From: Candidatus Iainarchaeum sp.
Lineage (GTDB): Archaea; Iainarchaeota; Iainarchaeia; Iainarchaeales; JAZDDZ01
DNA length: 34,873 bases
Assembly: GCA_043809245.1 (NCBI GenBank)
Contig: JAZDDZ010000027.1
Span: 1-34,873, forward strand
Reading direction: 5' to 3'
Shown here: piece by piece, positions 1 through 34,873 of the stretch
How the letters are laid out: the number at the start of each line of letters is the position of its first letter
Numbering within the stretch: the first letter of the stretch is position 1
Notes under the pieces: generated by a model
Database searches by the model: none
What the model saw: only the letters and a program-made list of their open reading frames with translations
What the model was told of the DNA's origin: nothing
Position numbers and translations under genes: made by a program

Positions 1-138
1 AACTGAAAAGTTAGGTTTAAAACCACGAAACTCATATAAACTTTTAAGTGGCAATAAATTACGGTAGCCCATGTTTATCGCCTCCAAAACGATAACTGGG
101 CAACCAATTTTTATCCTAAATCAGCAGAAGAGGGAAAA

Positions 139-1014
139 ATAGAAAAAGGGAAATGGGCCAAGTACAATGGCAATTATTCGGCGTACGTGAAAAGCCGTGA
201 AGCCGCGTTTGAAGCCCAAAAAACGGCTTACGAACTTGAAAACAAATACATTGCAATTGAAAAAGACAAGATTGCGCGCATTGGAAAAAGCCCCAAGAAA
301 GTCAAACAAGGGCAGTATCGTGAAAAATTACTTGAAAAACGTGAAATCCTTGAAAAACCCGACTTGGACCAATCAAAATTCAGAACACGCTTTGATGCCT
401 CGCCAATTAATGCAAGCGTGATTTTAGAGCTAAAGGGCCTGACTGTCGGATACCAAAAGCCATTAATTTCCAATATCAACCTAAATGTAGGCGCAGAGCA
501 GCGAATAATTTTAATTGGAGAAAACGGAATGGGTAAAAGCACTCTTTTCAAAACCATTGAAGGGCGCATCCCCCCCATTTCAGGAAAAATAATTTTGGAT
601 TCACAGGTAAAACTCGGTTACGTGGACCAAGAACTAAAAGACCTGACAACCGGCGCCACATTATATGGTGAAATATATTTTTTGCTGAAAGATTTGGCTA
701 AAACGCGCCAACACTTGTCCATGATGGGGTTTATTGAAAACGACGAAGTGTTCAAGCCAATTTCCCAATTGTCCATGGGGGAAAAGTCCAGGCTCACGCT
801 GCTTAAAATTCTTATTGGCAAACCAAACTTTCTGCTGCTTGACGAGCCAACAAACCACCTTGACATTGATGCGCGCGAAATAATTGAAAAAGCATTCCTA
901 AATTATGGCGGCGCAATTTTGGCAGTTTCACACGACCGTTATTTCATTAAAAAAATTGCACAGCGCATGCTAAAAGTAAGTGATGGGTCAATCAAAGAAA
1001 TTCCCGTGAAATAA
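139..1014 (+). pseudogene. 5'-truncated ABC-F family ATPase (linker + second ATPase domain only)
   Basis: Frame reads IEKGKWAKYNGNYSAY (ABC-F linker), then GENGMGKST, LSMGE, LLLDEPTNHLD, SHDRYF. In-frame stop at 55-57 and no first ATPase domain; ORF track start is GTG 187. Confidence 0.75.
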
Positions 1015-1058
1015 AACGCAAAATGAATTTTTTAAAACTAGCCTTATAAATTTGTTTA

Positions 1059-1077
1059 TAGGCGATGATGAGGTTAA
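1059..1077 (+). repeat. att-like core copy A (taGGCGATGATGAGGTTAA)
   Basis: 18/19 identical to 13249-13267; TTTAA at 1031-1035. Confidence 0.85.
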
Positions 1078-1121
1078 TTCGGGTTATTGCCGAATAACGC
1101 TATTTGTGCTAACAATAATTT

Positions 1122-1146
1122 TTTAAATATTGATGCTCATCAATAT
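1122..1146 (+). promoter_or_regulatory. TATA box overlapping an ArsR/SmtB-type operator
   Basis: TTTAAATA at 1122-1129; perfect inverted repeat ATATTGATG-ct-CATCAATAT at 1127-1146 just upstream of arsR. Confidence 0.8.
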
Positions 1147-1151
1147 GTTTT

Positions 1152-1427
1152 ATGGCTAAAAATAATGCCTTAGAAGTGTTAAAGGCTCTTTCTGATGGGA
1201 CGAGACTTGAAATAGTTAGGCTGCTTTTGGATGGGGAAAGGTGCGTGTGCCAGATTTTTCCACAGGTTAGAAGAACACAGTCAACTGTTTCAATCCAATT
1301 GGCAACGCTTGAAAAAGCAGGTTTAATTAAATCAAGAAGGGAAGGCAAGAAAATTTTTTACAAAATAACTGACAATAGAGTAAAAAAAATCCTTAAAGCA
1401 GCAGAATCTAAATTAGAAGGGGACTAA
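1152..1427 (+). CDS. arsR: ArsR/SmtB family metalloregulator
   Basis: KALSDGTRLEIV, CVC motif in helix 3, QSTVSIQL, SRREGK wHTH. Confidence 0.92.
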   Translation: MAKNNALEVLKALSDGTRLEIVRLLLDGERCVCQIFPQVRRTQSTVSIQLATLEKAGLIKSRREGKKIFYKITDNRVKKILKAAESKLEGD

Positions 1428-1428
1428 A

Positions 1429-2535
1429 ATGAAAGAAAAAAACTTGTTTTTGTTGCTGGCGGCACTGTTTCTGGCGTTCTACTTCATGCCGGTTGGAAGC
1501 CAATGGCTTGACAATGCCTTGCTAAGCGGTTTTGCATTGTTGCACGAGTACGCAACACAGCATATTTTAACCTGCCTTGTTCCGGCATTTTTTATTGCGG
1601 GGGCTATCGCGGTTTTTGTAAAAAAACAGGCGGTTCTTAAATACCTGGGCGGAAAAGCAAAACCATATGTTTCCTACACGATTGCCTCTGTTTCAGGCGC
1701 GGTTCTTGCAGTCTGCAGCTGCACAATCCTTCCATTGTTTGCAGGAATTTATAAAAGAGGAGCAGGGCTTGGACCGGCAACAGCATTCCTTTACTCGGGG
1801 CCGGCAATAAACATTGCAGCAATTTTTTTAACAGCAAGCGTTTTGGGCTTTAAGATTGGATTAGCGAGGGCAGTTTCAGCAATTGCTTTAGCAGTGCTTG
1901 TAGGAGTGACAATGGCTTTCCTTTTCAGGGAAAAAAGCGCAAAACAAGAGATTGCAATAGAAGAAGAAACAGGGCAAAAAACCTCAAAAACAGCAATCGG
2001 AGTGTTCTTTGCTTCAATGGTCGGAATCCTAATAGTGAACGGCCTGCAGATTGACTTGACAATAAAATGGGGGCTAATGGGTTTCCTTGCCCTGATTGCG
2101 GCAGCGGTTGTTTTGCTGAAATTTAAAAGCGAGACAAGAGACCAGTGGCTTGCAGAAACATGGAGCATAGGCAAACTCCTTATCCCCTATTTATTCATCG
2201 GTGTGTTCATTGTCGGATTCATAATGCCGTTGATTCCTGAAGAACTAATAATTCAATGGGTTGGCTCAAATACAATTCAAGCAAACCTTTTGGCATCAAT
2301 TTTTGGGGCATTCATGTATTTTTCCACACTCACTGAGGTGCCAATAATGCAGGCACTGATTGCAAAAGGGATGAATCAGGGGCCGGCACTTGCGCTGTTG
2401 CTTGCGGGCCCTTCATTGAGCCTGCCTGCAATGCTTGTAATAAGAAGCGTTTTAGGAAACAAAAAAACAATTGCATACATTGCAATAGTTGTGGTTTATT
2501 CCTCTATTGCAGGATTGATTTTTGGAATGGTTTAA
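1429..2535 (+). CDS. ArsP/DUF318-type permease
   Basis: Multi-TM protein with AVCSCTILPLFAGI, FLYSGPAIN and MYFSTLTEVPI motifs; in operon with arsR. Confidence 0.88.
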   Translation: MKEKNLFLLLAALFLAFYFMPVGSQWLDNALLSGFALLHEYATQHILTCLVPAFFIAGAIAVFVKKQAVLKYLGGKAKPYVSYTIASVSGAVLAVCSCTILPLFAGIYKRGAGLGPATAFLYSGPAINIAAIFLTASVLGFKIGLARAVSAIALAVLVGVTMAFLFREKSAKQEIAIEEETGQKTSKTAIGVFFASMVGILIVNGLQIDLTIKWGLMGFLALIAAAVVLLKFKSETRDQWLAETWSIGKLLIPYLFIGVFIVGFIMPLIPEELIIQWVGSNTIQANLLASIFGAFMYFSTLTEVPIMQALIAKGMNQGPALALLLAGPSLSLPAMLVIRSVLGNKKTIAYIAIVVVYSSIAGLIFGMV

Positions 2536-2546
2536 GGAGGAATTAA

Positions 2547-2774
2547 ATGAAAATAGAAATATTGGGAACCGGTTGCCCGAAATGCAAGCAACTTGAAGCA
2601 AATGCCAGAAAAGCTCTGGAAGAGACCGGGAAAAAAGCTGAAATAGTAAAAGTGACAGACATAAACAAAATAATTGAAGCAGGAGTAATGGCAACCCCCG
2701 CTTTAGCTGTTGACAGAAAAATCGTTTGCAGCGGCAGAATCCCTACAACAGACGAAATCAAAAAATGGCTATGA
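2547..2774 (+). CDS. Small redox-active disulfide protein (MTH895-like thioredoxin)
   Basis: MKIEILGTGCPKC ... GVMATPAL; RBS AAGGAGG. Confidence 0.9.
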   Translation: MKIEILGTGCPKCKQLEANARKALEETGKKAEIVKVTDINKIIEAGVMATPALAVDRKIVCSGRIPTTDEIKKWL

Positions 2775-2779
2775 AACAA

Positions 2780-2830
2780 TAATTTTAAGGCATTAACACC
2801 ATACGATACATTAGGCAATAATGATGTTAT
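2780..2830 (+). repeat. Module-end repeat + att-like core copy B
   Basis: 2780-2809 is identical (30/30) to 7108-7137; core 2814-2830 GGCAATAATGATGTTAT is 14/17 to 13251-13267. Confidence 0.85.
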
Positions 2831-3051
2831 AGTCTGAAATTTGGTGTGTGTTACCGCCAACTTTTTAATTATCTTTAGCCCTAATCTGGGTGGTCTTAGG
2901 CAGATATTTTAAACGTTGCTCCGCATGGAGAAAACCATTTGAAAACGATAAAAACCAGAAAAATTCTTTACATTGACAAAATTGTCTTCATAAATAGCAA
3001 CCGAAACATTTATATTTTGTGTTACTCATAATTAACATAAATTATTAATTT

Positions 3052-4323
3052 ATGTTTGGTGAATTTAGCATGGCTACAATCCAAGAAAGGCTTGTTGAAT
3101 TCAATTCGTGGTGGAAGGAAACATTTACATTAGAATTCAGGCCTAGAAAGGTTTACGGCGAAATGCGCAAGTTTCATAAACAGCCACAAATAGTCGCATT
3201 AACTGGTTTAAGGCGTGTCGGCAAGTCCACTTTACTCAAAAAGATTGTACAAGACGAAATTGCTGCAGGAAGAGACCCAAAAGCAATAATGTATTTTTCT
3301 TTTGACGAATTCAAGGACACTGAACCAAGCGAAATACTCAAAGCATATAATGAAATCACTGGAAAAGATGCTTCAAAAGAAAAAACTATTTTATTGTTTG
3401 ATGAAGTACAAAAGGTAACTGATTGGGAGAATAAAATCAAGACAATTTATGACCTTTACAAAGGAAAAGCGAAAATTTACATTTCGGGCTCTGAATCCTT
3501 GTTTGTAAAAACAAAGGCAAAGGAAACGCTCGCAGGAAGAATATTTTACTTCAAGGTTGAAACACTGTCTTTTATAGAATACCTTGACTTCAAACAAAAA
3601 AAGTTTGAACCAACCGCGCTTTACCAGAAAGAATTGTTCAAAGAATTCAAGGAGTTTATTCAATCACAGGGTTTCCCGGAGCTCGTTAATGTAACTGACC
3701 GGGAGATAATCCAAAAATACATTCAAGAAGGCATTGTTGAGAAAATAGTTTACAGGGATATTCCAACAATTTACGCTATCAAAGAAACCAGTGTTTTGGA
3801 ATCATTGCTCAAGCTTTTAATGGAAGAACCGGGTCAAATTATTGACATGCAAACCTTGGCTTCTCAATTTAAGACCACGCGCCAAACAATTTCCAATTAT
3901 TTTTCATTCCTTGAACAAGCATTTCTAATCAGAAAATTGTACAACTATTCCCCAAACAAAAGAAAAGTTGAAAGAAAACTCAAAAAATACTACTCCGCTA
4001 TACTATCGCCCTCGCTCACATTCAAAGAAGACACAATTTCACAATCAAAAGTCTTGGAATGCGTAGTAGCCAATAATCTCAATGCGGAGTTTTTTTGGCG
4101 AGACCAGTACAAGAACGAAGTGGACATAATCCTTACAGAGCCGGCACTAATTCCAATAGAAGTAAAACTTTCTGAAACAAAATCAAAAAGCTTGGAACTA
4201 TTCATGCAAAAATTCAAGGCAAAAAAAGGTTATATCATAACACAAAACCAAGAAATAAAAGAAAAAGGCAAAGTGGAAGTAATGCCCGCTTTCAAGTACT
4301 TCTTGGTCCGTCAGACAAAGTGA
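3052..4323 (+). CDS. AAA+ ATPase (AAA_14 + DUF4143)
   Basis: GLRRVGKST, LFDEVQ, SGS, ETLAGR, C-terminal EVD...IPIEVK; alternative start 3070. Confidence 0.9.
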   Translation: MFGEFSMATIQERLVEFNSWWKETFTLEFRPRKVYGEMRKFHKQPQIVALTGLRRVGKSTLLKKIVQDEIAAGRDPKAIMYFSFDEFKDTEPSEILKAYNEITGKDASKEKTILLFDEVQKVTDWENKIKTIYDLYKGKAKIYISGSESLFVKTKAKETLAGRIFYFKVETLSFIEYLDFKQKKFEPTALYQKELFKEFKEFIQSQGFPELVNVTDREIIQKYIQEGIVEKIVYRDIPTIYAIKETSVLESLLKLLMEEPGQIIDMQTLASQFKTTRQTISNYFSFLEQAFLIRKLYNYSPNKRKVERKLKKYYSAILSPSLTFKEDTISQSKVLECVVANNLNAEFFWRDQYKNEVDIILTEPALIPIEVKLSETKSKSLELFMQKFKAKKGYIITQNQEIKEKGKVEVMPAFKYFLVRQTK

Positions 4324-4549
4324 TTTATATGTGGAAAAACTGAATAACAAATTTTGGCGGGAACTAGAAAGGCGTTTTGGCAAAGCAAAACTTAATGTAG
4401 TTTTAAAATTGGGAAAATCTTATTTTAATGGTATTAAGGGGTGAAAAGAAATGAAACCGAGATTAAGTCTGTGAAAAGGCAGATTGACGATATTCTCGAT
4501 GACCTGAATAAAAGCAAGAAGTATGTGTACGCGGTTTACAGGTGAAACA

Positions 4550-4786
4550 ATGCCTGTGAAATTCAAGTATTGCCCGAAGTGCGCTTCACTGGACTTAATC
4601 AGCATTGACGGAAAAGACTACTATTTTTGCAGGAGCTGCGAATACAAGGGCTGCGTGCTGGAAGACACACCGGATTATATCGAAGCGTACAAAAACGGGT
4701 TTCCGGAAGATTCTTTCAAGCATTCCAAGGCCAGGGCTCCCCTGGAAAAGCATAAACTGTTAAGAAAAGAGTCAACAGACAATTAA
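4550..4786 (+). CDS. Small zinc-ribbon protein
   Basis: CPKC...CRSC; RBS AGGTGA at 4540-4545 supports ATG 4550. Confidence 0.6.
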   Translation: MPVKFKYCPKCASLDLISIDGKDYYFCRSCEYKGCVLEDTPDYIEAYKNGFPEDSFKHSKARAPLEKHKLLRKESTDN

Positions 4787-5104
4787 TTGGGGGCAGTTGT
4801 ATTGGATGAATTCGTGAGCAAGTATTTGGTTAAGGGCATTGACAATCTTTCAAAAGAGGAATTGAATGAATTGGGCGACCATTTTCTTCGGAAAGTCCTG
4901 ACAGACATTATTTACGTGAAGGACAACTTTTTCAAAAACCCAAAAAATGAAAACGAATGGAGTGAATTCAGAAAAAACAAAGATTCTGATTACCTTTTAT
5001 CCCTGCTTATCGCTGGAACACTTATGGATGAATACAAAAAGAAAGGGACAACCACGTCTGCGCAAAAATTCTGCCATGAATGCGGCGCAAAACTGATTAA
5101 GTGA
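4787..5104 (+). CDS. Hypothetical protein, possibly a fragment (single CHECG knuckle)
   Basis: 105-aa ORF with TTG start, ending KFCHECGAKL. Confidence 0.45.
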   Translation: MGAVVLDEFVSKYLVKGIDNLSKEELNELGDHFLRKVLTDIIYVKDNFFKNPKNENEWSEFRKNKDSDYLLSLLIAGTLMDEYKKKGTTTSAQKFCHECGAKLIK

Positions 5105-5163
5105 AAGAATCCGACTTTTCACAAAAAGTCAACATTTAAATGATTTGGAGATAGTATTTTAAT

Positions 5164-6003
5164 ATGCCTAAAAGGATTCTTGCTAGAAGACCTAAGACCC
5201 CGCCAAATGATCCTTTGAAAAGACCAATTAGGAGATTAAGAAATTTTTTTATACGAAATGGTCAAGAACCAGAGATAATTGTAGAGCCTAATGGTTTGTT
5301 AATAAAAACACAGGAAACACGGGAAGTGGTTGAAGACAGTGGGTTTAATATCGAGGAAACTCACCAATTGCCTGGACATTATTTCATTCCGAATTATAGC
5401 CTGGGTTTTGTCATGATGCATCCAAAAATATTACTTGAAAAGAATGTTCAATGGAAAGCAAAAGAAAGTTTCATGAAAGGAGAACAATACAGATATTACT
5501 CTGGAAGAGTTCCAAGCGCTAAAGGGAGAACTAAAAATGGACAGCCAACAGAAAGACCTAGAAAAACTGTTTTCCGTAAAGACTATATACTTAGAGACCG
5601 CAGTCAGCGCACGCGTCCGCTTGGAGAACCACTGGCCATCGCAGAAGCAAGAAACTCAACTATCTTTGGCGACTCAAAGCCAATAAAGATTAATGATGAG
5701 GTAAGTTTTCGAATACCAAAATACTATGCAGCAACACCACACGGAGTACTACTGGAGAGAATAGATAGGCCAACATTTAATGAATTTGTCGATAAATTGC
5801 CTGAAAAAGACAAAGGGCGTGTTAAAGAAAACTATCGCCAACTTTTAAATTTTCTTAAAGATAAAAAAAATTATGGGGGGGCATTTTGGATTCCTTTAAA
5901 GCCGCCAAATAGTTCGAGGGCAGGGGTCAGACAAGTTTACATTGACTCGTATAACAGAAAAACAGGAGAAACAAAATTCATAATTACAGACCTTAAAAAA
6001 TAA
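5164..6003 (+). CDS. Hypothetical basic protein
   Basis: 279-aa ORF, TTTAAA ~25 nt upstream; weak kinase-N-lobe-like segment PKYY...VLLERIDRPT. Confidence 0.7.
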   Translation: MPKRILARRPKTPPNDPLKRPIRRLRNFFIRNGQEPEIIVEPNGLLIKTQETREVVEDSGFNIEETHQLPGHYFIPNYSLGFVMMHPKILLEKNVQWKAKESFMKGEQYRYYSGRVPSAKGRTKNGQPTERPRKTVFRKDYILRDRSQRTRPLGEPLAIAEARNSTIFGDSKPIKINDEVSFRIPKYYAATPHGVLLERIDRPTFNEFVDKLPEKDKGRVKENYRQLLNFLKDKKNYGGAFWIPLKPPNSSRAGVRQVYIDSYNRKTGETKFIITDLKK

Positions 6004-6204
6004 GGTGAATGGTGAACGTTCAACTATAATTGTCTAAAACACAATTTTGCCAAAGCCCTAACCCTCCAATCCCTCTGCTTTTTTGAGCGGGCGGAATCTC
6101 TGCACAAAAAACCCAGATTCAGAATCCAAATTGTAATCCCTTTTTGTGCAAAGCAAAAGAATCCGATACATTTATTAATACCTACAGCGATTATGTAATA
6201 CGAT

Positions 6205-6345
6205 ATGCCGTATAGAAGTGGAGTGACTACAATCCAGTTGAGCCCGGCTACAAGGGACAAATTGAAAGAGTTGGGCAAGAAGGGCGAAAGCTACGATCAG
6301 ATAATAAACAAACTTGTGGATTTCTGGTCAAAGAAGAAAAAATGA
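6205..6345 (+). CDS. 46-aa RHH/antitoxin-like DNA-binding protein, copy 1 (not in ORF track)
   Basis: MPYRSGVTTIQLSPATRDKLKELGKKGESYDQIINKLVDFWSKKKK; 30/46 identical to 12684-12824. Confidence 0.85.
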   Translation: MPYRSGVTTIQLSPATRDKLKELGKKGESYDQIINKLVDFWSKKKK

Positions 6346-6348
6346 ATT

Positions 6349-6441
6349 TTAGCTTAAGAGCTCTTTTAGTTTGTTGGACAGCAATTTATTGCGTTCTTCA
6401 AAGAACTGTTTGAAATTATTGAAATCGAGATTCACATTAGA
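6349..6441 (-). pseudogene. 3'-terminal gene fragment resembling DUF262/GmrSD-family C-termini
   Basis: Minus strand reads NVNLDFNNFKQFFEERNKLLSNKLKELLS*; family assignment is from recalled resemblance only. Confidence 0.4.
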
Positions 6442-6616
6442 TTGGAGAATCGTTATTACACTTTTAGGATGGTCAACTTTAATCAAGGGAATTATGAAAA
6501 TTGGGTTCCCGGAAGTGATTCATAAACAAGCACAGAGATTCAAAACGAAACAGGCAATTAGCACTGTTTTCATGATGCTCTTGGGTGCATGGCTAATCTG
6601 GATGAGCTTTGTCTAA
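6437..6616 (+). pseudogene. 3'-terminal fragment of a small membrane protein
   Basis: LDWRIVITLLGWSTLIKG...two TM helices; its apparent N-terminus is the antisense of another gene end. Confidence 0.5.
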
Positions 6617-6729
6617 TGGCATGAACGCTGCATTAGACACGCCCATAAAAGCGGAGAAAGCCCAAAAAACCATTAATTTTATTACATCATTACTATTGAA
6701 TACAATAGGAGATTATTCGGACGATGATT

Positions 6730-7110
6730 ATGAAAATCCAGCTTTTGTATATTTTGGATTGCCCCTGGTGCGTGAAAACAAAGGAACTGCTTAAGGGCAG
6801 CTTAAAAGAGCTTGGCACAAAGGCTGATGTTGAAGAAATCCTAATTGACTCTGATGAAAAAGCCAAAAAATACAAGTTTGTTGGCTCGCCAACAATAAAG
6901 ATTGATGGAAAGGATATCCAGGAAACAATTAGCAAGGGCCGGTGCCTGCCCTGCGAAGAAATAGCCGAACAAGACAAGGGAGCAACTGAATTCATTAAAC
7001 AGGAATGCAAGTGCGGCTGCAGAACCTATTCCTACAAAGGGAAGCAGTATCCCTACCCGCCAAAGGCCATGATTAAGGAAGCCGTCAAGAAATCGCTCAA
7101 AAACCGTTAA
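6730..7110 (+). CDS. Cys-rich thioredoxin-fold protein (DUF2703-like), copy 1
   Basis: CPWC, GSPTIKIDG, CLPC, CKCGCRTY; 107/117 identical to 12843-13232. Confidence 0.85.
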   Translation: MKIQLLYILDCPWCVKTKELLKGSLKELGTKADVEEILIDSDEKAKKYKFVGSPTIKIDGKDIQETISKGRCLPCEEIAEQDKGATEFIKQECKCGCRTYSYKGKQYPYPPKAMIKEAVKKSLKNR

Positions 7111-7158
7111 TTTTAAGGCATTAACACCATACGATACTTACGGCAATGATGAGGTCAA
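7108..7158 (+). repeat. Module-end repeat + att core copy C (putative attL)
   Basis: Core 7142-7158 GGCAATGATGAGGTCAA is 16/17 to 13251-13267 and lies 64 nt before the integrase start. Confidence 0.9.
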
Positions 7159-7191
7159 GCACTATAGTAATGTATAGGCATTACAGTAGAG

Positions 7192-7227
7192 TTTAAAAAG
7201 AGATAGCAGCACCATAGTATCTATGGT
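7192..7227 (+). promoter_or_regulatory. Integrase promoter with palindromic operator over the start codon
   Basis: TTTAAAAA at 7192-7199; ACCATAG-tat-CTATGGT at 7211-7227 contains ATG 7223. Confidence 0.65.
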
Positions 7228-8515
7228 AACGAAAGACGAATACAACCTGAACCACACGCTCAACAGGCTCAATAATTCTGGCATGCTGCCTTACAACAAA
7301 AGCAAGGCACTCGAATTCTATAACGAAAAGGTTGCCCAGGGCATCAGAAAGACAAGCTACACCTATGTTCTGCGCATTCTCATTGAATTAGGCGAGCACT
7401 TCAAGGACAAAAAGTTCGAAGACATTCCAAAGAGCGAAATGGTTTCCTTCTTCAACAACTTGAAGCCAAAAGACAAGGTTTTGAAAACAAGATGCGGGCC
7501 TGTTGTAACAATCCCAATCGAATCCTACAGCGAAGGCACTTTATGGCAATACAAGGCAGCTGTCAAAATGTTTTACAAATGGCTCTTTGGAAAAGAGAAT
7601 GACGAAACCCCGTCGGACGCAGTCCGCTGGATAAAGAAAGCAGCTAATGGCAACGGAAACGGCTATGATAAATTCAGGAAAGAAATCCTTACAGCAGAAG
7701 AAATGCTCAAAATATTGAACGCCGCAAAGAACGCCCGCAACAAAGCCATTATTGCAATCTTGTGGGAGTACGGCCTGCGAGCTTCTGAATTATTGAACAT
7801 GAAAAAACCCGATTTGAAAATTGCAGAGAATTACATTGAGTTTGAAGTTAATGGCAAGACTGGAAAAAGGCAAGTCATTCTGGTTGAAAGCAAGCCGTTC
7901 CTTGAAGCCTGGCTCGCAGAACTCGAAGAAAAGAAATCCCAAATCCCCAAGCAGCTGCAGGATTACATCTGGCTTGCGTTCTCCTCAAGAGGCTACCGCA
8001 AAAAAGCAATTGGAACACAACTCATTTCCAGGGATGCCCTGAACGTGAAACTTAAATGGATTGCAAAAGCAGCTGGCATTGATAAGCGGGTTTGGACTCA
8101 TGGCTTTCGGCACAGCTCCGCAACAAAAGATGCGGTAAAAGGATACAATGAAGCAAAACTCAGGGCAAAATACGGCTGGAGCAACAAAAGCAACATGCCT
8201 TCTGTTTACGTTCACTTTGCAAACCAAAATTTGAAGAAAGAGATTTTGATTGAGAAGGGCCTTTGGAAACCTGACAAAAAAGAGCAGGAACCGCTCTCAA
8301 CGCAAACAGTTATTTGCCCTTTCTGCTCTGTTCAGAACATGAAAGAAAACGACTATTGTAGCAAGTGCGGAAAGCCCCTCAAAATAGAGCAGCTGAAAGC
8401 AATGGAAAAGAAATCCGAGCAGCTGAACCTGCTGCAAGAAATAATAGCGCAAGAGCTTGAAAAGAAAGGCGTTGACCTGGAACAAATGGCAAAGATACTG
8501 GCGGGAAAAGGCTGA
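7223..8515 (+). CDS. int: Tyrosine recombinase/integrase with C-terminal zinc ribbon
   Basis: GLRASEL (R), GKTG (K), HGFRH (HxxR), YGWS (W), SVYVH (Y); CPFC...CSKC. Confidence 0.93.
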   Translation: MVTKDEYNLNHTLNRLNNSGMLPYNKSKALEFYNEKVAQGIRKTSYTYVLRILIELGEHFKDKKFEDIPKSEMVSFFNNLKPKDKVLKTRCGPVVTIPIESYSEGTLWQYKAAVKMFYKWLFGKENDETPSDAVRWIKKAANGNGNGYDKFRKEILTAEEMLKILNAAKNARNKAIIAILWEYGLRASELLNMKKPDLKIAENYIEFEVNGKTGKRQVILVESKPFLEAWLAELEEKKSQIPKQLQDYIWLAFSSRGYRKKAIGTQLISRDALNVKLKWIAKAAGIDKRVWTHGFRHSSATKDAVKGYNEAKLRAKYGWSNKSNMPSVYVHFANQNLKKEILIEKGLWKPDKKEQEPLSTQTVICPFCSVQNMKENDYCSKCGKPLKIEQLKAMEKKSEQLNLLQEIIAQELEKKGVDLEQMAKILAGKG

Positions 8516-8630
8516 CTTTACAGTTTTCCAATAAATTCCCAAACTTGCCAAAAAGCAGCAGTAAATTGCTTATAATGCATGATTTTGTAAACTTTTGTGC
8601 AGTATATCGCTTTTAGTGAACACTTTTTAA

Positions 8631-8691
8631 TGCTCAATGTATTGAGCAATATTGCACATTATTGCTCATTGTAATAAGCAATGTTTAAATA
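8631..8691 (+). promoter_or_regulatory. Tandem palindromic operators + TATA upstream of the AAA-DUF4143 gene
   Basis: TGCTCAAT-gt-ATTGAGCA (8631-8648), ATTGCTCATT-gt-AATAAGCAAT (8661-8682), TTTAAATA (8684-8691). Confidence 0.6.
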
Positions 8692-8713
8692 CTAGTTTGC
8701 GCATTATTTTATC

Positions 8714-9976
8714 ATGATTTCAAAGAGTATTTTGAGGACAGTTATTGCAGACCAACTGAAAGAGATGGAATCATTAAAGGATTCTGTGCCAAGAACTGTT
8801 TTTCCCACTGCCGTTTCTTATAGCGGAGCTTCTGCTTTCGTTGTCAAGGGAGTGAGGAGATGCGGCAAGAGCACCTTGCTGAAGCAGCTGATTAAGGCAA
8901 AATTTGAAAACGATTTTTTTTACTTTAACTTTGATGATGAAAGAATTGAAGGATTCAAGTCTGAAGACTTTCAGCCGCTAATGGAAACACTGATTGAGGC
9001 TTTTGGAGAAAAAAAGAACGTTTTCTTTGATGAAATCCAGAATATTAAAGGCTGGGAATTGTTTGTCAACAGGATACTAAGGCAGGGTTACAAAGTTTTC
9101 ATTACAGGTTCTAATGCAAACCTGTTAAGCAAGGAACTCGGAACACACTTGACAGGAAGGCACGTGGATTTGGAGCTTTATCCTTTTTCTTTCGCTGAAT
9201 TCTTGAAAGCAAAGAAGATAGAAATCCCAAAAAAAGGAATTTATTCCACTGAACAAAAAGCATTGCTTTCAAAGGAATTCAAGGAATACTTTTTAAAAGG
9301 CGGAATGCCGGAGGTTGTTGTTTTCTCAAACGAAGCAGTCCTGACAGCAATACTCACAGACATAATCCGAAAAGACATTTCCGAAAGATATGACATTAGA
9401 AAGCCAAGCGAACTCAAAACAGTGTTAAAATTCTTAATAGCCAATTCTGCAAACCCCATAACTTACAGGTCAATAAAAAACAATTTTGACATTCAAAGTG
9501 CCAATACCATCCAAAAATACATTGAATATGCTGAAGAAACATACCTTGTCTTCACTGTCCGAAAGCTCGAAAAGAAAATAAAACGTTTCGACAAAAACCC
9601 CAAAAAAATTTACTGCATTGACAACGGCATAATAATAAAAAACACGCCAAGCATTACAGAAAAAAAAGGCGCCCTATTAGAAAACATGGTTGCAGTTCAC
9701 TTGAAAAGGCTTGGAAAAGAATTCTATTACTTCAAAACAAGAAACAGCGAAGCCGACTTTGTGGTTCCAACAGAAAAACTGGCCATTCAAGTATGTTATG
9801 AACTCGACAACAAAAACAAAGAACGCGAAACAAAAGGGCTCATTGAAGCAATGCACGAAACCAAAGCAACCAGCGGCCTAATACTGACACTTGAACAAGA
9901 ACAAGAAACAACCATCCAAAACAAAAAAAGAATCATAAAACCAGCCTGGCAATGGTTATTGGAAAAACAACCCTGA
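8714..9976 (+). CDS. AAA+ ATPase (AAA_14 + DUF4143)
   Basis: GVRRCGKST, FFDEIQ, TGSN, LTGR, GGMPE, KIYCIDNG, EADFV. Confidence 0.92.
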   Translation: MISKSILRTVIADQLKEMESLKDSVPRTVFPTAVSYSGASAFVVKGVRRCGKSTLLKQLIKAKFENDFFYFNFDDERIEGFKSEDFQPLMETLIEAFGEKKNVFFDEIQNIKGWELFVNRILRQGYKVFITGSNANLLSKELGTHLTGRHVDLELYPFSFAEFLKAKKIEIPKKGIYSTEQKALLSKEFKEYFLKGGMPEVVVFSNEAVLTAILTDIIRKDISERYDIRKPSELKTVLKFLIANSANPITYRSIKNNFDIQSANTIQKYIEYAEETYLVFTVRKLEKKIKRFDKNPKKIYCIDNGIIIKNTPSITEKKGALLENMVAVHLKRLGKEFYYFKTRNSEADFVVPTEKLAIQVCYELDNKNKERETKGLIEAMHETKATSGLILTLEQEQETTIQNKKRIIKPAWQWLLEKQP

Positions 9977-9980
9977 TGCT

Positions 9981-11228
9981 ATGCACAGTTTATTGAAAAA
10001 ACTCTCGGAACTATTCGGCAAAAAGATTCCGAGAGCAAATTACCTGATTGAATTCAGGTTTCACGGCTATGCAAAAAGATACGCAAGAGAACTAAGCGAG
10101 CAAATCTCGCACAAGTTTCACGTAAAGCAAGTCGTGAGAAAAGGTCGGCCGCCGCACATAACCTTGTTTGGCGGCTTTTCCTGCGGCAACGAAAAAGAGC
10201 TCGTTCAAAAATTCATTAAAATCTGCAAAAACTTTGACTTGATAAAATTCAAGCTGAACGATTTGGGGCATATTGAGAACAAGGTCATTTTCATTGACGT
10301 TGAACCTTCCCAGGAATTAAAAGAGCTGCGATTGCAATTAGCCAAAGAACTTATTCCTGTTTGCGAAGCAAAAGAATGGGACAAGGAACAAGAGTTCGTG
10401 TTTCACGCAACGCTTGCACTCAAAGACCTCGAAAACAAGTTTGACAAAATCTGGGAATACCTGCAAAACATGGAAAAACCAAACATCGAACAATATCTCC
10501 TCAGGCTAACACTGTTAAGGAATGGCAAAATCCTGAAGGAATACGACTTCATCCAAAGAAGGTTATTGAGAAGGGATGAAGCCTTAAGCAAGAAAACACT
10601 GAAAACCACAATAGGATATTTGGGCGAAATAAAAGAAAACGGCAGAACAAGAATCATTGAAGAAAATTCCGACAAAGTTTTCCTGATCAGCGATTTGCAC
10701 CTGGACCACGAAAACATAATCAAATACTGCCACAGGCCATTCAAAAATGCCGAAGAAATGAACAAAACAATTGTAGAAAATTGGAACTCAACTGTTGGCA
10801 AAAATGACGCTGTTTACTTTTTGGGTGACATGGCTTTCGGCAAAGGCAGCAGAAAAGCAAGTTATTGGATAAAACAATTGAACGGCAAAATAACATTCAT
10901 TGAAGGAAACCACGAAGAAGTTGGGAACATCAAAAGCTATTCCACTGCAGAAGACGTTTTCCTGAAATATAAGGGAAAAGAATTCCTGCTGGTTCACGAT
11001 CCTGCCCTGAAACCAAAAAACTGGGACGGCTGGACAATTCACGGCCACAAGCATAACAATCATTTGGAAGAATTTCCCTTCATAAACGGCGAAAGAAAAA
11101 CAATCAACGTAAGCTGCGAGCTGCTCGACTACAAGCCAATAAACCTGAACGAAATAATGCCCCGACTGGGTACTGTGAAGTATTGGAGAACAATAAACGA
11201 CAAGCCAATCAAAAACACCGGGCTGTAA
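9981..11228 (+). CDS. 2H phosphoesterase (2'-5' RNA ligase-like) fused to a calcineurin-like metallophosphoesterase
   Basis: Two HxT motifs (PHITL, FHATL), then SDLH, LGD, GNHE, VHDP, HGHKH. Confidence 0.88.
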   Translation: MHSLLKKLSELFGKKIPRANYLIEFRFHGYAKRYARELSEQISHKFHVKQVVRKGRPPHITLFGGFSCGNEKELVQKFIKICKNFDLIKFKLNDLGHIENKVIFIDVEPSQELKELRLQLAKELIPVCEAKEWDKEQEFVFHATLALKDLENKFDKIWEYLQNMEKPNIEQYLLRLTLLRNGKILKEYDFIQRRLLRRDEALSKKTLKTTIGYLGEIKENGRTRIIEENSDKVFLISDLHLDHENIIKYCHRPFKNAEEMNKTIVENWNSTVGKNDAVYFLGDMAFGKGSRKASYWIKQLNGKITFIEGNHEEVGNIKSYSTAEDVFLKYKGKEFLLVHDPALKPKNWDGWTIHGHKHNNHLEEFPFINGERKTINVSCELLDYKPINLNEIMPRLGTVKYWRTINDKPIKNTGL

Positions 11229-11230
11229 AT

Positions 11231-11434
11231 ATGGAAACTTTCAAAGGAAAAGTCAGAAGAATCTTCAATAACGGCAAGCGCGTTCACGTTGCCAGAAGCC
11301 ACTCGCTCTGCGAAATCGACAACGAAATTCCCGACTTAAAAATCGGCGATTTGGTCCTCTGCCAATGGGATAAAACAATCAAAAAAATCGACAAAAACCA
11401 AACAGGCCTAAAAACATATTCAGCAACTGAATAA
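11231..11434 (+). CDS. Small hypothetical protein (67 aa, beta-rich)
   Basis: ATG 2 nt after the upstream stop; METFKGKVRRIF...LKIGDLVLCQW. Confidence 0.6.
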   Translation: METFKGKVRRIFNNGKRVHVARSHSLCEIDNEIPDLKIGDLVLCQWDKTIKKIDKNQTGLKTYSATE

Positions 11435-11532
11435 TTCAGTAAGTGAATACAAATTTTGGTTAGTGCTTATTTTCCCATTTAACAAGGTCGCGAATGTGCG
11501 CCAATTCCCAGGCGCGGAACTCTTCTTTCATC

Positions 11533-12027
11533 TCAGCAATTTCCTTTTTGGTCGGCTTCTTCCTGGCTCCAGCCGAATTTGCTGATTAATTGCTCCCTTG
11601 AAGGCCTGCTGGCCTGGACAAATTCCTTGATGTCCTGGACAGGGTCTTTTTCTATTTCGTTCAGTTTTTTCTCGTCAAGCCAGGCAACAAGGATTTTTCT
11701 TTTATCGCCATAATTCTGCCTGAGTTCAGTCTTTACTTCAGGATAGCGCTGTTTCAAGGCAGTGAACAAGCGCTTCTTTTGCGTTGAATCATACAACCCA
11801 AGCTTGGCACAGTCATAAGAATTGAACTTTCCGGCCTGCCTGATTATTTCAAAAGCAACGTCAGCAAGCTTTGCAGTCTTGCCCAAATAGGTTTCATCAA
11901 TAATTGCATCAAAATTCTCTATGTAAGAAGCAATTTTCTGGCTCAATTCTGAAACATCCTTCTGCATGGAGAGCAATTGGTTACGCATTGCTTCCCTGCT
12001 CAAATGCTTTGCGTTCTCTGCGCTCAT
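11533..12027 (-). CDS. Hypothetical protein with N-terminal coiled coil
   Basis: 164-aa ORF coupled by ATGA overlap to the upstream 52-aa ORF. Confidence 0.7.
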   Translation of the reverse strand: MSAENAKHLSREAMRNQLLSMQKDVSELSQKIASYIENFDAIIDETYLGKTAKLADVAFEIIRQAGKFNSYDCAKLGLYDSTQKKRLFTALKQRYPEVKTELRQNYGDKRKILVAWLDEKKLNEIEKDPVQDIKEFVQASRPSREQLISKFGWSQEEADQKGNC

Positions 12028-12182
12028 TGCTGACCAGCTCCGTCGCTTCTGGCAGCAATGCTGCTCTTGTCCACTACAGTCCTACCGAGCTTGATTTCAC
12101 TGATGACTATTTTGTTCTCTGTCTCTTCCAGGTTGTTTCCTTGAAGCCTATAACCGTTTTTCAGAATAAGCTTTGTTCTCAT
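12024..12182 (-). CDS. 52-aa protein, possible Sm/Hfq-like fold (not in ORF track)
   Basis: MRTKLILKNGYRLQGNNLEETENKIVISEIKLGRTVVDKSSIAARSDGAGQQ; stop overlaps the next ATG. Confidence 0.6.
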   Translation of the reverse strand: MRTKLILKNGYRLQGNNLEETENKIVISEIKLGRTVVDKSSIAARSDGAGQQ

Positions 12183-12444
12183 CTCTCATTGCCCCCACAG
12201 GCCCGAATATCAGGTAAATTGTCCGCTCGCTTTCCCGTTCAATCCCACCCAACTCGACAGCATTTTCACCAGGCAGGAAAGAGCAGTTAATGTTTGATTT
12301 TGGCGCTTCGTGAAAGAAAATCAGCTGGCCACTGATTCCTTGTTCTGCAAGATTTATTTGCTCGCCTCTCCGCCCCTTGACCTCAAGCACAACAAAAGTG
12401 TTTGAATTCTTAAGCGGATAAACAGTCTTTCCAATTATCTGCAA
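12148..12444 (-). CDS. Hypothetical protein
   Basis: TTG start preceded by purine-rich GGAGAGGAGAGTGA; first gene of a three-gene minus-strand operon. Confidence 0.55.
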   Translation of the reverse strand: MQIIGKTVYPLKNSNTFVVLEVKGRRGEQINLAEQGISGQLIFFHEAPKSNINCSFLPGENAVELGGIERESERTIYLIFGPVGAMRDENKAYSEKRL

Positions 12445-12504
12445 TTTTGGTCACTCTCCTCTCCAAATGATTATGAAAATTTTCTGTTCTCACTCATGCG
12501 AACC

Positions 12505-12598
12505 CCTTAATATACTTTACTGGGGCACATTTTCGGGCCGCAACACCCCCGCACAGAAAAATCTGCCTATACATCCCCCAACCACCTTAATATACTTT
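12505..12598 (-). promoter_or_regulatory. Duplicated BRE/TATA (AAAGTATATTAAGG x2)
   Basis: CCTTAATATACTTT at 12505-12518 and 12585-12598, upstream of the minus-strand operon. Confidence 0.55.
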
Positions 12599-12683
12599 TA
12601 TTTTGAGAGGAAAAAATACGAACTAATGCACTATGATTAAAAATAGTTACTATAGTTTGTTCTTTATAAAGAGGTTTTGAAAA

Positions 12684-12824
12684 ATGCCGAGCAGAAACGG
12701 AGTAACCACAATCCAACTGGAAATGAAAACACGCGACAGGCTAATGCGCATCGGAAAAAAAGGCGAAACATACGACGAAATAATCAACAAGCTAATTGAC
12801 CAGCACGTGAAAAGGAAAAAGTAA
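12684..12824 (+). CDS. 46-aa RHH/antitoxin-like DNA-binding protein, copy 2 (not in ORF track)
   Basis: MPSRNGVTTIQLEMKTRDRLMRIGKKGETYDEIINKLIDQHVKRKK; RBS GAGGT. Confidence 0.85.
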   Translation: MPSRNGVTTIQLEMKTRDRLMRIGKKGETYDEIINKLIDQHVKRKK

Positions 12825-12842
12825 CTGTGATGAGGGCCAATT

Positions 12843-13232
12843 ATGAAAATTCAGCTTTTGTACATTTTGGATTGCCCTTGGTGCGTTAAAACAAAGGAAC
12901 TGCTTAGGAGCAGCTTGAAAGAGCTCGGCGCAAAAGCAGATGTTGAGGAAATCCTGATTGATTCGGATGAAAAGGCCAAAAAATACGGATTTGTCGGCTC
13001 GCCGACTATAAGGATTGATGGAAAGGATATCCAGGAAACAATTAGCAAGGGCAAGTGCCTTCCTTGCGAAGAAATGGCCGAACAAAGCAAGGGCGCAACT
13101 GAATTCATTAAACAAGAATGCAAATGTGGTTGCAGAACCTATTCTTATAACGGAAAACAGTACCCCTACCCACCGAAGGAAATGATAAAAGAAGTCATTA
13201 ATGCAGCCAAAACCAAAGGCTTTAATCAATAA
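12843..13232 (+). CDS. Cys-rich thioredoxin-fold protein (DUF2703-like), copy 2
   Basis: CPWC, GSPTIRIDG, CLPC, CKCGCRTY. Confidence 0.85.
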   Translation: MKIQLLYILDCPWCVKTKELLRSSLKELGAKADVEEILIDSDEKAKKYGFVGSPTIRIDGKDIQETISKGKCLPCEEMAEQSKGATEFIKQECKCGCRTYSYNGKQYPYPPKEMIKEVINAAKTKGFNQ

Positions 13233-13249
13233 TCTCTATACATTACAGT

Positions 13250-13309
13250 AGGCAATGATGAGGTTAACACCATCTGAATTAAATGTGGAATCAACTCAAC
13301 TCTGAGCCT
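13250..13309 (+). ncRNA. Box C/D methylation-guide sRNA; its 5' end is att core copy D (attR)
   Basis: Terminal stem AGGC/GCCT; box C ATGATGA 13255-61; 12-nt guide GGTTAACACCAT; D' CTGA 13274-77; degenerate C' ATGTGGA 13283-89; 12-nt guide ATCAACTCAACT; D CTGA 13302-05; T-run downstream. Confidence 0.88.
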
Positions 13310-13394
13310 GCTTTTTGTTTTAGGCTTTTTTTAGCCTAATGAAAAGGCAAGCCTTTTATTTCTTTTACAGCGGGACATATTTGAGGCGTTTTGC

Positions 13395-13898
13395 ATGGAG
13401 AAAACTTTTTCGCAGAGGCTGGATGAATGCGTTGACTTGGCTGACATTTTTGAATTGGTTAAGGCAGCAGGAGAAGAGGTTTTAGGCAGGAGCAGGGCTG
13501 GCTTAATGCTTGGATTGGCGAACATGGGTGGAAGCAGGCGCTTTTTTTTGGGCGCGTATTACCCTGTTGATTCCAACATGATTGTGGTTAACAGCTTTCC
13601 ATTGAAAATGATTAAGGAAAAGAATCCAGTGCTGTTCAAGCCCTACATTTTTCACATCCTATTGCACGAATACCTTCACAGCCTGAATTACCTTGACGAG
13701 GGCAGTGTGAGGGAGCTGACTTATATTATCTGTTCAAAGCTTTTCGGCAAAGAGCACCTTACTGCTAAAATGTCAAAGGACATAAGCAAGTTCATGCCGC
13801 AGTTGGCTGATGAAGCCGTTGAATGGGTGCCGGAAAAAGAGCCGCAGATTTTTGTGGTGGAAGGCTTTGATAAGGGTCATTTGACTTACGTGAGTTGA
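13395..13898 (+). CDS. Putative zinc metallopeptidase-like protein
   Basis: LLHEYLHSL (HExxH) followed by DE. Confidence 0.75.
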   Translation: MEKTFSQRLDECVDLADIFELVKAAGEEVLGRSRAGLMLGLANMGGSRRFFLGAYYPVDSNMIVVNSFPLKMIKEKNPVLFKPYIFHILLHEYLHSLNYLDEGSVRELTYIICSKLFGKEHLTAKMSKDISKFMPQLADEAVEWVPEKEPQIFVVEGFDKGHLTYVS

Positions 13899-13929
13899 GA
13901 AATAGGGCTTTTATTGAAAAATAGCGGGT

Positions 13930-14619
13930 TTATTCTTTTTTCATCTGTTCTTTTGCCTGCTGAATGAGGCTTTTGATTGTCTGGAATGCTTCAGTTGCGT
14001 GCTTTTCGTTGACCATGAAGTGCAGTTCGGGTGGAGCGCTGATTATTTCAATGCTGATTCCTTTTTGCGCGAGCTTTGAAGCAATTTCCGCGATTATTCC
14101 ATAGGTTTGCACTGCTTCCTTTGGCTGCCTGATTGAAACAATTGCGTTCTGGTGCGAGGCATCCATTACCTCTGATTCAATTAGGTCAAGCAAGGGCTCA
14201 AGCCTGTGCTTTTTCAGCAAAACCATTATCTGGCCTGCGCCTTCAACCACTATTCGCACTTCCCCTGTGTGCCAGTCGGTTTCCCTTAAAAGCTCCTCGA
14301 TTTTTTTCGCAGATTTATCGTTTCTCTTGATTAGCGCAAAGGACATGTCGTCCTGCATTGAAAGCGTTGAATTCGCAAAAATATGCGCATAGCTGTTTGA
14401 AAACTTTTTACCGCCAATTTCATCAGCAAAACGCTTGATTGCAACGACAATTGATTCCTCTTTGACTTTTTTGCCGAGCTTTTTCTCAATTTCCGGCTTA
14501 AGGCTTCTGGCCAAAGCAGAATAGTTGACTAACCCGTCAGCCAAAGAAGTCTTGGTGTAAGGGTTCAGGTCTATAAGAGTTCTGACTATTGACGAAAGAG
14601 AAGACTCATTCCCCGCCAT
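13930..14619 (-). CDS. ACT-domain protein with N-terminal HTH-like region (putative amino-acid-responsive regulator)
   Basis: GLVNYSALAR...SIVVAIKRF N-terminus; C-terminal ACT-like GIIAEIASKLAQKGISIEIIS. Confidence 0.8.
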   Translation of the reverse strand: MAGNESSLSSIVRTLIDLNPYTKTSLADGLVNYSALARSLKPEIEKKLGKKVKEESIVVAIKRFADEIGGKKFSNSYAHIFANSTLSMQDDMSFALIKRNDKSAKKIEELLRETDWHTGEVRIVVEGAGQIMVLLKKHRLEPLLDLIESEVMDASHQNAIVSIRQPKEAVQTYGIIAEIASKLAQKGISIEIISAPPELHFMVNEKHATEAFQTIKSLIQQAKEQMKKE

Positions 14620-14824
14620 AAATGAAAATCCTTACAAAATATATAAAAACCTAACATTTTTCTCGGCTTTTGTAATGAACTGGTCATTTTTCCTTTTAAG
14701 GCGCTTTTTCTGGCTTCCAAAACCCAAAATTCAGTCATTTTACCAGTTTTTTGGCTTTCCTGCGTTTTTAGCGGATTTTCTGGTCGCAAGGTATATAAAG
14801 GACCTAGGGGGAATGTCTGAGGGT

Positions 14825-14947
14825 ATGAAGAAAATGAGGCCTAGAATGAAAAGTGGTTTTCCCGTTACGGTTGGCGGGACACAGTACTTTCTGCAAAGGA
14901 AGCGCAAAGTGAAACCAGTAAACAGGACAGACGGTTTTTCTGTATGA
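14825..14947 (+). CDS. Possible 40-aa basic peptide
   Basis: TATATAAA at 14792-14799 suits a leaderless ATG at 14825; no recognisable homology. Confidence 0.3.
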   Translation: MKKMRPRMKSGFPVTVGGTQYFLQRKRKVKPVNRTDGFSV

Positions 14948-14982
14948 GTTCGGTTAAGGCAAAAAATTCAGGGGAAAGAAAA

Positions 14983-15156
14983 ATGAATCAGGCAAGCGTA
15001 AGGTTTTGGGGAGTAATGATTAATGACGGCAACGAGCCGTTCATTCTTCCGAAAATCTTTAAAGAAGAAGGCATCACTTGTTTTGATGACAGCTGCCTTG
15101 TGAAAATAACAATGGGTGGAGTTTCCCTTAACGGGGAAAAAAACAAAAAAATTTGA
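14983..15156 (+). CDS. Small hypothetical protein (57 aa; alternative start 14944)
   Basis: AGGGGA upstream; stop overlaps the RBS of the first poly-Asn ORF. Confidence 0.45.
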   Translation: MNQASVRFWGVMINDGNEPFILPKIFKEEGITCFDDSCLVKITMGGVSLNGEKNKKI

Positions 15157-15169
15157 GGAGGTGTGGGAG

Positions 15170-15223
15170 ATGAATAATAACAACAATAACAACAACAATA
15201 ACAACAATAATAACAACAACTAA
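15170..15223 (+). CDS. Poly-asparagine mini-ORF M-N16
   Basis: RBS GAGGAGGTG 15155-63, ATG, 16 mixed AAC/AAT codons, TAA. Confidence 0.75.
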   Translation: MNNNNNNNNNNNNNNNN

Positions 15224-15263
15224 ATTTACCTTTCGGATTTATTGTTTTTTTGGAGGTGAAGCA

Positions 15264-15305
15264 ATGAACAACAATAACAATAATAACAACAATAATAACA
15301 ATTAA
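15264..15305 (+). CDS. Poly-asparagine mini-ORF M-N12
   Basis: RBS GGAGGTGA 15252-59, ATG, 12 mixed AAC/AAT codons, TAA. Confidence 0.75.
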   Translation: MNNNNNNNNNNNN

Positions 15306-15412
15306 ATTTTCAGTTAATGTTTGGCTATTTTTCTTGGCTGCGGGTATGCAGCCAAAACCGTTTTCTTCGCGCAGCAAAACTTTTTAAACACCTTAATGCA
15401 TTATTTGTGCAT

Positions 15413-15793
15413 ATGGGCCAAAGAAGAGGCGGTACTCCGCCACCGGCTTCAGGTGTGCAGCAAAAAAAGCAAGTTAATTTTAATTTGATGCAGCCAGCCT
15501 CCTGGACTAAAAAAGGAAGGGCTATTTTAGCCAAAAAAGGAACCAAAATAGATATTCGCCTCTTTAGGCTGTCCACCTGGAAAGCGGAAAACCGAAGGAA
15601 ATACGCGATTGGTTTGTTGCTGGGAAGCAATAGGCTGAAGAAGGCAATACCCTCGGAAGGAATGCGCAAGACTATTATCCCTGTTGTTGTTGATGCGTAT
15701 GCCAAAAGAGGCCCGCTTTACAAAGAAGAGCTAGTGCAGGGCGTGCTTGAATATTTTAATAAGCTAGAAGACCGCCAAACTCCAAAACTTTGA
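15413..15793 (+). CDS. Hypothetical basic protein
   Basis: TTTTTAAA ~25 nt before ATG 15413; 126 aa. Confidence 0.6.
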   Translation: MGQRRGGTPPPASGVQQKKQVNFNLMQPASWTKKGRAILAKKGTKIDIRLFRLSTWKAENRRKYAIGLLLGSNRLKKAIPSEGMRKTIIPVVVDAYAKRGPLYKEELVQGVLEYFNKLEDRQTPKL

Positions 15794-16485
15794 GGGTGAT
15801 TTTTTTGCAATCTGTTTTGAATTTTCCAAAAGCTGAAAATGAAAAAGTAAAGGCATTCCTTTCCTCTTTCGGCTGCTTGCCTGTGACAAGCCCTCACATG
15901 GAATGCAGGGCGAAAATAAATGATTGCGCGGTAACGCTTTACTCCAATGGAAAAATTGTTTTGCAGGGAAAAGGCGTTGAAGAGGCAAAGGAAAAGCTTT
16001 TGCAGGCGCTTAACTCCGCGCCTGAACTGGTTTTGGGCTTTGACGAAACAGGAAGAGGCGAGGCATTCGGCCCAATGGTGATTTCTGCTGTGCTTGGGGA
16101 TACCAATCGCCTGAGGGAATTGCGCGACAGCAAGAAAACCAACAAGATTGCGGAAAAGCATGCGATTGCTTCCAAAAATTCCCTGGCTCAGGCAAGCGTT
16201 TCACTGAACGCGGAAATGATTGACTCCTTGCGCGCAAATGGCCTGAATTTAAACGAAATTGAGGCAAAGGCAATCGACAAGCTGATTGAACTTTTCGCGG
16301 AATTGGGTGTCAAGGCAGTGGTGAAAGTTGACGGTTCCGCGCTGAAACTGAAAAACAAGGTCGAATTCATTGTGAAAGGCGATGACTTGGAGCCAGTCAT
16401 CGGTGCTGCATCCGTTGAAGCGAAATTTTTAAGGGACAATTCGGCTGATGCGGCTAAGAGGAAGAGCTGGAATTTAAAGAAATAG
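15790..16485 (+). CDS. rnhC: Type 2 ribonuclease H with N-terminal TBP-like domain (RNase HIII-like)
   Basis: VTLYSNGKIVLQG N-domain; GFDETGRGEAFGP, RDSKK, VDG, KGDD, AASVEAK. Confidence 0.8.
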   Translation: MRVIFLQSVLNFPKAENEKVKAFLSSFGCLPVTSPHMECRAKINDCAVTLYSNGKIVLQGKGVEEAKEKLLQALNSAPELVLGFDETGRGEAFGPMVISAVLGDTNRLRELRDSKKTNKIAEKHAIASKNSLAQASVSLNAEMIDSLRANGLNLNEIEAKAIDKLIELFAELGVKAVVKVDGSALKLKNKVEFIVKGDDLEPVIGAASVEAKFLRDNSADAAKRKSWNLKK

Positions 16486-16486
16486 C

Positions 16487-17056
16487 TCATTTCTCAAAAA
16501 CAAGTATGTTTTTCTTCAGTTTTCCCGCTTCTTTTTTTGAAAGCTTTTTTTTCGTAACCTTCCCGCCGATTATTGCGCTTGCGCCGAATGGGTCAAGCAG
16601 TTTCACTGTTATTTTTTTCTTTCCCTCTTTTGCCATGAGGATTTCAGCCAGTTTTTTTTCAGCGTTTTTTTTCTTTGCGCCTTTCTCGCTTCTGGCAATG
16701 ATGCCAACAGCGTTTTCAATCCTTTCAAGCAAACCCTCAACGTTTGAAATGAAGCCCTCTGCTTTCGGCCCTGGAAAAATTTTGACGCCAAGCTCAGGCA
16801 CTTCAACTGTTGCGGAGCTGTTGCGAACGATTTTCGCGTAAATGTCTTTTGGCCCGGAAATTTTCTTGGAGAAAAGCATCGGGCCGCGGAGCTCCACGCT
16901 CATCACATCAGTCATGCGGTAGCCGCAGGAACTGCACTTGATTGTTGAAATCAGCACTTTTCCGAAGTTCGGCACTTCCTCAACGGTTTCAACCATTGAA
17001 GCCTTTGCCTTGCATTCAGGGCAGGCAATAAGCATGTGCTCGAATTGTGTGCCCAA
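16487..17056 (-). CDS. Archaeal ZPR1 zinc-finger protein
   Basis: CPEC...VPNFG...CSSCGYR; VPELGV...PGP...EGFISNVEG; DPFGASAI. Confidence 0.9.
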   Translation of the reverse strand: MGTQFEHMLIACPECKAKASMVETVEEVPNFGKVLISTIKCSSCGYRMTDVMSVELRGPMLFSKKISGPKDIYAKIVRNSSATVEVPELGVKIFPGPKAEGFISNVEGLLERIENAVGIIARSEKGAKKKNAEKKLAEILMAKEGKKKITVKLLDPFGASAIIGGKVTKKKLSKKEAGKLKKNILVFEK

Positions 17057-17071
17057 AAAAACCAGCCTTTT

Positions 17072-17494
17072 TCAGTTTGACCTGTAAATTATTTTATGGA
17101 GCTTTTTTTCCATTGTCCTGTCAGTTGAGCGCAATTTTTTAAGCTGCCTCTGCTTTCCGCTTAACTCGAACAAGACTTCCTTGATTCCCTGTATTTCAAC
17201 TTCCGCATTGGATTTGAATTTTTCAATCGATTCAAGCTTTTCACCAACATTTTCAGGCAGAGAGCTTTTAGCGGAAATCAAAACCCGTTCAAGCCTGTCA
17301 AGCCTTTCGTTCAAGAGGTTAATCTTATGCGAAACCGGCGCGGAGCCAAAGTCAATGAACTGGGATGCATCAAATTCCCCTGGAGCCTCTTTTCCTTTTT
17401 TTCCCTTTTTTGTCGCGTAAAGGAGCAGGTGCCCTGCAACTAGCGCCGCGACGAATATCAGGAGAAAAAAAGTAATTGTGCCCAAAAACATCAC
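17072..17494 (-). CDS. Membrane-anchored coiled-coil hypothetical protein
   Basis: N-terminal TM helix, helical C-terminus. Confidence 0.7.
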   Translation of the reverse strand: MMFLGTITFFLLIFVAALVAGHLLLYATKKGKKGKEAPGEFDASQFIDFGSAPVSHKINLLNERLDRLERVLISAKSSLPENVGEKLESIEKFKSNAEVEIQGIKEVLFELSGKQRQLKKLRSTDRTMEKKLHKIIYRSN

Positions 17495-17532
17495 CCTACA
17501 AAACTATTGCCTGAAAACGTTTTAAAACACTC

Positions 17533-18279
17533 TTACTCCAGCCCAAAAAGCCTTTTCGCGTTCTCAGTGGTTTTTTCCGCAACTTCTTTGGCGGAAACGC
17601 CTTTAAGTTCCGCGACCTTTTCAGCTATTTTTGGAATCCACGCAGGCACTGCGGTTTTTCCACTGAACCTAACAGGAGAATCGGTTTCAAGCAGCATTCT
17701 GTCCAAAGGCAATTCAATTGCAAGCTTTTGCGCCTGCGCGTCCGTGAAAACGCTTGGGCCGATTGAAGCAAAAAAGCCCAGCTTCAAAAGCCTTGGAAGT
17801 GTTTGCTCGGAGTTCTTGAACCAGTGCATTAAAACCTTTCCGCATTTTTCCCTTTCAAGCAATTCAATGCATTTGCTTTCAGCGAAACGCGAGTGAACAA
17901 TGAGTGGAAGGTTTTTTTCTTTTGCAAGCGCGATGAATTTGCCGAAAAAAGTCCCCTGCAGCGCTTTATCTTCCGCTGTTTTCGCGTGCTTGAAGTCAAG
18001 CCCTGTTTCTCCGACAGCCACGGCTTTTGAAATGTTTTCGTTAATCAGCTGCATGGCCTCCGCTTTTTCCGCTTCATTCATCCTCAGAAGGTCGCTTGGG
18101 TGCAGTGCAAGCGCTATCTTAACGCTTCCAAGAAGTTCAGCCAGTTGCAGGTTTTTTTTAACTGATTCAAGGTTGGTTGAACACGATATTATGTAGCCTA
18201 AGCCTTTTTCTTTTGCCTCTTTTGCAATTTTTTCCGGCTCTTCAAACCAGTCAAGATGGCAGTGCGAATCCACAAACAT
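17533..18279 (-). CDS. tatD: TatD family hydrolase/DNase
   Basis: DSHCHL, VGETGLD, VHSR, MHWF, LETDSP; ATG 18279 with RBS AGGTGA. Confidence 0.93.
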   Translation of the reverse strand: MFVDSHCHLDWFEEPEKIAKEAKEKGLGYIISCSTNLESVKKNLQLAELLGSVKIALALHPSDLLRMNEAEKAEAMQLINENISKAVAVGETGLDFKHAKTAEDKALQGTFFGKFIALAKEKNLPLIVHSRFAESKCIELLEREKCGKVLMHWFKNSEQTLPRLLKLGFFASIGPSVFTDAQAQKLAIELPLDRMLLETDSPVRFSGKTAVPAWIPKIAEKVAELKGVSAKEVAEKTTENAKRLFGLE

Positions 18280-18439
18280 GTTTTCACCTAAAAAAACGCA
18301 AGCATTTAAATCTTTTGTGGGAGAAAAGAGTATTAAAAGCGTGTTGAATGGTTGAAGCATTTAAAGGCAAAATAGGGGCAATGTTATTTATTCGTTCAAC
18401 AAGCTTTCAGATGGTTTTACTTGTTTAAGGCGTTAAAAG

Positions 18440-19612
18440 ATGGAAGAAGAAAAAGAAGCAGTGAAAGAGGCAGCGGTTGAGGAGAAATCCCCTGCGGCAA
18501 AGGAAAAGAAAATAAAGCAAAAGGAAAATTTCCTGCTTTCGGGCGTTCCATTGTATTTGCTGATTCTTTTTCTTGTGGTTGGATTGCTTGGCGGGTACGT
18601 TTTGAGGATGACAACTGAGGGGCCTGCTGTTGACGGCAACCAAAACCCGGATAACGGGAACACGCAGCCTAATCTTCCCACAATTAAGGCAACGCTTCTT
18701 TACTCTGATGAATGCACTGTGTGCGACAAAACCAATTCCCTGCTGTCAGTGCTTTCGCTGAATAAAATTCCTGTTGAACTGGATCAAGTCGAGGTTTCAA
18801 GCGACCAAGGCAAAAAGCTGGTGGCGCAGTTTAATGTCAGGTCTGTTCCGACTGTTCTTGTAGTCGCTTCAAGCGTTACAAGCGACTTTATGACAGTGAA
18901 CGACAGGGGAGAGGAAGTAAAATTCAAGGACGCCTTGGCGCAAACGCTTTACAAGGGGAATTACGTTGTCGAAGAGTATTACATTGACGGTTTGCCTCAT
19001 CCTAAAATGTTTTTGGCTAATCCCTCTCAGTCCTGTTCAGCCAGCGGGGGAAAGGCAAGGATTGACATTTTCTCTGATTTCTTTTCCGAGGAATCATACT
19101 CGTTATTCAAGGCTGCGGGGGCTTTAAAGGCAAAGCTCGGCCAGGAAATTGACATTAACATAAGGCATTTGGTGAAAAGCGGAACTCCCGCCGCAGTTAT
19201 AGCCAACGCCGCTGAATGTGCGCGCGACCAGGGGGAGTTTGACGAATTCACGCTGCTCGCGTTCGCGGAAAGGTTTGATAAGGTTGGCTCGCTTGAAGGC
19301 TTCAGGAATTCAAGCGACCTTAACGCCGGCTCTTATGTTATAACTGATGAAAACCTTTTTTATGCCAAACTAAACGAACTTGCCGAAAGCGCGGGAATGC
19401 CTGACTTGGGCAAGTTTTCCGCTTGCGCCCAAAACGGCGACCACATCGAGGAAATATTTACGGACGGCACTGACAGGAAAATGATTGACGCATTCGGCTT
19501 GGACTATGTGCCATCATTCGTTGTTGACTGCAAGTATGTCTTCATTGGCTCCGCCCAGGATTTATCCAAGCCAGTTTGTGACGCGCACCCCTCGCTTAAA
19601 GCCTGCTCTTGA
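18440..19612 (+). CDS. Membrane-anchored thioredoxin/DsbA-like protein
   Basis: N-terminal TM, CTVC + SVPT thioredoxin domain, second DsbA-like domain (AAECARDQG, VPSFVVD). Confidence 0.75.
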   Translation: MEEEKEAVKEAAVEEKSPAAKEKKIKQKENFLLSGVPLYLLILFLVVGLLGGYVLRMTTEGPAVDGNQNPDNGNTQPNLPTIKATLLYSDECTVCDKTNSLLSVLSLNKIPVELDQVEVSSDQGKKLVAQFNVRSVPTVLVVASSVTSDFMTVNDRGEEVKFKDALAQTLYKGNYVVEEYYIDGLPHPKMFLANPSQSCSASGGKARIDIFSDFFSEESYSLFKAAGALKAKLGQEIDINIRHLVKSGTPAAVIANAAECARDQGEFDEFTLLAFAERFDKVGSLEGFRNSSDLNAGSYVITDENLFYAKLNELAESAGMPDLGKFSACAQNGDHIEEIFTDGTDRKMIDAFGLDYVPSFVVDCKYVFIGSAQDLSKPVCDAHPSLKACS

Positions 19613-19613
19613 C

Positions 19614-20216
19614 ATGAACAGAAAAATTTTTTTCCGGAACCGCGAATTATCTGTTTTTGATTCTGTTTACGCTCCGCGCGAGGACTCTTTTCTTCTCGCG
19701 CAATCAGTTGAAGTCATGAAAGGCGCCAGCGTGCTTGACTTGGGCTGCGGCTCAGGCATTCAGGGCATTAATGCGCTTGCACTTGGCGCTGCAAAAGTTT
19801 TGTTTGCGGACTTGAATAAAAATGCGCTTGAGAACGCCTTGCTTAACGCGGAAAAACTCGGCTTTGCAGAAAAAGCAACTGCAAGGGAAAGCGATTTGTT
19901 TTCAAAAATTAATGAAAAATTCGACTGCATTATTTTCAATCCCCCCTACGTTGAAACTGAAAAAATTACCGAGGGAGAAAGGGATGTTGCGGGGGGAAGA
20001 AATGGAAGGGAAGTTCTTGACAGGTTTTTGGCTGAATTTCCCAGGCATCTTGCTGAAGGCGGCGCATGCTTTTTCCTACAATCGGATTTGAATGGCGTGA
20101 AGGAAACAGAGTCAGCACTTGAAAAGGCAGGGCTTTCCTTCAGTGTTATTGCAAGGAAGCGGATTTTTTTCGAGGAACTGCTTGTTTTTCGCTGCCTGCA
20201 AAGGAAACATTTTTAA
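19614..20216 (+). CDS. HemK2/Mtq2-like protein glutamine methyltransferase
   Basis: VYAPREDSFLL, LDLGCGSG, FNPPY, GGRNGREV. Confidence 0.9.
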   Translation: MNRKIFFRNRELSVFDSVYAPREDSFLLAQSVEVMKGASVLDLGCGSGIQGINALALGAAKVLFADLNKNALENALLNAEKLGFAEKATARESDLFSKINEKFDCIIFNPPYVETEKITEGERDVAGGRNGREVLDRFLAEFPRHLAEGGACFFLQSDLNGVKETESALEKAGLSFSVIARKRIFFEELLVFRCLQRKHF

Positions 20217-20217
20217 T

Positions 20218-20235
20218 AACTATAGCGCTATAGTT
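20218..20235. promoter_or_regulatory. vapBC operator palindrome
   Basis: Perfect 18-bp palindrome AACTATAGCGCTATAGTT between a TTTTAATA box and the antitoxin start. Confidence 0.75.
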
Positions 20236-20249
20236 TAATGGTGGTGTTT

Positions 20250-20459
20250 ATGGCAACTACGACAATTCAGGTTGAATATCCGACAAAGGAACTGCTCAAT
20301 GAATTAAAGAAAAATTCCAATTCAAAAACGTATGACGAGGTAATACAATTGCTGGTTAAAACCAAGACAAAGTCAATGTTTGGAAAACTCTCCAAGGGAA
20401 AGGCGGTTTCAGCGGCCGAAATGCTGAGAGGCATGCGTGACAAGTGTGACAGATTCTAA
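20250..20459 (+). CDS. vapB: VapB-like RHH antitoxin
   Basis: TTIQV...KTYDEVIQLL...SMFG; overlaps the downstream PIN gene. Confidence 0.8.
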   Translation: MATTTIQVEYPTKELLNELKKNSNSKTYDEVIQLLVKTKTKSMFGKLSKGKAVSAAEMLRGMRDKCDRF

Positions 20460-20832
20460 ACTGTTCTTGGATTCCAGCATCTGGCTTGGCTACTTTCTGG
20501 GCGCTTTTCCTGAATCGCGTGAATTGGTGGACTCTGAAAAAAACAGCCTTTTTACATCGGTTATTTCATTGCACGAGGTATTCAAAAAACTAAAAAAGCT
20601 CGGGAAAACGGAGGGGGCGGCAAACCAGGCAATAAATTTCATTGAAGAGAACAGCATAATAATAACATTGAACAAAAAAATTGTATTAACTGCGGCAGTA
20701 AACTGTGAAAGATACGGGTTGCACACAATCGATTCAATGATATATTCAAGTGCGGCTGAGGTTAACGCTTTATTTGTGACTGCTGATAATGATTTTAAGA
20801 AATGTCCGCGAGCAAAAATAATTGAAGCCTAG
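20437..20832 (+). CDS. vapC: VapC PIN-domain toxin
   Basis: LDSSIW, SLHEV, IDSMI, VTADNDF. Confidence 0.88.
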   Translation: MTSVTDSKLFLDSSIWLGYFLGAFPESRELVDSEKNSLFTSVISLHEVFKKLKKLGKTEGAANQAINFIEENSIIITLNKKIVLTAAVNCERYGLHTIDSMIYSSAAEVNALFVTADNDFKKCPRAKIIEA

Positions 20833-20837
20833 ATTCT

Positions 20838-21914
20838 GTGATTTTTATGCCTTCGAATGTTTCCGTTGAATACAGCAGGGCGCAGCAGAAGTACGCCGAG
20901 GCGCGCACAAATGCCGAAAAGCTTGCGGCATTGCAGGGAATGTGGAGCGTTGCCCCAAGCCATAAGGGCGCTGAAAACCTCCGCGCGGAAATAACGCGGA
21001 AAATGGCTGCTTTGCGCAAGCTGATTGAGAAGGAAAAGGCGCAGTCAAAGAAGAAGGGCAGCGCGCCAAGCATGCACGTGAAAAAAGAGGGCTGCGCGCA
21101 AGTGGTGCTTGTGGGGCTTCCCAATTCAGGCAAGAGCTCGCTTTTAAACAGCCTGACTGGAATCAATGCCGCTGTTGCGCCTTATCCTTTCACAACAATA
21201 AAGCCCGAGATTGGAATGATGAATTTTAAGGGCGCTTTGGTGCAGTTAGTAGAGGTGCCCGCAATAATTGAGGGAAGCGCGGGGGGAAGAGCGCAGGGAA
21301 CACAGCTTTTCTCTGTTATAAGGAATGCGGATGCAATTATTCTTGTTGTAAGGAACCCTGATGAGGAAAAAATCCTGTTGAATGAGCTTGGCAAGGCAGG
21401 CATTAAGGCAAACAAAAAAAGGCCCGCGATTCAGGTCAGGCCAGCGGAATTCAAGGGCATAACCATTGCGGGGAAAAGGTTCCTCAAAATGCCTGAAGCG
21501 GAATTCATTGAATTCCTGAAAGGATTGGGAATTCACAGCGCTTCGGTGCTATTGAACGAGCCAACTACTACTGAAAAGGTATTGGAGACGCTTGACGACA
21601 GCCTTGTTTACAGGAAAGCCTTGACAGTTAACCCCTTCATTGAAAAGGACATTCCATTGCTGAAGGAAAAGATTTTTGCATTGCTTGAAAGGATTCTTGT
21701 TTACACAAAAAAGCCGGGAAAGGACGCGGACATGAACGAGCCCCTTGCATTAAAAAAAGGCTCAACCGTTGAAAGCGTTGCAAAGCTGCTTCACAAGGAT
21801 TTTGCGCAGAATTTAAGGTACGTTAAGTTGTGGGGCAGCGGAAAGTTTCCCGCGCAAAGGGTTGCAAAGAATTACAGGCTGAAGGGCGGGGACATAATAG
21901 AGATTTATTCGTGA
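20838..21914 (+). CDS. DRG/OBG family GTPase with TGS domain
   Basis: HKGAE, GLPNSGKSS, YPFTT, C-terminal TGS (VYTK...LHKDF...LWG...GDIIEI). Confidence 0.9.
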   Translation: MIFMPSNVSVEYSRAQQKYAEARTNAEKLAALQGMWSVAPSHKGAENLRAEITRKMAALRKLIEKEKAQSKKKGSAPSMHVKKEGCAQVVLVGLPNSGKSSLLNSLTGINAAVAPYPFTTIKPEIGMMNFKGALVQLVEVPAIIEGSAGGRAQGTQLFSVIRNADAIILVVRNPDEEKILLNELGKAGIKANKKRPAIQVRPAEFKGITIAGKRFLKMPEAEFIEFLKGLGIHSASVLLNEPTTTEKVLETLDDSLVYRKALTVNPFIEKDIPLLKEKIFALLERILVYTKKPGKDADMNEPLALKKGSTVESVAKLLHKDFAQNLRYVKLWGSGKFPAQRVAKNYRLKGGDIIEIYS

Positions 21915-21921
21915 AATTCCT

Positions 21922-22803
21922 TTAAGCCCCTTTTTCTTCAAGCAGGCTTATCTTTTTAATTTCCTCTTTCCTGTTCTTGGCGTCCAGGTAAAGCCCCAGA
22001 GCCGCGAGAACAATTATTGCGCCTATAACCACCAGTACAAGCGAAGTGCGCTCCTGCACTCCTGCCTCAAAAGCCTTTTCAAGCACATGTTTTCCCCTTG
22101 AATCAGTGAACTCAATCTGCAGAACAATGTTTCTTTTTTCCGGCGACTCATTCAATGCAGTGAAGAAAACAGAGGCTTCCTTTACCAGCTGTTTTGGGGC
22201 AAGGGACTGCAGTGAAAAAACAGGGTCTGCAGGCGCAAAGTAATCGGTTTCCTCTATCTTTGCAGTAATATCTTTTGCCTCTTCGCTGCCATCGTTTGAT
22301 AGGCTGAGTGCAATCTCGCCTTTCTCCCCTTTGGAGAACATGGTTTTTTTCGGCGATGCGTTAAAGCTCAGGGGGCTTTCAATTGTCTGCAAAACCACTG
22401 ACGAGGAATTAGTGTAAGCGCCCAAGCCGAACTCTGCTGAAATCTTTGGAGGCACCCCCAAAGGCATTAATGCCTTTGCAAGAATTGTTTCATTCAATGA
22501 TTCCCCTGCATTCAGGGAAATTGGCTGGAAATCCCTTTCATTTAATTCAGTGTCGCCTTTTATTAGTGCGGCGCCTTCATTTGCTGTGAGGCGCAGCCAC
22601 AGATTGTCAATTGCCTCTCCCGAATTGTTTGAAATATTCAGGCTTAACTCAACTACCTCAAAAGGGTATGCTTCCGCAACCGTGTTGTTTTTTGGCTGGA
22701 TTGAAACCAATGGCAGCGCAGCGTTCACACAAAGCGATAAGAGCAATAAAGCCAAGGCAACAAATGCGGCTTTCTCAAATTTTTTTGTTCCATCCGTAAA
22801 CAT
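21922..22803 (-). CDS. Membrane-anchored protein with Ig/CARDB-like domains
   Basis: Signal-like N-terminus, ISN/LSN...SLxxG repeats, C-terminal TM helix. Confidence 0.7.
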   Translation of the reverse strand: MFTDGTKKFEKAAFVALALLLLSLCVNAALPLVSIQPKNNTVAEAYPFEVVELSLNISNNSGEAIDNLWLRLTANEGAALIKGDTELNERDFQPISLNAGESLNETILAKALMPLGVPPKISAEFGLGAYTNSSSVVLQTIESPLSFNASPKKTMFSKGEKGEIALSLSNDGSEEAKDITAKIEETDYFAPADPVFSLQSLAPKQLVKEASVFFTALNESPEKRNIVLQIEFTDSRGKHVLEKAFEAGVQERTSLVLVVIGAIIVLAALGLYLDAKNRKEEIKKISLLEEKGA

Positions 22804-24106
22804 CAACGGTTTCGCCCCCTTTTTCGTCTCCGCCCTGGCTGATTATTTTGTCCCTGTTGCGCCATACAAAAAGCAGGGCCAGAATTCCTGCAAGCACTGC
22901 CGCTATCTGCAAAAGCAAATCAGTTGAAAATACAGGGGGATTGTAAGGCTGGTTAAATCCGTCCTTGTAAGCATCCGTTGCATTGCTTAAGGCTTTTTTC
23001 CCGTATTCCTCTGCCTTGGCGTAATCGTTTTCCCTGAAATAGCTTTCCGCCTTGCCCCAGTTTGTTGAAAGCGCTGCAACTTTATCCTGGTTCACCCATA
23101 AATCCGCGTTTTCTTTCTGCAGCATGTGCGCGGCAAGCGCGCTAAGCGAAAGGAATTTGCTTGATGTAGCCTGCTTTACGTCCTTGTTATCGCGGTATAA
23201 GAGCTCGTATGCATTTGAGCGGTCAATCCGCAGGGAAATGTTTTCCGCAAAATTGATTATTGCCTCAAGGCTGATGTTGAAGGCTGAGTCAAGGCTCTGG
23301 CGGTTGTTGTTTGCAAGAGAGCTTTTCTTGGTTATGGTGTAAAGGTCTTCAGGGGGAGACGCAAGGCTAATCAGGTATCCTTTTTTGTCCGCGTCAATGT
23401 CAAGCTGTGTCAAGGCGTTCTTGAGCTTCTGCACTTCACCGTCATAATCGATTGCCTTTTCCTTCAGGGAATCAAGCGCGTCAAACGCGTCATAATAGCT
23501 TTTCTTCAGCTTTGAAAGGTCTTCGGTTGTGGGCGCCTTGAGGTATTTTCCCTCAAAGTTTATCGCGTCATTTACCTTGTCAGCGGTCTCAACTGAAAGG
23601 GATTCAAGCTCTGCAACCCTTGCCTGCATTGATGAAATGCTCGGGGAAATCGGCCCTGTCAGCTCTGATTCGATTGTTGAAAGGTGAATTTTTTCGTTGT
23701 CCAGTATTCTCGCAAAATCCGATAAAAAAGTTGCGTTCGAAAAAGTGAAGAACCACTGCCCCTGCGAAGTGAACTCGCTTCTTATTTTCACTATATTCCT
23801 TAACGCCAAATCAGTTTCAAACAACGGCTTGTTAATGGTTTGCTGCACTGGCACTTCCGGTGGCTGCGCGTCCTTTACCGCAATGAATCCAGTGGGAGTG
23901 TCGCCGCTTAAAATTGTTATGACCCAGTAATCTATTTTGTTGTTGCTTATTTTCACGTTTGGGGAGATTTCCGGGGTTTCCTTCGCAGCAGTGTCAAGGT
24001 AATTCTTCCCGACAACATAATCAATGGCTTCCTGTGATGAAACAAACGCGAAGGTTTCCGCTAAAAAGAGCAGCAAAAAAAATGCAATGAGGATTTTTTT
24101 AATCAT
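22775..24106 (-). CDS. Secreted helical protein with C-terminal membrane anchor
   Basis: Signal peptide MIKKILIAFFLLL, helical body, C-terminal TM. Confidence 0.75.
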   Translation of the reverse strand: MIKKILIAFFLLLFLAETFAFVSSQEAIDYVVGKNYLDTAAKETPEISPNVKISNNKIDYWVITILSGDTPTGFIAVKDAQPPEVPVQQTINKPLFETDLALRNIVKIRSEFTSQGQWFFTFSNATFLSDFARILDNEKIHLSTIESELTGPISPSISSMQARVAELESLSVETADKVNDAINFEGKYLKAPTTEDLSKLKKSYYDAFDALDSLKEKAIDYDGEVQKLKNALTQLDIDADKKGYLISLASPPEDLYTITKKSSLANNNRQSLDSAFNISLEAIINFAENISLRIDRSNAYELLYRDNKDVKQATSSKFLSLSALAAHMLQKENADLWVNQDKVAALSTNWGKAESYFRENDYAKAEEYGKKALSNATDAYKDGFNQPYNPPVFSTDLLLQIAAVLAGILALLFVWRNRDKIISQGGDEKGGETVDVYGWNKKI

Positions 24107-24190
24107 TATTTCCCTCGCAAGCTGTCAGTCTATAATCCTATTAATTAACTGGCTTCTTGAATTTAAACCTTTACATTTAAAGCATTCCTT

Positions 24191-24907
24191 ATGAACTCAT
24201 TCGTTGTGCTTTCCCGAACAGAGGGAGAGGAAAACATAGGCTTTGCAGCAAGGGCAATGAAAAATTTTGGCTTGGAGAAATTGGTTTTAGTCAACCCAAA
24301 GGCAAGCCATTTAAGCGGGCTTGCGAAAAGCAGGGCAATGCATGCAAAAGAAATCCTTGCAAATGCAAAAACCGTGAAAACGCTAAAGGAAGCGCTTAAG
24401 GCAGCGGATTTTTCAGTTGCGGTAACCGCAAGGCCTTTGCGTGCACGAAAAGGCATCAAGGGCTTTTCAACGCCAAAAGAGCTGGCGGAAAAATTTGTGG
24501 GAACAAATGCGTCTGTTGCGCTTGTTTTCGGAAATGAAAAAAACGGTTTGGGCGCTGAAGAAGTCGGGCAATGCGATTTCATGCTTTCAATTCCTTCCTC
24601 TAGAAAATATTTTTCCCTGAACCTTTCCCATGCTGTTGTAATTGTATTGTACGAGCTGTTTAAAGCCAAAAAAAGCGCTGAGCCGCGCGCGGAAAAAACC
24701 GCAAAGCGCAAAATAAAGCGGGCGCTTCTTGAACGGTTTTCGGATTTGGCTGATGCAAGCGGCAGCATTGATGACAAAAAAGAGGTCATGCGCTCATTCA
24801 AGGCATTGGTTGCAAGGTCGCCGATAACGGAAAAAGAGGCAAAGGCTGTTCTCGCTGTTTTAAGCGAGGCGGGAAAAAGCCTGGCTTTGCGGAAAGGAAA
24901 AAGTTAA
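24191..24907 (+). CDS. trmJ: SPOUT RNA methyltransferase, TrmJ family
   Basis: NIGFAARAMKNFG, VFGNEKNGL, SLNLSHAV. Confidence 0.9.
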   Translation: MNSFVVLSRTEGEENIGFAARAMKNFGLEKLVLVNPKASHLSGLAKSRAMHAKEILANAKTVKTLKEALKAADFSVAVTARPLRARKGIKGFSTPKELAEKFVGTNASVALVFGNEKNGLGAEEVGQCDFMLSIPSSRKYFSLNLSHAVVIVLYELFKAKKSAEPRAEKTAKRKIKRALLERFSDLADASGSIDDKKEVMRSFKALVARSPITEKEAKAVLAVLSEAGKSLALRKGKS

Positions 24908-24935
24908 ATAACCTGTCCATTGTATTTTTTATTGC

Positions 24936-25490
24936 ATGCTTGAAAAGCTTATTTCTCGCACGGAAGCGCTTATCGCGGCTTTCCGTGAAAACAATGTAAT
25001 TGACTTAAAGCATTTGGCGAATGACTGCATTGAGGACGCGGCAATGCAAAACGACGAATTGTTTGCACAGCTTTCCCTTATCGCTTATTCTTTGAACAAG
25101 CTTTCCTCAAAGGACCACATTGTGAGGAACGCAAAATGGGGTTCCGCGAAAAACGCAATCCTCGGCTTGCTGGAGAAATGCATTGCTTTCCTTAAGGCAA
25201 AGAAAATCAGGGAATTCAAGGCCGAATTGCAGGGCGTAAGCGACAAGGTTCGCGGAATTGATGAAACCCTTGGGCATTACGTTGAAAATGTTTTTGACAA
25301 GGCGCGCGTAAAGCAGGCTTCAACCGCTTACGCTTTTGGCTTAAGCCTCAGCTCTGCCGCGGGATTGACTGGCGCTGACAAAAAAGAGCTGCTGAATTAC
25401 ATTGGCACCACGAAAATCCACGACGAGCAGGAAGAAGGCGCGGGCATTGAATCAAGGTTAAAGGTTTTGAGGCAGATTTTTCAGCATTGA
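24936..25490 (+). CDS. Helical hypothetical protein
   Basis: 184-aa ORF with GLSLSSAAGLTG HTH-like end; overlaps the next gene. Confidence 0.75.
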   Translation: MLEKLISRTEALIAAFRENNVIDLKHLANDCIEDAAMQNDELFAQLSLIAYSLNKLSSKDHIVRNAKWGSAKNAILGLLEKCIAFLKAKKIREFKAELQGVSDKVRGIDETLGHYVENVFDKARVKQASTAYAFGLSLSSAAGLTGADKKELLNYIGTTKIHDEQEEGAGIESRLKVLRQIFQH

Positions 25491-26191
25491 AAAGGCGGAT
25501 GGTGGAAAGCTTGAAAAGACTGGTTTTGGATTCAAGCAGCCTGATTTCCTTTTCGGAAAAATGCCTTATGAAGGTTATTGCAAAGCTCGCTGAATTGAAT
25601 GACGTTCAGTTTTTAATGCCTGAAAGCGTTTACGTTGAATCCGTTGTGAGGCCGTTGGAGATAAAGCGGTTTGAATTGAATGCAATCAGGGTGCAGGACG
25701 CGATAAATGACGGCTGGTTGAGAGTGGAGAAAAACGACGCGGAAATAAAGAGGCTTACAAAGAAAGTTTTGGAGCTTTCAAGCGGATTGTTTTCAACATT
25801 TGAAGGGCCCATAAGGCTCATTCACGAGGGTGAAGCACAGACAATTGCCCTTATAAAAAAATTCCAGGCGGATGCATTGGTTATTGACGAGCGCACAACG
25901 CGCATGCTGATAGAGGCGCCAAAACAGCTTGTGAAAACAATGGAGGAAAGGTACTTAAGCGAAATAACGGTTGATGAGAAGAGGGTGCGGGAGTTCAGGA
26001 AATTTGTGGGGGAACCTGAAATTGTTAGAAGCGTTGAATTGATTGCATTGGCTTATGAAAGGGGCTGTTTCAGGGGAGAACTCCAGGAAACAAAGAAGGC
26101 CTTGTCCGCAGCGCTTTTTGCCGCGAAATTTGCGGGCTGCGCTGTTTCATTCAACGAGATTAATGCTTTCCTCGGGGGTGTTAAGGAATGA
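25487..26191 (+). CDS. PIN-like domain protein
   Basis: LDSSSLI, VYVES, HEGEAQ, IDERTTR; probable start ATG 25499. Confidence 0.75.
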   Translation: MKRRMVESLKRLVLDSSSLISFSEKCLMKVIAKLAELNDVQFLMPESVYVESVVRPLEIKRFELNAIRVQDAINDGWLRVEKNDAEIKRLTKKVLELSSGLFSTFEGPIRLIHEGEAQTIALIKKFQADALVIDERTTRMLIEAPKQLVKTMEERYLSEITVDEKRVREFRKFVGEPEIVRSVELIALAYERGCFRGELQETKKALSAALFAAKFAGCAVSFNEINAFLGGVKE

Positions 26192-26667
26192 TTGCGCAGA
26201 AAACAAGGATTGAAAAGGCAAGGGAAAAGGATTTTCCCCATATGGCTGAGCTTGTACTCGAGGAATTCTCTTACGTTAACGCCTCAAGGGAAAGGCTTGT
26301 TAAAAGGTTTTCAGAGCACCCCGAAATCTTCATGTTCAAGCTGTCCGACAGGAAAGGCATTGCCGGCTTCCTTGAATTGCAGTTAAGGGAAGAAAAGGCA
26401 CGGATAAACGCGCTTGTCGTGAAAAAAGGCTTTCGCGGAAAAGGCTTGGGGAAAAGGCTGCTTGAATTCGGCATTGATTTTTTGAAAAAGCAAAACATTT
26501 CCGAGGTAATGCTTAACGTTAAACAGGACAATGTCCACGCGAAAAACATTTACGCTCTTTACGGCTTTGAATCAAGAGGAGTCATTCCAAACAAAATAAT
26601 TGACGGCGCGCCCATTGAAAAAATGAAGCTAAACCTTGAACGCGGACTGGAAGAAGAAGCGGGCTAA
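26188..26667 (+). CDS. GNAT N-acetyltransferase (RimI-like)
   Basis: FRGKGLGKRLL, LNVKQDN, IYALYGF. Confidence 0.88.
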   Translation: MIAQKTRIEKAREKDFPHMAELVLEEFSYVNASRERLVKRFSEHPEIFMFKLSDRKGIAGFLELQLREEKARINALVVKKGFRGKGLGKRLLEFGIDFLKKQNISEVMLNVKQDNVHAKNIYALYGFESRGVIPNKIIDGAPIEKMKLNLERGLEEEAG

Positions 26668-26729
26668 GCGGCGATGCAGCTTTTGGGTAAATTTAAATAC
26701 TACTTTAACCTTATTGTTAAAGATATAAA

Positions 26730-28607
26730 ATGAAAAAAAAGATTTTTGTTTTGTGCTGTTTAATAGCCCTGCTATTTTTGATTGGCTGTATCCAAAGCCC
26801 TGAACAAAATTTAAATAATGTAACGGGTGCGGCAACTTATGTTGATGCTTTTTCCTCTCGCGATTATTTCCTGTTTAACGGTGATTTTGATCTTTCCCTG
26901 CCGAATAACTCGCTGTTGAACGGCAGTTTTGAGGAGGGCGGCTGGAGATATCCTGTTTTATGGTTTTTATGGAAGGCAACGGATGTTTCAAAGCCAAAAT
27001 ATTGGTTTGACTTTCAGCAAGTAAATTCATCCGCAAGATTGGTAGGTTACAGTTCGCTAATAGGCGTATCTGAAGGAAGAAAAGCTTTTGCAGTAACTCT
27101 TGGAAGCACAACAAAGGATTATTGGCTTTACCAGCCAGTGAAGCTCCAACCTGGAAAAACATACAAGCTAAGTTCGTACATAAGTGCCCAAAGGATATCA
27201 TCAAATCAGGATTATGGCTGCGAGGTATACCTATACAACCCAAACTCAGCAGAACTATCTGCAATAAGCACAATCGCGGCGAGAGGCACGACAAGCATGC
27301 AACAATACGCGAAAGAGTTTGCGATTCCGGCGGGAATCACGGTTGCAGCAGTGATGGTTGGGGGAAAAAGCCCAAGCGGAACATGCTATTTTGACGAAGT
27401 AAATCTTTTGCCAACAGAATTTAATGGTGATGGAATCTACACGGTACACGGCGGAGAAACCATTGTTTCTGACGAGGGTTTTAAGATAAAAATAAACAAT
27501 ATTGACAGAACTTCTGACCCTCAAGGTTATCCTTTGCTAAATTATTCAGTATTATCTGCTGATGGTTTTTTGGTTAAGGAGGGTTATGCTCAGTTTACAG
27601 AAGGTTTTACACAAACCGATTTGGTATTCCCAAAATCCTACCTTGAAGGAATAAAACCAGGCGCTTTTAATTTAACTGAAATTGATGACACTCACGCAGA
27701 CTTTATGGAAATCAAAGTTGATTCATGCCCAATCTTAGCCTCTATAAAAGGCATTGGTGAAAAGAAAATTTTATTCGTTCCCGCATATACCTATGCGGCA
27801 AGGGACGCTATCAACGACCACGCGAAACTGGCACTGAATGTTTACAGCCCTGCTTTTTCTGACGTGATTAATTATGTTAAATTCAAGCAAAACCAATTAA
27901 TTGAAAGGGAATTGTTAAGCATATCATTTACTGTAACCGATCCAATAGTGGTGCCGTCAGAAGCTGACTACTATCAAAAAAGTGACAGTATAAAAAAAAT
28001 TTTGAATTATATAAGAGAACAAACTAATTTTGAACCGAGTAATTTTGATTTGCTGGTTTTTCAGTTGTATATTGGCCCTGATGAACAACCCTTGGCTGAA
28101 ACCCCCTATTCTGAAGGAATAATCGCACACAATAAAGTACACACTCCTGAAGCTGCATTTGATTGGGAAAACAGGGATGTATTTTACAGCAACACAAAAC
28201 CCCTTTATACAAAAGCAATGCTTCATGAAATTCTTCATGGCTTTGGGATGAGTGACGAGATAGCTTATAACTCAACTTATTATCTTGGCTCAGTTTTTTA
28301 CATAGGAAGCTATTTTGATGGAACACAGGAACTAATAGCACCGGGCCCTGGCAATACAATGTATAGGAATGTAACAGAAATTCAAAACGAAGCCGAAAGG
28401 CGCCTTGGAAATAAGTTTCTTGTTGGCGAATTTCAGCAAATCAACGAACTTATGGCGCAAGAGCTTGGCTGGAAAGACATCAATGACAACAATGTGATTG
28501 ATGTATATGAAGCTTGTGAGCAAAATTGCATAATTGAAGAAAATGCAAGAGTTGATAGCCAACTTGCCAATATAACGCCATATGATTTCTGCAGTCTGAA
28601 GAATTAG
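26730..28607 (+). CDS. Lipoprotein with carbohydrate-binding-like domain and zincin metalloprotease motif
   Basis: Lipobox LLFLIGC; NGSFE...LQPGKTYKLS...YFDEV (CBM-like); HEILHGFG. Confidence 0.7.
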   Translation: MKKKIFVLCCLIALLFLIGCIQSPEQNLNNVTGAATYVDAFSSRDYFLFNGDFDLSLPNNSLLNGSFEEGGWRYPVLWFLWKATDVSKPKYWFDFQQVNSSARLVGYSSLIGVSEGRKAFAVTLGSTTKDYWLYQPVKLQPGKTYKLSSYISAQRISSNQDYGCEVYLYNPNSAELSAISTIAARGTTSMQQYAKEFAIPAGITVAAVMVGGKSPSGTCYFDEVNLLPTEFNGDGIYTVHGGETIVSDEGFKIKINNIDRTSDPQGYPLLNYSVLSADGFLVKEGYAQFTEGFTQTDLVFPKSYLEGIKPGAFNLTEIDDTHADFMEIKVDSCPILASIKGIGEKKILFVPAYTYAARDAINDHAKLALNVYSPAFSDVINYVKFKQNQLIERELLSISFTVTDPIVVPSEADYYQKSDSIKKILNYIREQTNFEPSNFDLLVFQLYIGPDEQPLAETPYSEGIIAHNKVHTPEAAFDWENRDVFYSNTKPLYTKAMLHEILHGFGMSDEIAYNSTYYLGSVFYIGSYFDGTQELIAPGPGNTMYRNVTEIQNEAERRLGNKFLVGEFQQINELMAQELGWKDINDNNVIDVYEACEQNCIIEENARVDSQLANITPYDFCSLKN

Positions 28608-30070
28608 TAAGCCTTCGCAAAGTACGCTTTCTCTTTCGCGGTTTTTCCGCATTTAACGCATTTTCCCTGGAAGTTTTTCGGCTGTCCAAAGGGAATGCAC
28701 CTGCTTGTCGCAGTGGTTTTCTCCTTGATTTCGTTCTCGCATTCATCTGTGTGGCAGAAAGGTGCAAGGGCAATTTTCTTGCCTTCAATCGCTTTCACGA
28801 ATTCCTGCCAGCTTTTCGGCTCGACAATGTTGCCATTCAAAAACTTTTTCGCCTTTGCAAACAGGTCTTTCTGCATTTCCTCAAGCATTTTTCCTGACTC
28901 TTTTTTAACCGCTTCAATTTTCACGATTTTTTTCGCGCCGTTGTCCCTTCTCACAAGCACTGCCTGCTTTTTCTCCAAATCCTTTGGCCCTAACTCCACA
29001 CGGAGCGGCACGCCTTTCAATTCCCATTCATTGAATTTCCATCCCGCGCTGTATCCCTCGCGGTCGTCAATGAATGCATTGAATTCCGCAAGCTCTTTTT
29101 CAATTTCTTTCGCTTTCTTCAAGACTTTTTGCTTGCTGTCATCAAACAAAATAGGCACTATAACAATTTTTTCCCTTGCAAGTTTCGGAGGCAAAACAAG
29201 CCCCTTGTCGTCTCCGTGCAGCATTACAACCGCGCCAATCAGCCTTGTGCTGAAACCCCAGCTGCTCTGCCATGCAAGCTGTTCTTTGCCGCCCTTATCC
29301 AAGAACTTCACGCCAAAGCTTTTCGCAAAGTTCTGCCCCAAATTATGCGATGTGCCCATCTGCAGTGCCTTTCCGTCAGGCATGAGCGCTTCAAGTGTCG
29401 TGGTGTAAAGCGCTCCCGCAAATTTTTCTTTTTCGGTTTTTTTCCCTGAAAGAACAGGAACCGCTAGAACGCCTTCCACAAGCTTCCTGTATTCATCCAA
29501 AAACAAAAGCGTTTCCTTGTCACATTCTTCCGCGGTTTCGTAAACGCAGTGGCCTTCCTGCCATAAAAACTCGCGCGTTCGCAAAAAAAGCTTTGTCTGC
29601 TTTACTTCCCACCTCAGGACATTGCACCACTGGTTAATTCGCAAAGGCAAATCCCTCCAGCTCCTAATCCATTTCGCGTAAGAATCATACATTATGGTTT
29701 CGCTTGTAGGCCTAATCGCCAATCTTTCTTCTTGCTCCCCTTCTTCCCCTTCCTCTTTTTTCTTTTCAATCCACGCCAGCTCCGGCGCAAATCCTTTCGC
29801 GTGCTCTGCCTCTTTTTTGAAAAAGCTCTCAGGAATCAAAAGCGGGAAATAAGCGTTCCTCACCCCGCGAGCGAAAATCTGAGCGTTGAATTCTTCTTGA
29901 ATTTTTTCCCAAAGGGCATATCCTCTGGGCCTTATAACCATGAATCCCCTCACTGGCGAATAATCCGCGAGTTCCGCCTTCAAAACGACTTGATTGAACC
30001 ATTCAACGAAGTCGCCTTCTTTTTTGGCGGTCAATCCCGCCTGCTGGACTTTAGCTTCTTTTGCAGACAT
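28604..30070 (-). CDS. proS: Proline--tRNA ligase, archaeal/eukaryotic type
   Basis: RPTSET, FLRTREFLWQEGH, GTSHNLGQNF, C-terminal CxxC and terminal Tyr (AKAY); ATG 30070 preferred to 30106. Confidence 0.97.
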   Translation of the reverse strand: MSAKEAKVQQAGLTAKKEGDFVEWFNQVVLKAELADYSPVRGFMVIRPRGYALWEKIQEEFNAQIFARGVRNAYFPLLIPESFFKKEAEHAKGFAPELAWIEKKKEEGEEGEQEERLAIRPTSETIMYDSYAKWIRSWRDLPLRINQWCNVLRWEVKQTKLFLRTREFLWQEGHCVYETAEECDKETLLFLDEYRKLVEGVLAVPVLSGKKTEKEKFAGALYTTTLEALMPDGKALQMGTSHNLGQNFAKSFGVKFLDKGGKEQLAWQSSWGFSTRLIGAVVMLHGDDKGLVLPPKLAREKIVIVPILFDDSKQKVLKKAKEIEKELAEFNAFIDDREGYSAGWKFNEWELKGVPLRVELGPKDLEKKQAVLVRRDNGAKKIVKIEAVKKESGKMLEEMQKDLFAKAKKFLNGNIVEPKSWQEFVKAIEGKKIALAPFCHTDECENEIKEKTTATSRCIPFGQPKNFQGKCVKCGKTAKEKAYFAKAY

Positions 30071-30098
30071 TTTTAACACGCATTCATTAATTCTAGCT

Positions 30099-31229
30099 TC
30101 AACCAATAATATAAATGTTCTCTGTCTTGATAACCGGCTGCAGCTTTTGCTTTAGCACCTTTTCCCCTTCCCCTGAATTCTTGCCGATAATGCCCTCAAG
30201 GTCTTTGCTTGAATAAGTGCTGGTGCCGCGGGCAAAAACCACGCTGCCGCATTTCACTTCAACCAATTCATTTGCATCAAAGGTTCCCTTTACTTTTTTC
30301 ACGCCTATTGCAAGGAGGCTTTTTCCCGAAAGCAACGCATTCTTTGCCCCCTCGTCCACTTCCAGTGTTCCGGCTGCCCTTGAAAAGGAAAGCCACCTTT
30401 CCTTTTCGCTTAAGCCTTTTCCCGGAGAAAAAAACGTGCCAATCTCCTTTCCTGCCGCAGCATCAAGCAAAGCGTTTTTTTTCCTGCCATTCAAAATCAC
30501 CACAGCGCATCCGGCTGTTGCCGCGATTTTTGCCGCGTCCACTTTTGACTTCATTCCGCCCAATCCCCCGCAGCTCGCGTTTCCAGCCATTGCCTCAATG
30601 TCTTTCCCGATTTCTTTCACTTCCCTCACGAGAACGGCTTTACTGTCCTTTTTCGGATTGCAGTTGAACAATCCCTCAACATCGGACAACATTATGAGGG
30701 CGTTCGCGTTGAGCTTTGACGCAACCATTGCCGAAAGCCTGTCATTGTCGCCAAAGCTTTTATCAATTTCCCTTGTCGAAATGGGGTCGTTTTCGTTTAT
30801 TACGGGCACTACTCCGAACTCAAGCAGCGAATTAATGCTGTTCCTCAGGTTAAGGTATGTTTCCCTGTCCGAAAAAGAATCAAATGTAAGCAAAACCTGT
30901 GCAACGCTTATCCTGCGTTTCCTGAAAGCGCTTGCATAATGGCTCATCAATATGCTTTGCCCTACCGCTGCCGCTGCCTGCCTTAGCACGATGTCCCTGG
31001 GGCTTTCCTTTAAGCCGAGTTCTTTTTTCCCGCAGCCAATTGCGCCGGAGGTTACAATCACTATTTCTTTCCCTTCCTTTCTTAATTTTGCAGCCTGTCC
31101 AGCGATTCCTTTAATGAATGCGCCGTCAACTTCCCCTTTTCCGTTGGTTATGGTGTTCGTGCCAATCTTCACCACAATGCGCTTTGCTTTTCCGAAAAAA
31201 GCCTTTCTTTCAGCCATAAACTCCACCAT
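30099..31229 (-). CDS. proB: Glutamate 5-kinase with PUA domain
   Basis: VVKIGT, TSGAI, QAAAAVGQ, INEND, FGDND, GGMKSK. Confidence 0.96.
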   Translation of the reverse strand: MVEFMAERKAFFGKAKRIVVKIGTNTITNGKGEVDGAFIKGIAGQAAKLRKEGKEIVIVTSGAIGCGKKELGLKESPRDIVLRQAAAAVGQSILMSHYASAFRKRRISVAQVLLTFDSFSDRETYLNLRNSINSLLEFGVVPVINENDPISTREIDKSFGDNDRLSAMVASKLNANALIMLSDVEGLFNCNPKKDSKAVLVREVKEIGKDIEAMAGNASCGGLGGMKSKVDAAKIAATAGCAVVILNGRKKNALLDAAAGKEIGTFFSPGKGLSEKERWLSFSRAAGTLEVDEGAKNALLSGKSLLAIGVKKVKGTFDANELVEVKCGSVVFARGTSTYSSKDLEGIIGKNSGEGEKVLKQKLQPVIKTENIYIIG

Positions 31230-32483
31230 TCACTCCCTTATTTGCCCGCTTCCCTCAACAACATACTTGTAGCTTGTAAGCTCCCTTAATCCCATCGGCC
31301 CGCGGGCATGCATTTTCTGCGTGCTCACGCCTATCTCAGAGCCAAAGCCAAACTGCGCTCCATCAGTGAAACGCGTTGAAGCATTCGCGTAAACGCATGC
31401 TGCGTCCACTTCATTCAAAAAACGCGAAATGTTTTCCCTGCCGCCCGAAACAATCGCATCCGAATGCTTGGTGTTGAATTTGTTTATGTGCGCAATTGCC
31501 TCATCAACAGAACCAACAACTTTTATCGCAATAACCAAGTCAAGGTATTCCTTGGGCCAGTCGGCATCTGTTGCAGGAACAATGCCCCTAACAATCTTTA
31601 CAGCCATTTCATCGCCCCTTACCTCGACCCCGTGCTTCCTGAGCTCAGCAACCATTGAAGGCAAAAACTTTTCCGCGATTCTCTCATGCACCAACAGCTT
31701 TTCCACCGCGTTGCACACGCCGGGCCTCTGCACTTTCGCGTTCACCACGATTTTCTTTGCTTTCTCCAAATCAGCGCTTTCGTCAACAAACACATGGCAG
31801 TTTCCCTCGCCTGTCTCAATCACGGGAACAGATGAATTTTCCACAACCATTTTAATCAGGGAACCGCTGCCGCGCGGGATAATCAAGTCAACAACCCCGT
31901 GCAATTTCAGCAGTGCGTTAACAGACTCCCTTTCAATGAAGGGAATGAATGAAATTGCTTCCTTGGGCAAGCCTGCCTTTTCAATTGCGCCTGAAATCAC
32001 TTCAACTATTGCCTTGTTTGAATTGATTGCATCACTGCCTCCCTTCAACACAACCGCGTTTCCCGCCTTCAGGCATAAAACGCTTGCATCAACCGTGACA
32101 TTCGGCCTGCTTTCATAAATCAAGGCGATTACACCCAAGGGCACGCGCACTTTTTTTATCCGCAAGCCATTTTCAAGTGTCCATTCCACAATTGCCTCGC
32201 CAACAGGGTCTTTTAGCGATGCGACTTTCCTTGTCTCTTCAGCCATTGCCTTGATTCTTTTTTCATTCAGCAAAAGCCTGTCCGCCAATGCATCGCTTAA
32301 GCCTTTTTTTCTAGCGGCTATAACGTCTTTTTCGTTTGCCGCGAGGATTTTTTCCACGTTTTTTTCAAGTGCTTCCGCTATGGCATTCAACGCATTGTTT
32401 TTCTTTTCTGTTGATGCGCCTGCAACAACCGCTGAAGCCATGCGCGCTTTAACGGCAATTTCCCTTACCTTTTCTCCAATCAT
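31230..32483 (-). CDS. proA: Gamma-glutamyl phosphate reductase
   Basis: IYESRPNV, IPRG, GNCH, CNAVE, NASTRFTDG, STQKMHARGP. Confidence 0.97.
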   Translation of the reverse strand: MIGEKVREIAVKARMASAVVAGASTEKKNNALNAIAEALEKNVEKILAANEKDVIAARKKGLSDALADRLLLNEKRIKAMAEETRKVASLKDPVGEAIVEWTLENGLRIKKVRVPLGVIALIYESRPNVTVDASVLCLKAGNAVVLKGGSDAINSNKAIVEVISGAIEKAGLPKEAISFIPFIERESVNALLKLHGVVDLIIPRGSGSLIKMVVENSSVPVIETGEGNCHVFVDESADLEKAKKIVVNAKVQRPGVCNAVEKLLVHERIAEKFLPSMVAELRKHGVEVRGDEMAVKIVRGIVPATDADWPKEYLDLVIAIKVVGSVDEAIAHINKFNTKHSDAIVSGGRENISRFLNEVDAACVYANASTRFTDGAQFGFGSEIGVSTQKMHARGPMGLRELTSYKYVVEGSGQIRE

Positions 32484-33289
32484 TCGTTTTCCCTCCGCAG
32501 TTCTTCGGCTCTCTTTGCAGCAGCGGAAATCGCTTCCGCGAAAGCCTTCTCAGCGCCCAAATCATGCAGTTTTCCTAAGCCAGCGAAAGTTGTTCCCCCT
32601 GGAGATGCAACCATTTCAACCAGCTCCGTGGGTTTCATCTTTTTTTCAATCAAAAGCCTTGCAGTGCCCAATGCGGTTTGCTCCGCAAGAAGCCGTGCAT
32701 CGCTTTGGCTTAAGCCCAATTGCCGTGCTTTTTCCGCCATTCCATTCAATGCAATCGCAATGAATGCAGGCCCTGAACCGCTTAAAGCCGTGACAATGTC
32801 CAGCAATTTTTCTTCCTTGACTTCAATTGCCTTTCCAACCGCTTCAAGCAATTCCCTGACTTCTTTTGCGTCCTTTGCAGTCGCTTTTTTTCCAAGGCAA
32901 AAGGCGCTCATTCCCTCTCCCACAAGCGCCGGCGTGTTGGGCATCACGCGGACAATTCTTGCCTTTGAAATTTTGCGTTCAAGGAATTCAAGGGAAATGC
33001 CGGCTGCAATTGAGACAACCAATTGCCTTGCGGTAAAAGCGCCAGCCAATTCCTCCAGAACTTCTTTCATGTTCTGCGGCTTCACGCATAAAAAAACTGT
33101 TTCGCTTTTCTGCACAACTTCCGCGTTGTCCTTTGCCGCATTTACCTTATACTTTCCCTTAAGCAAATTCAGCCTTTCGCTGCTTTTGTCGCTGACCCAA
33201 ACTTCTTTTGCGGTGGCTGCTTTTTTCGCGAGAAAGCCGCCTAAAAGCGCTTCAGCCATTTTTCCAGAACCAATGAAACCAATTTTCAT
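32480..33289 (-). CDS. proC: Pyrroline-5-carboxylate reductase
   Basis: IGSGKMA, VKPQ, RVMPNTP, SGSGPAF, SPGGTT. Confidence 0.97.
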   Translation of the reverse strand: MKIGFIGSGKMAEALLGGFLAKKAATAKEVWVSDKSSERLNLLKGKYKVNAAKDNAEVVQKSETVFLCVKPQNMKEVLEELAGAFTARQLVVSIAAGISLEFLERKISKARIVRVMPNTPALVGEGMSAFCLGKKATAKDAKEVRELLEAVGKAIEVKEEKLLDIVTALSGSGPAFIAIALNGMAEKARQLGLSQSDARLLAEQTALGTARLLIEKKMKPTELVEMVASPGGTTFAGLGKLHDLGAEKAFAEAISAAAKRAEELRRENE

Positions 33290-33306
33290 TCCATTTCACC
33301 TAACCA

Positions 33307-33395
33307 CTTTTCCCAAACCCAAAGGTTTGGGCTCTTTTCTTTCTTTTGGGTAACATACACTTTTCTTTCTTTTTGTAAAAGAAAGAAAAGGGCTG
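33307..33395 (-). repeat. Two-hairpin tRNA 3' trailer, copy 1 (also proC leader)
   Basis: 14-bp U/A hairpin at 33360-33390 and CCCAAACC/GGTTTGGG hairpin at 33312-33331; homologous to 33963-34038. Confidence 0.75.
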
Positions 33396-33494
33396 TGGGG
33401 GAGCCGAGATTTGAACTCGGGTTACTACCACTTTGGAACTCTTTTTCCGAGATTCCCCAAGGTAGAGTACTGGACCAGGCTATACTACTCCCCC
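33396..33494 (-). tRNA. tRNA-Pro(GGG) with 24-nt intron at 37/38 (33431-33454)
   Basis: Acceptor GGGGGAG/CTCCCCC, anticodon stem CTACC/GGTAG, T arm CCGAG-TTCAAAT-CTCGG; BHB central helix TTGG/CCAA with 3-nt bulges. Confidence 0.95.
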
Positions 33495-33814
33495 TTTTTT
33501 CCATTTGTTCTTTTTTTTCCTCCTTTATTTTTTTTCTTTAGTTCATTTTCCCGTTCAAGTAAGTTTACAATGTTGGCTGCAACATTTTTAGGAGGCAGAT
33601 GCAGATAGCTGCTTTTCGGCCAAATGCCCGCTTGCCAGAAAAGGTCCGCGTTTAAGGCAATTCTTTCAGGCGGGACTCCTCTATTTAAATGGCGATTTAC
33701 CGAAGGATTACGGTATAGGCCCAGCGCCAAAAAATTATTATGAATCTCTGTGGCAGTCAGGGTTGCCGGGTTTCTTTTTGCTTTTATCTTTATTCGGCTT
33801 ATTAACTGCTTCAT
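33485..33814 (-). CDS. Hypothetical basic protein between the two tRNA-Pro genes
   Basis: 109-aa ORF; its last 10 nt are the first 10 nt of tRNA-Pro(GGG). Confidence 0.45.
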   Translation of the reverse strand: MKQLISRIKIKAKRNPATLTATEIHNNFLALGLYRNPSVNRHLNRGVPPERIALNADLFWQAGIWPKSSYLHLPPKNVAANIVNLLERENELKKKNKGGKKRTNGKKGE

Positions 33815-33844
33815 TTAAACAACCCCTGGAAAAGCCCTGCCTGA

Positions 33845-33884
33845 CCCAAAGCCGGAATACTGGACCAGGCTATACTACCACCCC
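33845..33884 (-). tRNA. 5' half (positions 1-37) of split tRNA-Pro(UGG)
   Basis: GGGGTGG TA GTAT AGCCTGGTCCA GTAT T CCGGC TT TGG G, followed by trailer T-CAGGCAGGGCTTT. Confidence 0.93.
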
Positions 33885-33962
33885 TCGCCGCCACTGTCGG
33901 CGGGCCAGAGCACGGGTTCACTTCGTTCACCCATGCGTGCTCGCTTCGCTCGCATTTAATGG

Positions 33963-34038
33963 CTTTTCCCAAGCCGTAGGCTTGGGTAGTTTTTCTTTGG
34001 GCAACATGCACTTTCTTTTTTCTAAAAAGAAAGGGCTG
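33963..34038 (-). repeat. Two-hairpin tRNA 3' trailer, copy 2
   Basis: 10-bp U/A hairpin at 34011-34033 and CCCAAGCC/GGCTTGGG hairpin at 33968-33986. Confidence 0.75.
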
Positions 34039-34040
34039 TT

Positions 34041-34075
34041 TGGGGTGGCCCGGATTTGAACCGGGGTCGCCGGCT
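34041..34075 (-). tRNA. 3' half (positions 38-73) of split tRNA-Pro(UGG), upstream of the 5' half
   Basis: A GCCGG CGAC CCCGG TTCAAAT CCGGG CCACCCC A, preceded by leader AAAGCCCTGCCTG-CAGA-AC. Confidence 0.93.
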
Positions 34076-34316
34076 GTTCTGCAGGCAGGGCTTTCAAGCT
34101 TGAATGAATTCCCGATTGAAATGCTGTTCTTTTGGCTAAAAAAATCAGTTAAAGCCTTTTTTTGGCACTGGAAGTCGATCACTTCTTTGCATTTCAATCA
34201 ATAGATATTTCTTCAAAAAAGGGTTTAAAAAGCCATGCATTTTTTGCAAAGGCAATGCCTCGGTTTAGGGAAAACAAAAAAAAGAAACAGGGGCGAAAAA
34301 CGCTTTTTTCGCCCGT

Positions 34317-34673
34317 TTATTCTTTTGCCATTGACCAGATGGATTTGAGTGCTATTATCAGCGCTGCCGGTGCGACAAAGAACTGTATTGCAAGGACTAT
34401 TCCCGCCAAAGCAGTGCCCAAGCCGTTCAGAACCGTGTCAAGCGATGAAAGGTTTGCCGCGCCAACCAGCATCAATGCTATTGCCGCAATCAGGAATGCA
34501 GTGGTTTCTTTGTCTTTGATGTTTGCAAAGCCCACAATTAATCCCAGGATGACCAGGATTAATCCAATAATTCCTGCGTAAGCTGCAACACTGCTGGAGA
34601 ATATTCCTATAATGATTGCAAGTATTACCCCTGCAATGAAAGCGTATGCGCCTATTTTCTGCATTTCAGCCAT
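34317..34673 (-). CDS. Small multi-pass membrane protein
   Basis: Four hydrophobic helices; LGLIVGFANIKDKETTAFLIA; RBS GGAGGT. Confidence 0.85.
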   Translation of the reverse strand: MAEMQKIGAYAFIAGVILAIIIGIFSSSVAAYAGIIGLILVILGLIVGFANIKDKETTAFLIAAIALMLVGAANLSSLDTVLNGLGTALAGIVLAIQFFVAPAALIIALKSIWSMAKE

Positions 34674-34732
34674 TGGATAAAACCTCCTTTCCCCATTAGG
34701 CTTTTAGTGGTTAATAAACGTTTCTCTTCCGC

Positions 34733-34873
34733 GTAACAGTTTAAATTTCTCCCGTTAGTTGGGGTGTTATGATGTCTTGGAGTGTTTGGGGGTATTCCAA
34801 GCCTCTGGTTTTGCTGGTTGCGTATATTGAGGCTTGCATTTCGTAGCTGTGCATGTGGACAGTGCTTCTGTTT
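34733..34873 (-). mobile_element. Probable end of an IS66-family (ISBst12-like) element with transposase C-terminus (34741..window end)
   Basis: Minus frame NRSTVHMHSYEMQASIYATSKTRGLEYPQTLQDII...* resembles IS66 transposase C-termini; GTAACAGTTTA terminus directly after the stop. Confidence 0.55.

Follow-up and report, generated by a model that had tools for sequence, protein, structure and literature searches.

The locus described here very probably arose as site-specific integrative modules accreted in tandem at the 5′ end of a C/D box sRNA gene. It belongs to Candidatus Iainarchaeum sp. (GCA_043809245.1), a small DPANN archaeon of the order Iainarchaeales with a 1.48-Mb genome, and the window analysed is the entire contig JAZDDZ010000027.1 of 34,873 nt, with nothing readable to its left. 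The pattern GGCRATRATGAKGT matches the window at four positions, all on the + strand (1061, 2814, 7142, and 13251), and has no match in 100 dinucleotide-preserving shuffles; a search of the whole genome with a near-identical 16-nt pattern returned the same four places only. These 14-nt cores bound modules 1, 2, and 3 of 1753, 4328, and 6109 bp, the spacings claimed by the initial annotation (Table 1). Its claims of an identical 30-bp string before cores 2 and 3 (2780-2809 = 7108-7137, no mismatches, no match in shuffles), of TTAACACCAT being shared with the sRNA guide (at 13264-13273, inside the D′ guide), and of an integrase restricted to the last of the three window modules (Phage_integrase score 68.9 bits, cut-off 27.1) were likewise borne out. 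A thioredoxin-fold gene does stand at the end of all three modules, as had been noted, but these genes stem from an ars-like operon or a DUF2703 cassette and do not reflect a module-end rule. Among 196 genomes of the order, mostly fragmented metagenome assemblies in which the core is a frequent contig break point, 68 contain the exact core and 38 carry at least two core copies, often as same-strand arrays; core matches number 169, versus 1 for the reversed control.

Table 1. Features of the module array and its target gene (positions in the window).
Feature	Position	Strand	Details
ABC-F ATPase gene, C-terminal half	136..1014	+	Pfam ABC_tran, ABC_tran_Xtn
Promoter-like right end before core 1	1021..1060	+	nhmmer envelope 1021-1074, E 0.01
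Core 1	1061..1074	+	repeat spans 1059-1077; intact
Module 1 cargo	1152..2774	+	ArsR 1152-1427, ArsP-type permease 1429-2535, Thioredoxin_3 2547-2774 (Pfam)
Module 1 right end, type a	2769..2813	+	30-bp string 2780-2809, TAACACC arm; nhmmer E 6.2e-5
Core 2	2814..2827	+	degenerate: 2/14 positions off consensus, C box spoiled
Module 2a candidate left arm	2843..2855	+	inverted TAACACC-like motif, extra TG repeat, +30..+42 from core
AAA_14/DUF4143 ATPase, module 2a	3052..4323	+	Pfam; PADLOC PDC-S01 E 1.9e-66
46-aa DUF7557-like small protein, module 2a	6205..6345	+	paralogue of 12684-12824
Decayed junction	6663..6721	+	promoter-like right end preserved; core remnant 6708-6721 (9/14 positions)
DUF2703 thioredoxin-like gene, module 2b	6724..7110	+	Pfam, NCBIfam
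Module 2b right end, type a	7097..7141	+	30-bp string 7108-7137; nhmmer E 2.3e-9
Core 3, attL of integrase element	7142..7155	+	
Integrase element left end	7156..7222	+	inverted arm 7167-7183; TATA-like box 7192-7199 before integrase start codon
Tyrosine integrase, 430 aa	7223..8515	+	XerA-like catalytic domain, C-terminal zinc-ribbon extension
Second PDC-S01-type ATPase, module 3	8714-9976	+	within cargo 8714..11228
Fusion of 2′,5′ RNA ligase-like and metallophosphatase domains, module 3	9981-11228	+	
DUF7557 small protein	12684..12824	+	Pfam 1.6e-9
DUF2703 thioredoxin-like gene, module 3	12843..13232	+	variable slot near right end
Integrase element right end, type c	13206..13250	+	TATA-like box; right arm 13230-13246; nhmmer E 3.9e-10
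C/D box sRNA, attB-bearing gene	13250..13309	+	canonical boxes and terminal stem: stem 13250-13253/13306-13309; C box 13255-13261; D′ guide 13262-13273; D′ box 13274-13277; C′ 13283-13289; D guide 13290-13301; D box 13302-13305
Core 4	13251-13264	+	5′ end (stem and C box) of C/D box sRNA

The fourth core is the start of the sRNA gene itself. Every box and the terminal stem are present in this sRNA, which has 12-nt guides, is conserved across the order, and shows these features invariantly in 11 homologues; more than 40 Rfam C/D-box families align to it at full length, all below threshold. Both guides are complementary to the host's own 23S rRNA (positions 2618-2629 and 2647-2658), and the sRNA appears to guide 2′-O-methylation at two 23S rRNA sites 29 nt apart.

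Judged by its sequence, module 3 (7142-13250) is an autonomous integrative element. Its integrase (Pfam PF00589, 6e-19; XerA-like PDB match, 1.7e-9; NCBIfam XerA_Arch at 91 bits, under the cut-off) carries R186, K212, H293, R296, W319, and Y329, which are invariant in eight relatives. The gene starts 81 bp past the left core, and a genome-contig scan found a core 81-86 bp before the integrase in all ten relatives of at least 36% identity with readable upstream DNA; two integrases of 39% identity that came from a separate search (G145 and G125) lack an upstream core. Over 255 nt, the left end shares 96% identity with genome G040; identity to metagenome contig L071 is 95%. In G105, a homologous 12.6-kb element has a core on one side and the intact sRNA on the other, where the same type-c right end adjoins the sRNA; it lacks the DUF2703 gene and shares the DUF7557 gene at 87% nucleotide identity (80% for the G023 element). 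The DUF7557 protein may serve the element as an accessory factor or a regulator.

A position-specific consensus reaches 42 nt upstream of 53 cores, with a TATA-like pentamer at -40..-24 before 45 of them; the right-end nhmmer profile used for the window was built from 49 ends of other genomes. In module 3, the right arm is inverted relative to the left arm. An inverted-repeat score of at least 24 was reached by all three integrase-bearing modules among the 32 modules scored, and by just 20 of 962 cross-genome pairings. Arm sequences vary with the element subtype and covary between both ends. Matched arms also occur in some modules that lack an integrase, for instance one in G016 with a single gene and a length of 868 bp; matched-arm enrichment over all 32 modules was not significant (Mann-Whitney p 0.12), and modules 1 and 2 of the window score only 13 and 12.

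We propose that the attachment site is the promoter-proximal 5′ end of the sRNA, comprising the terminal stem and the C box with the core GGCRATGATGAGGT, inside which strand exchange presumably takes place. About 16 bp at the right end of module 3 (-21..-5 from the core) recur inverted at its left end (+26..+42), and a circular form would therefore have an arm-core-arm attP. At the end of each module, the core is preceded by about 45 nt that copy the promoter region of the sRNA, with a TATA-like box near -31..-26, so that insertion would rebuild an intact sRNA with a replacement promoter, probably an active one, at the integrase-distal junction, while the displaced 5′ fragment would remain at the opposite junction. 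With each new insertion, older modules would come to lie farther from the sRNA, and the cores and integrase genes of these would decay or be deleted, leaving the integrase-less, att-flanked modules 1, 2a, 2b, and probably the ABC-F gene. The initial annotation had proposed serial insertion with the newest module next to the sRNA. Serial site-specific insertion is well supported, as is its picture of integrase-less modules beside one autonomous element; the order it proposed is plausible. Core decay does not follow the array: core 1 is intact and core 2 decayed.

The cores might instead be duplicated or decayed sRNA starts, or mobile promoter copies spread by homologous recombination or duplication, with no site-specific recombination involved. 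Near-full-length degenerate sRNA copies do exist in three genomes (G093:C20 at 2961, G097:C98 at 2985, and G098:C6 at 5758), and the entire 56-nt unit of promoter and core is homologous among copies. However, neither a D box nor a 3′ stem occurs within 75 nt of cores 1 and 3, and core 2 is followed by just a CTGA, 9 nt past the 14-nt core. The contents of the modules are mutually unrelated, so the modules are not duplicates of one another; a terminase-bearing provirus is bounded by cores (L034), and the fixed 81-86 bp spacing ties the core to a specific integrase clade. We therefore regard this explanation as very improbable.

The decayed junction at 6663-6721 (Table 1) matches its repeat family at 63% and only weakly by nhmmer (E 0.83), but it is the genome's fifth-best nhmmer match, lies within the array, and has the same orientation as the others. 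This junction lies inside module 2, which is therefore composite: on sequence grounds, at least two older modules are joined in it. The left end of module 2a together with its ATPase, a candidate defence gene by homology, has counterparts of 82-86% identity in G050, G052, and G108, each beginning at a core. The candidate left arm, at the same position as arms elsewhere, is cleaner in G050 and G052 and weak in the window, with an inverted-repeat score of just 12. Fourteen other genomes contain stretches of about 130 nt that match the DUF7557-like gene. The DUF2703 gene of module 2b is 85% identical to that of G109, where it directly follows a core, and 88% identical to 12840-13139 in module 3.

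Module 1 is found in different surroundings in relatives: it is 87% identical to G172, where it starts at a core after unrelated DNA, 81% to G020, where it ends at a core and the sRNA, and 79% to G023, where it ends at a core followed by an integrase element. The ABC-F gene, split according to tblastn between the window (aa 233-524) and contig C55 (aa 18-234), is 89% identical to a copy in G054 located between two cores, and the right end behind it aligns to G040 and G054; it is probably itself a module. As to the suggestion that the array may continue to the left, the ABC-F gene occurs as a cassette elsewhere; no further core upstream of it was found in the host genome. The ABC-F gene leads directly into a core and then the integrase left end in G040 and in metagenome contig L071, which thus lack modules 1 and 2. 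Relatives differ in their modules and most gain/loss breakpoints coincide with cores, which favours the reading of the initial annotation; departures are an ars operon without a core on its left in G020, contiguous ArsR, ArsP, Trx, and DUF2703 genes with no core in G084, and a type-a right end without its core in G109. Across families, modules are 79-96% identical, whereas 20 kb of backbone give only patchy matches of 64-73% identity to the same genomes. Our search found no excised circle, near-identical strain with an empty site, or attP junction; the six metagenome contigs with a core and the integrase left end all have foreign upstream DNA and none has the type-c right end, so no attP was seen.

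As for the integrase-less modules, they may be excised or inserted in trans by a cognate integrase. They could also be inert wreckage that arrived with an integrase, lost it by deletion, and became shared via larger elements without any integrase-free movement, which we consider possible but rather unlikely. Integrase fragments lie beside cores elsewhere (G097:C18, G009:C8, G031:C1, and G103:C175), core 2 and the junction at 6663-6721 are decayed, no clear matched arms are seen in modules 1 and 2 of the window, and module 2a is laid out like module 3 but lacks the integrase, with an ATPase, variable genes, and then DUF7557; the available text of PMC5704250 also describes three-step decay and accretion as the accepted route for bacterial tandems. 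Against this, there are small integrase-less modules that have matched arms and an intact core at each end, for example in G016 (868 bp) and G093 (1762 bp), and in six genomes representing four families (G097, G054, G095, G091, G172, and G099) one right end (97-100% identity over the 37-40 nt matched) stands behind cargo that is unrelated. Moreover, tblastn detected an integrase trace in just 3 of 32 modules, although these come from 21 loci each picked for at least two cores on one contig, which biases module sizes and the integrase-free fraction.

The initial annotation called the array integron-like. An actual integron, in which a platform integrase would capture promoterless cassettes via folded single-stranded attC sites at attI, would likewise have small modules of diverse cargo, bounded by one recombination site beside a fixed chromosomal feature, and most modules here have no integrase. 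Integrons, including those reported in Archaea, share the single insertion point and the many arrays without a nearby integrase, cf. CALINs (PMC9668308, in its available part). The analogy ends there: the integrase reaches 38 bits with the integron-integrase model, whose cut-off is 265, and rides on a core-flanked module in place of a fixed intI-attI platform, and the junctions are not attC-like hairpins, as inverted repeats pair opposite ends of a module rather than the two sides of a junction (mean cross-junction score 12.7, versus 13.3 for random pairings). Each module has a promoter-like end, and orientation is mixed, with just 80 of 131 ORFs co-oriented with the cores. We give an integron hardly any credence. 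The array rather resembles CIME/ICE accretion, in which, according to the available text of PMC5704250, elements integrate, decay, and accrete at the junction that keeps a functional target gene (a three-step course that agrees with the window), integrase-less modules keep their att sites, and composite elements are able to capture neighbours. Unlike these bacterial, conjugative elements, the sRNA-site elements reside in a DPANN archaeon, show no conjugation genes, and often hold just 1-3 genes per module.

Tandem integration at one locus and integrase gene loss are also recorded for archaea in the 2021 review PMC8371274, whose available text nowhere mentions sRNA, snoRNA, or non-coding RNA. 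Archaeal tRNA-targeting integrative elements share with module 3 the recombinase superfamily, an integrase gene immediately adjacent to one att junction, repetition of part of the target RNA gene at the two ends, and restoration of the target gene; eight of 17 distant relatives of the window integrase lie 9-80 bp downstream of a same-strand tRNA gene. In contrast, the elements here target a C/D box sRNA gene, with an att core that covers its 5′ end and a promoter copy supplied in place of a 3′ end; the intact gene would be rebuilt at the integrase-distal junction, and small integrase-less modules dominate the arrays. In bacteria, ssrA/tmRNA is an integration site of phages and islands, and the 3′ end is the usual target in small-RNA genes. 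The ffs gene for 4.5S RNA serves similarly (PMC12540744, in its available part). These are bacterial hosts and ours is archaeal, but a conserved, essential small-RNA gene acts as a stable attB in each case; our literature search found no case of a methylation-guide sRNA gene as an integration target. In this archaeon, as in many relatives, an integrase-carrying element and several integrase-less modules appear to have accumulated in head-to-tail order where a conserved gene for a methylation-guide RNA begins.

Four matches to the pattern GGCRATRATGAKGT, all on the + strand, divide the left part of the window into three modules between successive 14-nt cores. The pattern had no match in 100 shuffles, and a near-identical 16-nt core pattern occurs nowhere else beyond these four in the 1.48-Mb genome (55 contigs) to which the window, a complete contig of 34,873 bp, belongs. 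Module sizes, gene content and an identical 30-mer at the ends of modules 1 and 2 had been recorded in the initial annotation, and all were confirmed by pattern matches, shuffles and Pfam.

Coordinates of the cores, modules and associated features in the window
Feature	Position	Size	Content or remark
Left contig end	1-135		unrelated sequence
Core 1	1061	14 nt
Core 2	2814	14 nt
Core 3	7142	14 nt
Core 4	13251	14 nt	5' end of the sRNA gene
Module 1	core 1 to core 2	1753 bp	ArsR, ArsP-type permease, Thioredoxin_3 protein (Pfam)
Module 2	core 2 to core 3	4328 bp	AAA_14/DUF4143 ATPase, several unknown ORFs, DUF2703 thioredoxin-like protein (Pfam)
Module 3	core 3 to core 4	6109 bp	tyrosine integrase, second ATPase, 2',5' RNA ligase-like + metallophosphatase fusion, another DUF2703 (Pfam)
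Shared 30-mer	2780-2809 and 7108-7137	30 nt	identical copies
Inverted TAACACC, degraded	2843-2855		expected left-arm position
Conserved stretch	6141-6305	~130 nt	overlaps the 46-aa DUF7557 gene
Decayed right end and core remnant	6663-6721		junction of modules 2a and 2b
GGNNATGATTATG motif	6708-6735		directly before the DUF2703 start
Left arm of module 3	7167-7183	~16 bp	+26..+42 from core 3
Integrase gene	7223-8515
Right arm of module 3	13230-13246	~16 bp	-21..-5 from core 4
sRNA gene	13250-13309		predicted C/D box guide RNA
Syntenic region	13395-16485		small ORF, DUF7523/ACT protein, RNase HII
Periodic repeats	15167-15315		downstream of the array; two AAC/AAT-rich blocks of 12-nt periodic repeats between short ORFs

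In PADLOC, both ATPases of the window match candidate PDC-S01. Module 2 has a mosaic structure, in which a decayed right end with a core remnant (profile E 0.83, the fifth-best match in the genome) separates module 2a, from the ATPase to DUF7557, from module 2b with the DUF2703 gene. The layout of module 2a is that of module 3 minus the integrase. A recent copying of module 3 into module 2 is ruled out by the two ATPases, which are only 27% identical, and by the small common content, restricted to the DUF2703 and DUF7557 genes. The second core-like sequence GGNNATGATTATG overlaps the ATG of DUF2703 both here and in locus L061 of genome G109 (1895-1940), and may be a junction relic or a functional leader. 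The stretch overlapping the DUF7557 gene is 73-93% conserved in 14 other genomes, more than the rest of module 2, and may represent an element-borne regulator or excision factor.

C/D box sRNAs are built from C, D', C' and D boxes, a terminal stem and 12-nt guides. Read from the sequence, the gene beginning at core 4 presents, in this order, a 5' stem AGGC, a C box ATGATGA, a 12-nt guide, a D' box CTGA, a degenerate C' box, a second 12-nt guide, a D box CTGA and a 3' stem GCCT. Across 11 aligned homologues, neither the boxes nor the stem nor the two guide cores vary, and 23 of 41 sampled genomes of the order contain the 81-nt sRNA region. The Rfam search gave no family at the gathering score; below that threshold, full-length matches on the same strand came from more than 40 families of C/D-box RNAs, some of them archaeal (best 30.8 bits, E 2.7e-4). 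Complements of the 12-nt guides, perfect or with one mismatch, were searched for in the genome and none fell in rRNA. It took a search permitting G-U pairs and 9-10 Watson-Crick pairs to reveal sites in the organism's own 23S rRNA: the D' guide pairs with LSU 2618-2629 (9 Watson-Crick and 2 G-U pairs) and the D guide with LSU 2647-2658 (10 and 1), the two sites lying 29 nt apart. C/D box guides follow the fifth-nucleotide rule, by which the D' guide presumably points to the U just before GUUAA; aligned with the E. coli sequence, this would be A-loop U2552. We regard the RNA as a C/D box sRNA with predicted 23S rRNA methylation targets. This small-RNA gene, conserved and probably important, is of a type favored by integrases as target. 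The genes downstream of the sRNA are partly syntenic across families in the window and in four fetched loci (L031, L042, L009 and L012), while the upstream side varies, as expected if insertions hit the 5' side only.

The right ends of the modules resemble one another well beyond the core. We compared the 45 nt before 53 cores from 21 loci, namely the window and 20 fetched arrays, a sample biased by the choice of contigs with at least two cores. The consensus contains AAAACC near -42, TTTTAA at -31..-26 and TA at -2/-1, and 45 of the 53 flanks have a TATA-like pentamer starting at -40..-24. By the usual layout of archaeal promoters, transcription would start at about the first sRNA base, so that the unit at each module's right end would consist of the sRNA promoter and the first 14 nt of the gene. 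We infer from these positions that the right ends are promoter copies, with putative promoter activity; an insertion would then rebuild an intact sRNA gene, with its promoter, at the integrase-distal junction. The likeness of TTAACACCAT to the sRNA guide, pointed out in the initial annotation, is real as a sequence resemblance; TTAACACCAT belongs to the variant of the right end that carries the 30-mer (type a). TAACACC is present in 10 of the 53 flanks, and its inverted form occupies the place expected of a left arm in ATPase modules from two other genomes (G050 and G052) and, degraded, in the window.

The integrase of module 3 matches PF00589 over residues 155-334 (68.9 bits against a gathering score of 27.1, E 6e-19). 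Tyrosine recombinases have the catalytic set R-K-H-R-H/W-Y, and R186, K212, H293, R296, W319 and Y329, invariant in eight aligned relatives, fit an R-K-H-R-W-Y set with predicted catalytic roles. The best-scoring family, the archaeal XerA equivalog NF040815, reaches 91.3 bits and so stays below its cut-off of 220, and in the PDB a XerC-like/XerA chain matched best; compared with XerA, the protein has additional N- and C-terminal regions. By these comparisons it is classed as XerA-like and not as a XerA orthologue. A 432-aa ORF between core and sRNA in locus L041, tried as a further integrase, was ruled out at 19% identity.

Module 3 is flanked by cores 3 and 4, with the integrase starting 81 bp past the former and lying 6.1 kb from the sRNA, and the same core-integrase-core layout is found in G105, G023 and G134. 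About 16 bp of its right end (type c) are repeated at the left end in inverted orientation. This arm geometry is shared by the integrase elements of G134 (L034), G023 (L032) and G105 (L047), each with different, self-matching arm sequences. Inverted-repeat scores of at least 24 were reached by all three integrase-bearing modules among the 32 scored, compared with 20 of 962 cross-genome pairings. In G105, a homologous 12.6-kb element is situated between a core and an intact sRNA, and its right end is the one seen in the window. Module 3 is thus a genuine site-specific integrative element of the attL/attR type. A search of viral_contigs for an attP or circular form gave no integrase relative, no attP-type pattern and no core with the left-end pattern; in metagenome_contigs, six contigs have a core and the integrase left end; the DNA upstream is foreign in all of them, and none shows an attP.

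Modules without an integrase recur as discrete units in other genomes. Module 1 is 87% identical to a stretch of G172, where homology begins exactly at the core and is preceded by unrelated DNA, 81% identical to one in G020 that ends at a core and the sRNA, and 79% identical to one in G023 whose end coincides with a core that precedes an integrase element. For module 2, the left end with the ATPase has counterparts in G050, G052 and G108 (82-86% identical), each starting at a core; the DUF2703 gene has one in G109 (85%) with a core directly before it. The ABC-F gene and core 1 match G054 at 89% identity, and the gene sits between two cores there. In G040 and metagenome contig L071, ABC-F (86% identity), a core and the integrase left end (95-96%) are joined directly; modules 1 and 2 are absent and both breakpoints fall within the core, giving an alternative state of the array. 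Over 20 kb of backbone, the same genomes match the window just in patches of 64-73% identity. Module content in these relatives therefore varies with breakpoints mostly at cores, the comparison that the initial annotation had named as its test.

Several observations fit less well. The ars operon of G020 lacks a core on its left, G109 has a type-a right end without a core, and in G084 (L065, G084:C56, 446-2945) ArsR, ArsP, Thioredoxin_3 and DUF2703 form one uninterrupted, core-free operon. The latter suggests that both thioredoxin-fold genes belong functionally with the ars-like transporter. A thioredoxin-fold gene is not the general end of a module: those at the module ends trace to an operon of the ars-like type and to a DUF2703 cassette, and the G105 element is without DUF2703. 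Matched arms are likewise confined to a subset of modules, with no significant enrichment over all 32 (p 0.12), and modules 1 and 2 of the window score 13 and 12, against a random mean of 13.3. Flanked by att sites, devoid of an integrase and in tandem with module 3 at the same att, modules 1 and 2 are built like CIMEs.

At the left side, two contigs of the genome share the ABC-F gene, with residues 18-234 on C55 and 233-524 in the window. Both contig ends carry unrelated sequence (C55 1-141 and the first 135 nt of the window), which suggests an inserted repeat interrupting ABC-F; it is as if a repeated insertion element in this gene had broken the assembly. The proposed leftward continuation of the array is borne out as far as ABC-F, which the array probably includes. 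Further upstream on C55 there is no core at up to three mismatches and no match to the profile of the ends; a degenerate right-end-like stretch can be discerned by eye.

Across the order, the exact core GGCRATGATGAGGT was found in 68 of 196 genomes, with 169 matches compared with 1 for the reversed control, and 38 genomes have at least two cores as counted from the match table. Many copies form same-strand arrays, such as five cores within 15 kb in G093:C20, and contigs frequently end at a core. In the biased sample of 21 loci, 53 cores point along the array and 1 opposite, modules span 608-12,222 bp (n=32; 21 of them under 3.3 kb), and an integrase or its trace by tblastn is present in only 3 of the 32. 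Among the cargo are transporters, glycosyltransferases, DNA methylases, a ResIII helicase, MazF, AbiEii, a Shedu-like protein and a terminase-bearing provirus. The 12.2-kb module between cores 2123 and 14345 of L034 (G134:C20) encodes an integrase, a large terminase subunit, a Shedu-like SduA_C, a proteasome-type subunit and an IS-type DDE transposase; the module probably represents a provirus that targets this sRNA core as well. G093 has two arrays, L042 (G093:C10) and L025 (G093:C20, cores 2961-17967). One adjoins an intact sRNA; the first and last of the five cores in the other are degenerate partial sRNA copies, so that secondary arrays or decayed duplicate sRNA genes exist.

Known targets of archaeal integrases are tRNA genes, intergenic sites and a small number of protein-coding genes. 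We scanned for relatives of the window's integrase with one genome per species. In all ten relatives of at least 36% identity with readable upstream DNA, a core lies 81-86 bp before the gene, whereas at 27-35% identity a same-strand tRNA gene lies 9-80 bp upstream in 8 of 17. The exceptions are the integrases of G145 and G125, 39% identical and without an upstream core. Close relatives at the core and distant ones at tRNA genes point to a tRNA-targeting family with a clade retargeted to this sRNA gene. The relatives come from Candidatus Iainarchaeum and Micrarchaeota MAGs, which places the integrase lineage in DPANN. Locus L076, on the same contig as G095:C18, has an archaeal core and integrase, yet is labelled a Chloroflexi bacterium MAG, probably a binning error.

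The initial annotation had called the locus an integron-like cassette array; its substance, tandem modules lacking an integrase at one site, stands, and the label does not. Integrons, archaeal ones included, are defined by IntI, attC and attI (PMC9668308), and all three are absent here. The IntI model TIGR02249 scored 38.1 bits against a cut-off of 265. Inverted repeats join the two ends of one module rather than the flanks of one core, where the mean score was 12.7 (n=53) compared with 13.3 for random pairings. There is no fixed platform either, as the integrase is itself flanked by cores and ORF orientation in the 21 loci is mixed (80 co-oriented with the core, 51 opposite, by mechanical ORF calls). 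As in classical integrative elements, the mechanism would be attP x attB. The array history is of the same kind as bacterial tandem accretion, described (PMC5704250) as integration, decay to an att-flanked remnant (CIME) and insertion of a new element at whichever junction retains the target gene. In archaea, tandem integration with integrase loss is recorded at tRNA genes (PMC8371274); this 2021 review of archaeal tyrosine recombinases makes no mention of sRNA, snoRNA or non-coding RNA. In the full-text literature outside subscription journals, we found no description of integration into a methylation-guide sRNA gene, and its use as attB appears undescribed so far. Novel features are the target, namely the 5' end of a C/D box sRNA gene together with its promoter, an integrase clade retargeted to it, and the predominance throughout the order of small modules that lack an integrase.

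Tentatively, and with somewhat less than even confidence, we propose that Iainarchaeales-type DPANN archaea run an integron-like but differently built platform for cassette exchange, with modules moved in trans. Modules of 0.6-2.4 kb, each with a promoter copy and a core, often with matched arms, and without an integrase, would find a universal docking site in the promoter of the sRNA gene and its first 14 nt. A dedicated integrase clade, switched from tRNA to sRNA, would excise and insert these modules in trans, and the promoter copies would drive the next module in line.

The locus offers a clean natural experiment in the retargeting of an integrase family from tRNA to another RNA gene, and the compact integrase, the 14-nt core and the defined arms make a candidate recombination tool. 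Because the repeats break assemblies at this locus, such MAGs probably have more accessory content than is reported for them. The modules carry candidate defence genes (PDC-S01 ATPases, MazF, AbiEii, restriction-modification methylases, Shedu-like), transporters and metabolic genes. With such cargo and use in at least 68 of the 196 genomes, the sRNA site is likely a main entry point for accessory genes in these genomes of ~1 Mb, and, if the exchange platform exists, it would let very small genomes draw on a common pool of genes for defence, transport and metabolism.

What the first reader, a model, noticed from the sequence alone, without database searches (positions are those of the whole stretch)
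7142..13309. Integrase element that uses a box C/D sRNA gene, not a tRNA, as its attachment site
Seen: the integrase-bearing 6.1-kb segment is bounded by GGCAATGATGAGGTYAA (7142-7158 and 13251-13267, 16/17). The right copy is the stem, box C and first half-guide of a complete C/D sRNA. Known: archaeal tyrosine integrases (SSV1, pNOB8 and SNJ2 types) mostly target tRNA genes. Inference: this integrase targets the 5' end of a methylation-guide RNA and restores it on insertion, which could be an undescribed class of integration target.
Basis: partly seen in the sequence, partly recalled or inferred. Interest (0 to 1): 0.9.

Follow-up and report, generated by a model that had tools for sequence, protein, structure and literature searches.

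The report
Integrase element inserted in guide-RNA gene
A small mobile element in an uncultured archaeon sits in the first 14-17 bases of a conserved ribosome-methylation guide RNA gene and rebuilds that gene on insertion, so these archaea appear to use guide-RNA genes where other microbes use tRNA genes as landing sites.

Summary
GGCRATGATGAGGTYAA occurs at 7142 and 13251. It also occurs at 1061, with a decayed copy at 2814. Shuffles give 0.00 expected matches.

The right copy is the 5' end of a real double-guide C/D box sRNA (13251-13309). Its box C plus D' guide is found in 73 of 196 genomes of the order, against 0 for the reversed control. Its terminal stem covaries. Its guides pair with two sites 29 nt apart in the own 23S rRNA, one of them the A-loop U.

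The integrase (7223-8515) is tied to this site in other genomes. All 6 testable genome homologs at 58% identity or more carry the same core about 80 nt upstream of the gene, as do 8 of 13 metagenome homologs. Homology with two metagenome copies starts exactly at 7142. One relative (G116) has the same two-ended layout.

All sRNA-linked integrases fall in one well-supported clade, and tRNA-linked ones lie outside it. A sister subclade sits on a second C/D sRNA.

No excision junction, empty site or RNA data could be obtained. I found no paper describing this target.

The parts
187..1014 (+). C-terminal half of an ABC-F-type ATPase gene; probable native left flank of the sRNA locus
   Evidence: Pfam ABC_tran 7.7e-24 and ABC_tran_Xtn. 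An 80%-identical homolog also lies upstream of a core plus integrase in G137:C52.
1061..1077 (+). Core copy c1 (GGCGATGATGAGGTTAA), a 5' fragment of the sRNA; leftmost junction of the array
   Evidence: No D or D' box follows it, and no DUF2703 gene precedes it.
1078..2813 (+). Segment S1, without integrase: arsR-type regulator 1152-1427, ArsP-type permease 1429-2535, 75-aa MTH895/ArsE-family thioredoxin-like gene 2547-2774, then a P-arm-like stretch 2775-2813
   Evidence: Pfam HTH_5 4.5e-15 and ArsP_1 5.5e-83. NCBIfam TIGR00412 3.6e-31. The same three genes (67-86% aa identity) precede core + integrase in G023:C7.
2814..2830 (+). Decayed core copy c2 (GGCAATAATGATGTTAT, 14 of 17; box C destroyed)
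   Evidence: blastn 2758-2827 against 7085-7155, 81.7%; alignment.
2831..7141 (+). Segment S2, without integrase: AAA_14/DUF4143 ATPase 3052-4323 (PADLOC candidate defence family PDC-S01), small Zn-ribbon ORF 4523-4786, unknown ORFs, DUF2703 gene 6724-7110, P arm 7108-7141
   Evidence: Pfam. PADLOC PDC-S01 1.9e-66. 6220-6348 resembles the right-end region of the G116 element.
7142..7158 (+). attL core of the integrase-bearing element (c3); the first 14 nt are identical to 13251-13264
   Evidence: Homology with metagenome copies L089 and L090 starts exactly here.
7159..7222 (+). P' arm: dyad CTATAGTAATGTATAG (7162-7177), repeat CATTACAGTAG (7179-7189), TTTAAAAA box, then the integrase start
   Evidence: Conserved next to the core in L051-L056, L089-L093. 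Inverted repeat with 13230-13251.
7223..8515 (+). Tyrosine integrase, 430 aa, with a C-terminal four-Cys zinc ribbon
   Evidence: PF00589 6e-19, 68.9 bits against a cut-off of 27.1. Invariant R186 K212 H293 R296 W319 Y329 and C365 C368 C379 C382 in 8 homologs. Nearest solved structure is archaeal XerA, 1.4e-13.
8714..9976 (+). Cargo: AAA_14/DUF4143 ATPase, candidate defence gene (PDC-S01)
   Evidence: Pfam 3e-39 and 1.9e-24. PADLOC PDLC04787 1.2e-106.
9981..11228 (+). Cargo: fusion of a 2H (LigT-like) phosphoesterase and a metallophosphoesterase
   Evidence: Pfam 2_5_RNA_ligase2 3.1e-17 and Metallophos_2. PHROG 547 7.6e-45. A 52% homolog lies next to the sRNA in G009.
11533..12027 (-). 164-aa protein of unknown function, conserved in related elements
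   Evidence: tblastn hits in the G116 (46%) and G142 (37%) elements. No family hit.
12148..12444 (-). 98-aa protein of unknown function, conserved near the right end of related elements
   Evidence: tblastn hits in G055, G116, G142 and L090 at 51-63%. No family hit.
12843..13232 (+). Element-borne DUF2703 / 'DF family' thioredoxin-like gene, paralog of 6724-7110
   Evidence: NCBIfam NF049942 3e-23.
13221..13250 (+). P arm: TTTAAT box about 30 nt upstream of the sRNA, plus CTATACATTAC (13236-13246), the inverted partner of 7167-7177
   Evidence: The 23 nt next to the core (13228-13250) are identical to the stretch left of the full sRNA in G116:C72. Same arm type in L031, L038, L039, L048.
13251..13309 (+). 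Complete double-guide box C/D sRNA; its first 17 nt are the attR core

Best explanation
Window 7159-13250 is a 6.1-kb integrative element of an uncultured, small-genome archaeon. Its tyrosine integrase recombines a site on the element (attP) with the first 14 or so base pairs of a host box C/D sRNA gene.

**The shared core.** The core is GGCRATGATGAGGT. It comprises the terminal-stem GGC, one spacer base, box C, and the first three guide bases.

**The junctions after insertion.**
- The left junction (7142-7158) keeps only this 5' fragment. It is followed by the element's P' arm and then the integrase gene.
- The right junction (13251 onward) joins the element's P arm and its copy of the core to the untouched remainder of the sRNA. 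A complete sRNA is therefore rebuilt.

**Likely expression of the rebuilt sRNA.** The P arm carries a TTTAAT box about 30 nt upstream of the sRNA, where most relatives have TTTAAA/G. The rebuilt sRNA is therefore probably transcribed from element DNA.

**What the sRNA does.** It is a conserved dual guide. By the N+5 rule it should direct 2'-O-methylation of the A-loop U of 23S rRNA (own position 2622) and of a G 29 nt downstream (2651).

**The tandem array.** Two older, integrase-less segments lie upstream, each ending in a thioredoxin-like gene, a P arm and a core copy. S1 (1078-2813) carries arsR, arsP and trx. S2 (2831-7141) carries a candidate defence ATPase and DUF2703. The locus is thus a tandem pile-up at one attachment site.

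**Shown versus inferred.**
- Shown: the repeats, their non-random nature, conservation and covariation of the sRNA, the recurrent integrase-core linkage, and the boundary at 7142.
- Inferred: catalysis by this integrase, the crossover lying inside the 14-mer, sRNA expression from the P arm, and the history of S1 and S2 (about 60% sure for that last point).
For: **1. The repeats are not chance.** There are 3 matches against 0.00 expected, and they are the only ones in the genome.

**2. The sRNA is real.**
- It has a canonical layout with 12-nt guides.
- The 23-nt box C + D' guide + D' pattern occurs in 73 of 196 genomes of the order, against 0 for the reversed control.
- Of 32 matches of that pattern in loci L019-L048 plus L079, my box search extracted 24 full-length sRNAs. 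Six matches had no full-length copy and 2 lay at a locus edge.
- With the window's own sRNA these 24 gave a 25-row alignment (A4). Both guide cores are conserved in 23 of the 25 rows; L019 and L020 carry a different D guide.
- The terminal stem covaries: 90% of cells are paired against 75.9% in shuffles, and 12 cells have changes on both sides against 3.0. In both cases 0 of 500 shuffles reach the observed value, and slid controls give 13-44%.
- Genes matching the fibrillarin, Nop and L7Ae families are in the genome.
- The D' guide pairs over 10 bp (9 Watson-Crick, 1 G-U) with own LSU 2620-2629. The D guide pairs over 11 bp (10 Watson-Crick, 1 G-U) with 2647-2657.
- U2622 aligns with the U of E. 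coli GGCUGUUCGCC, the A loop.

**3. The integrase-core linkage recurs.**
- The core lies 65-85 nt upstream of the integrase in L051-L056, that is 6 of 6 testable homologs at 58-78% identity, from 4 different host families, and in L057 at 37%.
- It is also present in L060 at 39%.
- It is present in 8 of 13 metagenome homologs examined: L089 at 96%, L090 at 91%, L091, L093, L097, L100, L102 and L103.

**4. The boundary is precise.** blastn homology of L089 (90.5%) and L090 (87.6%) with the window begins at 7142, and the sequences upstream of it differ.

**5. A second two-ended case exists.** G116:C72 has core + P' + integrase at one end. 12.6 kb away it has P arm + full sRNA, and the 23 nt of that P arm next to the core are identical to the window's.

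**6. The arms flanking the core co-vary.**
- Window: CTATACATTAC against GTAATGTATAG.
- G142: CTTCTATATTGTC against GACAACATAGAAG.

**7. The phylogeny separates the targets.** All 16 sRNA-linked integrases lie in one clade of 24 (SH-aLRT 100). The 5 tRNA-linked ones lie in a separate clade of 9 (SH-aLRT 98).

**8. The enzyme looks intact.** Residues that I assign, from recall of the family motif, to the catalytic set are invariant in all 8 aligned homologs.
Against: - No direct evidence of movement. No run holding this DNA was listed, so no attP junction or empty-site reads could be examined.
- No genome of the same family is held, so no empty site was found.
- There is no RNA evidence for the sRNA. 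It reaches no Rfam gathering score.
- Each guide's 10-nt pairing is reached by 41 and 50 of 2000 shuffled guides respectively. The target assignment therefore rests mainly on guide conservation and on the two sites lying 29 nt apart.
- The repeat shared by attL and attR is about 430 nt long and contains identical runs longer than the 14-mer. From this window alone the crossover could lie anywhere in it.
- S1 and S2 lack the integrase and the P' arm, so their origin as elements is an inference.
- In G023:C7 the arsR-arsP-trx-core-integrase stretch has no second core within 19 kb. I cannot explain this.
- In G142:C20 the right-hand sRNA copy is cut after the D' box, and the copy upstream is degenerate.
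- 5 of 13 metagenome homologs showed no such core: 4 lack it, and L092 has only 51 nt upstream.
Confidence: 0.85

Rival explanations
1. The insertions arose by homologous recombination between the 430-nt thioredoxin-like (DUF2703) repeats, or by tandem segmental duplication. On this view the integrase and the sRNA fragment are bystanders.
For: The repeat shared by 6727-7158 and 12840-13267 is long (87-88% identical). It holds exact runs longer than the 14-mer. The spacings 1061-7142 and 7142-13251 are alike, at 6081 and 6109 nt.
Against: - Copy c1 (1061) has no DUF2703 gene to its left, yet keeps the 17-mer.
- The two segments share nothing else at nucleotide level, and their ATPases are only 27% identical.
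- In other genomes the same core lies next to the integrase without any DUF2703 gene.
- Homology with L089 and L090 starts exactly at the core.
Confidence: 0.04
2. The integrase targets a conserved DNA motif that only looks like a C/D sRNA. No functional guide RNA is made from 13251-13309.
For: There is no RNA data. There is no Rfam match at gathering score. The C' box is imperfect (ATGTGGA). The single-guide pairing statistics are modest.
Against: - The guides are conserved in 73 of 196 genomes, while the 2 nt next to D' and the internal loop vary freely.
- The terminal stem shows compensatory changes.
- The D guide variants AACTCAAC, AATCCAAC and AACCCAAC all still pair with GUUGGGUU.
- About 40 C/D families give end-to-end sub-threshold matches at 13250-13310.
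- Genes matching the three sRNP protein families are present.
Confidence: 0.04
3. The sRNA gene itself is cargo of the element, so that the element spans up to 13309 or beyond. The short copies would then be terminal repeats of another kind, not a host gene used as attB.
For: The upstream arms of many sRNA copies in the order fall into a few types shared across host families, so much of the sRNA context looks element-derived. Flanks beyond the sRNA in G116:C72 are only 34 nt long.
Against: - Only one of the four copies in the window is a full sRNA, and it is the only sRNA of this family in the genome. The rightmost junction therefore holds the cell's working copy.
- Copies next to the integrase always stop after 14-17 nt, as expected for attL.
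- sRNA loci in most relatives have no integrase homolog within 1.5 kb. 1 of 30 loci had one, and that was a fragment.
Confidence: 0.05

Closest known systems
Classical (non-split) archaeal and bacterial tyrosine integrases that use tRNA genes as attB
   Same: The integrase gene abuts one junction. A short direct repeat is part of a stable RNA gene, and that gene is rebuilt after insertion. Elements pile up in tandem at the site. More distant homologs (27-35% identity) in the same order do sit next to tRNA genes.
   Different: The target is a box C/D methylation-guide RNA gene. The shared core is its 5' end (stem + box C + 3 guide bases), not the anticodon, T-loop or 3' end of a tRNA. The review of archaeal tyrosine recombinases (PMC8371274; passages read via find) lists tRNA genes, protein genes and intergenic sites. 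It has no occurrence of 'sRNA', 'snoRNA' or 'non-coding RNA'.
pTN3-like integrases of Thermococcales
   Same: Their attB is the 5' half of the RNA gene, and the rebuilt gene is then expressed from the integrase promoter (PMC8371274, passage in section 18). Here too the 5' end and the upstream region are supplied by the element.
   Different: The pTN3 target is a tRNA gene. Here the rebuilt gene lies at the end far from the integrase, behind the element's P arm. No sequence relationship to pTN3 integrases was tested.
Phage integration into other small stable RNA genes in bacteria (tmRNA gene ssrA, by recall; ffs 4.5S RNA, PMC12540744, search listing and start of abstract only)
   Same: A conserved non-tRNA structural RNA gene serves as the attachment site, and the core lies close to the integrase gene.
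   Different: A different domain of life, a different RNA class and different integrases. The guide-RNA target here is shared by a whole integrase clade, and a sister subclade uses a second guide RNA.
Accretion of integrase-less, att-flanked islands next to an integrative element (CIME/ICE accretion in streptococci; recalled, no call)
   Same: Several core copies lie in direct orientation. They delimit one integrase-bearing unit and neighbouring units without an integrase.
   Different: Archaeal, far smaller units (1.7-6.1 kb). Mobilisation in trans was not tested.
Archaeal XerA (solved structures 5hxy, 4a8e)
   Same: Nearest solved relatives of the catalytic domain (E 1.4e-13 and 3.9e-13).
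   Different: The protein scores 91 bits against the XerA equivalog cut-off of 220. It has a C-terminal zinc ribbon and an mobile-element context. Another recombinase in the genome (C23) fits PF00589 far better.

Membership tests
Tyrosine recombinase / phage integrase (PF00589) | Catalytic domain matches the family profile above its curated cut-off | tested here: met
   68.9 bits against 27.1, residues 155-334; PHROG 1 integrase 8.7e-27.
Tyrosine recombinase / phage integrase (PF00589) | Catalytic R-K-H-R-H/W-Y residues present | tested here: met
   R186, K212, H293, R296, W319 and Y329 are invariant in 8 homologs of 38-100% identity. Assigning these columns to the catalytic roles is from recall of the motif, not from a structure.
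Tyrosine recombinase / phage integrase (PF00589) | N-terminal SAM-like core-binding domain | tested here: inconclusive
   PF13495 scores 18.4 bits, below its cut-off of 27.
SSV-type ('suicidal') archaeal integrase | att site inside the integrase ORF, so that the gene is split on integration | tested here: not met
   The ORF 7223-8515 is intact at 430 aa. The core ends 64 nt upstream of the start codon.
XerA chromosome-dimer resolvase | Scores as an equivalog of archaeal XerA | tested here: not met
   NF040815 scores 91.3 bits against a cut-off of 220.
Archaeal box C/D sRNA | Box C (RUGAUGA) near the 5' end and box D (CUGA) near the 3' end, closed by a short stem | tested here: met
   ATGATGA at 13255-13261, CTGA at 13302-13305, GGC/GCC stem. 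Stem covariation in 25 sequences.
Archaeal box C/D sRNA | Internal D' and C' boxes with guides of about 12 nt | tested here: met
   D' CTGA at 13274-13277, C' ATGTGGA at 13283-13289 (imperfect), and both guides exactly 12 nt.
Archaeal box C/D sRNA | Guide complementary to rRNA or tRNA, with a target at the fifth pair from D/D' | tested here: met
   LSU 2620-2629 and 2647-2657. U2622 aligns with the A-loop U of E. coli. Shuffled guides reach the same pairing in 2.0% and 2.5% of trials, so each match alone is modest.
Archaeal box C/D sRNA | sRNP proteins encoded in the genome | tested here: met
   Fibrillarin 9.6e-79, Nop 2.0e-63, L7Ae family 4.6e-29.
Archaeal box C/D sRNA | Match to a curated Rfam C/D family | tested here: not met
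   0 matches at gathering score. Sub-threshold matches only; the best are SNORD121A at 30.8 bits against 44, and archaeal sR1 at E 0.0013.
Archaeal box C/D sRNA | Expressed and bound by L7Ae/Nop5/fibrillarin | not testable with these tools
   No run was listed.
Site-specifically integrated mobile element | Direct repeats at both ends, with the integrase gene next to one | tested here: met
   The same is seen in G116:C72.
Site-specifically integrated mobile element | Boundaries coincide with breaks of homology in independent copies | tested here: met
   The left boundary is at 7142 in L089 and L090. The right boundary is less sharp, because the sRNA itself is conserved.
Site-specifically integrated mobile element | Empty site in a relative, or a circular or excised junction | not testable with these tools
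   No genome of the same family is held. No run was listed. No viral-contig relative was found.

The most novel reading that the evidence does not exclude
A whole clade of tyrosine integrases in these small-genome archaea may be specialised on the 5' end (stem, box C, first guide bases) of box C/D sRNA genes. At least two different guide-RNA genes are used. One guides 23S A-loop methylation. The other pairs with 16S rRNA.

Guide-RNA genes would then play the part that tRNA genes play elsewhere, as hot spots where defence and resistance islands accumulate.

Every insertion replaces the sRNA's 5' end and promoter, and box C is common to all sRNAs. Recombination by these enzymes between different sRNA genes could therefore be the unexplained 'mobile feature' behind duplicated, composite and circularly permuted archaeal sRNAs.
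Probability: 0.3. Interest if true: 0.85.

Novelty: new variant of a known kind. Interest (0 to 1): 0.75.

Why it matters
Site-specific integration into stable RNA genes is a textbook theme, but for archaea the described targets are tRNA genes, a few protein genes and intergenic sites. Here a methylation-guide RNA gene is the target, and it recurs across many uncultured lineages.

- **For mobile-element work**, it gives a simple marker (core + integrase) for finding and delimiting elements in genomes where tRNA-based searches would miss them.
- **For RNA biology**, it shows that the 5' end and promoter of an important guide RNA can be repeatedly swapped by mobile DNA. [quoted passage not shown]
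- **For genome ecology**, the site collects a candidate defence ATPase twice and an arsenic-type permease module once. It therefore behaves as a small defence and resistance island.
- **For tool-building**, integrases with a defined 14-bp core are useful starting material.

Tried and rejected
**Steps that gave nothing**

- Reads: the look-up of sequencing runs on 6500-13800 listed no run. Nothing can be said about excision or expression.
- Empty site: the DUF2703 protein search over 61 relatives found only distant hits. No genome of the same family is held. tblastn with the flanking ORF 13395-13898 found nothing in the sRNA loci.
- Viral contigs: no relative of the integrase was found.
- Genome contigs gave 3 loci whose titles say only 'uncultured archaeon' or similar. 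'DPANN-like' is my inference from genome sizes of 0.3-1.5 Mb in the order, not a result.
- The Atlas gave no usable lead for the 164-aa and 98-aa conserved proteins.
- Pfam, NCBIfam, PHROGs and PADLOC gave nothing for those two proteins either.
- tblastn of the integrase against the 30 sRNA loci L019-L048 hit only a C-terminal fragment in L029. Most sRNA copies in relatives therefore have no integrase of this family within 1.5 kb.
- Supplements of papers were not opened. Supplementary tables of PMC6009581 and PMC8371274 might list sRNA pseudogenes or att sites that bear on novelty.

**Readings considered and dropped**

- I first read gene copy 6724-7110 as the host copy and 12843-13232 as the element copy. 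The third core at 1061, which has no such gene, changed that. Both copies are better read as right-end cargo of two successive elements.
- I first counted L021 as a partial sRNA copy. It is a full sRNA with the two guides in swapped order.
- My E. coli numbering anchored on the sarcin-ricin loop gave 2553 for the A-loop U, one more than the Um2552 I recall. I therefore identify the site by its sequence context and give numbers as plus or minus 1.

Full report
**Setting**

The window is a whole 34,873-nt contig (C27) of a 1.48-Mb, 55-contig archaeal genome. Completeness is 91.8%. The genome stands alone in its family among the genomes held. Its order holds 196 genomes of 0.3-1.5 Mb. 'DPANN-like' is my inference from genome size only.

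**Observation**

With up to two mismatches the motif occurs three times in the window, at 1061, 7142 and 13251. The mean over 100 shuffles is 0.00. It occurs nowhere else in the genome.

A fourth, decayed copy lies at 2814-2830 (14 of 17). It came to light because 2758-2827 matches 7085-7155 at 81.7%.

The copies at 7142 and 13251 are the right ends of a repeat of about 430 nt. The repeat is made of two paralogous thioredoxin-like genes of the DUF2703 / 'DF family'. They are 6724-7110 and 12843-13232, with 107 of 122 residues identical. The copy at 1061 follows an ABC-F-type ATPase gene and has no such gene before it. The copy at 2814 follows a 75-aa MTH895/ArsE-family thioredoxin-like gene.

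**The RNA gene**

13251-13309 reads as follows:
- stem GGC, then spacer A
- box C: ATGATGA
- D' guide, 12 nt: GGTTAACACCAT
- D' box: CTGA
- spacer: ATTAA
- C' box: ATGTGGA
- D guide, 12 nt: ATCAACTCAACT
- D box: CTGA
- closing stem: GCC

A loose genome-wide scan for this architecture returned only two hits in 1.48 Mb. One is this locus and the other is on contig C18.

The 23-nt box C + D' guide + D' string, with up to three mismatches, is present in 73 of 196 genomes of the order. The reversed control gives none. By my reading of that table, 15 genomes have two or more matches, and many matches lie at contig ends.

Of 32 matches of that pattern in loci L019-L048 plus L079, my box search extracted 24 full-length sRNAs. 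Six matches had no full-length copy. One of those, L021, is a full sRNA with the guides in swapped order. Two more lay at locus edges.

I aligned these 24 with the window's own sRNA, giving 25 rows. In this alignment GGTTAAC(A/C)CC is almost invariant. The two bases next to D' and the internal loop vary freely. The D guide core varies among AACTCAAC, AATCCAAC and AACCCAAC. Two rows (L019, L020) carry a different D guide.

The terminal stem shows compensatory changes (GGC/GCC, GGAC/GUCC, UGC/GCA, AGC/GCU, UUUC/GAAA):
- 90% of cells are paired, against 75.9% in shuffles.
- 12 cells have changes on both sides, against 3.0.
- 0 of 500 shuffles reach either value.
- Slid controls give 13-44% paired.

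Genes matching the fibrillarin, Nop and L7Ae families are present in the genome.

Rfam gives nothing at gathering score. At permissive settings about 40 of 47 matches are C/D families aligned end to end on 13250-13310. The best is SNORD121A at 30.8 bits against a gathering score of 44. Archaeal sR1 has E 0.0013.

**Targets**

In the own 23S rRNA the D' guide pairs with 2620-2629 (9 Watson-Crick pairs and 1 G-U). The D guide pairs with 2647-2657 (10 Watson-Crick pairs and 1 G-U). All three D-guide variants pair with GUUGGGUU using at most one wobble.

The fifth-pair rule (established knowledge) puts the methyl groups on U2622 and G2651, which are 29 nt apart. Aligned to an E. coli 23S gene, U2622 falls on the U of GGCUGUUCGCC, the A loop. 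G2651 falls on the first G of CUGGGUUUAG. By recall these are Um2552 and G2581. My count from the sarcin-ricin loop came out one higher, so I give the numbers as plus or minus 1.

A review states that A-loop modification at U2552 and/or G2553 is always present in the species examined (PMC7994747, passage).

Shuffled guides reach the same 10-nt pairing in 41 and 50 of 2000 trials. Each match is modest alone. Conservation and the proximity of the two sites carry the argument.

**The integrase and its link to the core**

7223-8515 encodes a 430-aa tyrosine recombinase (PF00589, 68.9 bits). R186, K212, H293, R296, W319 and Y329 are invariant, as is a C-terminal four-Cys ribbon. The nearest solved relative is archaeal XerA. 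It is not a XerA equivalog, scoring 91 bits against 220. It is not split, so it is not SSV-type.

*Genomes of the order.* The order holds many homologs.
- The six with 58-78% identity whose upstream sequence is available are G116, G053, G142, G114, G106 and G023. They come from four host families.
- All six carry GGCRATGATGAGGTnAn 65-85 nt before the start codon. It is followed by a conserved P' arm (CTATAG...TATAG dyad, then TTTAAAAA).
- G068 at 37% carries the core too, as does G137 at 39%.
- G055 at 90-92% starts inside the gene, so it cannot be judged.

*Metagenome homologs.* Of 13 examined, 8 have the core in the same place: L089 (96%), L090 (91%), L091, L093, L097, L100, L102 and L103. 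Four do not (L096, L098, L099, L110). One (L092) has only 51 nt upstream.

**Boundaries**

blastn homology of L089 (90.5%) and L090 (87.6%) with the window begins at 7142 and runs through the integrase. Upstream of it the three sequences are unrelated.

G116:C72 has core + P' arm + integrase at one end. 12.6 kb away it has a full sRNA. The 23 nt preceding that sRNA are identical to window 13228-13250. In both cases attL and attR share 14 identical bases, then differ (C against T), then share AA. This places any crossover inside the 14-mer if it lies in the core at all.

In the joined (attP) form the core would be flanked by an inverted repeat: CTATACATTAC at 13236-13246 and GTAATGTATAG at 7167-7177. 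In G142 the two arms differ from these but again match each other: CTTCTATATTGTC and GACAACATAGAAG. I read these arms as integrase-binding sites. That is an inference.

**Expression after insertion**

Most sRNA copies in the order have TTTAAA/G-like boxes about 30 nt upstream. The window's P arm has TTTAAT at the same distance. The rebuilt sRNA would thus be driven from element DNA. pTN3-like elements do the equivalent for the 5' half of tRNA genes (PMC8371274, passage). This step is inferred.

**Phylogeny**

I built a tree of 42 integrases (IQ-TREE quick). Rows under 330 aa or with internal stops were left out.
- All 16 core-linked sequences lie in one clade of 24 (SH-aLRT 100).
- That clade also holds 2 sequences without flank and 6 labelled 'other'. 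One of the six, L054, is mislabelled. Its gene is frameshifted, and its core was seen.
- The 5 sequences with a tRNA gene just upstream (ARAGORN; Rfam) lie in a separate clade of 9 (SH-aLRT 98).

**A second guide RNA**

Within the big clade there is a subclade of L096, L098, L099 and L059 (SH-aLRT 97). L096 and L098 carry GCCGATGAWGAMCTGAC 85-88 nt upstream of the integrase instead.

This string is the 5' end of a second conserved C/D sRNA:
- It is present in 45 of 196 genomes, against 5 hits in all for the reversed control.
- The own genome has one intact copy on C18, the other hit.
- Its D' guide pairs 10 of 10 with the own 16S rRNA.
- Partial copies ending at ...CTGAC occur in several relatives: L136, L140, L141, L142 (twice) and L150.
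- L099 and L110 have the 3' part of this sRNA next to the integrase in the opposite orientation. I did not resolve this.

**The array and its cargo**

- S3 (7159-13250) holds the integrase, an AAA_14/DUF4143 ATPase, a LigT-like plus metallophosphoesterase fusion, two conserved unknown genes on the minus strand, and the DUF2703 gene. The ATPase matches PADLOC candidate defence family PDC-S01 at 1.2e-106. The two unknown genes are also found in the G116, G142, G055 and L090 elements.
- S2 (2831-7141) holds a second PDC-S01-type ATPase, 27% identical to the first, and a DUF2703 gene. It has no integrase.
- S1 (1078-2813) holds arsR, an ArsP-type permease and a small thioredoxin-like gene. The same trio (67-86% aa identity) precedes core + integrase in G023:C7.

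I read S1 and S2 as remnants or integrase-less riders of related elements. That reading is weaker, because neither has a P' arm and G023:C7 shows only one core in 19 kb.

**Literature**

Searches found no paper that links C/D box sRNA genes with an integrase or an att site.
- Only 2 papers hold both 'box sRNA' and 'integrase', once each. Their titles are unrelated (listing only).
- The review of archaeal tyrosine recombinases has no occurrence of sRNA, snoRNA, non-coding RNA or DPANN (find mode).
- The Pyrobaculum study describes duplicated, composite, permuted and MITE-like sRNAs, but 'integrat' does not occur in it (find mode).
- Subscription-only papers and supplements were not searched.

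**Verdict**

The kind of system (integration into a stable RNA gene) is known, but the target class and the 5'-end geometry are new as far as I could search.

What is missing is any direct sign of movement or of the RNA.

Noticed in passing
G000:C18:30592-30608 (-), and loci L096, L098, L131-L150: A second conserved double-guide C/D sRNA has the layout GCC-GATGATGA-nCTGACGATGAC-nCTGA...GATGACGA-AGATGGGCGGA-CTGA-GGC. It is found in 45 of 196 genomes. Its 5' 17 nt lie 85-88 nt upstream of integrases of a sister subclade, and 5'-only copies end at ...CTGAC in several relatives. This looks like a second guide-RNA attachment site.
   Followed up: partly
L099 and L110 (upstream of the integrase): Here the 3' part of the second sRNA lies next to the integrase in inverted orientation. 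The element seems to sit the other way round relative to the RNA gene. Not resolved.
   Followed up: no
loci L024, L028, L040, L043, L045 and window 2785-2795, 7118-7128: Many sRNA copies have TTAACACC about 22-25 nt upstream of the gene. This is the same string as the core of the D' guide, so there is a direct repeat of the guide in the promoter-proximal arm. No explanation.
   Followed up: no
L021 (G035:C21): An sRNA of the same family with the two guides in swapped order (box C - D-type guide - D' ... C' - GGTTAACACC - D). This is a circular permutation like those described for Pyrobaculum sR56/sR57.
   Followed up: no
window 1-151 and 34733-34873: Both contig ends are 96.6-100% identical over 135-151 nt to the ends of at least eight other contigs (C7, C14, C15, C20, C29, C36, C42, C47). 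This is either a dispersed repeat at which the assembly breaks or an assembly artefact.
   Followed up: no
window 15167-15315: Two runs of AAC/AAT triplets (12-nt periodicity) lie 70 nt apart, each ending in TAAATTT. They may be low-complexity Asn-rich coding sequence or simple repeats.
   Followed up: no
L029 / L087 (G009:C8): An 89-aa ORF is 72% identical to the zinc-ribbon C-terminus of the integrase alone (residues 349-429). It lies beside a full sRNA and a 52% homolog of the LigT-metallophosphoesterase fusion. Similar lone fragments occur in G031 and G108. These are likely relics of decayed elements.
   Followed up: no
L080 (G142:C20) and L100: Two core copies lie about 600 nt apart just upstream of the integrase. 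In G142 the outer one is a full-length sRNA with degenerate boxes, and the copy at the far end is cut after the D' box. An intact sRNA of the family lies on another contig (C68).
   Followed up: partly
L081 (G023:C7:28000-47000): arsR-arsP-trx, a P-like arm, the core, the P' arm and the integrase are contiguous, as in an attP-type junction. No second core lies within 10 kb upstream or 8.6 kb downstream on a 57.6-kb contig.
   Followed up: partly
window 3052-4323 and 8714-9976: Two only 27%-identical AAA_14/DUF4143 ATPases both match the PADLOC candidate defence family PDC-S01. The site collects defence-type cargo twice.
   Followed up: partly

Follow-up and report, generated by a model that had tools for sequence, protein, structure and literature searches.

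A two-piece tRNA-Pro(UGG) gene in reversed order

The sole gene that we found for tRNA-Pro(UGG) in the assembly of Candidatus Iainarchaeum sp. (GCA_043809245.1, here G000) appears to consist of two pieces in reversed order, which would have to be cut and rejoined as RNA, a rare arrangement for an essential tRNA in a small archaeal genome. Both lie on the minus strand of contig JAZDDZ010000027.1, whose 34,873 nucleotides make up the stretch of DNA analysed here (the window). [quoted passage not shown] This order, the coordinates and the gap had been given in a preliminary description of the window, and all were confirmed base for base. [quoted passage not shown] The 5' half comprises the 5' acceptor strand, a D arm with an 11-nt loop, the 5' strand of the anticodon stem and UU-UGG-G. 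As judged from these sequences, it is highly probable that this is a functional rearranged gene, by whichever of the two routes considered below its RNA matures.

The acceptor stem (GGGGTGG/CCACCCC) and the anticodon stem (CCGGC/GCCGG) are formed across both halves with the perfect pairing that had been described. The leader of the 3' half (34094-34082) and the trailer of the 5' half (33843-33831) are exactly reverse-complementary, giving 13 Watson-Crick pairs out of 13. This is the outer helix (h') of a bulge-helix-bulge (BHB) and is paired in the minimum free energy folds. The central helix consists of UUUG (33850-33847) and CAGA (34081-34078), the latter pairing with U32-G35 and including one G-U pair, and the bulges are GG^U (33846-33844) and AC^A (34077-34075). 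EndA cuts after the second base of each BHB bulge. The predicted cuts are located at 37/38 (G37, A38), one before U33844, which is base 3 of the 5' bulge, and the other after C34076, in the 3' side of the motif (34081-34076), where AC forms bases 1-2 of the 3-nt bulge. With two 3-nt bulges and a 4-bp helix, the geometry is that of an hBHBh' motif and is the same as in the intron of the tRNA-Pro(GGG) gene in the window and in the Pro(UGG) introns of eight relatives; the 13-bp stem and the BHB at 37/38 proposed earlier both stood. The trailer strand, which follows U33844 (33844-33831), ends in three T that form a run of four with T33830.

A search for inverted repeats returned two 25-nt arms (33831-33855 and 34070-34094) with 80% complementarity, corresponding to the 13-bp helix, the BHB and the anticodon stem. 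This complementarity exceeds a chance match, as there are only 14 genome-wide perfect inverted repeats of at least 13 bp with 100-400 nt between the arms, and the leader/trailer pair is the most GC-rich among them. Cofolding of the two pieces gave -62.9 kcal/mol compared to -46.1 +/- 3.9 kcal/mol for 200 shuffles (best shuffle -56.9). A single chain of 276 nt had a fold z-score of -5.47 with 0 of 200 shuffles as stable, and its fold contains the leader/trailer helix as well as the acceptor stem and the anticodon stem. The proposed 5' half was the only sequence in the genome combining a D arm with a 5' acceptor strand fitting CCACCCC.

When spliced in silico, the halves form the canonical tRNA-Pro(UGG) that had been claimed, called by ARAGORN as tRNA-Pro(tgg) of 75 nt with a canonical cloverleaf. 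This product differs from the intact tRNA-Pro(CGG) of the same genome (C42:42294-42368) at three positions, namely the first base of the anticodon, nt 5 and nt 68, with identities of 34/35 for the 3' half and 39/40 for the 5' half. The last two positions form a pair, which is C5:G68 in Pro(CGG) and U5:A68 in Pro(UGG), and this compensatory change involves one base in each half.

Search for other copies and for the processing machinery

The G000 assembly is of the metagenome type, contains 55 contigs and is 91.8% complete. The absence of an intact tRNA-Pro(UGG) gene, which the preliminary description had left to be checked genome-wide, held throughout this assembly in ARAGORN, the Rfam tRNA model, a search with the spliced query and profile scans. 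ARAGORN with introns made 43 calls on the 55 contigs, including Pro(GGG) and Pro(CGG), and an intact Pro(UGG) was absent both from these calls and from the 38 matches to the Rfam tRNA model. The spliced query matched the two halves, Pro(CGG) and a part of Pro(GGG) and nothing else in the assembly, and a 20-mer spanning the G37-A38 joint had no occurrence in the genome. The profile scans returned two orphan 5'-half matches, the Pro(UGG) 5' half (E 3.8) and one on C15 (E 10), of which the former alone is convincing. Orphan tRNA 3' fragments are abundant in G000 (C16, C31, C47 and C49) and represent short 3' ends only.

The expectation that standard scans would overlook the gene was borne out, with neither half reported by ARAGORN, with or without introns, or by a scan with the Rfam tRNA model at a cut-off as high as E <= 5. 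At this threshold, Rfam found tRNA-Pro(GGG) alone between 33250 and 34350, and the spacer, including the 3'-flank module and structured leader described below, matched no family. CCA is the commonest proline codon of the genome (10.74 per 1000, counted in ORFs with 250 codons or more).

Several components of the presumed maturation pathway were identified, including the RtcB ligase (C54:30094-31398, 590 bits), an archaeal RNase P RNA (86.4 bits), and the genes for the CCA enzyme and RNase Z. Searches of G000 for EndA were negative, both with Pfam PF01974 (0 matches at default settings and at E <= 10) and by tblastn, for which ORFs of 90 aa or more were taken from the EndA loci of six relatives. 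A single-domain EndA of approximately 170-197 aa was found in 18 of 20 relatives. Since many G000 tRNAs carry introns, the EndA gene is most likely located in the unassembled part of the genome. Because the assembly is incomplete, its missing part could hold both EndA and an intact tRNA-Pro(UGG).

Anatomy of the locus

The spacer consists of an ordinary tRNA 3'-flank module followed by an ordinary structured 5' leader. Its first part (34040-33962) comprises a module designated D and a second hairpin, and is paralogous to the flank after tRNA-Pro(GGG). A T3CT5 run (34032-34024) lies within the hairpin of the D module, 9 nt past the 3' half, and hairpin 2 (33986-33968) has an exact 22-nt copy at C49:20738-20759. 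Many relatives carry the D module at 85-96% identity. The second part (33955-33885) is a leader with three hairpins which abuts G1 of the 5' half and is homologous to the leaders of the intact tRNA-Pro(CGG) and tRNA-Cys(GCA) genes (sequences and folds compared by eye). Together with the 5' half, it shares 78% identity with C42:42222-42333. A 23-mer of the spacer, ATTAAAT plus the start of the structured leader, occurs in two copies in the relative G009.

Promoter-like sites were scored on the minus strand using a matrix derived from 34 tRNA upstream regions of the same genome (median score 8.6). The TATA-like box CATTAAAT in the spacer (33961-33954) might act as promoter for the 5' half, as had been suggested. 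Its position was correct, but its strength proved to be weak, with an overlapping matrix match at 33968 scoring 7.4 compared to 7.7 for the 25th percentile of the tRNA promoters. Sites scoring at least 7.7 occur 1.73 times per kb and strand. The top score of the locus (10.5) is located outside the spacer, upstream of the 3' half, where the box TTAAACCCTT (34228-34219), approximately 134 nt upstream of the leader helix, is a candidate promoter of the 3' half or of the whole unit, although it may rather be part of the end of the upstream gene. The weaker box TTTAACTGAT (34153-34144, score 5.3) is a second putative site; it resembles the box preceding tRNA-His of the same genome and sits in a stretch with few listed differences to a relative with ~93% identity (X2, see below).

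Ordinary genes flank the tRNA-Pro(UGG) locus on both sides. Downstream on the same strand, tRNA-Pro(GGG) (33494-33396; ARAGORN; Rfam tRNA model, 49.6 bits) carries a canonical 24-nt intron (33454-33431) at 37/38, whose BHB (UUGG/CCAA, GG^A and AG^U) served as a reference from the same genome. The tRNA-Pro genes are followed, also on this strand (28604-33289), by proC (32480-33289; P5CR_dimer/F420_oxidored), proA-like (31230-32483; Aldedh), proB-like (30099-31229; AA_kinase+PUA) and proS (28604-30106; ProRS-C_1/tRNA-synt_2b/HGTP_anticodon), all assigned by Pfam. A homologue of ProC with 87% identity is encoded on a 1306-nt ENA contig. The five ProC matches that carry an organism name have 47-49% identity and come from scattered phyla, giving no clue to the lineage, and it was RtcB that pointed to a probable placement in Diapherotrites/Iainarchaeota. 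Pfam gave no family for the small ORFs 33485-33814 and 34317-34673, and the former was not accepted as a gene.

Probable origin from an intron-containing gene

The split gene is probably a rearranged descendant of a tRNA-Pro(UGG) gene with an intron at 37/38, as suggested by the forms of this gene in relatives, by its shared neighbourhood and by matching intron ends. Among ten relatives of the same order, Pro(UGG) is intronless in two (G015 and G019) and carries a 37/38 intron of 18-92 nt in the other eight, in all of which the central-helix strand UUUG is present. The gene order is Pro(UGG), Pro(GGG), proC in G015, Pro(UGG), Pro(GGG) in G174 and G019, and Pro(UGG), proC in G036.

In two relatives, the ends of the Pro(UGG) intron match the leader and trailer of the split gene. 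The intron of G053 starts with U-CAGCCA and ends with UGGCUG-CAAA-AG^A, compared to U-CAGGCA and UGCCUG-CAGA-AC^A in the split gene, which represents a compensatory change within the helix. The G129 intron has UUUG/CAGA as in the split gene, and G027 has AC^A. The outer helices of the introns in relatives are approximately 6 bp long (read by eye), and the 13-bp helix is about double this length. Local alignments in search of decayed outer exons beside the leader and trailer scored no higher than shuffled sequences (p = 0.33 and 0.08, with 0.65 and 0.33 for the controls), which speaks neither for nor against a duplication-and-loss model. Beyond the preliminary description, the present analysis adds the proposed descent from a 37/38 intron at a syntenic position, the composition of the spacer from modules and the compensatory change to U5:A68.

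Among the matches listed for the 196 genomes of the order, with three candidates scored per genome, no 3' half precedes a 5' half; G000 is the only member of its family. Exact-pattern searches with the leader/BHB/3'-half junction and with the 3'-half cores had no matches in metagenome contigs or genome contigs. A contig from another study (X2; 151 nt), which covers 34068-34218 with 11 differences (~93% identity), shares the upstream flank, the leader, the BHB and the start of the 3' half, and has no 5' half in its 124 nt upstream. Two of the 11 differences are unplaced and may fall in the leader/BHB, and the contig covers the 3'-half side alone. X2 is one of two DNA sequencing runs, each with a low share of the window, that were compared with it, and only the parts that they cover were used as evidence. 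The X2 run and the other run (X1) contain intact Pro tRNAs of very similar sequence from other organisms.

One transcript or two

In the model that we favour, an ancestral 37/38 intron was opened, so that the 3' half now comes first and the 5' half last, with the spacer between them, and the former intron ends persist as the leader and trailer pairing over 13 bp. This helix and the two stems of the tRNA (acceptor and anticodon) would rebuild a canonical BHB, in which EndA would release G37 and A38 from the flanking RNA and RtcB would ligate them. RNase P would trim the structured 5' leader and RNase Z the 3' trailer, and the CCA enzyme would complete the tRNA. The main supply would come from two transcripts, one for the 3' half terminating at the T3CT5 run and one for the 5' half initiating in the spacer, with the halves joined in trans as in Aeropyrum pernix tRNA-Asp and a read-through transcript as a minor route. 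We infer expression, each processing step and the number of transcripts from the DNA. Arguments for the trans route are the T3CT5 run in a tRNA-type flank, the TATA-like box with a leader resembling those of Pro(CGG) and Cys(GCA), and the 13-bp helix. Taken as a whole, this working gene derived from an opened intron and supplied mainly in trans has a likelihood close to, and slightly below, an even chance.

The reading of the locus as either a circularly permuted gene or adjacent trans-spliced halves, put forward earlier, is supported as a pair, and the permuted form in the strict sense is a substantial possibility, albeit below even. It would produce a single transcript from upstream of the 3' half through the spacer, which EndA and RtcB would convert to a circle retaining the 156-nt spacer in the acceptor loop, with excision of the spacer by RNase P and RNase Z. 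The adjacent halves on one strand in 3'-then-5' order would fit such a precursor, as would a 276-nt chain folding with the helix and both stems (z = -5.47), the presence of RNase P RNA and RNase Z, and the position of the strongest box (10.5) upstream of the 3' half, the spacer box being weak (7.4). The T3CT5 run after the 3' half, as after ordinary tRNA genes, counts against this route. T-runs of at least five are found no more than 30 nt downstream in 14 of the 34 tRNA genes and runs of at least four in 27, and the D module with its T-run also follows intact tRNAs. However, the T-run may not halt the polymerase, because D-type modules with T-runs interrupt tRNA genes that must mature, as between the halves of tRNA-Asp(GUC) in G000 (T7 and T6) and likewise in tRNA-Asp of G001, G032 and G049. 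The gap between Pro(GGG) and proC also contains a D-type module and no obvious promoter, which again suits the single transcript. T-runs of at least five occur in 2 of 13 tRNA introns; an argument that introns avoid them was dropped, this count being close to a composition-based expectation (a rough estimate). Neither this count nor the promoter scores separate one transcript from two. Also against the strict permuted gene, the 3' flank and the 5' leader both persist in full in the spacer, and the 13-bp helix falls within the usual range for trans-spliced halves. Moreover, at 156 nt the spacer is longer than the 1-74 nt described for known cases in the relevant part of PMC3978253 and the 1-85 nt in that of PMC3218864.

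Two further explanations would deny the locus a function. The halves could be dead remnants, with the working Pro(UGG) in the unassembled 8% of the genome, which is in line with the completeness of 91.8% in 55 contigs, the richness of G000 in orphan tRNA 3' fragments (C16, C31, C47 and C49) and the very similar intact Pro tRNAs from other organisms in the X1 and X2 runs. We regard this as improbable, since remnants would not preserve all 13 pairs of the helix, the exact register of the BHB, the perfect acceptor and anticodon stems and the compensatory U5:A68 change across the two halves. Furthermore, the halves occupy the syntenic Pro(UGG) position and include the one convincing orphan 5' half of a genome whose other orphans are short 3' ends. 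Even less probable, to the point of being very unlikely, is an assembly artefact, such as a chimeric join through the 35-40-nt stretches common to Pro(CGG) or a collapsed tandem repeat. The metagenome-type assembly, the identity of the halves to Pro(CGG) (34/35 and 39/40) and the 5'-half/trailer side, which independent contigs leave uncovered, would allow for it, but a chimera cannot yield an exactly complementary leader and trailer in BHB register. The independent X2 contig (~93% identity) has the upstream flank, the leader and the start of the 3' half, and the flanks of the locus run into ordinary genes on both sides.

Implications

A broader interpretation of the favoured model is that the birth of a permuted or split tRNA gene has been caught at a syntenic site, with maturation by both trans and circular routes; this we advance as a speculation that is rather unlikely in all its parts. 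The rearrangement would then have come from the process that scatters tRNA 3' ends and flank modules around G000. If true, this would be the first tRNA gene in permuted order in DPANN and the first for tRNA-Pro. No earlier archaeal case would have its joint at 37/38, and the host would probably be the first archaeon with such a gene that is not a hyperthermophile. The tRNAs of G000 average 62% G+C, which is below hyperthermophile values but is a weak indicator. A literature search found no report of such a gene in Iainarchaeota, in agreement with the preliminary description.

Standard tRNA finders score this genome as lacking a tRNA for its commonest proline codon, and in DPANN archaea similar cases could be taken for an incomplete genome or a reassigned codon. 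The literature mentions lineages of this kind in which tRNAs are missing without explanation. The origin of permuted and split tRNA genes is a long-standing question. With the ancestral states (intact and with a 37/38 intron) and the derived state at one locus within one order, and a spacer recognisable as 3' flank plus 5' leader, genomes of closer relatives would allow the duplication-and-loss model and RNA-mediated models to be tested. Since read-through of reversed adjacent halves would lead to a circle and termination to trans-splicing, both routes could be compared at a single locus.

Comparison with known permuted and split tRNA genes

Permuted tRNA genes occur in Cyanidioschyzon merolae and Thermofilum pendens, and trans-spliced tRNA halves in Nanoarchaeum equitans and Caldivirga. 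Archaeal split and permuted tRNAs have been tied to the hyperthermophilic Crenarchaeota and to Nanoarchaeum, and the Pro(UGG) case points to a different DPANN lineage. Like the permuted genes of a hyperthermophilic crenarchaeon, the Pro(UGG) gene is archaeal, has its 3' part upstream on one strand and a BHB at the joint, and is overlooked by ordinary scans. The crenarchaeal genes, however, are joined at 59/60 in the T-loop and have intervening sequences of 7 nt and 1 nt, a single inferred promoter and an encoded CCA. In contrast, the gene from this Iainarchaeota DPANN archaeon has a 37/38 joint, a 156-nt spacer with a T-run and a TATA-like box, and no CCA.

The type II (37/38) permuted genes of green algae and C. 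merolae, as covered in the pertinent sections of Soma 2014 (PMC3978253), share with Pro(UGG) the joint, the leader/trailer BHB, the unencoded CCA and the excision of the intervening sequence by RNase P and tRNase Z, which is a prediction in our case. The same sections describe eukaryotic nuclear genes with intervening sequences of 7-74 nt lacking signals, and a circular-intermediate route demonstrated experimentally for the C. merolae tRNAs. As far as PMC3978253 and PMC3218864 treat the point, the intervening sequences of known permuted genes have no promoter or terminator signals, whereas the Pro(UGG) spacer has signals resembling both.

The split tRNA-Asp(GUC) of A. pernix (Chan 2011), according to the portion of the report concerned with it, also has halves on the same strand slightly more than 100 nt apart and a 37/38 joint, and is expressed as two transcripts with rare read-through (PMC3218864). 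Its halves are in the normal 5'-then-3' order, so that in that account read-through amounts to an ordinary intron, whereas the reversed order of Pro(UGG) would turn read-through into a permuted precursor. The split tRNAs of N. equitans resemble Pro(UGG) in their DPANN host, GC-rich complementary leader and trailer beside the BHB, several 37/38 joints and lack of an intact copy in the genome (for Pro(UGG), in the 91.8%-complete assembly). Their leader/trailer helices are 12-14 nt long. However, the N. equitans halves are scattered, have their own promoters and give leaderless transcripts in an organism without RNase P, whereas the Pro(UGG) halves are adjacent in a genome with RNase P RNA.

A rearranged tRNA-Pro(UGG) gene

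The two halves of a tRNA-Pro(UGG) gene lie in permuted order on the minus strand of the window, which is the entire contig C27 of the source assembly G000 (1.48 Mb, 55 contigs, 44% G+C, 91.8% complete). The 3' half (34075-34041, 35 nt; A38 through discriminator A73) comes first, preceded by a 13-nt leader (34094-34082) and the six bases CAGAAC (34081-34076). A 156-nt spacer (34040-33885) separates it from the 5' half, from G1 to G37 (33884-33845, 40 nt), which is followed by a single U (33844) and a 13-nt trailer (33843-33831), the exact reverse complement of the leader. Together the halves make up an acceptor stem GGGGTGG/CCACCCC and an anticodon stem CCGGC/GCCGG, and U32-G35 pair with CAGA, leaving the bulges G36-G37-U and A-C-A38. 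The predicted joint thus has the textbook layout of helix, bulge, 4-bp helix, bulge and helix, with predicted cuts after G37 and before A38. Reading the minus strand base by base bore out every coordinate of the preliminary description, together with its perfect acceptor and anticodon stems, its 13-bp leader/trailer complementarity and its canonical bulge-helix-bulge (BHB) at 37/38.

Spliced in silico, the halves give a 75-nt tRNA-Pro(UGG) with a normal cloverleaf in ARAGORN. Three positions distinguish this product from the intact Pro(CGG) (C42:42294-42368), namely nt 5, nt 68 and the first base of the anticodon. At nt 5 and nt 68 the acceptor pair C:G of Pro(CGG) has become U:A, and because each half contributes one base of the pair, the change is difficult to account for if the halves do not function together. 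With introns allowed, none of the 43 ARAGORN calls in the 91.8%-complete assembly is Pro(UGG), although they include Pro(CGG) (on C42) and, 350 nt downstream of the halves in the window, Pro(GGG); likewise no Pro(UGG) is among the 38 Rfam tRNA-model matches in G000. Searching the assembly with the spliced sequence recovered the two halves, Pro(CGG) and a portion of Pro(GGG) and nothing else, and a 20-mer spanning the joint does not occur in it; the genome-wide check for an intact copy found none. As had been predicted, ordinary scans overlook the halves: ARAGORN on the window drew a blank, as did Rfam even at E ≤ 5.

A half-tRNA profile scan of G000 returned the Pro(UGG) 5' half as the sole convincing orphan of its kind (5' halves), and the proposed partner is the one 5' acceptor strand plus D-arm in the genome that fits the 3' half. 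A repeat search recovered the inverted arms as 33831-33855 and 34070-34094. Genome-wide there are 14 perfect inverted repeats of at least 13 bp with arms 100-400 nt apart; the tRNA-half pair is the most GC-rich, and its 13-bp repeat stands in exact register with the two half boundaries. Cofolding of the two pieces gives -62.9 kcal/mol, compared with -46.1 ± 3.9 in 200 shuffles (best shuffle -56.9), in a predicted structure containing the acceptor stem, the anticodon stem and the 13-bp helix; as a single 276-nt chain the folding z-score is -5.47. CCA is the commonest proline codon in G000 (10.74 per 1000). On this sequence evidence, the rearranged gene is real and very probably functional.

Ancestry of the locus

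Pro(UGG) genes were inspected in ten relatives, all from the same order only, G000 being alone in its family among the genomes compared. The gene is intronless in G015 and G019 and has a canonical 37/38 intron of 18 to 92 nt in the other eight (G027, G036, G174, G053, G052, G115, G125 and G129). ARAGORN labels three of these eight Pro(tgg); in the other five it shifts the intron and reads Pro(ggg), Leu or Val, and their assignment to Pro(UGG) was made by eye, from ...CUUUGGG followed by the BHB. UUUG forms one strand of the central helix in all eight; it pairs with CAGA in G129, and the bulge is AC^A in G027, both matching G000. The G053 intron starts U-CAGCCA and ends UGGCUG-CAAA-AG^A; the G000 counterparts are U-CAGGCA at the start of the trailer and UGCCUG-CAGA-AC^A at the end of the leader, with a compensatory C/G exchange within the helix. 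From these matches, leader and trailer can be identified as opposite ends of a former Pro(UGG) intron.

In gene order, too, the locus is syntenic with those of relatives. The order is Pro(UGG), Pro(GGG), proC in G015; Pro(GGG) follows Pro(UGG) in G174 and G019, and proC follows it in G036. The G000 halves are followed, all on the minus strand, by Pro(GGG), proC, proA-like, proB-like and proS genes. The stretch 28604-34094 (minus strand) is a proline-themed cluster of the Pro(UGG) halves, Pro(GGG) and four proline-related protein genes, encoding ProC, a proA-like aldehyde dehydrogenase, a proB-like glutamate kinase with a PUA domain and prolyl-tRNA synthetase; tRNA-Pro/proC linkage recurs in G015 and G036. 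About 25 kb from the tRNA locus, the plus strand carries a phage-integrase-family gene (7223-8515) and two nearby AAA_14/DUF4143 ATPase genes (3052-4323 and 8714-9976).

Related contigs were found in two sediment-metagenome runs, X1 and X2. A 151-nt X2 contig spans 34068-34218 with 11 differences. It covers the flank upstream of the leader, the leader itself, the BHB and the first part of the 3' half, and the 5' half is absent from the 124 nt upstream. Nine of the differences fall at 34099-34185 (eight within 34099-34115) and two, unplaced, within 31 nt of the contig ends, so that full leader identity cannot be asserted. In a 322-nt contig from X1, 33866-33845 run straight into 34075-33978; this is a continuous Pro tRNA of another organism, with no intron and with the same 3' module, UGG or CGG being indistinguishable because of one difference in the 22 nt of the 5' part. 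In another X2 contig the 3'-half start immediately follows the 5' half. Both intact forms and the separated 3' half thus exist in nature; cover of the separated arrangement is limited to the 3'-half side, the 5'-half/trailer side having no independent contig.

Composition of the spacer

The spacer reads as ordinary tRNA flanks joined together, a 3'-flank module and a 5' leader. Its first ~80 nt (34040-33962) comprise a T3CT5-bearing hairpin, a conserved stretch and a second hairpin (hairpin 2). The same module stands behind Pro(GGG) in the window, Gln(UUG) on C28 and Pro(CGG) in G083. Many families of the order share it at 85-96% identity, and in relatives it also lies within Glu and Cys genes. 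Long Asp(GUC) introns in G001, G032 and G049 hold the module with an inverted copy of itself, and in G000 itself the exons of Asp(GUC) enclose such an inverted copy, which has T7 and T6 runs. The spacer closes with a leader of three hairpins (~70 nt, 33955-33885) that runs right up to G1 and has homologues upstream of the intact Pro(CGG) and Cys(GCA) of G000 and of Pro(GGG) in G015. Between the two modules lies a TATA-like box, CATTAAAT (33961-33954).

The T-rich hairpin module proper (~45 nt, 34040-33990, minus strand) starts CCCTTTCTTTTTAG and ends GTTGCCCAAAGAAAAA. It recurs after Pro(GGG) at 33394-33340 and at loci L002, L004 and L024-L031, and with its inverted copy fills the Asp(GUC) "introns" of the three relatives (128-150 nt). 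It matches no Rfam family; a terminator, a mobile module and an RNA element are each possible identities. The leader ends exactly at +1 of several tRNAs, with copies at C42:42222-42293, C4:40030-40099 and C10:44722-44781 in G000, at L037 and L038 (G009) and at L008 (G015). The stem of its first hairpin (2-3 bp) is flanked by tandem GA/GA and covaries (GC/GC, AC/GU, GGC/GCC); a K-loop-like protein site is a guess. The element is not tRNA-specific, since near-identical starts lie between protein genes of G009, by eye probably ribosomal-protein genes.

Processing and transcription

G000 encodes RtcB, archaeal RNase P RNA, RNase Z and an archaeal CCA-adding enzyme; seven of the eight named RtcB homologues at 66-71% identity are from 'Candidatus Diapherotrites archaeon' or 'Candidatus Iainarchaeum sp.', which makes a Diapherotrites/Iainarchaeota member of the DPANN archaea the probable host. 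The splicing endonuclease EndA was not found in a search throughout the assembly; a single-domain EndA of about 170-197 aa is present in 18 of 20 relatives. Because G000 has many intron-bearing tRNAs, the missing EndA is probably an assembly gap. Because the BHB is strictly canonical, cleavage should be within reach of even a narrow-specificity alpha4 enzyme, to judge from sections of the EndA literature (PMC5829648).

Trans-splicing of two transcripts and a circular route from one read-through transcript would give an identical tRNA, and both may operate. We put trans-splicing as the main route just short of an even chance. Counted in its favour are the T3CT5 run 9 nt past the 3' half, within the module also seen behind ordinary tRNA genes (of 34 tRNA genes, 14 have T5+ and 27 have T4+ in the following 30 nt), the full leader and TATA-like box before the 5' half, and the 13-bp helix, about twice as long as those of the relatives' cis-introns. 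For adjacent halves in A. pernix, the relevant part of PMC3218864 also demonstrates mainly separate transcripts. The read-through route is a somewhat less likely alternative. In its favour, the top promoter-like box of the locus (score 10.5) lies upstream of the 3' half, while the spacer box scores 7.4, below the 25th percentile of the tRNA set (7.7), and sites scoring at least 7.7 occur at 1.73 per kb per strand. The same T-rich module is also found between Pro(GGG) and proC, and within other tRNA genes that have to yield a mature product.

Other tRNA features of the genome

T-runs also separate the halves of Asp(GUC) (C14:1581-1757; 103-nt intervening sequence, T7 and T6) and Ser(UGA) (C54:58680-58817; 52 nt, T8), either as read-through introns or as normal-order adjacent split genes. 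D-loop introns occur in Gly(GCC), Gly(UCC) and Gln(CUG) (C10:42033-42203, C10:48040-48155 and C47:85540-85651), which ARAGORN mislabels or misses; the two in Gly have ends in common. A tRNA at C49:1829-2206 (minus strand) has a ~306-nt intron carrying an ORF with CxxC...HH...CxxCH motifs that by eye looks HNH-endonuclease-like.

Orphan tRNA 3' ends (the last ~25-45 nt), derived from Arg(UCG), Ser(UGA), an Ala-like and a Glu-like tRNA, lie at C16:36561-36587 (minus), C31:3808-3834, C49:20791-20814 (minus) and C47:65079-65111. Two stand ~150 nt behind an intact gene, after a common insert, and a 22-nt exact copy of hairpin 2 follows the C49 orphan. They resemble duplicated attachment sites or a small mobile insert, and hint at a mechanism for copying a 3' half. 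tRNA-Ala(UGC) (C42:21622-21696) is bracketed by a perfect 13-bp inverted repeat (21567-21579/21761-21773), like a processing stem. The Ser(UGA)-Leu(GAG) pair is duplicated (C31:3579-5047 and C32:1009-2562), which may be a repeat or redundant assembly.

Comparison with known disrupted tRNA genes

In the parts of the literature consulted, we found neither a permuted-order tRNA reported for DPANN, nor an archaeal permuted tRNA with a 37/38 joint, nor a split or permuted tRNA-Pro. Available portions of other sources place atypical tRNAs in Crenarchaeota and Nanoarchaeota (tRNAscan-SE 2.0, PMC8450103), anticipate that DPANN hold disrupted tRNA genes not yet detected (the M. kandleri EndA study, PMC5829648), and describe Trp and Val tRNAs as missing, possibly split, in Nanobdellota (a 2026 preprint). 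According to the relevant sections of Chan 2011 (PMC3218864), archaeal permuted genes numbered only two, both in T. pendens, with a 59/60 joint and intervening sequences of 7 nt and 1 nt, and the seven split-tRNA hosts then known were all hyperthermophiles. The corresponding sections of Soma 2014 (PMC3978253) give 1-74 nt for the intervening sequences of permuted genes, without promoter or terminator signals, list T-loop type cases only for archaea, and propose an origin by duplication plus loss or by reverse transcription of permuted or circular RNA. Permuted and split tRNA genes are already known; what makes the Pro(UGG) case valuable is its lineage, joint position, isotype and, above all, its visible ancestry.
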